64,000 nucleotides of DNA, from NCBI GenBank assembly GCA_040954595.2, contig CM082592.2:9845677-9909676 (forward strand), read 5' to 3'. Source of the stretch: Balanoglossus misakiensis (lineage: Eukaryota > Animalia > Hemichordata). The position numbers were made by a program, and so were the translations under genes. Position 1 is the first letter of the stretch. Each line of letters opens with the position of its first letter. Below, piece after piece: positions 1 through 64,000 of the stretch. Below the pieces are notes generated by a model. It did not search any database, had not been told where the DNA came from, and saw only the letters and a list, made by a program, of their open reading frames with translations.

Positions 1-3000
1 CTTTGTGCAAGCATACGAACAGTGAAATAGTCCAGTGTTATGTTACTCTTACCGGTATCAGGTGTAATATTAGGTCATACTTTAAATGAATACATTCAAA
101 ACTCAGGGATTATGGGTCAAATACAAGGACTAGCTGTCACATCGGTAATTGTCACAATCTTTGCTGATAAATAATGCCATGCTTTTTGAAGGACACGTAC
201 ACCGCTATGAAATCTGGCTCCTTGAGGCATCAATGATTGGCAGTACACTGTGGGCATTTGCCGAGCTCATTGGCGAACAACTTATTGGCGTGTGGCCTGT
301 ATCAGTCCTGAGGTTGAACATTCTGCCTGTATTGATATGAACTTGGATGTATTATCAATCCCTCAATTGCAAGTAATTTTACGCATTATAGTTTTCCGTC
401 TCAGTTTCCCCCCTGTGTAGTTTTTGTTATGCACATTCTATTGTAAAAAAATCACAAGCTATCTATTTTTTAAAAGAAAACAGAATTCGTTTTCAGAAGC
501 ATTCTTGTAAATACAGCTGCCTGTGTATGTGTTACTTTGTTGCATTTACATTATTTGAAATTGGTGCATATTCGAAATGTTAAGTTAATTTTGGGAAATA
601 TGTGCAAAATTACGTGTACAACAATTTATCTTAACTCTTGCACAATTAAGAAATACTATGTCTTACAATGTATTTAGAAATCTCACTTAAATAAACTATC
701 TTGTTATATACAGTGCACGAGTGTCGTGGTACGTTATTAGGATAGCGCACTCAACTTAATACTAATTTTAAAAACTATTGATACAAAACACCTGTTGAAG
801 TGATCCTTTCAAACGAAAGAAGCTATAAAGTGTCACGTGGTGGCGTCATTTTTCAGTAACCTGTACGGCAAGTTTTAATAACGTACACACAGGGGAAATA
901 ACTTTATTAATACCACTTTAAAATGAATACTGTACGTTGTCTATATCTCCCCTTTGACCTTAAAAAAATGGCAACTCCCTTAAGATCCCGGATATGAGAA
1001 AATCCCTATCAGTTACCATAGTTACCTTGCATTGATCACACCCAAGGTGACCCGTGAAGCAATGAAATCAAAGAAACTGCGCAAGATTACGTCGGCGATT
1101 AATTTAGAAATCGTTCAGAACCTTTATAGCAGATCCCGGGGGTATATCACTATCTTCGACGAAAATCTCCTGAATCCGTACAAGCATTTGATTTATCTTT
1201 ACGGGTCAAGCAGGTCGTCGCTTTTATCCATGGTTCATTTGCGAAGGGACAGTGAATTATCAAAACTTGACGCAAAGGGCATTTAACACAGACAAGGTGA
1301 CACTTGTCGATGGACAACTACGCGAAGAATAGACCGCGTTTCAGCCCATTCGTCGCGTGATTGTGGATTTTTCCTAGTCTAGACAGAACATCGTTTGAAA
1401 CACGATCGCATTGAAATATTGGCGCTTTTTTGCTGCCTACAGTACAAGCAAATGTCAACAAAACAAGTCACCGAGTGGCGTCGTTTCTTTGCAGTAATTA
1501 CATGTAATTCCTCGGTAAGAAGGAACGTGTCCTCGGGTGAAGTTCCGGTTGGACTACCTTCTCTTTGTGTTCTCTTGCATCCATGTATTCCGGGCAGATA
1601 TAATTACAAAATCACCCGTCTTCCACGATGGAAACCCCGGGCAAATATCATAAATGATTAAGTTACTCCTGTCATTAAAATCTCCTACTGTGTACTTTTA
1701 AGGTCGCGTGGTAGGTTTGTGACAACATGTTTATATTATAATCTCATATTGCTCAGCCAAGCTCAACATTGCCACTTTGCGTGCTATATGCCTACCTGCC
1801 TGATTTACATAGCTTTCTATAAATGCTATCTGCCTGGAAGAACAACTTTGGATAAGAATAAGCCCTTTACAATAAAAAAATATGACCATAGATAATTATT
1901 TTTGGATATTACTGTTATTTCCACAAACTTGATACCCGGAGGAGGTATCTATGTCAATGATGAATTAAAAAGGGAATCTTCCGCAAAAGTCTAATCAATT
2001 TGATGATTTAGACGGCCATGCGTGATCAACCAATTAATTAAGGAACCTATGGTATCTTTACAAGTATATACCTCAGTCTGTCAAAATACCACACGGAGCT
2101 ATTCGTTCAAGCGCGCAGCACAAATGCATGTCGTTCACACGACGCTCGATTTAAGGAGAAACCGTTGCTATTAGTGTGTTGTTACAATTATACACGTTGT
2201 ATTCTATAAAACGCTATTATTCTTTTCGTCCGAATTTCTAAGTTTAGCAGAGTTCCGTCACCCGGGTAATTTGAGAGAAGGCCCCGTTTCACCGGCGAAA
2301 CACGATAGCAACTTGAGATTTTCTCATAATAGACCAGGAGATGATTTTTACCATCTCGGTCGTAATACAGTGCCTCATTTTTCCTGGAAAACCCGCCAAG
2401 TTGGCCAGTAATTGATTCCGCTATTATTATGGTTTCTATGAGAGCTTTCTAAATGGTACCGGTTGCCTAGTAACTACACCAATTAATTTTCTTCGGAAAC
2501 AGTTCATAGCTATTTCGCTTTGAATCTAGGTTAATTCCGGCATACGTGTTGACTATACAGTTTAAAAACGTATAAACAAACACTTCTCCCAAACAGATAA
2601 ATCAAACCATGACATTATTGCGGCTAGAACTGGATTAGCTACTGACACAACGCCTTGTTTATAATATCAATTCATAGTCTGCATTTCCATGCTATTGAGA
2701 AGTCTCGTGTCAAATCCGCGCAATATGAATCCGAAGCTCGGCGTATAATCTCTGTCTTATCGAGAACCCACGAGATCTCGCCTGGGAATAAAGGACACGC
2801 ATCTTTCATCATTGATACTACATCTTAGACAAAATTCTTTGTGGTGGTTCACCACCCGTTCCATTATTTAAGCAGATCACAATCATTATTTTTGAATCTC
2901 TAAAGCGAAAGGCGTACGTGCGATAGGATTCATAGGCAAGCTTCAATTCGGGTACAACATATTGGCTTGCAGGCAGGGAGTCGTTCAAACTTAGTCGTGC

Positions 3001-6000
3001 GCGATCAGGAGAATCGCAGCTAATACCACAATGACGGTTAGTTGACAGGTACTTAGACGCGATAAAGATTACTTATAAGAAATAAGAGACCTAGACAAGC
3101 CGGGTTCATTTTCTTTTCGGACGCAGCAATCATCCCACGATTTCCGGCTGAATCTCAGAGAGGTTACTTTTTCATCTTTCATGGCGTCTCTTGGCAACGA
3201 TTAGTTGTATCTATGGTGCAGGTTGGGATATGATGAGCTACTCAGATTCTATGTGAGATGTACAATCACAAAATAATGTAACCCTCCTCTAATAAATAGC
3301 TTCGGTGAAAAACATTATTGCAACTTTAACAACTTTTTTCTAATCTGTAAAATTTCAGACAAGTCGTGATCTCCGCCAAGCAACGTGAAATAAACTGAAA
3401 GCTTCACGATACTCACGCGCATGTGCAAATCATAATGATGGTGACGCACCACTTTTTGTGCAAATGCCCGGCCGGGGAATACAGGTCTGTGATCTCATTT
3501 AAAAACCCGATCAATTGAAGTCAGACTTGAACTGACTATATCCTTGAGCGCCCGGCGGATAATAAAACATCTGTGACCGTGCAACCTGTATAATTGCCTG
3601 ATCTCAGTAACATGAATACAGAAAAAGTACATTAATCCTTGTGCCAGTGAAATCTCAAAGAATCCCATCACGAGATAGCGGAGGTAATCTGCGTTCTTTT
3701 CTTCTGGTCACAGATGGTTTCCAAGAAAAAATCTCTCAAGAAAGTACGACCTGAAAGAAGGAATAACAGAACACCACACTCCAAACCCCCGGGAATCGCA
3801 ACAATAAACGCAGAAGTGTACTATCTGGGCATTTGCACTTGTTTTCAGTGTTGGTAATAAACTCACATTGCCGTGACATCCACAGGAACACTCTAGTACG
3901 TACATGTGTAACAGTCACAAGTCCAGACACGTTTCGCGTCCCTGTAACAACCTGAGCCTACCACCTGTTAAGAGCATGCTCTAACGGGTGAGACAATTAA
4001 CACCGGATTTCCCTCCGATATTTTGCAAAGTTTGCCTGCCTGGGACCTACGTCAGCTTTTCCATCCCTTCAACTCGCATCACAGAAGGATGTATACACAC
4101 GTCACAATCTTGGTAGACCGTCAGATTGGTGACCACTCACCGAGAAGCTAAGCGTTCCGTCACCTGAGCGCTCGTACATTTAATACAGCCGCATCTTGTC
4201 CATATGCAAATATTTGCCGCAAGCAAAACAGAGAGAATCTGCATGTGCGCAGGTATTATATTCAGCCTAAGATATCTCCATTAATGGATCGACTGCGCGA
4301 CCGTTTACGCTAAGTCTCTAATCATTTTTCATCTTCAGCCGACTACATTATAGACGATGAAAGAGACCGACCGACAGCCGACGTCAACGACCGCTTGAAA
4401 TGCTCCTCGTTTTAAAGCCTCAATATGAGGTGTTGACCAAGAGAGAATTTGGGGCCTAACAGGAAGGAAAGGGCCGGTGCGATTTACAGGTGTTACTATT
4501 TTTTTCACGAAAACAAAACGTTCACATAAAAAGGCACGAAAGTGACAATTTTTGTTAAACTCTGCACCTATTCTAATTTAACATAAAAGCTTGACTTGTA
4601 TTACTTGGCTAGCAACCCGTTGCTACGGTAATTAATCAAGTCTCGCGAAATCTCGCAATGAGCGGAAAATCATCTATTGGCGACCTCCAACGAAGGCGCA
4701 GTTACCGTGACTATCACACGGCAGATCTAGTCTCGCACGGAGTCGAGTCACATTGATTTCGTAGACTGAAATTCACCAACCGACTCCACCGTGTTCACTA
4801 TCCACAAACCGTGCATGTATCCATGCAGTAACGGCTATTGATTGGACCTTTACTTGTCGATCCGTTCCATTTCATCCCGACAGCAAATTATGGAAAATTG
4901 GAATCAGTAAAAAGGCTCATTTCCCTGGAAATCATCAGTAAGTATACATGATTGCGCTGTTTTCGTCTTGCAAAAGACTCTGTCCCGATTTCAATTACCA
5001 CGGGGCTTTTGTTGGGAGTGATTTCTTTACCCATGAGCAGAGTTTGCCAGGGGCTGAGGGAAATTAGGGTTACATCACCCCTGGAGGACGTGCAGACGAC
5101 AATATGAAACATCTCAGGGGAATTTCTGGATGCTTCAACTGACAGAGAGAAACCTTCCTAGCAGCACGTTTACTTTCTCTGCTTCTCGACTGAGAATTTT
5201 GTGGGGTACATGTACTTCGATCGGTACACAGCGCTAAAATACACCACCATGCACTGTCAAAAGCCATGTATTGCCGCGTTGTATTTACGTTTTCACTGTC
5301 GATGGATTTTAAATGTGTGTAAATATCCATTGTACTTATTGGAAGTGGTAAAATATGGCAGCATGTATGGGATATAAAGGATGCCTTGTGTTAAATCTAA
5401 TGGTAAACATGGCGGCGAAATATTCACAATCTGAAAAGCTGGGCCCACTGATGTGACACTTCACATCGGTATTATATTGTCAGTCAAAGGATCCATTCTG
5501 AGAAAATCCCCTCGTTAAGTAGGATTTGTGGTATGCAGCGGTGTACCGGATAGTTTGGTAACACCCGTGTACGTCGTGTTTAGACCGCTGTAGTTGTAAG
5601 ATGCTTAAATTGATACAAGAGACATAGGACATTTTTTTCTGACTTGACAACTTTTCACGGTGATTGGGCAAACGGTCGGCAACAACATCAGTTCCTATCT
5701 TGCTCAAACTGTCGTTTGTGTACTATGAAACCCGTGTTAATATTCCCATCGGACGATGCTTGCGCACTCACAAAGCGTAGAAGGAACATCCATCTAATTT
5801 GCCATTTTACAAAGCATCGCGTTCCGTGGTACCTGGATATACAGTATCTGGCTGTGCGGTTCAACGATGGCAGCTCCTCAGAGCAATCAGAAAGGTTTAC
5901 TGCGGATAAGCATAGTTCTGGTAAAGCAGATAAAAAAGCGATGCTCACAATATATTCATAATATCCTACAGAGGTGGAATATATGAATAAACACCTTTTA

Positions 6001-9000
6001 TCTCAATATTCCGAAGTGGAACAGTTGAAATATGCGAGAACAGTTTTATGTTTCGTATTCGGACACAGTTAATCAATTTTCTGGATATCACATATGGCTG
6101 ACAGGAACTATTACATTAAAAAGCTTTCAACGGCGGAAGGTTATTTTGCGTGACATTCTCTCGTTAACCCACTTTACTTCTTTGAATAAAAAACTTGTTG
6201 CGCAATCCTCACATTCAAACCGCAGATAGTCCACGTGCACCCTCTCTACCAATTTTAGATATCGCAACATTTCATCTGAGAACACCAAAGTGGCCCAGGG
6301 CTTGAAAATGTCACAAGAAACAGCGGCATCGTCCAAGGAGAGCTGGAGTATTAATATTACAAACAGCATACCGTACGCACTCATAATAAATATTAATTTT
6401 AGAAAAAAATCAGGGGGCAGGATTGACGAAGATTACTGGATATCGGCTAGCCCCAAACCGATAATTACTGAACATGCAGTAGAATCTCTCCCATCTAAAT
6501 GTTAAGCTGCACCCCTGGAAAAAGATGAGTGGACCGGAGTAGCATTTCTTGATTGATTTGTTCTAAGTGGGTCATAGGGAATAAGACGCTGCAAGGATAA
6601 GAAACCTAGACGACGAGTGCGTGACAGACGCACAATAGCCCGCATCCAAAGGACGGGAAACCAAAGACCGAAAGATCGACGACCCGATACTGAGAGGCAA
6701 TGCCATACAGCTTGGAAAGTATTCCTTGAAGACCTGATAGGAAGCGGTGGAGTGAATTTTAAAGGGTGAATGAAATTCAAATAGGGCTGAGAGATGGGAA
6801 AGATATTAGTTCTGTACAGTCTGACGAATGATCAAAGAGAACGGATTTGAGTCGCTCCCCGGTGTAAATATGCAGCTGGACTACGTGTACTGGGCATTAC
6901 AAGTACTCAATCAGTCACTGTCGAATTTCTATGAGGTTGTACTTGTGTTTTCTCAGAAAGTTCATGTCTCGATACAATGGTAAGTGCACCTTTTCGTAAG
7001 ATTTTTTGTCGTCGGAAAGAGTCCATCGTATACAAGAGAATAGAGATGGGTGACGCGCCGTTTTCGCCATTCTTTAGTTGTTTCAGGAGGCATCGTTTTG
7101 GGCATCAACTGATATTTGCGTATTCCTAGAAAGCCGGGCATAATTCTATAATAAAACTCACACGATGTTATTCCTTCAGGGTATAGCAAACTCTTATAGT
7201 GGCAATCATCGGACGCAGACAAAGGGTAGGGAAAAATTCTCTTTTTCGCTGAACGCCCTTTCACAGTTTTTCAAAGGCTCATCGCACCGAAGAGGATTCA
7301 CCTACAGGCTCGACCATTTGGCATTGGAAACTCGAGTCGGTGTAATCGTACACTCTCAACTCTAAAAAAATCAATCGGGCGAATCATGCCTGTTTTCGAC
7401 GGAAAATAAACGGAGACAGGGTTTTTTCTACCGCTTCCAAATCATCTGCCGACCCCAATAGATGGCCTACTGACAGATGGCAAGCTTACATGCGTGAAAA
7501 TTTAATGGCAGCAAAGCGGGGGCTTTTCTGAATGTATTTGATATATAGCTCATGGTCTCCAATGACCTTGAGTGACGCGGATGCTTTTAGAAAGTAAGTT
7601 CAACGTATTTTCTCAATATCTGGTTTCGCTTTGTTGTCCATTTTCAATTAACCCTAGGCCGTAAATTCCCCCCAAATCTCGCAAGGTCTCGCGGTGTTCG
7701 GAAAACGGTCCATTGCCCACACAGTGATCAGAACTCTCGATTTTTCGTTGCGTGCTGATTTCCCGACTGTTGCACTCGGTCATTTATGGCTTATCACAAT
7801 TGTCTACCACTGTCATAACTTTTGCAGACTTGCATCATCCGCTCTGTTATCTAACAGCGTGGCTCTCTCTGGCATCAATGGGTCTATCAAAGTTCCTCGC
7901 TCGCGTGTGAAAGCCGACAACTCTGACATGACTGAAAAACACCCCATCAACAAGGATTATGATATTCAATGCAGATTGTAAACAGCTGGTGGCAAACCAA
8001 GGCAATGTCCTCTGATGGAGCTCTTTTCATCGATTTGTCAGATTTTATTTCTTTGTAGTTTGTTAATCGCGTATTTTTCACTCTCGGATTTCAATAGTTT
8101 TTTTCATGGTCTTCGAGGTTTATTAAATTTTGAACTGATCAATTTTGATTTATTACTGTCAGTCCATATCGGTGTCTTTTGCAGTATAACTGTGTCTAGC
8201 TGGAGTCGTTTGTCACAGATTAGGTTTGCAATGAAGTGAGGAACGTCTGAAATGAATACCAAAGACAACCAAACAGCCAACAGCAGGCCAAAACAAAACA
8301 ACACAAAATGTCAACCCATGGCCCAGGTTAAAAGTGCGTGTCTTGGGCACAGTCACTTACTGCCAAACAAATCTATACTGGTTTCTCTTTCTGAGTCACC
8401 ATCTCACATGGCCAAAAGCTACATTACGTGTAACACCAATGCAATATTTAATGTACTCTCCACGTTCTGCAGCTGTGTCAAGCTTCCACTCTATACATAT
8501 CCATTGTACTGTTTACCTTTTACTAAAAACCAACATTTTCAGAACTGCCAATCATGCTTTGAAACGTCTCTGCTCTACTGTATCGGTTTCGTCGAGTCAC
8601 TTTTGTGTCTAGTCACGGCCATTCTTGTCGATTGTTTACAATTATTAACAAGCAGTTCCATGCACTCACATTAAATAGTCATTGTTTAACAGGCACGTAT
8701 CTTTTAGTACAATAAAATGGTATCACTGTGGTTTTCAACTAAATTCACGAGAATCTTGTTAAAAGATGGAGTCACCGAGTCCTCCATTTATACAGATTAA
8801 TTGCCTATTTGATTAGCTCGACATTCATGCGAGTCTTTGCCTTATTGGGAATCTGTATTCAGGTTTGTGCATCCAAATGAAACCAACTACTATTCTTAAA
8901 CTCTAAAGCAATATCGAGTCTAGTCCCGTACACCATTTCGAGACACTAAAATCTTTCTTGCTTTAAACCTTACTACAGTGAAACTGCCACCAGATCCGTT

Positions 9001-9421
9001 GATGTGTAAATCAGCAAACCCATTTATTCTATTCAATTAAGGAGGAGGTTCTTTCAAATTGACGGAATCAGATATATCATCATCGACAGTGTTATTATTC
9101 AACCATTGCGTACGAAATTGCGTACATGAATCCAAACAACTATGGGCACAATTCGCTGTTTTCCCTTCAGACCGTGGTCAAATTAAATATCCTACTTGAA
9201 ATCTGTATGCGCGAGTGTTTGGGGGTTACATTCAAATGTTTAAATGGACAGCGCTTTGAATGTTGTCCGTTGAAAAAATTACTGATCTGATCGACAGAAT
9301 GACTCTTTTGAATTCTTGCTTGACTCGATTATCGCTTTTCTTCGGTTTCTGAAATGACGGAAATTCCTCGAGACACTCTAGATGCTGTTCACATCATATG
9401 CACTGAGCAACCTTCTGACTA

Positions 9422-9533
9422 TGTCTGCCTGCCTGCCTGCCTGCAGGCAGGCAGACAGTCAGTCAGTCAGTCAGGCATGCCTGCCTGACTGACTGACTGA
9501 CTGTCTGTCTGTCTGTCTGTCTATCTGTCTGCC
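9422..9533. repeat. Compound tetranucleotide microsatellite (TGCC/GGCA/GTCA/TGAC/TGTC) with internal inverted repeats
   Basis: Read directly. 9452-9477 is the exact reverse complement of 9482-9507. Confidence 0.9.
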
Positions 9534-9997
9534 CGTGACTATACCTCTCTCTCGTCCTATAGGAAACACTACAAATGCAAAGTTGAACAAACTAATGCAA
9601 CAATGAGGAATATCACACGCCCACCAATCCATGCCCAGGTCTATCCGTGCCAAAGGTTACCAAGAATCAAGCTTTCAATTAACCTCGAAAAGATAACACA
9701 CCATCTCGTTAGACAATATCATTTTGTATTTCGTTTGTTGATCTCGTTAACTAAGGACTTCGGGCGATTGAATTGTCCGCTAGATATTGGAAACAAACGC
9801 CGGCGAAGCGTGCCGTGAAACCACTCAACCGTTTGTGGTTCGTTTAACGCCAGTAACACAGTTCGACGACGTGCATTGCATTATTTATGTTTTCGGGCAG
9901 CGCATCATTGTTAGCCTAAAGATGAGAGCGTGCCTGTTGTACATAAAATGCTCCAATGAAGACAATTTTCAACAACAACAAAAACTAAGAAGAAGAA

Positions 9998-10032
9998 TGA
10001 CGACGATGACGATGACGCTGACGATGACGACG
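9998..10032. repeat. Imperfect (GAC/GAT)n trinucleotide repeat
   Basis: atgacgacgatgacgatgacgctgacgatgacgacg read directly. Confidence 0.7.
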
Positions 10033-10523
10033 TTGGATGAATTTCTCATATTAAACTCAGCTATCTGACCAAACAGGTTTTCCCACCACGCTCTTAAATT
10101 TCCTACTCGGTGGGCATTTTTTTATTCAACAGAATCTACTATTACAGGTAAATTACATATAGATGACGGCTATGGAAAGCGAAAATAGCGCATAGTATTG
10201 GTGTGGAGCACGTGCGCCCTTCAACGTACCCAACGCCAACAGGAAATTAACCAAGATTTCTTCTTTCAGTGTCATATTATTTCATTTCTAGGTTATACCT
10301 AATAAACTACTTTTTATTAAAAACAAGGTTCGGTGGTAGGCTTGTTGCGACGAGCCACAGTCACCACCGACACTGTGGACGAGCACCAAAATATCGACAT
10401 CATCCGGGTCCTTTCATATAACCAAGTCCATTGTAGATTTAGGCGGGTAATAACGACCAGATACATCATTCTGTCGCTCGTTTAACGAAAAAGACATTAA
10501 AGTTGTGTACACGTCACTGGCCT

Positions 10524-10542
10524 TTCTCTCTCTCTCTCTCTC
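10524..10542. repeat. (TC)n microsatellite
   Basis: About 9 TC units read directly. Confidence 0.8.
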
Positions 10543-10587
10543 CATATTGGCTCTATTCTGCATAGCAATATTCGCAGCGACAGGTAG

Positions 10588-10985
10588 ACTTCCGGTATTG
10601 CCATGGTAATCCTGATTATCTTTGTATAGGTAGAAGCGGAAGCTACTTGTGTTATTTTCATGGAAGAGCCTCTATGAAGTACAGCAGCAATACCACGCGC
10701 AGAAACATTTCAGTGAACTGACGCTGGATCATACAAACCTCGATAAGGTAAGATTTTACCTTCCCTTCCAAAGCAATTTTTCAGGTTAACAATTGCTAAC
10801 TTATTAGACTAGAAAGTGAACTATTCAATATTGTATTTTAGGGAGAAAATTCTGAAATTTATAAGTATAAAGTGAATAGATTTTCGTGCGAAAATACTAA
10901 ACTACGTTACGTAGTTTACACTCAGTTGAAAGTAACATAATTTATTTCTTTGTATGTTTGGCCAATTGTTCACATTGTTTTCCAG
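10588..10985 (+). promoter_or_regulatory. Putative adenosine receptor promoter and 5'UTR intron
   Basis: ETS-like ACTTCCGGT (10588-10596) abuts X-box-like ATTGCCATGGTAAT (10597-10610). Strong donor AAG|GTAAGA at 10747/10748 and candidate acceptor TGTTTTCCAG ending 10985. Motif-level evidence only. Confidence 0.35.
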
Positions 10986-11316
10986 GAAGTATGCCCCATG
11001 TTTTCCCAATAAAAGAGGATTTTATTACTTCATATTACAGTTTACACAATTCAATCGAAAAGGGATTATGGCGTTATTACGTATACTAGTATGTCATCGA
11101 GAATGACTGCTTAACACGGTGCCATGTTTGACCATCTCCGACAAGAAACAGTCTCATCGACAAAGCGGCGTGTTTTGTTTTCTACGGACATGCTGTAACG
11201 GGGGAATTTCGGCTGCCGTCACGTCACGACATTAGGACAGAAAACAGCGACCACAGAGGGAAGTACTGATGACGTAACTCGCCGATATAGTGGGCTAAAT
11301 ACTCGTCGCCGTCGTC

Positions 11317-12525
11317 ATGTCGACGCGTTTCTCCGTCGAGTTCTACGTCAACTTGGCCGTGGAGATTCCGATAGCCATTTTCGCTGTCGGCGGAAACGCA
11401 CTGGTGTGCTGGGCCGTGTATCGGAACAAGCATCTGAGATGCGTCACGAACTACTTCATCGTGTCGCTGGCCGTCGCCGATCTGTGTGTCGGACTCTTCG
11501 CCATCCCGTTCTCGTGGGTCACCAGCATCGGTTTGCCGGGAGATTTCTATGCCTGCCTGCTGTTGAACTCCTTCATAATCATCATGACTCAAAGTTCGAT
11601 ATTCAGTCTGCTGGCCATCGCCATGGATCGCTTCTTCGCCATCACCGCCCCGCTAAAATACCGCCGACTGCTGTCCAACCGGCGCTGTGTCGCCATCATC
11701 GTCGCCACCTGGTTCTTCGCCTTCTTCATCGGATTAATTCCGGTCATGGGGTGGAACTTGGGACCGCCGCCAGAACCGCGGTGTTACTTCATCGAAGTCA
11801 TCGACATGGAGTACATGGTCTACTTCAACTTCTTCGCTTGTGTTTTGACTCCTTTGCTCATCATGATCGTCATCTACGTGCGTATATTCCGAACCGTCAG
11901 GCAACAGCTACGGAAGATGAAAGAGATGTACGCCAGTCAGCCGGACGCCGCCGCCAAGCACCTTGCGGCGTTCACCCTGAAAGAAGTGAAGACAGCAAAG
12001 TCTCTAGCCGTGATTATGATCTTGTTCGCAATATCCTGGCTACCGCTGCATGTGTTGAACACCATAGACCTCATCTGTGAAGACTGCGCCGTGCCTTACC
12101 CGCTCCTGCTGAGTACAATAATGCTCTCGCACGCCAACTCGGCCATGAACCCGATATTTTACGCCTTCAGCAACAAGGAGTTCAAGTACACCTTTGGGAA
12201 ACTCTTGGGGCGGCTCGTCAAGTTTGACGTGTTCGACGACAGGAACAAGCGGCAGGATCCCAACGCCGTCGACACGGATTTCAGTGTGAGCTTCGTGATG
12301 CAGGACTTGAAGTCGACGTTCCCGACCGCCGGACAACGCGCTCTGCACGGCGCGACGAACCAGCGTGCGAACGGGCCGGTGGTTATGGACCCGTGCCTGG
12401 TGACGGAACTCGATTACGAAGAGACGATGTTTCCTCCGGGTACACCGGCGACGCCGACCGGCGATACGACGATGACGAGATTGGACAGCGCCGGTATTGA
12501 CGGGCGTGTTGATACTAGTACGTAA
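11317..12525 (+). CDS. ADORA2: Adenosine receptor, A2-like class A GPCR (402 aa, single coding exon)
   Basis: Uninterrupted ORF with seven hydrophobic segments and adenosine-receptor motifs: GN(TM1), NYFIVSLAVAD(TM2), TQSSIFSLLAIAMDRF(TM3), CYFIEVIDMEYMVYFNFFACVL(ECL2/TM5), KEVKTAKSL, SWLPLHVLN(TM6), LSHANSAMNPIFY(TM7). An in-frame TAA lies 7 codons upstream of the ATG. A2A and A2B cannot be distinguished. Confidence 0.93.
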   Translation: MSTRFSVEFYVNLAVEIPIAIFAVGGNALVCWAVYRNKHLRCVTNYFIVSLAVADLCVGLFAIPFSWVTSIGLPGDFYACLLLNSFIIIMTQSSIFSLLAIAMDRFFAITAPLKYRRLLSNRRCVAIIVATWFFAFFIGLIPVMGWNLGPPPEPRCYFIEVIDMEYMVYFNFFACVLTPLLIMIVIYVRIFRTVRQQLRKMKEMYASQPDAAAKHLAAFTLKEVKTAKSLAVIMILFAISWLPLHVLNTIDLICEDCAVPYPLLLSTIMLSHANSAMNPIFYAFSNKEFKYTFGKLLGRLVKFDVFDDRNKRQDPNAVDTDFSVSFVMQDLKSTFPTAGQRALHGATNQRANGPVVMDPCLVTELDYEETMFPPGTPATPTGDTTMTRLDSAGIDGRVDTST

Positions 12526-14227
12526 CATTACGCCATTTCCATGCCACAGCGAGCGAGACAGGTCACACTTTCTTACACAATTCCTTTTCTGTCCTGGATT
12601 TTATTTTACTCACAACAATCATTTGGCATTTTAGCCAAAATTTCACTTGAATTTGTCTTTTTTGGTCAATCATCTTGACGGTTGAAGCAGGGTAGCTTAT
12701 CCATTCCGGACACCTGGTACCACCTTGTGGTAATTGTCATTTTTATAATAAAAAAATCTTGGACCTATAGTAACTTGAAACAATGAGGTTGAACAAACAC
12801 ATTGGATACAGCCAACAACTAACTGGAGGTATTTCTGGAAATATGACGCCATACTTTGTGAACCGTAAAAATCTGTGACATTTATACCGTCGAGGATTTT
12901 ATATTGGCCCCTTATAATTTAGGTTCTAGGTTATCTAGTTCATTTATCTGGGTTCTACATGTACTAAGTTAGATCCATTCCTGAATGTCGTACAGTGTGT
13001 ACAGAACATTTGTAAGAGCTAGATTTCTATAAGTGATTGTTTAGAATATATACAGGTCTGTACATAGGCTGTTTTACTTTATTCTCCTGGCAACTGCGGT
13101 GACGTTATTCCATACTCACAAAGGCTAGTTTTACCCACCATTGATGTTTTAATGATACGCTTAAATTTGTGCAATGCTGGGAAATAAAAACCGAAGATGA
13201 AATTTCCGACTTGCAGGCAACGCTCGAGAACATTCGCCGTCGAAAAGTCCGTCATGATTACCGACGTTTTGTCCATGCTGAGCGATCTAAATTAACTGAC
13301 TCATTAAAATTCCATTATCGAAGCGGTGTACTCTCTGATTCACCATCAGGACAAGAGAATATAATCGTCCAAAATAGGTGCGGTTACGCGCGACACTTTA
13401 CTCGCATTTTCTTCTCAATAGGCACAGCTAGACATGTGGCCCTGTCTCCTGAAGCGCGTCGAATATTTGGGCATTGAAATTTGGATTGAAATTTGCATGC
13501 TTAGTGAGAGAAGAACATAAATAATTTCCCCTGAAAACAGATTACTAAATTGCTGTCAAAATTACTGACACGTCCCAAAATAGTTTCAGTTGTCTTTGAT
13601 ACTGTAACCACGCGTCGACATCAGCTAGAGTTTTATTCAATTTTCTTTCAGCTAAACTGACACATTTTCAGCAAACTACTACATGAATTATTATCAGTAC
13701 ATGTTCATTTTGATGTAATGTGATTAAACTTTCAATATTTCGACTTTTGAAGTTACTGAGTGTCTGATATAAAGGACATACGTTCGCTTGCCAAAGCGTT
13801 TGCAATATCACTTCAACCACTTAACACACACTTGTGCGTTGCAGACCGTAAAGTTTAAAGCAATGTTGTGAATGGTAGTATTCTATAAAGAGCACATTAC
13901 ATCAATAAAACAAAACGAACAACACTAAGGTTGCCCGTCTCCTGTGTGAAGTGATTTAATAAATGACGCGCACACCGTGACCTTTTAGAAAAGGGGAAAT
14001 CTCGTTACACGTTTGTTGTGATCGCTCAATGCTCATTGCGTGACACTGCAATCTGGTCGACTGGAGATTGCCTGTCAGATAAAAAGCTAGTGATAATACT
14101 GAGAATGATCTTAAGGAACATTTGTCGCTTTGGTCATCCTAATACGATTACAGGGGGTTATGAGGTTGAGAATGCGATATTCGCTGCTCATTTACATTTG
14201 AAAGTGAACACTGCTCAAAGTTGAAAT

Positions 14228-14257
<30 letters not shown>
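14228..14257. repeat. (ATC)n microsatellite
   Basis: About 10 ATC units read directly. Confidence 0.85.
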
Positions 14258-14258
<1 letters not shown>

Positions 14259-17200
14259 GTGTTGAATTTTTAAAAACAATTTGGGAACATTTCAAGAAGA
14301 GGAGAGAAGAGACCAATACTTTTATGACACTGGCGAGTCACCCAGAACTTTCTCGGCAAGAAAAGCGGTTTATGTACAACGAAAGAATCATATCAATTAT
14401 AATTTGTACTTTGTGTCTCGTTCTGTCGTGTTCGACACGCACAACACAATGTCTGACGAAATCAATCGCCTTCGGCATCATCGGATTGAAAACTACAGTG
14501 TGCATGCGTGGTCTTTCCCTGACCTGGTGACAAACTTTAATCTTGTACGCGTATACATGACACGTTTATTAAATGAAACAGTACACCCGGAATTTTATAC
14601 GTGCGTAGTTAAAAGAACTTGGATTAACCTACACAATCAATTAAACATATTAATACGTCTGCCACGTCAATTACGCATTATTTCTAACACACTAAATGTT
14701 GCTCTTGGTACAGTTAAGGGTAAAAGGTCATGAAGCAAGAATATCACACAGCTGTCAGTTTTGTTTGTACATGCGCCCAGGATTGGCTGTCTCAGCAATC
14801 CTAATCGGATTTTGAATAAATCTGCGCGTTTGCAGTCTCCCTTCAGGCGATGATTACTTCATTCTTTAAGTTCCCAATGATGTTATCGTGGCCCCGATGC
14901 CCTGACCAGGGAATAAGGGATGGGGGCAAGGATGTCATGGACATCATATATAGGCTTACAGAACCTCGTGTAAACATCGAAGGTTTAAAAGACAGATGGA
15001 AGTGTGACAGATGGTCCTCAACACGATACTTCGCCTCACAAACGGCCAAGGAGCGACTTCATGCACATTCCTCGTATCATTAACGGGAAGTTTTCCTAAG
15101 AAACATGAATTTGGAAACCCTAAATCTAGCACATCGCAGTGTTTTCTTGTGGCTGATTTCCTGACGTCATCTAATTAACAAATTACTACAAAACAGTATT
15201 CAGAGGATAACCAAATCTGTATCAGCAGAGAGAGAAATATCTCGTGTTTCACGGTAATGGCGAAGGCAATGGCGATGATTAACTTGTTCTAAGGAGCCAG
15301 GCACTTGAAATCCCTACTCACTGATATTCTGCACTGATATTCTGTAAGAATGTTTTTGCCATGGAAATCCGTTCGCATACAAACCTACTCTATCAGTCAT
15401 TTATTTTTTCATCATAAAATTTGACACTAATGGCCGGCTGCCTTTCGAAAGGGATAAAGATAAAATTTAAACTGCCGATACAGGAGTTGCCACTAGATAT
15501 TAATTTCATGAACTTGAATCTTACATTAAGCAACGTGATTCAATTTCCTTTTGCATTACTCCGATTAATAACGTCTGCTTTCGCATTCACCTCCATCCAA
15601 GCTTATGATTTGTGTTTATAAATAGATAGACACGCGAGAAACATTAAGAATTGTGGGCCCACGCTTGAGTGTTTACAGCCAACGATGCGGTTGTGACGCA
15701 AGCGTTCGATTGATATTATTTTCAATTTGTGAAATAACAAAGGTAGAGGGGTACAAGATATCGGCTCGTGACGTTTAATCTATCAATGATAGAAAATATT
15801 ACGGATTAACCTTTCCATCGATCTGTGATGTCACATAATCAGTGTATATCCTTTTCATCTTGTATTGGGCCCGGTAATGTAATAATCGTAATAATTAATA
15901 GACATTTATACATTCAGCCTATCTGGTGTAGAAATATTCACCCCCAAACTGAATCAAAGATTTCGGAGAAAGAACAAGAATTTTTGCGGCAAAATTGGAG
16001 GAGATATATTTTTTTCGGTCCATTTAATGGACGCGCAGTTGTTGCCAAGCTCCGTTACTATAGACTGTCATGAGTGTTTTCCAATGAAGAGAATTACCAG
16101 TGATTCGTCACGTTCTTTCTACAATGTCGACATTCCGAGTGTTCGATGTACGTGCCCAAGCAGTGATGGCCGCTAGGAATTGTAATAACTGCGGGTAAAT
16201 TTTCCTATAGATGTTGTTGATTGTATGCATTTTTGCGAACTTTCTTGCTGTCATAAGACGGCAGTTTCGTGACCATTCGTGAAATAAATCGCTTTCTAGA
16301 CCAAATAGAAGTAAATATTTTTACTGCCAGGGATCCTTACCATCATCAACCATGTATCGGCTTTGTATACTTTATAAAAACAATTATACACAATCACATC
16401 CCACGGGATTGGGTGAATTGCGTTGATTGTTCGTTAAAATGAAATCAGTCTAGGGAGGTCTGAATAATGACCCTGGACCAAAATGAAATGAAATGAAATG
16501 ATGGCTATTTCGGATCACAATTTCACATGCACATGTCAATACAAATTGACGTTCAAGATCATTTCATGGTACATTGTGCTAATTTTCAACAAAATTGGTT
16601 CGGCCATGCCTAAGAGTTTATATGAAAAAAATAGGTTACGGCTGCTCGGTACTATATTGGCTCAAACAACGAGATATGTTCATCCGAGAAAACGACCTCT
16701 TATTGAATTCAGAATATGCAGGCAATTAGAGGCAATTGACATTTAGACCTACCGAGATCGGCTGTCTAAACGAGACACACTGTTTGTTCATCAGTCCGTG
16801 TTATCCTTCAAGAGAGACCCTGATGTGAACAAATTGTAAAATAGAAAGTTCAGCCGCAATAATTCGGTACGTGCATGGCCGTATACATGGTAAACATGTA
16901 TACATCATCTTGGTAAGTAATTTTAAAATAAGCAGGACAATATCAAAATTATGGGAAAACTATAGCTTACAAACTAATGGCGTAGCCTCGTGTTGAGCAA
17001 CGCAGCAGTAAATGCAGTGTCGCTAAAATTACCCAAATATTGTAATATCACATTGCTTCTCTCATACTCTGGTGAAGGCCAGGTCGAGATGTTATTGATA
17101 CTATTAAATCGAAAGTAGAAATGACCTTGTCTTTCGTACTTGATATTACAAATGCATATTGATGAGACGGAAAACAAGCGGTATCTTCAAAAACACTGGA

Positions 17201-20200
17201 TGACTTTTCTGAAAACCAAGTGGCCCGACAAAACGGTAGGTGTTTTTTGGCATTTCCGTTACAATTTAAAGCCATCGATATTATTGCACTTATTTGTGAC
17301 GCCACAAAACGATTTATATCTATGGATTCAGATAATGACAATCCTATTCAATTTCCCGCTAAAGCAATTTCAGCCTAAACGAAAGAACGACAAACAACAT
17401 CCTTGACAGGAACAGTGCAGAACAATACCGACAATGCGTCAAATAAAGGACAGATAGACAGTGAGTCATTGGAGAAGTGAAGAGTAAAAAGCCTCAGACG
17501 GGGTTCCCGTCAAACAAATGGCAGGTTCAACCAATTCGATGGTTAGGATGAGTACGCGTCCTCGACAGAATACATAACGACCTTAGAAAACGAAAAAAAT
17601 ATACGGACTCATCGAATATTGCTTCTTAAATGAAATGAGATTATACCTAAACAAAAAAAGAATACGTTTCTCCATAAATGCCAACAATAAAACATTCACT
17701 TACTGGATTTATTTCCCAATATAACTTACAACGAGATGATGTTAATGAAGATCTAGTTCCTCACCGTGTGTCACAGTCATAATAATGAAGCCATTTAAGT
17801 GCATTAACGACAGAGCATTCGCAAAAACAATTACATCAATAAAATTCACTTTACTCGGAATACAACTGATCGTCTTTGTCCTGTGTTTCTAAAAACCGCC
17901 ATTACACGCGGAAAGCCTTAACATTTAGAGAACATGATGATGATATCAGGACTTGCGTGATCTTATCAATACGTATACGTGAATGCCCCACCACGACTGT
18001 TGACTTATGTGAAATACAAATGATGAATTTCATAATCAGGGAAAAACAGACATGGTGTTCCGGACACAAACTCAGTCGGTAGAAAGCTATAAAAAGACAG
18101 GAATGAAAAGTGCTACCGTGGTTTGCGTGACTGGGACTTCCTCGGGAACGGACACAATAGTTAGATTAAAAGAATGTTTTTATCGTTGACGACTGCATGT
18201 CTGTCATGCCATTTGATCGTCAGTCTGTTGTCATTGAATGATGACGCCTAGTATTTTTTATTGAAAAACAATATTTGACTAATGATAGACAACCTGAGGC
18301 TTGTCAGGTTCAAATTTCGCAAGATCTCCTGCGCGAAATCCATCGATCGCGATCACTGCTGCCGTTTGAGTGCCTGTCTCTAGCAATTTCTTTCATCGCA
18401 GAGAAACCAGTGTTGCCATAGAAACGGTACAATATGTTGGAACTAGGCGAGATTGGAGAATCATTCAATGTGTGCAGCTTTCCCACTGAGAAATTACCGA
18501 CAAACACAATCCTGTCGTCTATATTCTGCAAATTGCCCACATTTTCACTTCGACGCCCGGGTGGGAGTGAAATCTTTGAATAGGCGAACATCACATGTGA
18601 ACATTACTCTAAAGTTCAAATAAGGTCGACGTGTAAAAAGTATGCATCGCTTGGTAATATCCAATTTCAGATCCACTGTATGGTTTTTAATGTGAACATA
18701 TTGCAAATATATTATATCAACCACGGGCTTACGTGAATTGCTGCCTGTTTTTCGAATTTTATTTGGATTTATTATTCTGCTCTTCTTTTGTGTTCCAAAA
18801 GTTCGTGTATAGTTTCTCTCGCTCCCTCCCCCTTTCTCAGTTTTGAAGGTGCGCATAAAGCAATTTTTACGGCAGATATGATACTTGTGTTATTTCATTT
18901 TTTTCTGCTTGGCGTGCATTTACGTATACAGTGACGTCAGCGCAGTAATCGGTTTTTGCAGAAATCTTTGTTGATGGCGCGGCGCGTCTGAGAGCCAAAT
19001 GTGAAATGTAACCTCATCTCCAACACGAAATTTGCATCTTAATATCAGAAACGCATGAAAACACGTTTTTTTATTAAGAGGGACTTTGAGGCGTCATAGA
19101 ATGACCTTATTTGTGGGCATCGTGCATTAGTAAGCCATGGTTAAACTGAAATAGTGCAAATAGCTTATTCGCTATATGATTTTCTCAGAATTTTGGTTTA
19201 AGCTTATAATACACGTACACAAAGCCGCACCGACGACGTTTCACAATGAGATAAATTCATGTTACTATGTTGTTACTTTTATTCCCCTGATGCTCTTCTC
19301 ACTCGAGCAGACTGTTTTTGTGTAGCACATCATGGTTTTGTGACAACAACACATATCACTGGACATTACTTTACCGCAAGAACGTGTGGCCACGTATAAA
19401 GACCATAGAAGAACTGATTTGGAAGGAAATTCACATTACGAACCTCACACGCTACCTTAAACTACATAAACTCCATCTAAAGATCACAACATGAAAGGAA
19501 ATAGAACAGTCAGACAGAAGAGATGGTCATATCAGCCCCAAAACCATATGGTGTGTAGTTGTAATGAGTTTCATGTAACGTATTAGTTCAGAATAATGTG
19601 ATTACAAAAGCTTTACGATGCCATCAATACCCCTGCGTTAGATAAGGTGGTTTAAATCCCTAGTGCGACGGTTAAAATTGGTAATAAAGTGACAGATTAA
19701 AATTATTTTCAGAAATATAGTCTGCAGAAACTTTCCAAATTGTCCATTCAGTGACCTTAGAAAGTCGCGGCTCTGGTAGTCATCCGACTACTTAATTAAT
19801 AATATGCGCGTGCATCTGACCTATGACCTTAATTTGCATTAATTTTAAAAAGCATCCCATGTACAGGATAGGATAGAATAGGAGATGAATGACATATGGG
19901 AGGAATTTAATGGGAATCCCTTACTTGAAAATCCGCTCTGTTGCGCATATTATCATGATATATAACGACTACTTTCGCGCTGGGGGAAAATGTGAGAAAA
20001 TAAATGAAACTTACCTTGCCAGAAAGGCCTGTATAACATCAAGATATTCCAGCTCTCGTGTCCGGCATGTCTCCCACCACGCGTTCCACACTGACGCTCC
20101 CACCCGGTAGAATTGTGCACAGTTCACGGAAGATTGGAAACTTTCACGTTCCTGTTTTCCCATAAGTTTAACATCTTCTCCGTTATCCAGTGGTATCGGG

Positions 20201-21775
20201 TTGTCACACACACACAAACGCGTTCCACTTCGCTTGGGTAATCTGTATCGGAGATATCCAAATATACGTCCATATTAGTGGCGTGACTGGAACACACTGA
20301 TATGCACGTGGCCTGGCAAACTGATGTGCACCTGGATTAGTGCAGTCAGATTGTTAGCCAATGAGAGAGCTATATTATGCCATGCTATTGTGTCAGAATT
20401 AACATCCACAATAACACCAGGTGTATAAAGGTACGATGTATATTGATGAGCTGATAGCCGCACAACTAGACCATGACACTTTAAATATTTAAATATTAAT
20501 GAATTTTATAATACCGAAATATTCAACTCTATCTACTGTCAGCTCGTGGTGAAGACTCATTACAAGTTTGAGCATGCTCCCTGCACTTAGAGATAAAACA
20601 AACGACGGCACAGGAAAAGTTGCTATGGTTATTGCCCTACTTCCGCGAGGTCGCACACATGTCCCGACACCCATCAGTACATGGACGGCCTGCTAAGCTT
20701 ACGAGTTTTCTTCGAGATGACCAATCATGCGAAATAGATGCATACACGTGCTTGTGTTATAAATGTGTGTTTATAGACGCTTCTGCCTTTAATGGTTTCC
20801 CGTCGATGTTGCTATTAGTATTACTCCTCTACACTCTGTATATCCCAATCTTCGCCGAGCAATCTCAGGCATGTTGTCGGCAAAGATGCAAAGACATTGC
20901 TTTCATTAGATGGGTTCTTAATAAGCGCAGTACACGACTTCTTTCTTGGTACATTGTTTGTGTATATTAAGTGTTTTTCTGTCGCGTTTCTGACCGTCTA
21001 GTGACCTCCTCAGCAAAGGCGAGCTAATGCGTTTACATAGAACATATCTGTTTGTCTAACATCCGTGATGTCTGTTCTTGCGTTGCTCTTGACGACTATA
21101 TTTTGTTCAAACGCGTTTCCGCGCATTACTACAGGATCTAATCACGACTCTCACCTTGTAAATTCATCGTTGAAAATTTACACAAGTTCTCGCTACCCTA
21201 GAGAAATATTGTGTTTTGATGGGCATGAGTTATTTCCCTCCCAGAAACTTGTATGAATTAAACATGAGAGTTCAATTGAACATTTTCTCGTACACATGTT
21301 TTGCCTTCAATTATTAAAGGAAAGTAAAGCGATAACATACTACAAAATTCGTACTATGCTAAAATATTGATTCCAGGAGTGTACCCAACATATCTGTTTT
21401 CATTGGGTTTTTTTCTAGACTTTTCAAAATCCGTCGCCTGGTGGCACACAGCATATTGTGAAATGATAATTTTACTGTATAATTCAGCATAACCGCGACA
21501 CGCAACGTCATCGTTTAAAAACGAAGGAATTCACAAATAAGACCGCCCAGTGGCGTTCAATGACGTCATCATATTAGGGCATTCCGACTGAACGTCACTG
21601 ATCAGAATGGCAAGTGTTGTACGTACATTCGCAATTGTGGGTCTTTGTGACAGCGTTGATGCCAAATAATAAAATATTGGCACAGTCTAACTTACGAAGC
21701 AAGTTCTGTGAATGAAACCACTTGTTCTTTTCAACGTTCAATCAAAACTGGTGAAATTGCCACCTCTATCGCCAA

Positions 21776-21847
21776 TCCTCGATAGTATAGTGGTGAGTAT
21801 CTCCGCCTGTCACGCGGAAGACCGGGGTTCAATTCCCCGTCGGGGAG
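21776..21847 (+). tRNA. tRNA-Asp-GTC: tRNA-Asp (anticodon GTC)
   Basis: 72 nt TCCTCGATAGTATAGTGGTGAGTATCTCCGCCTGTCACGCGGAAGACCGGGGTTCAATTCCCCGTCGGGGAG. Acceptor stem TCCTCGA/TCGGGGA, anticodon stem TCCGC/GCGGA around loop CTGTCAC, T-arm CGGGG-TTCAATT-CCCCG. Near-identical to the canonical eukaryotic tRNA-Asp. Confidence 0.97.
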
Positions 21848-21855
21848 GCTAAATC

Positions 21856-21860
21856 TTTTT
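21856..21860 (+). terminator. RNA polymerase III terminator (T5) for tRNA-Asp
   Basis: TTTTT 8 nt after the tRNA 3' end, followed by further T runs. Confidence 0.75.
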
Positions 21861-22349
21861 CCTTCATTTTTTCGAGCAAAGCTGAATAACATTTGATATG
21901 ACCCTAACTCTTTTTTTTTTCACGACCAACTTTATCCACTTTATGGGGTATGCGGATGCAAGGAAAGTTACATTATAAGTAGGTCTCCCTACAGGAATTC
22001 TACTATTTTGCATACTAGTATCATTCAAATTTCTTTTATGATACCATTTAATAATCATAACAGTACACAGTCAGAAATACTTAACATTCCAATCACCAGA
22101 AAATACACAATTAAATAAAATCATACAATAGTAAAACTGTGCGATATCTATACTAGTAAATATATATGTTCTCAAAGCCCAATAAAAATAAGTAAATTAT
22201 ATTGCAATTATTCTGACATATTATACATTATAAGCGCAGTTTATTTGTTGACCAGCTTGCACTTATGAGGAACAATACCTGAGTGGTATTGTGGAGTTTG
22301 CACTTATATATGCTTTCAACAAATCATCCGAGTTTAAGGTAACTTCAAT

Positions 22350-24967
<2,618 letters not shown>

Positions 24968-25507
24968 TTTGAAAACAACAACACAGGCGGTCGAAAGGGG
25001 GCGTGGTCATTCCCGTACACGTCACGGACAGATCTGCTGCGTTGCGTTGTACCTCAATAGAAGTTCGCAGTTTTATCACAGTGTGTACTGACAATCGCAA
25101 AATCTCCATCAAGATATCTATATTCAAAGATATTTCGAGTGAATGTGTGAAATTAAATTCAAAGACTCTGTCAAGGACTTGCGTTAATATGACTTTGCCC
25201 GTCCAAAACAAAAATCGTCAAGGGGAGTCGCGGGGCTACAAAACTGCAGCAAGTTGTGACTATGTCTTACAGTCCACACCCGCCCTTTGCACAGGTTTAG
25301 ATTAAAACTCATCACATTTGTAATTTGCGTGTCATTGGAAATTCTTTCACGCATATCTAGGTCATACAAAGTGGCACCCGGGCGCACGTGACCTGGGTGC
25401 CCCGTGTGGGCGTGTCTGTATACACAGTGTAAGGCATCCATATTGTTGTACAACAGAGAATTTCTGGGGAAACCCCGGAAGGTTCAGAATTAAACTTTCC
25501 CGCGAAA
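24968..25507. promoter_or_regulatory. CpG-rich bidirectional promoter between RNF215 and FAAH copy 1
   Basis: Divergent ATGs 540 bp apart. GC-box GGGGGCGTGG 24997-25006, E-box GCACGTGACC 25384-25393, E2F-like TTTCCCGCGAAA 25496-25507, and YY1-like AAAATGGCTG over the RNF215 ATG. Confidence 0.7.
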
Positions 25508-28500
25508 ATGTCGTCCCAGCTGGAATGGCTCGACGCAGTCCTTGGAAGATGGGGAGTAGAAAAGTTAGCGGCCGTTCTACTCGTTGTGGCGGGAGGTATT
25601 TACATGGGCAAGACAGCTTCCAACCGGAGGAAAAAGATGCTGATGCTTCGCGATGAGGCGCTCGACAGACGACAAAATGCAGCGGACATGAAAATCGCAT
25701 TGACTGAAAAGTTGCACACGGAAGATCCGGTAATATATTGTCCGTTGATTTCCATGCACATTGATCAAGTAATATGTTACGCACTATTGCCAAAATAAGC
25801 ATTAAACATTTATATCCATACATTGTTTTAATTGTGTATTGTGTGCAATTGACCACTGATGAGTCATGCATGGTCTGTGTTGTGTGTTTCATGTTGTAAT
25901 CGACAAAAGATAAGCGAAATCAATATGTGCGACACTATCATACTATACTTGTCTGATTTTTTCTTGCTAGAGAATATAGTGTAACTGTAGTTATTATAAT
26001 GTGTAGTATTTGGTCACAGGATGGTCATGCAGGTTTTGTTTACATCCCGGGGTGTACCTTTAACACATTGAAAAAGGAACCCATTTATTTAAAACACCTT
26101 TACTATTGCATCATTTATGAGAAAAATATGTAAATTAGATATGAATATCGATTTTGCTTGAACATTCATTGTGGCTCCAAATGATTTTATTGATTAATAT
26201 GTATGATTAAAAGTTTCATATTTGCCCATTTACCCCTTCTGTCTAAGGGACTGGTCAGTTTCTTCGGGGGGGGGGGGGGGGGGGGTATTCTATTTTGAGA
26301 GTGACCCCCCCCCCAATAATTATACTTATCTAGAACTTAAGCAAACAAAAGTTTACCTTAGATATTAGATATGCTAATTAGTCAGTGGATGAAATTTCAC
26401 TGAATTTTTGGGGTCTGTGTTATTTTTCAGGTTATACTAACGTCACGGCGGAAGATCATTGCCATGACAACCAGTGAACTCAGTGCAGCTTTGAAATCAG
26501 GTGAACTGACAGCTGTGCAGGTACTTCATGCTTATCAGGCAAAGGTGAGTTACCGGGTAATATTCGGAGGGATACTGGCAGCGCATATAATGTATCGAGG
26601 ATGACAATTGTGACACCTGCATTAAAACTGCAATGCATTGTGGAATAGGAAATTGAAGCATTTAGACCTGGATATTGGGATTTACATTAAATGGCACATT
26701 TTTGTCACCCCAGGCACTGGATTGTACAAGCCAGGTAAACTGTGTCACTGAGCCAATCATGGAAGCGGAGGTAAGGGTCATGAACTCTGTCAGGCTGTAC
26801 AGTACAAACGGCCATATTTAACCTCTGACCCAGTTAACGTTAGACTGGCCTGGTTGTAACAGTAGCTGTATGGAGAGTAAAGCCAACGAAAACAATATAG
26901 CAATTTCTCTAAGTGACTAACCTATCATGTTGCATGCTGTGTAGGAAATCTAGCCAGTCAGCTGCATATTGGTGGAGATCGTATTTTATCTAAAACAAAC
27001 AGAGATTGCATTCACACATTCCCCAAAACAATGAAGTACTGAATATGAAAGTTCCTTAAAATGATATTCTGTTGGAATTGGACTTTTGATAAATTGACAG
27101 GAATGGGCTGAAGAGTTGGACAGATGTTCGGAGAAGAGGGGTCTGATGCATGGGATTCCTTTCAGTGTCAAAGAAAGTCTAAACATCACAGTAAGTGAGA
27201 GACAATTTAGTTTGATGCGTCACAGTTTGTGACCAGAACCGATACACAATGCACGGTTTCTTGTAAGCTTCTTACAAGTTTCTTATAAGTTTCTTACAAG
27301 TTTCTTACAAGTTAAGTTAGTTGCAAACATCAATATATCTGCAGGGTTTCACCAGTTTGGTATTTTTACATTTATAAATCCATGTTTGAATTTCACCCAG
27401 GGGTATGATTGTAACTTTGGCATATCAAAGTATATTGATAAAGTGGTTGAAGAAGACCATGTTATTGTGCAGGTCTTGAAAAAGCAAGGTGGTGTTCCAT
27501 TCATGAGGACAAATCTGCCCCAAACTATGATGAGGTAAGCAGAAAATTTGTATTTTCAGTGTGTGTTTCATCAAGGTGAACAAACACTATAAATATTTCA
27601 AACGAATTCGTGTTTTGTTTGTGCTAGGGAGATATTCATTGAAGTTTGCTAGAACTTTGAATTTACCATTCATATTGTATTAAATCTGTCTTTTTCATTA
27701 CATTTTATAGTTACTCGTGCAGCAATCCTATTTATGGAGAAACTTACAATCCGTACGACTGTGAAAGATCTCCAGGGGGCTCTTCCGGAGGGGAGGGTGC
27801 TCTGATTGGAATGCATGGATCTCTGATCGGATTTGGTTCCGACATCGCTGGCAGTGTTCGCATACCGGCTCATTTCTGTGGGATCTGTTCACTGAAACCC
27901 ACCAAGGGTAGGGTTAGGTAGGTCTCGTAGGAGAATCAGCATTAATTTTGCTGCATTAATAATATTCCATTGAAATCTAGAAATCTTATTAATTGATCCA
28001 TTCATGGTGGATGAAATTATTTATTACCAGTACTCTCACATTTATTTTTTGTACAGTGGCAAAGGTGAACCAAATGTCATAGCTGGACAAAAAGGATGTG
28101 AGTAATCAAATTAAGTCACTATTAAAATTGTGTTGATTAACAGACACAAGAGGCCACTATACTTCAATAAGGGGGCCATTTGTAATAGCGACAAAAGCTT
28201 ACACTTTGAAAATTTCTCAACTGAGAGAACTATTTTTTTACAGTGGCTTCGGTGAATGGAGTGATGGCCCGTGATGTGGATGGAATTGTCTTGGCCATGA
28301 GAACTTTACTCCAGCCAGAAATGTTCAAACTGGATTGTACATTGGCGCCCATACCCTTCAATGAAGAGGTAAAAAAATCACATCAAGATACAGTGTTATT
28401 TGAATTTTCTATCTCCCAACATAAAACTGGGGATTAAACTTTTCTTTCTGTTTTTCCAGGTTTATTCCAGTGGCCACTCTCTCACTGTCGGTTATTATGA

Positions 28501-30122
28501 AGATGACGGTTTCTTTACTCCAGTGCCAGCTTGCAAGCGTGCGGTTGCCATGACAATAGAGGGTTTGAAGAGGGCAGGACACAAGGTAGGGCAGTGGAGA
28601 TAAAAATACATTTAGTAGTAGAGACCTTCAAAAAGCATTTAGATGTGTTTAAATGTTTTTTGTTGTTTTTTTATCAGGTGATACCATTTAACGTACCCCC
28701 TCTCACTAATGAAGGAGACACAGCTGGTGACCATGTATTCAGGTTACTGCATGCGGATGGAAACAAGCTATGGCTTTCACACTTGTAAGTGGAGTCCCTG
28801 TCTCAATGTATAGATCTGCTTTAGATGAACAAAATGTTTTCTGTGGTATGATGGATCTATTAATATAAAGGGGTGTTGATACACAATTAGTGACAGTTGT
28901 CTGTCTTATATATGATTATGTCGTTTCAGAGAAGGAGAGCAAGTTGATAAACACTTAGCAACTCAGATTTCCCACACTATAGCGCCGTCATGGAAACGAT
29001 GGTTAAAGTGGCCATTTATGGTGAGTTTCAGTGGCTCTTATCACCCTCACAGGAGATGCCTACCTTGAGCTTTCAGTTACACTGAATTGTATGCGTAATT
29101 TGCAGTTTAATTTTTAGTCAGCGAAAACATGCAGGGATGAAGGGATATTGAAAGTAATTAGTCATTAATTAGGTTTTTTTTTCCATCAGTCAAATCGAGA
29201 GAAGATGGGATTCCGTTCCTGTGGAGGCGGTGATAAAAGAACGTCGGAATTATTTGCGGATTACAATAAGAGCAATGTGAGTTGCATTCTATGGAAAATT
29301 TAACACCTACAACAAATATACATATGAAGCTCTCTGATTTGGATATTGTTTCGAGCATGATCTGAAATCACTGATTTATTACACAAATTTTATGATCGCA
29401 CACTTACACTTTTCTATTATTTTCACTTTCAGCAATACGCTGCAAAGTTCATCTCTGCCTGGATGGAGGCTGGCATTGATGTCCTGGTGTGTCCTGCCTT
29501 TGGTATCACAGCATGTACCAATGAATACGCTGCCAAACTTTTCCGTAAGTCTGTTGCATAGAGTCAAAGATTTTGCAGAAAAAATACAAAACTCCCTTTG
29601 CTAAAATAATCTGACTATTGCTGAAGCATAGTTACATTCTCATCAATCTTTTATTCTTTCTGTCTGTTTTTTTCAGTCTTAGCTGGTACAACTGCCATCT
29701 ACAACTTGTTAGATTTTCCAGCTGGCACTGTAAATGTAACCAAGGTAACCAAAGAAGATGAGGAGAATCTGCTGCATAATTTTGAAGTGAATGACAAATG
29801 GGACCAGATGGCGAAAGAGGTAAATGAAATAAAAATCAGGTTCAGGGAGAAAAATAACCTGTGAAGTTTGATTACATTTATGCATAATCATTGCAAAAGG
29901 ATGGAAAAAACACACAAACTGTCTCAGAACTTTCAAATAAATTCATTACTTTCCAAATAATAATTTAGTGTCTTAGGATTAAAAATGACCATATTGATTT
30001 TCCCACAGGCCAGTAAAGACTCTGTTGGACTTCCTGTTGGGGTGCAGTGTGTAGCGTTACCATGGCAGGAAGAGATGTGTCTCCGATTGATGACAGAAGT
30101 TGAGAAATCCATCAAACTTTGA
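25508..30122 (+). CDS. FAAH: Fatty-acid amide hydrolase 1-like / vitamin D3 hydroxylase-associated-like amidase, copy 1 (15 exons, 589 aa)
   Basis: Exons: 25508-25729, 26431-26544, 26714-26770, 27101-27190, 27401-27534, 27711-27917, 28057-28097, 28244-28368, 28460-28585, 28678-28784, 28930-29020, 29190-29276, 29433-29544, 29677-29819, 30009-30122 (1770 nt, GT-AG, open frame). N-terminal TM anchor, catalytic Lys in HGIPFSVKE, amidase signature [39 protein letters not shown] and [22 protein letters not shown]. Confidence 0.93.
26244..26314. repeat. G20 and C10 homopolymer tract in FAAH copy 1 intron 1 (possible MITE remnant)
   Basis: taagggactggtcagtttcttc + G20 (26266-26285) ... C10 (26305-26314). 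Not seen in the copy 2 intron. Confidence 0.45.
27256..27313. repeat. 11-bp minisatellite (GTTTCTTACAA) x5
   Basis: Five adjacent units, two exact and three with 1-2 mismatches, in FAAH copy 1 intron 4. Confidence 0.8.
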
Positions 30123-30541
30123 GACGAAACATCAAATGAAGAAAACCAGTGAAAATGATCATGAAAAGTAATTTCTTTTTGGATGCTGATTTGAAGAAAT
30201 ATTGTGTATCATGATTCATGGAACACTGCATGATGTGTGCTATAATTGTTGGGCCTATTTTTTCAGGTGACTCTAATATTTTCCATGAAAATTTATCAAA
30301 GGTGCAGCTTTATTTTTATTTGTTGTTCAACAAGTCATCATACCTTATGGTTTCTATTGTAAGGTTGTGTATCTCTTGCTGGAGGACTTTAACTGATCTT
30401 AAATGTATGGAAAGATTTTTTTGAAATGATGAAAAGTTAAAAGAATACTTTGTTTTATGTCCTTTTGAAGTGCACTTTGTTCTCCTAGTGGTTGAAGTTG
30501 TTGTTATTGTTGTTATCTTCAGATTTATATACATGTTCCAG

Positions 30542-30547
30542 AATAAA
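30542..30547 (+). terminator. Probable polyadenylation signal of FAAH copy 1
   Basis: AATAAA ~420 nt after the stop, at the end of a U-rich 3'UTR-like stretch. Confidence 0.45.
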
Positions 30548-31002
30548 AGATAAACATTTTATTAAACAGTTTGCAATTTAAGTGATGTATTTTACAAAAG
30601 AAAATAAAAATAGCAGCAATGTTGAAATGAACATGGTATGTGTCTGATATTATTTGATATTATTCTTACCTATAAATAAACATAAAATAATTATAATTAT
30701 GCATGTCCATCAATACCCATATGTACTAGTCCACAGAATTTATTACTGTTGGTCTGTTTTAAACTGACAGAAAATTATGAATAGGGTTATTTAGCCAAAA
30801 AACTGCCCAGAGTTTTCTTTGACTTCAAGTGTCTGTCAACAAAATAAAGGCCAAGAGAGGGGCAGTGGTTAAAATTCTACTCTAGTGCAGGGTACATGAC
30901 CTGACTGACATATGACCTTATTGTAGTACATCTCGTCTGTACTCAATAAGGCGTCTGTGCTATAACTCTCTCCAAGGCCAGAACCGAGTTTTTCCTGTGA
31001 AA

Positions 31003-34000
31003 ATGGCGTTCAAACTGGAACGGCTTGATGCAGTTCTTGGAGAATGGGGACTAGAAAAGTTAGCAGCCACTCTGGTCGTTATGGCAGGAGGTATTTACAC
31101 GGGCAAAGTACTTTGCGACCGGTGGAAAAAGATGCTGAGGATTCGAGATCAGGCAATCGATAGACGACAAAAGGCAACTGACATGAAAATCGCACTGGCC
31201 AAGAAGTTGCACACAGATGATCCGGTAATATTCTACAATACACAAATTCAACTGAGTGATTCTATGGACTTAAACATTGAAAGCCCTATTCACTTTATAT
31301 GTTGACATATCAGTGTTCAATCACCATGCAAGAACTAGGACTAATAGTATGACCTGTATCCCTGGATTTCAAGGGCAAATTGACCTCTGTACGACATAAA
31401 TAAGAACTGCACACAAATACGTAGAACATTACAAACTCAGTAAATGTTTGTCCATAAAAAGTACTTTTTGTGGTCCCAAAAGGATAGATTTCTCATGTAT
31501 CCTTTCTCGCTAGAAAGTTCATTAAAAGTAGTGCTTATGGTGAAAATTACTGATTGTAATTTTCAGGCTGTTCTAGCATCACGACAGAAGATCGTTGCCA
31601 TGCCAACCAGTGAACTCAGTGCAGCTTTGAAATCGGGTGAACTGACAGCTGTGGAGGTACTTCACGCTTATCAGGCAAAGGTGAGTAGATCTTGATAAGG
31701 TGGAGGGAGATTATGTTGGGAATAAGTCACAAATGTGCATTCTGCCTTTGAGAATATTCTGTATTGGCCATTTTGAGAGTAGTTTTGAAATATGTGTCAA
31801 TTTAGTTCCACCACAACTTGGACACAGCACAACAGCTCCACCCATCTGCAGCAGTCAAAACTTAATTTACAAGCAACCTATTAAAGTTAAAGTGGCAAGT
31901 TTTTTATACCACACCATCTCAACAATAGTTTAATCCATTCTCTTTTAACCACCACAGTGTGTCGATAACAATATCATACTTTATTTCCCCCACCCCAGGC
32001 TATGGATTGTACAAGTCAGATAAACTGTGTAACCGAGCCGATCATGGAAGCAGAGGTAGGGGTCATGAACCCATTCAAGTTGTTCTACTTGTGGTACATT
32101 AAACTGTCTGCACTTCCAAAGGCCAGTTAACACCGGACCCAGTTAGTTAAGTTTTGTAGCAGTATGAAAGAAACCATGATCTTTGGATTATACTTACAAA
32201 TGACTGTAGCCGGCCAACAGGGTTTATGCACTGCAACCATGCAGTAGTTATTGGCACATTCCTCAAAACAAGATATTGATGAATATGAACATGATTGAAA
32301 TATTTAGACTTTGATGGTTGATAAATTGACAGAAATGGGCTGAAGAGTTGGACAGATGTACAGAGAAGACAGGCCTAATGCATGGAATTCCTTTCAGTGT
32401 CAAAGAAAGTTTTAATGTCAGAGTAAGTAAAATTAAAGTTAGTTTGAAAGAGTTTTTTTCCTTCAAAATTTTGATGTGGTTTTACATAGGGCATGCAAGC
32501 CGCATTTGAATTGTTGGTTTCACTCAAGACTGCCTGTAGGTAAATTTGACCCAAAAAATGGTTTTGCACGTAACTGTGCTTGAATTTTCCAACAGGGGCG
32601 TGACAGCAACGTTGGTTTAGTGAAGTACATCAACACGATAGCTGAAAGAGACCATGTTGTTATACAGGCACTGAAGAAACAAGGTGGCATACCCTTCATG
32701 AGAACAAACGTGCCACAGTCAATGCTGAGGTAAGCGCGTTCTAATGCAGTGGATGGCACTTAGACCACTGACAAGTGTTACGTTTCACCACTCTTTTGCT
32801 ACTTGCAACTCACAGCTGCCACTTGTATCATGTGTTTTTCGTACCCCTAAGAGTAAAGATATTAAGTGAAATTCATTTATATACATTGATGATGCAGATC
32901 AACACTTTTTTAGCAAACAATTATTTTTGACATATATAGTTACTCGTGCAGCAATCCCATTTATGGAGAAACTTACAATCCGCACGACCCTGAAAGAGGA
33001 CCAGGGGGCTCTTCCAGTGGGGAGGGTGCTCTGATTGGAATGCATGGATCTCTGATTGGACTTGGTGGGGATTTGGCTGGAAGTGTTCGCATACCAGCTC
33101 ATTTCTGTGGGATCTGTTCTCTGAAACCCACCATGCGTCGGATCAGGTAGGTTTCCTGTAGCTGAAAACACTCCAGTGATTTGTATAACGGAAAGTTTGT
33201 AACCATTGAGCTTCCCCCTAAAACTAAGTCAGATTTATCAGTCTATCATTAATTTTTGACACAAAATTAATGACTGCATTTATATCATACATATTCTTCA
33301 AAAAGGTCCTGGAATGCCCTAGAACTTTGAGTATGACTACGAAAGTATGAACTTAAGAGGGATTTGTGCCTCTTGTAAATGCTGACACTGCCATTTTTTT
33401 ATAATTTTAATTTCCACAGTCTAATAGGAGAGGCCATGCCCTTGTCGGGATATAAAGGATGTGAGTATCATAAGATGTGGTTTCTACTTGATATAATGTT
33501 TTACTTGGTAATTACCTCATTGTTCACCAAAACCTTAAATTTCTGGTTCTTAAATTTAAATTTGATTTTAATTTCCCTGTTAGTGACTTTTTCACCTGGT
33601 GTGATGGCCCGTGATGTGGATGGTGTTGTTCTGGGCATAAAGGCGCTACTTCAACCAGAAATGTTTAATCTAGACTGTACAATTCCTCCTATACCATTCA
33701 ATGAAAAGGTAAAACATCAATATGTTTCTATTGGCACAAACAAACTTGATGTTGTATTTAAAGACACAGAAAAGAGCAATTGCAACAAAAAGTATTTGTA
33801 CCAAAACAATAAAATGTCTTGATTTAATAATTTGAAATCTTTTACAGGTTTATTCCAGTGGCAACTCTCTCACCATCGGTTATTACGAAGATGACGGTTT
33901 CTTTACTCCAGTGCCAGCTTGCAAGCGTGCGGTTGCCATGACAATAGAGGGTTTGAAGAGGGCAGGACACAAGGTATGGTACTTGAAATGTTATATTTCT

Positions 34001-35900
34001 ATGTAGCCAGTGGAATTAACAACAAATACAGTGGAAATCTTGTTTTGCTTATTATAACCTTCTTGTAGCTTCATACACCAACTGTTTTTCTCACATATAA
34101 TTAAATGGGTTTCACTGTATTGAGTTTGGTTCTTTAATTTTCAGGTGGTACCATTTAAAGTTCCAATTCTCGATGAAACAAAGGGAGATACAGCTGGTGA
34201 CCATGCACTCAAGTTAGTGCATATGGATGGAAATAAACAATGGTTTTCTGTTTTGTAAGTAAAAAATCTTCTGGTGCCATTATTCTCCACATGGGCATCA
34301 GAATTTTCTCTTTTTGCTCAGAGATAATTGCACATACATTTACATGAACCCAATCAAACACCAGGTGCTAATATATATGATTATACGGTATGTTTTTAAT
34401 GTTTCAGGGGGGAAGAAATCGTTGACAAACACCTTGCGAATCAGATGTCTGAAACTGTGGCACCGTCATTGAAACGATTGCTAACATTGCCATTTATGGT
34501 AAGTTTGGGAAACTTTTTGCTCAAGGATAGTCCAGTGTTTTAATGCTGGATACCGTTATAATGCGTCAACTTCTTTCTTCCATTTATTTTTCTTTCTTTA
34601 TTGAGAACAAGTGAGGCAACAATTGTAATTGCCATTTGATGTCATTGTGTTCAACAGTCTCGCCGAGTGAAGATGCATGATCAGTTGTTTAGAGGTGGTG
34701 ATAAGCGGACATCTGAATTATTCGCAGAGTACAACGAATGCAATGTAAGTTTCCTTTTCATGTTTCACTGACAGTTTATACATGTAATGTTTGTTTGGAA
34801 GTGATATCCTGTCCATCTATCCTGTCCATTGTGTGAGCAGGTGACTGTGCTTATTTTTCAGCAAGCTAGGACAGATCATTTGAGTGTTGATTTTCAATGC
34901 GATACAAAACGTGGCCATCTTGTACTGCTTGAAAATTGAAAATTGCAGATGGAAAGTTGGCAGACGAGACATTCTCGTACCATGCCTGTATCAGACCTGG
35001 GATCAGTTAAATTATGTTTAACTTGAATTTCACTGACCTACCTGATGTGAAATTTTTCCTGAGCGGTTTCACCCTTGATCATAGATGTACATCCCCCATT
35101 GATTTCACTTTCAGCAATACACTGCAAAGTTTATCTCTGCTTGGATGGAGGCTGGCATTGATGTCCTGGTGTGTCCTGCCTTTGGTATCACAGCCTGTAC
35201 CAATGAATACGCTGCCAAACTTTTCTGTGAGTCTGTCGTAATCTCATTTTCTTGTAACTGAAATATTAATTATTGATTGGCCAAATTAATTTCACAATTA
35301 CTGCAGGATAGGTCACTGCAAACATGTTAAAAAACCTGCAACATCCCTCTCACTATACCAGGACAATTGAAAGATAATTTGGGACAGAAGGACATTGATT
35401 CATGACCAGAAAAATAGTAAGTCAGATGTTAGCGTTACAATGATAATGTATTCTTTCATAATAGTTCCTTTCAATCTTATTTGTTTTCAGCTTTGTTAGG
35501 TACAACAGGCATATATAACTTGTTAGACTTTCCAGCCGGCATTGTGACTGTTACCAAGGTAACAAGAGAAGATGAGGAAAACCTGGAGCACAACTTTGAA
35601 GTAAAAGACCAAATTGACCAGATAGCAAAGGAGGTAAGCAAAATTGTAACATTTTCTATAAAAAAAACTTTGGATGATTTTGTTTACTGAATTGGCGTTG
35701 AACTACCACACTTCCATATTTATACACTATAGATTTTTTATTCTAGATCCGAAAAATAATCACCTGTAATCTTTCCTACTCCACAGGCATGTAAAGACTC
35801 TGTTGGACTTCCTGTTGGGGTGCAGTGTGTAGCGTTACCATGGCAGGAAGAGAGGTGCCTCCGATTGATGACAGAAGTCGAGAAGTCTGTCAAACCCTGA
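31003..35900 (+). CDS. FAAH: Fatty-acid amide hydrolase 1-like amidase, copy 2 (tandem duplicate, 15 exons, 590 aa)
   Basis: Exons: 31003-31224, 31567-31680, 31999-32055, 32333-32422, 32596-32729, 32940-33146, 33420-33460, 33584-33708, 33848-33973, 34145-34254, 34408-34498, 34658-34744, 35115-35226, 35491-35633, 35787-35900 (1773 nt). Exon sizes match copy 1 except exon 10 (+3 nt). Triad motifs [21 protein letters not shown] and GLGGDLAGSVRIP are intact. Confidence 0.93.
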
Positions 35901-37064
35901 GATATATAGAATGAAACAATAATTCAATGAAAACTGTCTGAATCATGAAAGTTTACTTTGTATTGGTGACAAGCTGTAGAAATGAATAAGGTTTCTGATG
36001 GGAATTCATCAAAGCTTATCTATTCATTTGCAAGGCAATAACTAACCATGCATATTGACGTCTACATCCCCCGAGGTTTTGTAAGAGGGACTTTCATTAA
36101 CCAGTGTTACTTCATGATGATTAAAGATTTTAATTTTAGAGTAAACATTCAATTATTAACATTTGTTCAATTTAATATGTGGTTTTTTCTTTTATGTCAG
36201 CAAGGAATAACCAAGACACGCACCATGAACATCATTATACCATTTTATTTCATTTTACATCAAACAATTATGTGTATTATACAGAGGCGTGTGAGCCATA
36301 AAACTCTAAAAAATAAAATTCCATTTTTACAATTGGAACACTATATAAATCAACCACTTTTACATATTAGTGCATACTGGACTTTAAATAACTACCAGAA
36401 ACACTACTCAGAGTATTTTTTTGTGAAACTGAATTCAAACAAAGACAAAAACTTATATAGTATATAATTCATTTGAAAATTGTGCGCCTCTGCTATTACG
36501 ATTGTAATTACCGTACATCCCAAAGATCACAGCCCCCACACATGCCTAACAGGACAGTGAAAAGATTAACATACATGTATTTGAAATGTAAATAAAATAA
36601 CAGTAGCAAGTATTAATCTCCCAGATAATAATCTTAGTAATACCAATTTGTGAGGCTATGCCATTTATTTATCCTGCTGTCTGCTAATAAATTACATGCT
36701 AAGTATTCTGCTATATGTCCATTCTAACTGACAAGCATCTACGCCCTGTCGAGTAAACTTGAGAAGTCATATGCCAATCTTGATGTCCAAGGGAATATAT
36801 GCTACATGTAGAGTGAGGTAAGCCATTTTGAATTTGAAATTTTAGATTGCAGATACAATTGTCCTGCAGTCCCTGAGCAGTGACAGTTGACTAAGTAACT
36901 CATGAACTGAGATAAAGAGAATATAGAGAAGCATTTTCTTGAACACACATCAGCATATGTTCCTCAAGACCACCGTGATAAAATGAGTTTCATTGCACCA
37001 ATAATATTGTGGTTGGTTTAGAAAACAGCAGACATTTAAAAAAAATTCAGTGATGTGAAAGCCC

Positions 37065-39685
37065 TCAGTAGTAGATGTTGTCAGCCAGATGCATTCCTTG
37101 GACTGCTTTGCTGAGCTCTTCTTCAATTTTGTAGTGGTCCAGACTCATCTCGACGAACCTACTCACAGAGTGCTTCTGGAACTCTTGACTCCACTTGACG
37201 TCATTGTGAACTTCCAGTAGTGCCTTCTGGATTGCCTCTTTCTCAGCCTCTGAAATAGTGGAAGAGTGGGAGAAAAAGTTGAAGTGAGTCTGCTTTTTGC
37301 AGGATATCATTTCATTATTAGAGACAATTTCACAAATTCCATTCATACTCATTAATTTGTGCCCATGGGACTCTGGTCCCTCTGACAGGACTCTGATTGG
37401 AAAGTGCACCCTCTACATTTTGTTTCTTTCGCAATGGCAAAGAACTTAGTAAAAACAAAAGCAACTCTTGCAATCCACCTCAAGAGGGCAGCACTCACCT
37501 GGAATTCTGGAATTGACAGCTATGGGATAAATGGGCAGCGGCCCAATTGAAGTCAATATGTGTAAATTCTTGGCTACCTCAGGGTCTTTCATTTGAACTG
37601 CTAAACAGTTGCTGTCAATGCTGGCTGCTTCCACTGTTTGGTCCAGGACCAGCTTGATAGAGTTTAAATGTGATCCTGGAACAGCAAAATATTAAAAGTA
37701 AAAATCAACAAATCCAGACAAAACCATACAAGAAGTGTAACAATAATGCTGACACGACCGATCAAATTCAACATTGACTTGTATGATTTCTTGCATGAAT
37801 AACACCCGAGTAAAAATACTCAACAATTCAATGGAAATACAAATGCACAAAGTTAACGATTGATCTCAAACAAGAAAATTTATACACAAACTTACCAGAG
37901 TGCATGATATGGCCAAAGAAACTTGAATTTTCACCCATTTGCTTCAACATCCTCAGTGTAGAATAACAGCCACTGAGAGAATGGGCATCATTGTACGCCC
38001 ACTTGCAACCCCGGAGGTTGATGAACTCTTTAAAACGCTCTCTGTAGACAGATGGAAGAAGAAGAAAAACAAGATAAACGTTACTGGATGATGTTGCTTA
38101 TCCCTGACTGTTTGCCATGGCAACCACTGAGAGGAAGTATCTGATAAGGATTTTCTCATTGATAAGAGATTTGATCGAACAGATTTCTCGGAAATGTTAT
38201 TCAGTGTGTGATGTGTATGTGCATGTGTGATGTAATCTGGTATTTGTGATTGCAATGTGTCTGAAAAGTGTTTTTCAAGGCAACAGTCAACCCAGTGGTT
38301 ACACAATGTGAATTTGAGGTAATAAATGTCTATTTTCCAGGCATAATCATGTACTAAACATCAGACTGTCTTTCATATTGGGAACTGTTTGAAAAAAGAA
38401 TTTCAAAGAGTATGAACAATTGGTTGGTGAATTCTGTATAATACTGGCGGGATAGGAGTTTCTGTGGGCAATTTCCTTTTTCCACAATGCTATATCCGAA
38501 GCTGGGTAAGCTTTATAAAACTGGCAAATCACAACTTACTTGTTGTCAGCATGAATTATGACATCAGAGAAATAGACTGGTCTATTTTGTGCCCTTGGGT
38601 GCATGTACACTGGTCCAGCTTTGAGCAATTCTACCGGTGCCTTCTTGTCTCGTATCAAATTCATAAATGCTGAACTGCACATGAAACCTAAAAGAACCAA
38701 CAAATGTATTGTATGAATGCAAAGCCATAGAGAAACAATTGCAGAAATGTTTTACAATTACACATTCAAAGGAAGTGAAAATAATGAACTTTTTTAATGT
38801 TCTGTTATATCCACATTTCACATGCTGCTCTGAAACCAACACTTGTAGATACGGCGTTCCCTCCAAAAGGGAAAAAATCCCAAGAATGTGATACCAAAAA
38901 TTTATTGATTTATTGATTCATTCATCAATAATTGATGAGGGCAGCTCATGATCATGTCTTAAGACTTGAGTTTTAAATTACAAAAATAAATTAAAGGGTA
39001 TATAGATCACTAAAATCAATAAAACCAATTTGACCTAATTATCACCTATGTGAATAGGGCTTGGTATGCTCTTGAGCATTAGTACATAAAATCACCAAGC
39101 GTACTCGATCAAATTTTAACAATTCATGCTGATTTCTTGCATCAAATTCAAAACAAATTCTCTGTTTCAGAAAGGTACAGCGACTTGATATTTGCATTAA
39201 TTAAGTTTGACTAACGCACACTGTCGCCGGCAAAAATAAATTTGCTATACAACTGGTGGTGTTCAGTGAAAGTGGGTAATTGGGTCAAACTGAGGTTTAT
39301 TGATCTCAGTAATCTAGTTTACCTACTCACAGCTGCCTTTCTGGCTACCCAAATGCAAGTCACTGCGCAGGTATTGTGAAAGGTGTATAACTGATGCAAG
39401 AGCTAATACACACATTGTGCACATTGGCAAATAAATCAATTTCAAGAAATTAACATTATAGGAAATTCCATCATAATCACCTATGTCAACATCGTCGTGT
39501 GTGAAAGGGTCGATTCTCTCTGGTGGTGGGCCAGACCATCGGTTTTCATAGATCAAATGCGCATCCTTGTTCAACTTCTCTTCCAGGTAATACATCACAG
39601 TCTGGAAGAACTCAATCGGAATACTGGGAGCCAGGTAGGTGATGCATCGAAGTCTCCCACTCCGTCTTGCGTCTGTGTCATTCAT
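37065..39685 (-). CDS. PhnD-like phosphate/phosphonate-binding protein (type 2 periplasmic-binding fold), spliced, 5 coding exons, 286 aa
   Basis: Exons (minus): 39685-39481, 38687-38540, 38041-37896, 37675-37499, 37249-37065 (861 nt, GT-AG, phases 1,2,1,1). Translation has motifs typical of bacterial PhnD-family proteins: LRCITYLAPS, VDIGFMCS, PVYFSDVII, LRGCKWAYNDAHSLSG, FFGHIMHSGSHLNSI, VEAASIDS, SIGPLPIYPIAV. A probable upstream non-coding exon has donor AAG|GTAAGT at 40696/40695. Confidence 0.85.
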
Positions 39686-40695
39686 TGTGTTCTGTGGCTG
39701 TATTAAATAAAAAGAAGATAATTTATAAATGGCTGCAGAGATGACGCATGGCTGGGTTTCTGTGGTCCAGTGGACCCAAAGCAAAGTTTTGATAATTCAT
39801 GGCTTCTACAGATTCTCAGTACATCAGACCTACAAGCAGATGGTTTTTGTGCTGCCGGACACGGACAGTCACAGACGTGTTGGCAGTGTCCATCTGATAA
39901 CACTATCTCCAATAAGTCTGACATCACTGCCAACATGTTTCTTTCTCATGAAGTGAACGGGAGGTTAGTCACGTATCTTCCACATGGTCTGTCAGACTGT
40001 GTATATGTCATCTGGGGAGCTATTCACAGTTTCGCCCGACCCTGCCCTTTGCAGTCGCCAAACTGATATGAATCTACGTCTCATCACAAATCATCGGATC
40101 TACCTGCAACACGTGGCATTTCTTTCTCAGCAGTCATACTGTTGGGGTAAACAACCTTTTCATGCTTGTAGGGCAGTGTGCCCTCTAACAGACATCAATT
40201 TGATGATTTCTAAAAATTGCATTCATGCACAGATCTACGAAAGATGTAGTCTCTGCAGTGTGGAGAAATTATTTACTGACAGGTCTGAGTGTATAATGAA
40301 TTTTTGATGAAATACATTCTCATGAAATGGACATTAAAATGGTGTCTATCCACATACATGTACATAATAGTTGCAGTATGGCCCTATATGCGCACCTGCT
40401 GTAGTGAGATGCAGATACATGTATAAATGGTATACATGTACATATCTCTCTGTATGTCCATGATTATACTGAAATGTACACGTGTCTGTAGGTGGGTCAC
40501 CACTTAATGCTGCCCCAGATACACCAGGTCGGCGACCTGACATTTGCTGTCGTGTTTCACTGCAGAATCTCTCCACACTACAGAGTCTAGGAAAAAAAAT
40601 TGTCTGGGTCTCGCTTGGCAAGTTCAACTTTGCAACGTCACAAAGGATGCCCTTTTCGGGTCATTGTGCTGGCAAATAAGTGAACTTGAACTTAC

Positions 40696-41267
40696 CTTTC
40701 AGTTCCGACGATCGTCGCGCAGAATAATGGGTAGAGCCAAATCTGATGATGCTCGATCCACGCCGTCCGCTGATGTTTAACCCTCTTGGTGACGTAACGG
40801 ACACCTGATCCAGCTGCTGATCACAGAGTGATCGGTGACCGACAGTTGCACTTACTCGATCGTTGACCCTAACCGAGGTGAACATCCGGGGATTCGTGTC
40901 AGTTTAACTCCTTAGCAGCAGCCTTCCATCAATCAGCTCATTCGCGTTTGATGGGAGCACAGAAGAGTGTTTCATTAATTTTTGCACTGTGTAATTCAAG
41001 ATCATTATATATGGATGAATGTATTGAGATTTACGATGGCTGTAGACTTTTTTGTGACAGGGTAACCAAAGCAGCCATATTATAAATATTGGCAATTCAG
41101 GGCGTTCTTCATTACCAGGAAATCAATCTCAACGTACAGACACACAACCAGTGTTTATATCCCGTGTGAAATGGACAATTCTGTGATGTGACGATCGTGT
41201 TGATAATCAAGCTTCCGCGATGATCTCCTAAGGTTGAGCGTCGAGGACTGGTCAGAAGTTACAAGGA
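40696..41267. promoter_or_regulatory. CpG-rich shared promoter region of the PhnD-like gene (-) and SH2B (+)
   Basis: Local CpG enrichment ~40690-40900, a perfect minus-strand donor at 40695, and the SH2B ATG at 41268. TSS positions are not determinable. Confidence 0.55.
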
Positions 41268-44200
41268 ATGGAGAACGGTGGAGTCGGGAGCGGAGAAATA
41301 ATTCCGACGGGAATGGACTGGGCAGAGTTTTGCGAAAATCACGCCCATATCGCTGCGGCAGAGTTTGCCAGACACTTCCGCCACTACATCACAGAGAATC
41401 CACAGTACGAGGAATCGGACGCTAGCAGTAAGTTTGCCCGCAGATACGTGGAACACTTCTTGGATCACTTCGAAGTCGAAGTGCATAAGGGCTTTAACAC
41501 CACTGGGGACACAAGAGGGGCCCATTTGAACGGCCGAAAGCTTGCCAGCGATCTGGACCTAAACAATGCACACTTAAAAGACGTAGTCTCAAATAATCAA
41601 TCAGAGCATAGCTTACATTCCAAAGTGGATAAGGCGAAACCCCCAATGTCTTCCAAACTCGGGAAAAAACTGTCTTTTAGAAATATGAGAGAGACTGTCA
41701 GGGCGAAATTTCGGAGGCAGACTGCGGAAGACAGTGGGCATGCAAAATTACGACCGAAACACGATATTTTGAAAGAAGGAATTGTTAATCAACTTATTGG
41801 AGAAGATGTGAATGGGAGGAACAAGTGGGAAAAAAGTCGACTGATTCTTGTCAAGACAGATGGAGGTCACATGTTGGAGTTCTATAGTCCTCCTAAGGTG
41901 AGTCATTGCTCTTTCTTTTGCTAAAAAAAGTTTTGTGTGTGTGTGTGTGGTGATACCATTCCAAATAAGTTTAAAATCAAATGGATCGTTTTTCTTATCA
42001 GATAAATCAATGGAAAAATAGTTTCGGTGGATTAAAATTTCCCCAGAAACGACAAACATGTCGAAAGGCGATGAAAAAGAACACAAAACAACTCAGGGTT
42101 AAATGTTTTTTTTCTGACAGTTCTCTATTTTGCCTGGTTCACTGACAGACCTTTGATTTGTGTGTTTAACAGTTTATTAATTGCCAGTCACAATAAATAT
42201 CTACTTGAAACTTAATGCAGTAAAGTTAATAAAAGTTAAAAAGAAATCTGGTATATCAAATGTTATTTCACGTAAGTGATACTGATACCCTTTAATGTTG
42301 GGAAAAGAATGAAATATCAGTATCATAAAAGTTAAAATACATTAATATGTAAATTAGAGGCTAGTGTTGCTTTGCCAACCGTACCACCCATATTTCTTCA
42401 TAGTCCAGACTTGTTGAACATGATGTTTACATGTATTAGAGAAGACTTGTTTAGACTGCAGAAAGTGCCTGGTGGGGTAAATTCTTTAGGAAGATAGCAT
42501 GGTTAGTGTTCAGTGGGTGTTTATAATTTTGTTCCAGTTTAAACAGTGCAACTGTGGCTCTTATTATAGATATACAGCATCTGTGGAACTGATGAATGTC
42601 AACTACTAATTACACCCCTTCCAATTACAATACCTGTCCTGACGACAAATTAATTTTCTTATCAATTTTGAATGAAATTGACATTGATTGATGTTACAGG
42701 AACAGCTGCATTGATGCATGGTTGCACGGCTCATAGTAAAGTGCTAAATGTTTAAATGTTAAGGGTTGCCAATTAATTAATCATCTATTTGACAAGTGTT
42801 GCTGTATTTCAAGGATAAATGCAATTTGTGAAAGCACTTCCTGTCCTTGGACCATGTGACATTGACACTGCCATGGAGACAGTTACCATATTGACTCTAT
42901 AGCACATGTGGTTCCAGTTTCACTTTTCCATGTTGGCTGTTTTTCCCATGCCTATATTGTACTTCTGTATTTGTTGAACGTTTCAGTGTTGTTCACACAG
43001 AGCTTACAAAAAAAAAAAACGATTTATCATCTTAATCCTGCGATTACTAATTGTCTGTTTCCTACCCACACACACGTACACCTATTAAATCTGGTACCAC
43101 GTATGGTATACCTTGTAATGTCTATCATTCATTTATTGTTTATTTCAACCACCACAGTCTTGTTATTGTTCAGAGATATGATTGGATCCAAATTATGAGA
43201 TGACTGATTTATATCCTGAAATTAGGATAAATGTTTTTAAATTAAACGAGAGAAGCGTAGAAAAAAGTGAAAGCGCCCCCCTCCCCCATCACAACAACCC
43301 ACTCATTTTCAATGATGTGACAGCTACTTCCTATCTTAGATGGATTACATTTCCTACATCCTGTAATATATTAAAATCCCATCGCTCATGTAAGACAATT
43401 TCCAATTTACTTTTAATTCAAGATACAAAGGGGAAAAGTAAACATGACGTCACGTTTTTAATCAATTGATATCTAATGTCCATTGTCATCACACTCCTAA
43501 TATTCCATCAACTCCAGGTGTACTGAAGTTTACAAATGACAGGTTAGATGTTGCCATAGAAACATCTCTAGAGAACTGGAGATTTAATTCCAACTCTGCA
43601 ACCCCAAGTGCTTTCACTCACCCTGGTTATTTTTCACCATTTTTTATCAGAATTTAATCAGAGCAGCTGCTTCTTTTGACAGACATGACGAATGAGACGC
43701 GTCTTCAAATTTACCCATCCATACTGTTAAATTAATTTCCGCTTTCAGTTTTCGCCGGTGAATTTTACAGTCAGACTTGTCTCTTAGAAACAAGAATTAG
43801 TGTTAAACAGGACTTTGAAAAAAGCAGCCACTTGATTGGTCCTTGTCCAATTGTCTAACTACACGTACCTTCATATACTCGTACATGTTGGTATAGTTTC
43901 TATAACAGTATCATATATCAATGATTCAGTTTTACTGTGAGAAAATAATTTGTAGTTGTTTGGAAATAAATTAATTCAACATCATACATGAAATATTTAA
44001 GGATCAAATGACCAGTAATAGAAACCATTATGATCCTGATATACATGTACCACGTTTTTGTTACCTCTGACCTTTGGCAAAGGTCACTTTATGATAAGAA
44101 TTTCTGACCTGTTGTATGGCTATGGCTCTCAGTGAAAATCTCCCTGAAAATTCAATTTGTCAGTATGCACTGAAATGTACTTTTGGGAGGCCAATGAACT

Positions 44201-47200
44201 GTTTTGAATTGTTGAACAGAAAAACAGAACACTCCAAAGCTGTATTTGAATAATAGAAATTCAAAATGGTTTATAGTCTAGACAGGGTAAGTTTACCAGA
44301 TGGCGTTACTATAATACTTGAATAACAACGTGTCCTGCATCTTAATTATATTTTGTTTATAAAATATTCAACTATGATAGACTGAATTCCTGTGTGTCTT
44401 TGCATTCATATTGTTACACTATAGCTTCTATTCATATTTTATTATGCATACAATATGTATATTATTTGCCTGGATCCATTTAAAAATATGTTTAGAAATC
44501 TTTACTGTGTGCCATAGATGATATTGTCAAATGATAGGTTTGTACATGGTCAAAAACAGGGATGAAAATACTTGTTTTTACATATTTCTGTCAATGTTCC
44601 CAGTCATGTCATATTTCACAAACAACTGATTTTCATCGTAAGCATTCAACAACAAGGGAAACAGAATAACAGAAAAACACTTTTTTTACGTCCGTGGTTC
44701 AGTGTGACGTCATGCGCCAGTGAAGACGAAGGACAAAATATTGAAGATATGAGGGAAAACAATCATTCTTCTTTCACAACCTCTTCCAAGGATATCTTTT
44801 GGAGTGATCAGTTTTGCAAGGTACCCTCTTTCAGAGAGGATTTTATCAAGTCTTTTAAGAACATCGTCAATAACACAGTGTACTTGGGTGTAGCCTAGTA
44901 CATAATCTGCCCTGTCTTGGCTCTGCTAAACTATTTGACAGAGCCAAGAAAAGGTGAACTAACTTGGATTTTCAAGTTACAAACTACCTTTATACCGTGT
45001 GGATATGCCTATGGGTGGTCTTGTTACACTACTGTGTATATACAGTGCAGCAAGGCGTACAACAGCCCCAGGGCAGTGTTACTGTTGCAATAAAAGGACG
45101 TATAATGTGAATCAATGGATGGGGTGAAGGTGAAGCTGCATTCAAAAGATAATTTGTAAAACCATTGCATGACGATGAATATGATGACCCAAGGGGTCTA
45201 AATCTACGTATTCGCATAAAGTGCTGACGCATCTAACCCTCGTTAGATCACCATAAACCCGTTTGCAGGCTATAAAACTTCATGCGTCTCACAAAGAATT
45301 GTATACTTTATGAACTCTTTTCATGCCGAGACTGTCAGATTTCTTGTTAAATTTATGAAGGAAAAAATACATGCGACTTGGTTACTGGTTTGTTTCAGAT
45401 ATGACCTAGACGTAGAAGCAGTCAATGTACAAAGTATAATTAGAATGGAGATATTATTTACATGTTCACCTCATTGGGCTTTAAGTATGGTTGAATGCAT
45501 CACCTAATTGGAATTTGTTTTTCATGACTTGTGCACTGAAAAAAATTTATCTACACCCCACCATAATCGTGACAAATTGAATAGAGGACAGGTTCATTTT
45601 TCAATTTTGGAGCGATCAATGAAAATCATGTGAATATTTCTAAGAATTACAACGAATTATGTTCCCTTTCAGGAGCAATATTTTGTGAATCAGAATTGAT
45701 TGGGATTTGTTTGTCTGCTGGGCTTTGCAGCATTCTGACCTTTAGACCTGCATTCATTGATACGTGGTTGGCAATTTCCTGGTTTGAGACAAAAAGTTGA
45801 AAACCTCTTTGGTATTGTTCATTGTAAATATGTTGGACCTATTATCAATACACTTTGCAAATGCTGGGTTGGCGCACAAAAATTCTGAGCATTCAACATG
45901 CTTTCGGGATTAGATCAAGAAATTCTGGTCAATTTACAAGACAAGTATGTAACAAAAATCAAACAACATGAGAGAAATGCTGGTTAGTGAGCACTATAAT
46001 CATGAGTGAACAGCATTGGAAGGTCTGTGAGTGTTATAGATTAAACTCTGCAAAACGAAATCAATATTCTCATGACATAGTAGCTTTACATTAGCTATGT
46101 CTCTCTGTCATAATTATTTGATATTCTCAATGTATACTGGAAATCATTGATTGACATGAAGTGCTACTTTCAGAATATTACAGGTGCCTTGATATGTAAA
46201 TTCATTGGAGACAATAGCTGTAAATTTGCCTATCCAGGGTCCTATTTAAATAACAAAAGGAAATGTCGGCATTAAAAAATTGCACTCAGGAAGGGGTTTC
46301 GTAAGGTCAAAATGGTATGAATCATGGCCTATGCGTATCATGTACAATACAAGCACAAAAACAATTTCACAAGAAAATTTTGAAATGTATGGTAAGTTGA
46401 CATTGTGATATATGAATCATGTTTTTGAAATGAACATACACCTGCATTGGTGTACTGTAGGACAATAAATTACACGTTTTTCCTGATTGAAAGTTAAACA
46501 GGATGGCTTTTGAAGAGAGGAAATGGCTGAGTGACAGTTGCTAAGGAGCAAAGGCCAATATCCATGACGATTGACGCCAGGGCAGATATTCTTGTATTTA
46601 AAATTCATAGACCCCAGTGTGTGTTCCATTCTCGATGTGCTGTTTTGATGTAATTGTTACTTATATGTGAGCTGTAAATTGGGAAAATTGCGCGAAAATG
46701 AGTAAAAAAACAGCATCAGCTGTGCTGGTCTTTTAAAAATTTGCATCACAACAAGAGATAATGAGAAAAAAGCTCTAAAGTAGTCTCTTAGCAGATCAGA
46801 TTGGCAGAGGCCAATCCAAGATGCATCTACGAAAACAAGACATTTATTTTACTTCTGTGCAGTCACAGAGATAAATCATGCCTGCAGGCCAAGTCAGCTT
46901 GTTTGCTTCTCTTAATCGTGTAAGTTGTTTGCCATTTCAGAGAGCGTTTAAGATGTAGAGTCTGTTCTCGAGACGCTTCCTGCCACGTCTCCTGAATCAG
47001 TACAAATCATCTCGTCAGCCGTGCCATCATCATCAATTCTGACACAGTGCCATCGATGCACCCGTGTCTAGACTGAAAGCATAATCACTGATGAAGAAAG
47101 GGCACTTCAGGGCATGATGTAATGCAAAGCTTACGGAAAAATAAAAATAGAATATTGTTTTTATAGTTCCTTTTCTATAACAGTTGCACCATTATTGTAC

Positions 47201-50200
47201 TTTCATTAACCACCATATACACGTTAGAAAGAAAATATAATTTTTAAAACAAAATTAAATGGCGTATTTTGGCAACAGCTTTATGAATAAATTGATAATA
47301 AATTGACAACAATGTGCAAAATTTAACAGATAAGAGCTCAGGGTGACAGAATTAATGTCACCTCAAATGTTCCCTGTGTCTGCCAAGTCCCATGAATCAA
47401 CTGCATCTGCATATCACATGAATAGCACAGGAGGTGTTTTCAGACCTTCTAGTAAAACCGTCAGCTTAGCAGCATTAAAACGCAGCCATGCTAAATTACG
47501 GCTACAAAGAATATAGCCTGTCACCCCTTTTCATGTATGCGAGTCACGTCGCAGTCTCTCCCCGCTCTTGTTGGCCTGTTTACACAGATGAAGCCTTTAT
47601 TGCTTTGACATTTAGGTGCCTTTTGGGTGAATCTCATCCATAGATCACACCTAAATGATAACACCATTACATGTTTTTTACGCTCATCAGCAAACTCTGC
47701 CAGTTTTGCCACAAGATTTGACTGTCTCAAGCAAATGCCGAGTTTATTTTACATTTCGTGGAGTGGAGTCAAGGACTAAGGCTCTTTATTATAGAAGCTG
47801 ACGCACAACAAACATTATTCCATTGTTTAGGGGGAGGGTTATGAGCTCATTTATTTTGTGCATACGTCAAATGATGGAAATACTAGTTTGTTCCATCAGT
47901 CAGTTCATCCCAACGAAGTATAGCTAACTTCACAGATGAGTTAAAATTGCAATGTTTACTGATAGTACGTACACAGCTCACCCATGTGGGCTTATCTGCC
48001 CCCACAAGCATCCCTGACGTCAGAGCTGCTTGCTGTTCAGACCAGAGTGTGTCCATTTCAAGGTCACTTCTTCTGTTTCCCTCTGTGTCACAGATTTAAC
48101 ACTTCCTCAGTGAAGATGTCAGCGCTATAGTCGTAAATCAGCTGACAGCAAGCACTGTTTGATGCTCAAGGATTTACAAGTGCCTCTTGCCCATACAAAG
48201 CCTGACATCTCCAAAAAACAAATACAATACACTTAGATTTTTTGAAGGTTAAGAATGACACTTTTTGTTGCTAGTTATTTTTTATTGTAAAAAGTCACCA
48301 GATCCTGTTTATGTATACTAGTGCGTCAGTCATAAAAGAGGAGTTTCAGAATACATGTATACTGTAAAGGGTTTCATGTTATTTATATCTCATAAACATG
48401 AAGCCTAATATTTGGCCTCCATGTGGTCCCTTTAATTGGTCTATCTTGTCTTGTTTTGCTATCCTATCCCTTGGTCTATCTTGTCTTGTTTTGCTATCCT
48501 ATCCCTTGGTCTATCTTGTCTTGTTTTGCTATCCTATCCCTTGGTCTATCTTGTCTTGTTTTGCTATCCTATCCCTTGGTCTATCTTGTCTTGTTTTGCT
48601 ATCCTATCCCTTGGTCTATCTTGTCTTGTTTTGCTATCCTATCCCTTGGTCTATCTTGTCTTGTTTTGCTATCCTATCCCTATCTTAAAATGAACCATAT
48701 TTGCATCTTTGTTTACCACACAAGAGGATTGTTAAAAACTGAATGGGTGTTTTGCTCATGACTTGCTCGTAGAAGTCCATGAACCAATATCGTGACCTTG
48801 GCCACATCTACTCAAGTTGCTGCGACCCGATCATGACCATGATCACATATGTAGGTGTTGATACTGCGACCCTTTGATGATCTAAACTTGACCTTCACAG
48901 ATGACTTTTTCACCAGGAGATTTGCCAAGAATCGATTGTTATTTTAATGTGTGTGAACTGATGTGTATATCATTATTTTGGGGTTTTTTTCTTCGTTCTG
49001 TCAGGCACACAAGCCCAAAAATGGGATATTTTGTTTCCTGATAAAGGAGGCCAGAGAAACTACTGCTTTAGAGCTGCCTGATACAGAGAATACATTTGTA
49101 CTGAAGGTAGGATTTTTTATACATTTGAAATGCAGAATTCTGGGTTTTCTCAATGTAGAATTATATCTTGTCTAAAGAACATTCATAGTCTTCATCCCTA
49201 ACCCCTACCGGCAGTTGTGTGCCCGAACTAAAACAAGCTGGGTGAAGCTAGCCAGCAGGAATGTTATTTCAACAAGAATGTCACACTTGAAAACAGAGGC
49301 AGACTCGTGTTCATAACATTTATATCCTATGTAAACATCTTGATTTGTTTATCGACAGACGGAGAACAAAATGGAATATGTAATAGAAGCAACCAATGTA
49401 CCAGAAATGAGGGTTTGGTTGAACATGATTAAAGACTCCATCAAGAAGGATTATGAAAACAATCAGCTCAATCGAAGGTATGTCAAAACTCTCTCTCCCT
49501 TCCCCCACTCTCCCTAGTCAATATTACACCTGCTCTCTGATTGGTCGAGAACATTTCCAGTATGAAACATACACCCCAGTTGATCCAGTTTCATTTATTG
49601 ACCTATCTATTTATCAGACAATATTTTGGAACATACATCAAAGTCTCTTTCATAATTTTACAGCACGTGATTTTCCACACGTGCTAAAAAACAGGGGTGA
49701 CTGGCCGCTGCGACATGGATATTGTAACTTTATACAAATCTTTATCTCAAGTATGCCTAAGTGTAAACGTGTAAATCTTGGCAGTGTTTTGAGTTTCATG
49801 AAAACCTTGTTGATGCTGGCAGACACTCCAGACATTCAAGCACTTTTCAGACCTAATCCCCTCTGCATCTTGTGTTAACATCAAAGAAGGGGAAACCTTT
49901 TGACTTTGAGTGAATTAGGTCAATTGCCATGAGCAACGTAAGCAGATAGCCAGCTTGTTGATTCAATAAGCATGATGTCCCCCATGTGTTAAACATTGAA
50001 GTTTGTTGTTGAGATATGACTGTCTCTCTCAGGGACGTGTTGCAGAAAAATACGAGTGACCTTATTACCATATTTTGTTCGAGCTTGCATTGAATCATTC
50101 TGAAAAGGGAAATTTGTGTTCACTATCTTGTTTAAGAAACCATTCTTTTCAATGAATTTGACATTAGTAAATGGGAGAGCTCACCCTCTAAAAGTCAAAG

Positions 50201-53200
50201 TACTACATGGTGAGCCATCTTTATTCAATATGTGAAAAAAAATCATGGTTTAACATAGACACTCCATGGAAATCTGTGATTGGCTAGAACTCAAATGATG
50301 ACGGCAGATGTAGTTTTACCGAAAGTGAAAGTGAAATTATATCATGAATGATACTTTTGTTCAGAAAATGATGCAGAAGTCATCTTGGCTTTTTAAACAA
50401 GGTAGACCCTTCCCTATAATGGCATTTTCTAATAATCATTGGCGTTTATTTTTTTAGAAAAAACGCCACAAATCTCACAGCTAACTGGTGCTTTCATTTA
50501 TTTTTTGCATTTTTTTTTCTTGTCGTTACAGTAGTGAGCAGGTGCCACCTCGAGCTCCGGCTGTCATGTCAAATCCTAATGACTTGTCGAGGCCATTGCA
50601 AGACATCTACCGTGAGTACAGACAATGATCTGCTAGTCAAAATCTCCCACTAATCACAGCATCTATGTAGGGAACGGTTTTCAAAGGAACACACAACTGT
50701 AGTGCCCACCAGGCTTTGTGTCGTGTGTGTCATTTGAAAAGGAGTGTAGATATCTCGGTTTCTAGAATAGAGGCCGTCTCCCTCATTTGTGAGACAAATT
50801 TCTATTGCAGTTTCAGGAAACCAAAAACCAAATTATTCTCTTCTGTGTACGTGGCATATTTTGTGTCATGTTATAGTGAAATTGGAACTGTTTTTACCAT
50901 GAATATGTCATTATTATCAGATTTATACCAAAAATTACTATATCTAAAAACATGGTGTTTGAAGTAAATTTATATCTTTGCTCCTGCAGTTTAACAGTAA
51001 GGTCAGCTCTCAAATCCTGAATATTTTCTTGCATCTTCTGCTTAATCTAATCTGTGTTGAAAATAATCCGGTTATTGTTTGCTACTGCCCAGTATGAGCG
51101 TTTTTCAGTCATTCTGCTTTTCAGCGATTTTTTTTTCTTGCTAAATGCATTTATAGAACAGATTTGCTGTACTGCAGGCGGTACAGATTATTAAGTAGAA
51201 TGTATGAGCAGTTGTGCTGTGCTCAGCTCTTTCTGACATCATGTCATGCCTACAAGCTTTTCCATTTTTTTTCTATCTGGCTCTGATGAAACATAAAAAA
51301 TAGCTATCATCTGCGGAGTCCTTTATATGAATACAAGTCCGTCAACTGTGATCTGTAAATACTGAACGTATAATACTGTCGGGTGAAATTTGACAACTAT
51401 ATTACAGCTAGCTTATAGCGTATGATTTCCATATAATTTCCAGTTATCCGAGATACCAATCATGGTTGTGTGATATCATCTATTCTCAAGCTTGCACTCA
51501 TAAAAATGAATGATATCATAGAATAATGAGCTGCTGGGTTCTTGTGACATAGGCACAGTGTATCAACTGAATTTTCTGTCATGAATTCAAACCGGATGCT
51601 GGGTATAAACGGCCCACCTACACATTATGTGCGATGTAATTCTACTATTGTTGCATTGAAACCTGTTTACCCTTCTTCCGCCAAAACCATAGAAGACAAT
51701 GGATCTGGACCAAAACCATACTGTGACATGAAACCATGACAAGTGAAATTTCATTGAACAATGACTATTCAAATTACTGATGGACAGATGAAGCAGAGTG
51801 AAACCTGCACTCGCAAATCATGCATGTCCATGTCACGAATTGCTGAAATATTTATCCAACGATACAATACGGCACAACAATTCCACTGCTTGGGTGACGA
51901 GTTATGGCATAATCCAGCTGTACATGGTGGCCTTTTGTTATACAAGACAGTGCAATTTTCCATTATTATGGAATTGAAAGCAGTTTTTGAAATGATTCAT
52001 TATTAACGCTGACATTATTATGACATTGCAGCTGGTGGAATAACACCTGTTGGAATGGACAACAAACCGACAGCTCATGTGACACCCAACTCAGCCATGT
52101 CTTTGCCAATTGACAGCATCACTCCCCCTGGGACGCCGCCCCAGTTGCCGCCTCGGAAACCCACAGATCCCATGCGATCGAGGGTGTCCAGCAGTGCCTC
52201 CGACATCCATCCTCCATATGCAGGTAGAGCTGATTCACCAGCTACAGGTTTGTCACAGATGTTTTTACTTCACTGTACGTGCAACTTGCACAATATCAAT
52301 GATATCGTCACCATTTAGCCACAGGACCTCCCCTTCACATACAAAAAGAGATCAGCATCCACAGTTTACCTTTTACTGTTAGAGGGCGCTACACTAAACT
52401 TGAACTCCAGACATCTGGAAAACATATCTACATTAGAGAGGGTTTGAGTACGAAGGGTCTCAATATTCAGGGACTGACACCAATTGGAATCTCTTCTCCA
52501 GGTTCCCTTGACACGGATTCCCTGGAATGGAATCCCAACGCCTGGAATCCAGGTCACAGTGACATGGAACAGGAGCACCCGTTGGCCGGATATCCCTGGT
52601 TTCACGGCACGCTGTCACGGATTGACGCTGCCCAGTATGTCTTGCAAGGTGGTCCCATGAACCATGGTGTGTTTCTTGTAAGACAGAGCGAGACCAGGAG
52701 GGGAGAGTACGTCCTCACTTTCAATTTCCAAGGCCGAGCGAAGGTATGTAGTGGAACTCAGACTTCCGAAAGAATGCTAAGATTGTTCTTCTTTTTTTTC
52801 AGAAGAATAAATTTCACTCTAAATTTTGAATGATTTAATATTTAATGTTTTGATTTTTTTCAGCATCTTCGTATGTCGCTCAACAATGAAGGTCAGTGTC
52901 GCGTTCAACACCTGTGGTTCCAGACCATCTTCGACATGTTAGAACACTTCCGCTCACATCCCATACCCTTGGAATCGGGAGGATCGTCTGACGTCACATT
53001 GACGAATTTTGTGGTGAACGCACCGCCACAACCTGGGAGGACAGTGGCCAGCGCACCTGCCACGCCAAACGCGATCATGGACCCGCAGTTGATCCCTCAA
53101 CTGCAACAATCCTTGTCAGTGCCTGGCCACGCAAGCGTTTCCCTCTCAGACATTGGCTCCTCTAGGGGGTCACTGACCATTAGTAACTCTGCCGAAAACG

Positions 53201-53334
53201 AACTGAACCAGCCGCAGACGTACAGCGGTTCGGTTCGCATTCGCGCAAACTCTGCCGGGAGCGATTCCAGCCGGCATTCCAACCCGCCAAACAACCAAGG
53301 GCGTGCCGTGGAAAACATGTACTCATTCGTGTAA
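41268..53334 (+). CDS. SH2B: SH2B adaptor protein (SH2B1/APS/Lnk family), ~619 aa
   Basis: Exons: 41268-41897, 49005-49106, 49359-49477, 50532-50611, 52032-52247 (alt donor 52223), 52502-52743 (alt acceptors 52319/52325), 52864-53334. Phe-zipper [23 protein letters not shown]; PH domain ([18 protein letters not shown]|[23 protein letters not shown]); SH2 [58 protein letters not shown]; C-terminal Cbl-binding-type motif [10 protein letters not shown]. Confidence 0.93.
41934..41949. repeat. (TG)n microsatellite in SH2B intron 1
   Basis: About 8 TG units read directly. Confidence 0.7.
48436..48680. repeat. 35-bp minisatellite, 7 identical copies
   Basis: Unit TTGGTCTATCTTGTCTTGTTTTGCTATCCTATCCC starts at 48436, 48471, 48506, 48541, 48576, 48611 and 48646, with no spacers. 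Confidence 0.97.
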
Positions 53335-55310
53335 AGGAGAAGAGACTTTTTATTTACTAAAACATATTACAGTCCATTTTTTATATGTAACATACATGTA
53401 CAATAGCTTTGCATAGCAGCATGGCTTAACACTGTTTAGTGTGTCTGTTCATTTTCAAAGTATAGCTAATATATGAAATTATGTTTATAAATTTATTTTA
53501 ATACAAAACACTGTAACAATTGGCTGTGAAAATGTGTTGGTGGCTTCCTATAAACCCAGAAGCCATCATTATGACTGTTTTAATCTCCCTCTTATTCTAT
53601 GCACCGAGTCCAATCAGAAAGGCATGTCCTTCTTGATTGATGCATACACTAAATATGCATTCTTAAATTAAATTTTTTCTTAGCTCTGCAAGAATTCAAC
53701 CACTCCAGTTTTATTCTTGTGTTTCCCCAAGTTTGGCTGTGAACCCCTTTTTAGATTCATTGTTTGTTATGGGTAAACCAAACCAAAGGATTAAATTTTA
53801 TTTTTGTTTTCTGTACACTGTAAACCAGTATACTGCCCTGTTTCCCTGACAACTGGTTGCATTTAAGGTTTATCATTGTTTTTATTTTGCGCACAAGTTA
53901 TTCTTTATAAGCCGAGTTTTAAGACCCAGGGAAACTTGACTTGAGAACCTGTGTCGAATAATTTGCACAAACAGTCAAGTCTTGTACTTTGAAGCCCCTA
54001 CCCAAAGGGGAAAAATTATCTGGTGCAGAGGTATATACACAAGAAAGCTTGTATGATGCATTAACATTTAAACCTTGACCTCTGTTGACCTACAATCATG
54101 GGGATTTACCCCAGAACAGGGTTCAAAGGGCAAGATAACCTAGAAGATAACTGTTTACTTCACGAGCTGAGAGTTGACTGTTGCAACATACCAGTGCTCA
54201 CATTTTCCTGAATTCAAATTGGTCTCTCAGTCTGTATGGTACTACAAAATATATTCTTGTAACCAGAATGTAGACATTATTAAAACAGTACTCTGACAGC
54301 CTTTGACAACCACGATACAAAACCAGAATCTTTTTCATTCTTTATGGGGATATTTTCACTAATTATCAAAAGTATACTTCAACATTTATTACACACAGGA
54401 AATACATGGATGATAAGGAGTGTTGCCATAGTCACAGGCTTCTTCAAGTTTCCATGGGAAATCTCAATTTTGTTGGTTTGGTGTTTTTTTCCTCCCCCTA
54501 ATGTCAGAGAATAAATCATTTTAAATTTCAGTTTGCGTTATTCAGTTGTAAGTCAAGTTCACTTGTGTTCCGTGTTTTTTCAGAATGTCTTTAACCTTTG
54601 TCAATGTTGTGTATTACAGTTTTGATGCAGCTGCATTCATTTTTTCATACTTGAGATTTCACACAAGAGATCTTTTAAATTAATATGTACATTAATTACA
54701 TATAGGCGGAGGGAAAAGTTTGACAGCGTTTAACACTACAGTAATTGTACACTCTCACTAGTCTTGAATTAAAGATGAGATCTTACTCTGGCAATAACCA
54801 CCTAGACAGTTTATTTGCTTCTCAATGTATCTCTTGTCAGCTGACCCCCAGTGCAGTGGTCTCAATTCTAGTTGTTTTACTAGTAGAAGTTTTGTTTGTG
54901 CACATAGATGGCGGGTATTGATCGTAGCATTTATTCATCATACATACATATTTACTGCCTATATAAAGTACAAGAATTGTTTCCTTGTAGAAATATCTGT
55001 GCCATGCATATTCTATTGGGCGCTCATGAAAATTTTGAATCAAAATTAAGTGCCCCCCTCCCTCGCAATTTTGTTTATCACGCACATTTATTTTTCCATG
55101 CTCCTGAGGTCAGGCAAGTGTTTGTGAAAGTGGCTATTTCGTCCATGCAGATATTGTACAATTATCAGACTTGTAGTATTTATAACAAAAATGATATTTG
55201 TTACATTTTAATATGCAATTTAGATATTTCAGAATGCTAACATTCATTGCACTTTCAGCTGTTATATTCACAGGAAATATTTTCCCATTGGCCTGCAGAG
55301 ACCATGGTTA

Positions 55311-55316
55311 AATAAA
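55311..55316 (+). terminator. Probable polyadenylation signal of SH2B (~2 kb 3'UTR)
   Basis: AATAAA after a long U/GU-rich stretch, followed by GU-rich sequence. Another AATAAA near 54510 could be an alternative. Confidence 0.4.
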
Positions 55317-55691
55317 ACCGACATTTAACAAAGGAAAGTGTTGTGATTTAATGTGAGGCCCTCCAAAAATACAGCAGAGTATTTTTATGGATTCATTCAT
55401 TGTCAAAGCTTTTCCCTTGGCATAGACAGCATTTCTAGCATCTTAATAGTCCTTGAGTTATAGGGAAATGATGACCAACTTTTGGGCGCCACCAGTGGCC
55501 ACTTTTGGCAACCCTTAATTGAGTTATCCTATGTGAAAAGTACTACATTTGTATCACCTATAATAGGCTATATCTGCGCTTGAAAAGCACAAATCATCAA
55601 CTAATGTGTTGATGTACAGCCATGAGATCACCAGCAAACATCTTTCAAACAGGGCAGCAAATTTTAATACAAGGGGGACACTCCACACTCA

Positions 55692-56470
55692 TTTATTAAT
55701 CCAGGACTATTTGCAAAAACTACATTTATCATTTATACACGCAAGCATATACCTCATTCATGCTTTGAACTTTGACCTTTCATCCCTCCTAAGTCACTCC
55801 ATCACTTCCTGTATTTTATCAACCTGTTCATTTATCTTTGCCTAGCTTTTCCATCTCAATCAAATCTCGATTTAAAGAGTGCTCATGCAAAGACAAATTA
55901 CGCTCATAAAATACCTAACTGAAGATATTTGATTTAGCACAGCAATTTTGACATTCACATATATTTTGATAGTAATAACTCTTACCTGATAGGATCCTTG
56001 TCGTGTGTTTCTCCAGTTCGCTGCATCGTGTATCCAACTTTGTTTCACAGAGGAAGCATGCACTGGGCCTAGAAAACAAAGTTACTGGCTTTCAGTTTTA
56101 TCATTTAAGAATTTGCCTGCAAAAGCGTCGTCATACATAAAAGTCCCACAATTTTAGTTAAGCGACCGCATGCAGTTTTTTATGCGGGACCGTAGCGCTG
56201 CCATCCAAACGCACAGCCGTGGGCGTGGCACGCTGCAGACGATCCGCGAATGTTGGCATCCCATCATAGATCAAATTTTAGCTCTAACAGTCTTCTTTCG
56301 ACAAAAATAAATTTGGAGTAACCACCTACAATACAAGGACAAGCTACAACGACCATTATTTAAGCACTCAATCTATAACTTTGGCGTTTTGGAAGAAAAA
56401 TAGCAGACAGAAACTCACCATCACGGTCGAGCTGCCGGGAGAAACTGATGGCGACAGCGCCCTCTATCAA
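55692..56470 (-). ncRNA. Candidate spliced long non-coding RNA from an intergenic CpG-rich patch
   Basis: Minus-strand donor ATG|GTGAGT (56419/56418), acceptor TTTGTTTTCTAG (56069), 83-nt exon 56068-55986, donor CAG|GTAAGA, candidate acceptor ATCTTCAG (55919), AATAAA at 55697-55692. No long ATG-initiated ORF. Confidence 0.3.
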
Positions 56471-56633
56471 TTCAAAGCAAAATTCTGACTGTGCAGTCAG
56501 GCAGAATTCAGATTTACATGCATGTTCAAATTCAATGACGACTTCAGTTTTTTACCTCCAAATACCGGATGTTAGGGAAAAAATGACAGACACGACTGAA
56601 ATCCTTGGTAAAACCTTGTAGAATGAGATGGCT

Positions 56634-56639
56634 TTTATT
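56634..56639 (-). terminator. Probable polyadenylation signal of NLK (~2.4 kb 3'UTR)
   Basis: TTTATT on plus (AATAAA on minus) at the left edge of a long A-rich (minus-strand U-rich) stretch continuous with the NLK stop. Confidence 0.4.
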
Positions 56640-59005
56640 AATGATACGAGTCAATCTTCATACATAAGGCATCAAATGTGTGGCTGTACAAAATATATAC
56701 GGAAGGAATAATTCGGCAGTCTGTAGATCCTTTCTGAAGTATTCAATAAAATAGCAGTGATTCAGCTTATTTAGCAGCACAAATCCTATTAATTATTTTA
56801 AAAAATTACAATACTTCATTCCATACCATAAGATATTTTTTTCAGTTGCATTGTTCATGGTTGGTTTGAGAGTAGTGTCTCAAGCATAAGGGTTGCTAAG
56901 CAGACTTGTTGCCAAGGAGTGGAAATGGTCTAAATCTGAACTTTGACTTCACATAGTATAACATAGATAAGTAGCACTGGCCTGTAGCTAGCAATTTTCT
57001 TATTGACCCGTAAAAACATGGCTTTATAATATTTCACTGATATGATAGTTATCTCCGTTATGATTGGATGGCTCATTTTGAAAACTAACACAAAAACCTG
57101 CACACCCCTATAATGTCCTTATCAAACAATACTCCACTGTTTTCAGCCTTCTTTATTTGGGAAAAACAGGGGTGGTAGGTTAGGCTGAAGCTTGCTTGAT
57201 GCAGTTTGACCTCTGAACCTAATTCCGACTTGAACCAGGTTTGCAAGCTGTGGGTGGTCCCAGAAATCTTGAAAACTATGACTTCTTATTGGAAGGTCCA
57301 AAAGTCAGTACTAGTGGTTACTATGGAAACAGCTGCCTTGGAAACAGCACCACAGAAGGTAGCCCTTTTGTTGAGTAGATCAAATAACTCAGAGATTTTA
57401 GAGTAAAATAAATATAACAATTTCATTTTCTTTGGTAGTACTTGGTATATGGTAGATTTTTGTGCACAAAAACTCTCTTGGCTTTTACTATGCTGGAACA
57501 CTAACAATTACAATCCAGCCAATCAGATGCCTTAAAACAATATGTTGCTGGAAGAATCTACAGACTGCAAATAAATAAATACACAATGGAATTGATTCGA
57601 ATGACTGATCCAATGATTGCACTGAGGTCAGCCTGTCGGTATTTGCTGAAAAATATCCTAAAAATTCGCTCCCTAGCTTTCAAAATCTACTCTGAAATCA
57701 ATACCTACGACATACACATAACTAGTACCTTACACCTAAAGTTTATTTTTAAACATGATTTCATTTCTAATCTGCATTTTTTCACATTTTTAAGAAAGGA
57801 TCATAAAAGACTATGCTACCTTCGCTAGAAAAATTGGACAAATACTGAGTCGTATAAATGACAGGCAGATTTGGAATGCAAAAAAGAGGCCTGGGACATT
57901 GGAAAGTAACATTCTAAAAACTTAAAAAATCTCACACCTTGTATGAAAAAGTATACAGGATTTTCTACCTAAAAAAGCTAACATGATTTTTTTAAATACC
58001 CTGAAAGATATGTTTTGCTAGGTTAAGAGTGCGGTGCTGTAAGGAAATGCATGGCACAGTGCAAAGTTCAAAATTTAAAGTTCAAAAGACTCGAATTAGC
58101 ATACCACCCAATGATTGACTTTCTTCCCCAATTTTTTTTTCAGACTACAAATGGTTCTACATTTTTCAAATAAAAATATTTACAAAAAATGAGTTGGACA
58201 GCAGCTTGTGCAGGTTTTCCATATGAGTTCCTTAGGAGCTGAAATATTGATTGCTAATTCACCTGCTTGTCAAAAAGAGTTACCATAGCACCCTGTCCAC
58301 CTCCCCCCTTTAATATGACATTGTACACTCCCCAGCTAATGTACAGCACAAACCATTTAAACACGGCAGGGGGATGAGTGCGTGACAGGGTCTTGGCGTG
58401 GGTGCGTTTCAGTTTTTAAAAAGCTCTCTCTCGCTCTCTCCCTTTACAGCCTACCCTGAGCAATATGGCTGCTTCACTTTCTTTTCTCTGCGTCCCCATC
58501 TTGGTCTCACTCACACACATTCTCACAATGAACAAGAACTGTACACTCCTTTGGTAAATATGTTTTTGCTAGTTAGCTATGAACACTCCTCTTTCTCGTC
58601 TCTCTGTACAGTTCTGGTTCAATTGCTTGGCTAGTATTCAGTCGGTGTCCTCCAGGTGCTACTCCATTATTGAGCACACTAAATTTTCGCATAGTTCGTT
58701 GACGATGACGGCGGCGCAACACAATAGAGCCCGTCCGCAACTTATTTCAGTTTTTTCTTCTTCCGGTATATACAAAATAAGTCCTTGTAAAGCATGGATA
58801 ATTCCAAGGCTTGGCAGTTTCCATGAATAGTAAAAAATAACCTCGCTCTTCCTCTTCTCTTCAATAAATAAGATCAAATGCTCGATATCTTGCACTTAGA
58901 AGTCAATATTAACTTGTGTTCAGTTGAGTCCAGCACCCGATGACACAGAAATTTCGGAGAAACCTCAGGCGGATGATAGTACTGGGCTGGTTACCATAGC
59001 AATGT

Positions 59006-62000
59006 TTAGTCCCATGGCTGTGGTGATGGTGGCAACTCTGAAGCACTGGCTACGGATGAACTGCAAGAGGAAAGGGTGATGATAGGGAAGGAAATTAGGG
59101 TCAGTTTACTTGACATAACTAACCCAATACACGGGTGCATGCTGAAATTAGTTAACCTGGTTGAAATAGCAATAGATATTCATATCTGCAGGATATTTCC
59201 TCACCTTGCAAAACTCTTGAAGGCAGCTGAATGTGGATTGATACATAATGGTACACTATTGCCCTGGTGTCTCTCTGTGATGAACTTGTGAAGACGATCT
59301 ACAGAAATAAAGAAAGAATATGACATTAGAGACTCTGCGATAACAACATGAACATCACCGCTCAGTAACACAATAGTATCTAAAGAATGAGACCATCTGG
59401 GTTCATTTGATGTTGATATCCAAGCAATATAATCCCTGCGACACACCGGCTAGCTTTTGTGCAAGCAAACAACACCCATGTGGTGATGAGTAAAAAAATA
59501 TACTACATGTACATGTGTAATATGTTAACATTGTCTTCAGTACTGCTATTAAGGAGGTCATTCTGATGAATAATTCATACATTTCAAAAACCAGTACAGA
59601 TGGTCCAATGATTTACACAAAACCCTTGGCATACATCTTCATTGAATATTAACAAACTGACATATCCAGCTTCCTTGTGTCTCAATTGTTACAACACTTT
59701 GCCTGCAGACTTCCGATGTAATTGGACGTCTGATATCATGATACTTGCGACACAGAATGGCCATCTAACAAAGTCTATTCAATTTACAATCAGCTCTGTC
59801 AATGTCACCGAGCCAGCTTATAAATTCAGGCGTACATCTCACGACAAAAGCTGAGCTAGATCTGTAATCTATACTGCCCCCAGTGACAGACAATATTTAA
59901 GTAGAAAGTCGCCAGCATAATTATAGTATCCTGACATAATCTTCCCTTTAATATTACCGTTGTCTGCAGGATTGGATTTCATCACCCAAAGATTATTTTA
60001 TGGGGGGAAATTTCGGAACAGATTAGTCAAATAGCTTTTTATTATTCACTCATTACCTTTCACTTGTCGGACAGTTGTCAGACCATCTTCAAAAGTTGAA
60101 TTGAACGGCACTTGTGAAATTGGTTCAAAGTCGGATGTATATTGCCTTCCGGACGACGTGTTGTGACAGCACTTGCACATACAGGTATGATAGCGCAGTC
60201 TTCCCTCGTCTAAATATGGGTGTGCCAGAGCATCGGTGCAATTTATTCTTTTGTCCTGTCGGTGTAAAAGTTGATAAATTTAGGACAAGGTAAAACAGAG
60301 GACTGTAGATCAAAGTGAATTGTAATAATTTTTAAATAACAATATTGTAATTTGTTAAAACTAGAGCCCCAATGCCACAGAAACAATGACATAATCAGAC
60401 CACAGAACTGTGACCTCTGAAAGCAGGTTCCCAACCTTGAATTGATGACGACTCCTTTCCTCATGGCAAATTTAATGATCTCATGCCCTTGGAAGCGAGA
60501 ATTTCAAGGCTATGTTCTCAGTTCCAGCTCCATTTTTTTCTATCCAACTGTTTAATCAGTACTGTGTTCCTAATTGCTTGTTTTACATTTTAGATGCACG
60601 TAAAGTACACAATCTGTGACCCCATGTGTTGACATAGTATAGCGAAACTCGCTCAGCGGAAAGCCACTGAATCAAACCATTATGCAGAGAGAATAGGGGT
60701 GGAGCCTTGATGATTAAGGGACTGATTGTCAAAATTTGGGTAAGAATATATCATATTTAGAAGTGACAAAAATCAAAGTAATTGCAGATTTCAAGACAAT
60801 GGGGTGGCCTCCATCTTCAGATCCCCCCCCTTCCCCCAAATAGAAAGCATGTCGTACTTACAGGATTAAACACCAGCATTCTGCATAGTAAATGAACAGC
60901 TTCATGGGTAGCCTGGTTGGATAAGGTGTATAGTGCAGCCAATGAGGGCGACTTGTGGGCTCCCCTGAGTATGTGTGCTTTAGCCCCCTCACATGCATAT
61001 TTCAAATCGTCTAAACTGGGTGTTCCAAGCAGCTCCGTGATCAGGTCAAGCTGTAAAACCCAACGGAAAAATCAGATATGCACATTAGATACACAATACT
61101 TACACAGTGTACTATTAAATAATGTTCACGAAATATGAACTCTCCCCTCTTCTGTGGCAGTGCAACTACACCATTTTAGCCACAACATGTCCATGCATTC
61201 AGTGACTATACCTCTACACAAACCATTTCTGACAATAATTTCATGAAACCAGGGATGGGCTAAGTGACATTATTGAAATTTAAAATATGAATATTTCATT
61301 ATCCAAAATAATGAATTATGAATGTCTAATAATCCAAACAGACAAGCGATGGAGCCAGTCTATATGATATGATTATACCATTGAAAGCCACACCACACTG
61401 TTCCTAATACAACTTTGCCCTGTCTCATATCGTTATGTAACTGGCAACCATTTAGTCTCCGCACAGAAAAGCCCTGCAGCAAATCAATATCACTTAGCAC
61501 CTAGTCTGGTAAAAGTCAGAAAACTAATTTGGCAACTCATTGCCGCACAGTCATATTGGATTTATTTCCGGAGACATTTTAAGTTAATAATGTTCACTGG
61601 CTGGCTGGCTATAAAAATCCAACAATAGACAGACCCCTGCATTTGCATGAATCGTGAGAGCCCACAGATTTACCGAGCCATAGTCTGCAACACTCCCAGA
61701 ATAGCCAATGCTCTTTGTAAAACTGTGTCAGAGAACAAGTAACGCACTTATATACTGACATCTGCATGCAAACAATTGACTCCATCATGCCTGAGCAAGT
61801 CCCCAAAATACACAGTGGTTGCTAGACATCAAACACAATATCGAAGTATTTGTCAACATTTCCTTGTACTGAGGTTATAAAATTACATAATCCACTGTAT
61901 GGGAGCACAATTAATATTAAACTAATACACACTATCATTTGCAGACTCAGATTTTTGCACTTCCATCTACAGAGGTCTAACTTTACCACAGAAAACAACA

Positions 62001-63045
62001 GACTTGGACCAAACCATGGCAGTGTGAAAGGGTTGAAGTATGCATTAACACTGACCTGTGCCACTGGACTTTGTGCTTGGAAAAGTATGCGTCTGCCGAG
62101 CAGTTCAGCGAATATACAGCCAACAGACCACACATCCACTGCTGTGCTATAGTGCTTGGTTCCAGTTAAAATTTCTGGCGCACGATAGTACTGAGTAACT
62201 ACTTCCTGAGTCATGTGTCGGCTCTCGTCAGGCTCCATCACCCGGGCTAAGCCAAAGTCGCATATCTGTGGGGAAAAAAGTGAAGATTCAGTATGTCTTG
62301 GTTCCATGATAACAACAAGGAGGAACAGTCACAGCCACCGAAGTTCAGGTCAAAATGTTACCAGTACATTCACATCTGACGCTCAATTTATTCACTGCCA
62401 GACAAAGGAGCACTTGTCACCATGGTGCAAATTCTCTGCACTTGAACACTGGTGGGATCCCCCTTTTAGCATGCAGTCAGTATCCATGGCAACCACACAC
62501 GTTTCATAGTAGCATCCTTGTGACAAGTGTAAGTCAAACGCACCAGAGCAGGAACTTGGTTTTGAGTATTAATTATGTCATTGTTTTAATCTATTACTGA
62601 TGGATTTTGTATGTACATATTGTTACAAAATATCAACTGTCAAAGCTGAGCCCAGAGTTTGTACTCTTGAACAGCACTTTAAAATTCAAGGACTTCCGAG
62701 TTTCCAGTGATTTTCCACAAGTATGTGGTATATTATAAGCCTAACTTTGGTCTCACGACAAGAAAAAATCAACAAGACGCTCCAAGGAAAGCGTAAGAAA
62801 TTAGTCTCTGTGAGGTTTGTAAAAATTTGAAAATCAGATTATGATAGCAAAAACGTGGTCATGCAGTTAAGCACTCTCTGCTAGAGCTAAGGAAAGAAAC
62901 TTCAGCTGGATTATATTCTATAAACCTGACAGTGCGGAAGCAGTCCAATATGTACTTACTTTAAGCACGCAGTTGCTGTTTACAAGTAGATTTCCTGGCT
63001 TAATGTCCCGATGGAGAATATGTGCAGAGTGCAGATACTTCAAAC
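59006..63045 (-). CDS. NLK: Serine/threonine kinase NLK (Nemo-like kinase), 3' portion; 5' exons lie beyond the window
   Basis: Exons (minus): 63045-62960, 62265-62056, 61050-60862, 60255-60057, 59298-59205, 59060-59006. [29 protein letters not shown]|[23 protein letters not shown] (TQE activation loop), [40 protein letters not shown]. Confidence 0.96.
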
Positions 63046-64000
63046 CTGTGAAAATGGCAGAGATACAACCGCAGTGAGTGATGTGCGTTGCTAAGGTGTT
63101 CTATATATCTAGGTGGCCAGCAGCACAGCACACATCCATGAATCAAGAAGGATGGGTTTCACCTTTCACCCTCATTTGCATACGGATTCACAGTGGGTGT
63201 TGTATGGTTGGATTTTATGGTTTTTATGTGAACATTTTGTGCGTGTTTTTTTTTTTGCAGAGGTAAAATACACTGAACGAACTGTACCAACAAAAACTGG
63301 AGTACCGGTAGTTGTTAAATGCAATGGATTTATGACTTTTTTTTAAAAAATTCCGGCTGTTGACAAAATTGTAGCTGAAATGCTCTACCAGCCATAAAAA
63401 ATATGGAATTAATATCACGCATGCAGTTATTCATGGTGAACAAACATTGGACTGCAGGCAAATGTGGAAGAGTTACGGCCCCAAAAATGACAATTATACG
63501 TCGTAACACACATGGTTGAAAAGAGGTCTGCAATATTTTTATAGAAGTCTGATCATGGGTCAGACAAGGAAAATACATTTTTTTAGTTCTGCCAAAATGT
63601 TGAAAGAAAAATCAACTTGAAGTTTAAATGCTTAAAAATTTATATGTCCTATTTCACTCTTTTCATGCCAGTATCCATTGATATGTGTTTTCAGACATTG
63701 ATGTGGATCTAACACAATGGTATAAAATCATAAAATACATAAAAAGCACAGCGGCCACTTTATCCATTGAATTCAGAAATTTTATTAGCTGGAGTATGCC
63801 AACCATTAGCTGCAGATGGCCTCCGTAAAAATTTCCAGCTTAACAATGGTTTCCTAGTGAACATATTGTAGTATGTCACCGAACTAATATTTTTAAAGTA
63901 AAATGAAATTGGCAAGTTCTCGAGGGAGAGATGTGTTTACAATATCACTGTCTTGTTTGGTGTTGTGAAGCAACCGATTAAAGCTATTTTGGGCACCTTG

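Follow-up and report, generated by a model that had tools for sequence, protein, structure and literature searches.

Why does the genome of the hemichordate Balanoglossus misakiensis contain, within the 64-kb stretch of DNA analysed here (the window), an intron-bearing gene for a protein of the PhnD phosphate/phosphonate-binding type? Proteins of the PhnD fold are familiar as the exported parts of importers and sensors in prokaryotes, and an initial annotation proposed that this one is encoded by a genuine animal gene of five GT-AG exons. Joined on the minus strand, these exons gave a single open frame of 286 aa, identical to the protein first proposed; the splice-site ranges tried allowed ten open combinations, of which the 286-aa model is one, and this version aligns end to end with a protein of Ptychodera flava at 75% identity. 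The four GT-AG introns measure 793, 498, 220 and 249 nt, with phases 1, 2, 1 and 1. The features of the locus, in the direction of transcription, are as follows:

39686..39720, minus strand: candidate splice acceptor, a pyrimidine tract and AG directly upstream of the ATG (called from sequence only)
39481..39685, minus strand: coding exon 1, residues 1-68, without a signal peptide; contains the predicted dimer strand (residues 43-48) and a family-specific Gly-Pro-Pro loop
38540..38687, minus strand: coding exon 2, residues 69-118; contains Cys72 (position of AioX Cys106), the animal-specific His98 and the pocket residue Tyr107
37896..38041, minus strand: coding exon 3, 146 nt; contains the pocket residues Ser139 and Ser141, and equals locus L113 in length and flanking intron phases
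37499..37675, minus strand: coding exon 4; contains the pocket residues His169 and Asp187, and Tyr216, aligned to the cap residue Tyr208 of PtxB
37065..37249, minus strand: coding exon 5 and stop codon; the animal-only C-terminal Tyr-Tyr is encoded at 37073-37068
36664..36669, minus strand: candidate polyadenylation signal, ~400 nt past the stop and the sole match in 36401-37065

The candidate acceptor points to an extra 5' UTR intron that probably lies upstream of the ATG and is absent from the initial list. The gene is flanked by a pair of FAAH-like amidase genes and by one gene of SH2B type, which encodes Phe_ZIP and SH2 domains; no permease or ATPase gene is adjacent to it within the 64-kb window. 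The GC3 of the coding sequence is 0.52, compared with 0.50-0.63 in three SH2B exon frames. The gene is real and intact, and contamination, initially considered unlikely, is rejected in view of the introns, the animal neighbours and the orthologues described below. Orthologue copies without introns also occur, on contigs of 1-2 kb and in locus L111 (with one frameshift), and probably represent mRNAs from other animals.

In comparisons with PF12974 (cut-off 27 bits) the orthologue P0026 scored 92.8 bits and four further animal orthologues 91.7-119.7 bits; searched singly, two of the five window exons matched, exon 3 with E 0.012 and exon 4 with E 7.4e-6 (25.9 bits), both below the 27-bit cut-off. 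The same orthologue falls well short of the narrower models: TIGR03431 (PhnD), score 66.7 and cut-off 261; TIGR01098 (wider subfamily), 74.6 and 112; and TIGR04553 (selenate-binding), 32.8 and 250. Two other animal proteins likewise lie under these three cut-offs. The structure models (pLDDT 92.6 and 93.7) all represent the orthologue from Ptychodera, which has 75% identity to the protein of the window, and not that protein itself. Structural alignment placed AioX (Z 26.4, rmsd 3.5, 257 residues aligned) and ArrX (Z 25.9) in a tie at the top, followed by PhnD/PtxB with Z 24.1-24.6; the top eight matches comprise AioX, ArrX, PhnD, PtxB, HtxB and their kin, with Z of 21-26, and are all binders. 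The sequence profile gives the same order, with ArrX at E 2.7e-27 and AioX at 1.7e-16 as opposed to 4e-12 or weaker for PhnD/PtxB, and Foldseek also ranks ArrX and AioX nearest among solved proteins, with Thi5 present far down. The protein is a PF12974 member with the PhnD-family fold, yet it is not a PhnD; of the original PhnD/PtxB-type assignment the fold stands, whereas a role as importer subunit is not supported, given the failed TIGR03431 and TIGR01098 models and the missing leader. A grouping with transferrins, which had been named as the ordinary eukaryotic alternative, was not seen: five animal orthologues gave no transferrin Pfam match at E 0.01, and transferrin reached a Z of only 16.2 compared with 26.4 for AioX.

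A search with exon 1 recovered a clam protein, which then served as a query (123 matches, the best 120 listed); animal profile searches gave 324 matches (the best 120 listed) and, at E 0.001, 6,373 representatives (the best 150 listed), with 30 clusters named. Among the matches listed, orthologues are present in the hemichordates Ptychodera and Glandiceps, four echinoderm genera including starfish, Branchiostoma (amphioxus), the brachiopod Lingula, the nemertean Tubulanus, many molluscs, two annelids, insects, arachnids, crustaceans and one tardigrade. The family is not lineage-specific but spans nine animal phyla, and the earlier suspicion of a widespread, apparently unstudied family is supported. 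Members in insects, spiders, a scorpion and freshwater molluscs show that it is not restricted to marine animals. No vertebrate, tunicate, fly, nematode, cnidarian, sponge or non-animal eukaryote is named among the matches listed, which is not proof of absence; nor did the 30 clusters looked up include a cnidarian, sponge, fungal, plant or protist name. Since no vertebrate, fly or nematode copy was named, the protein is not a universal animal phosphate sensor.

In a quick IQ-TREE tree of 69 rows the 24 animal rows form a single clade (SH-aLRT 100), whose internal order is roughly that of animal phylogeny and which lies within a group, supported at 99, together with leaderless bacterial proteins; beyond this group lie further leaderless, bacterial-looking proteins. 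A careful LG+G4 tree of 33 rows likewise unites the 8 animal rows (100/100) and the wider group with leaderless bacterial proteins (100/99). The animals may be sister to the bacterial subfamily or nested in it, and the donor lineage is left undecided by the tree: constraining the 19 bacterial-type rows together was not rejected (p-AU 0.20), and the bacteria are monophyletic in 10% of bootstraps. In a comparison of intron positions of the kind suggested at the outset, introns 2, 3 and 4 of the window gene match those of L113, an animal genomic fragment, in position and phase, with a 146-nt exon of identical length. The best matches of L113 are mollusc-type proteins (58-65%), which makes it lophotrochozoan-like; if this assignment is right, the introns were present before the protostome-deuterostome split. 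The nearest bacterial relatives also have no leader, and hence the move into the cytosol probably took place already in bacteria. The best reading of the origin, which we consider likely, is a bacterial transfer on or before the bilaterian stem. Inheritance from early eukaryotes with losses elsewhere, or arrival via a virus or an unsampled microbial eukaryote, in place of direct transfer to the bilaterian ancestor, would agree with the possible sister position of the animals and with four near relatives (P0139, P0154, P0184 and P0221) that are not tied to named taxa. This route is unlikely, as it is opposed by the absence of cnidarian, sponge, fungal, plant and protist names noted above, by the placement of the whole group among further bacterial-looking leaderless proteins, by an atlas with one eukaryote-only cluster amid bacterial clusters, and by scans of viral contigs that yielded no locus (one related stretch was counted). 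A viral structure library gave nothing beyond clamp folds at 7-14% identity. Thus, of the initial pair of options, old horizontal transfer or ancient retention, an old bacterial acquisition is favoured, while the tree (p-AU 0.20) does not settle the choice between the two.

A simple hydropathy screen, rather than SignalP, detected a hydrophobic leader in all 3 exported controls, in just 1 of the 101 animal rows that could be scored and in none of 203 bacterial rows; the first strand of the animal protein begins at residue 12. The near relative P0139 does carry a leader. The Ptychodera orthologue is predicted to form a homodimer: the score was 0.63, compared with 0.02 for the best control, runs agreed in at least 86% of their contacts, and pLDDT was at least 85. 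Its predicted interface comprises residues 11, 24-28, 41-48, 57, 60 and 65, with strand 43-48 pairing with its own copy, and at several of these residues animals show stronger conservation than bacteria. In calibration this test passed 21 of 30 microbial homodimers and none of 23 monomers, and 17 of 29 eukaryotic homodimers (7 of 16 from animals) and none of 30 monomers; of the 7 eukaryotic dimers that have no older solved relative, just 1 passed, so that the dimer pass may reflect memory. His98, Glu35 and Arg57 are conserved specifically in animals. The C-terminal Tyr-Tyr, present in 101 of 110 animal rows, is among the most conserved columns and such an ending is not among the ten commonest in bacteria. 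In both monomer models, one of them from a broader alignment, the tail has a pLDDT below 50, and it lies outside the predicted dimer interface. A conserved tail of low model confidence would fit a docking motif, and we take it to resemble the proteasome-docking HbYX motif; the residue preceding Tyr-Tyr, Arg in 14 of the 101 rows and Thr in another 25, is to be set against this likeness.

The available text of PMC5908839 gives seven binding residues for AioX: Tyr88, Cys106, Tyr131, Ser161, Ser163, His192 and Asp210. Six of these have equivalents in the window protein (Cys72, Tyr107, Ser139, Ser141, His169 and Asp187), and the seventh, Tyr88, corresponds to Trp50, a position that is Trp in just 55% of animals. 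For residue counts we took row groups from a FastTree tree of 439 of 450 aligned rows; six loci are represented by an adjacent exported protein instead, and those rows stand outside the counted groups. All five residues of the core (Tyr107, Ser139, Ser141, His169 and Asp187) occur together in 90 of 110 animal rows and in 267 of 284 bacterial ones, for comparison with a median column conservation of 0.51 in animals. Cys72 is retained in 28% of the 110 animal rows as opposed to 98% of the bacterial relatives; it is lost in 18 of 18 named arthropods tabulated, and its animal substitutes are Ser, Thr, Glu or His. The position of Tyr216, aligned with the PtxB cap residue Tyr208, is Tyr in 78 of 110 animals. 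Among the bacterial relatives, 279 of 284 have Gln there, so that animals and PtxB probably arrived at the cap Tyr by convergence.

Phosphate is present in the cytosol at millimolar concentrations. Its Kd is ~47 uM in PtxB and ~150 uM in ArrX, according to the accessible parts of PMC5908839 and PMC5700983. Taken together, these values make phosphate the likeliest everyday occupant, with selenite, arsenate/arsenite and phosphite as alternatives. Ligand specificity is not fixed by identical pocket residues, as stated in the available text of PMC5908839 and likewise in that of PMC5700983. An AioX/ArrX-like arsenic binder or sensor that buffers cytosolic arsenite or arsenate is quite improbable: these two are the nearest solved proteins in both sequence and structure, and the window protein carries the Cys and Asp that are specific to AioX, but identity to them is only 20-22%, the Cys is lost throughout the arthropods tabulated, and the bacterial neighbours scanned (clustered and adjacent ORFs) included no arsenic-metabolism gene. 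Many invertebrates produce aminoethylphosphonate lipids, a setting in which a domesticated PhnD-type subunit for the uptake or handling of 2-aminoethylphosphonate could operate, and such a subunit would also explain the PF12974 membership and the oxygen-binding residues held in common with PhnD. We find it highly improbable, because the amine-binding Glu177 and Asp205 of Escherichia coli PhnD are replaced by Asn189 and Tyr216 (mapped through the accessible parts of PMC5908839 and PMC5700983), and in PtxB the cap Tyr208 excludes bulky groups (PMC5700983, available text). The scores under TIGR03431 and TIGR01098, the missing leader and the non-transporter neighbours in the window speak against it as well, as does the fact that a permease adjoins only 11 of 80 bacterial relatives, all belonging to one lineage, in which the operon encodes a separate binding protein that is exported.

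The closest relatives overall are a leaderless bacterial PF12974 subfamily from Rubrobacteraceae, Planctomycetota, Acidobacteriota and Rokubacteria (alignment A2). It is rare, being found in 3 of 200 sampled planctomycetes. We examined the best 80 of 420 genome matches and 28 bacterial metagenome loci, and found egtB/senA, senB, selD, a Sec-type LysR or SBP56 within 4 kb at 20 of the former and 9 of the latter. This linkage spans about three lineages: 1) a Rubrobacteraceae island with LysR, a phnD-C-E-like transporter, the subfamily gene, senA, senB and selD, the last three over their cut-offs; 2) an operon of LysR, the subfamily gene and egtB; and 3) a second planctomycete clade in which the gene adjoins egtB. 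Further contexts that recur are argS together with a metallophosphoesterase (14/80) and a branched-chain dehydrogenase with hydroxyphenylacetate genes (8/80). A putative selenate transporter is listed beside such enzymes in the available part of PMC13674229, which there includes no PF12974 subfamily gene. These neighbourhoods suggest a selenium/sulfur carrier that would bind selenite, sulfite or selenophosphate, via Cys72 if present, and deliver it to selenium- or sulfur-incorporating enzymes, as the bacterial relatives with their 98% conserved Cys may do for SenA/SenB and EgtB. Consistent with this, selD is present in 46 of 48 carrier genomes tested; however, 383 of 503 genomes in background samples from the same phyla have it too (152/201, 121/151 and 110/151; 76%), and the naive Fisher p of 0.0008 ignores kinship. 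One carrier genome (G004) and five background genomes are unpublished, and the conclusions are independent of those six. Moreover, 60 of the 80 genome loci have no such neighbour, EgtB is over its cut-off in just 20 of 48 carriers, and the LysR proteins pass the Sec-type cut-off in only 2 of 6 cases in one scan and 0 of 3 in others. No tRNA-Sec was recovered from the 60 loci, out of 80, that were scanned for tRNAs. On the animal side, there is no SECIS match near the window gene, and the full pocket is kept in three lepidopterans even though Lepidoptera have lost selenoproteins (PMC4561486, available text). Such a carrier appears improbable for the animal protein. We also considered selenocysteine read-through, as the stop codon is TGA in both the window gene and L111; it was rejected because the downstream sequences differ, a SECIS match is missing and the family is kept in Lepidoptera.

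Clamp-fold enzymes include Thi5, MqnA/MqnD and HisG. An enzyme acting on a small phosphorylated or sulfur-oxygen compound would be in line with a leaderless, single-domain and predicted dimeric protein, with the animal-specific His98, Glu35 and Arg57, with 14 bacterial loci at which the gene is co-oriented with egtB at 21-213 bp, and with Thi5 among the fold matches, though far down. We doubt that it is one, in that the conserved core is the non-catalytic oxygen-binding set of AioX and PtxB, the best nucleophile, Cys72, is freely swapped for other residues in animals, and the top structural matches are binders without exception.

We instead propose a bilaterian family of single origin, likely derived from the leaderless bacterial PhnD/AioX-fold subfamily, whose members are likely to be cytosolic homodimeric clamps that close on a small phosphate-like oxyanion as sensor or carrier, a proposal that we judge to have about an even chance of being right. 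The ligand would be held by the five core residues, Tyr216 would cap it and leave little space for a bulky fourth group, two copies would pair via strand 43-48, and closure of the clamp might be relayed to a partner through the free C-terminal Tyr-Tyr tail. Counted against the clamp are the replacement of AioX Tyr88, the loss of Cys72 from most animals, and bacterial neighbours that point to sulfur/selenium chemistry rather than phosphate. In its boldest form, which we consider rather unlikely to hold as a whole, the proposal describes a bacteria-derived cytosolic phosphate (or selenium-oxyanion) sensor dimer of bilaterian invertebrates that predates the protostome-deuterostome split, in which an animal-invented Tyr-Tyr tail reports binding and which vertebrates, flies and nematodes may have lost.

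With this family a known fold enters a new kingdom and probably a new cell compartment, conserved with its binding pocket intact over the whole bilaterian span, and we know of few documented cases of bacterial genes retained from the base of Bilateria. A cytosolic animal protein of the PhnD fold bears on phosphate sensing in animals and on how invertebrates handle selenium and arsenic oxyanions, and a small soluble protein in tractable animals such as moths, cricket, oyster and amphioxus makes such questions directly testable. Equally unstudied is the leaderless bacterial subfamily, with its links to ergothioneine/selenoneine genes in several lineages. Our literature search found no account of the animal family; subscription papers lay outside this search, and lists of transferred genes in supplements could include it. 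The hemichordate genome paper (PMC4729200, in its available text and two supplementary files) and a thrips paper (PMC7570057, available part) do not mention it. Databases already label such proteins automatically, for example as 'probable PtxB'.

Several known systems invite comparison with the animal protein. The best sequence and structure matches, the arsenic-oxyanion sensors ArrX of Chrysiogenes arsenatis (PDB: 6X6B/6XL2) and AioX of Rhizobium NT-26 (PDB: 6ESV/6EU7), share with it the positions of AioX Cys106, Tyr131, Ser161, Ser163, His192 and Asp210 and, as far as the window shows, operation without an ABC transporter. It differs from them in the low identity, the replaced Tyr88, a Tyr at the position of Pro240, the lack of an export signal and of an adjacent sensor kinase or regulator (its neighbours being amidase and SH2B genes), the added Gly-Pro-Pro loop, the C-terminal Tyr-Tyr and the predicted homodimer. 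With the phosphite-binding ABC subunits PtxB and cyanobacterial PhnD1 (PDB: 5JVB, 5LQ5) it has the fold in common, and PtxB Tyr100, Ser130, Ser132, His160 and cap Tyr208 equal animal Tyr107, Ser139, Ser141, His169 and Tyr216; unlike PtxB, it has Leu in place of Thr131, only 13-17% identity, no leader and no adjacent permease. E. coli PhnD, which binds 2-aminoethylphosphonate, is alike in the PF12974 fold and the oxygen-binding residues, whereas the animal protein scores far under its TIGR03431 cut-off, has no acidic amine cap and lacks an export leader. The leaderless bacterial subfamily differs from the animals in its conserved Cys, its cap Gln, the absence of a Tyr-Tyr tail and less conserved dimer-strand residues, but it shares the missing leader, the Gly-Pro-Pro loop and the pocket core, and its identity to the window protein reaches 44%.

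The neighborhood of the studied gene in the window comprises the following features:
11299-12522, plus strand: rhodopsin-family GPCR, in a single frame
25433-36000, plus strand: two amidase (FAAH-like) genes in tandem
41238-53334, plus strand: SH2B-type adaptor gene with Phe_ZIP and SH2 domains
61825-62328, minus strand: partial protein kinase gene

The first coding frames of the two amidase genes lie at approximately 25.5 kb and 31.0 kb of the window, and both are transcribed convergently with the studied gene. The SH2B-type gene and the studied gene form a divergent pair, with coding starts about 1.5 kb apart, and might possibly have a promoter in common. Within the span of the SH2B-type gene we also observed tandem sequence repeats (48368-48761), with repeating translations in three frames. 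Glandiceps encodes two copies of the animal family on the same scaffold (proteins P0301 and P0308), the second of which has lost both the C-terminal Tyr-Tyr tail and the Tyr cap, i.e. the position of Tyr216 in the studied protein.

Three leaderless relatives (proteins P0154, P0221 and P0389) are unusual in composition, and one of them is encoded on a 341-kb contig labelled as seawater metagenome. A giant virus is a possible source of these proteins; four scans of viral contigs yielded no viral locus.

Among bacteria, the leaderless PF12974 gene occurs in a conserved three-gene operon between a Sec-type LysR gene and egtB (loci L052:5024-7468, L096, L105, L106, L108 and L110). No egtD was seen beside this operon among the ORFs scanned, and several genomes with the operon carry a second SenA-like gene elsewhere. 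In the selenium island of Rubrobacteraceae, the leaderless gene is found with a phnDCE-like transporter, senA, senB and selD (L004, L005, L017, L018, L020 and L054), and in L008 and L030 SBP56 follows the leaderless PF12974 gene. Across evenly sampled genomes of Planctomycetota, Acidobacteriota and Actinomycetota (G049-G544), many selD genes contain an in-frame TGA, and 73-80% of the genomes possess selD, a frequency higher than that usually given for bacteria overall.
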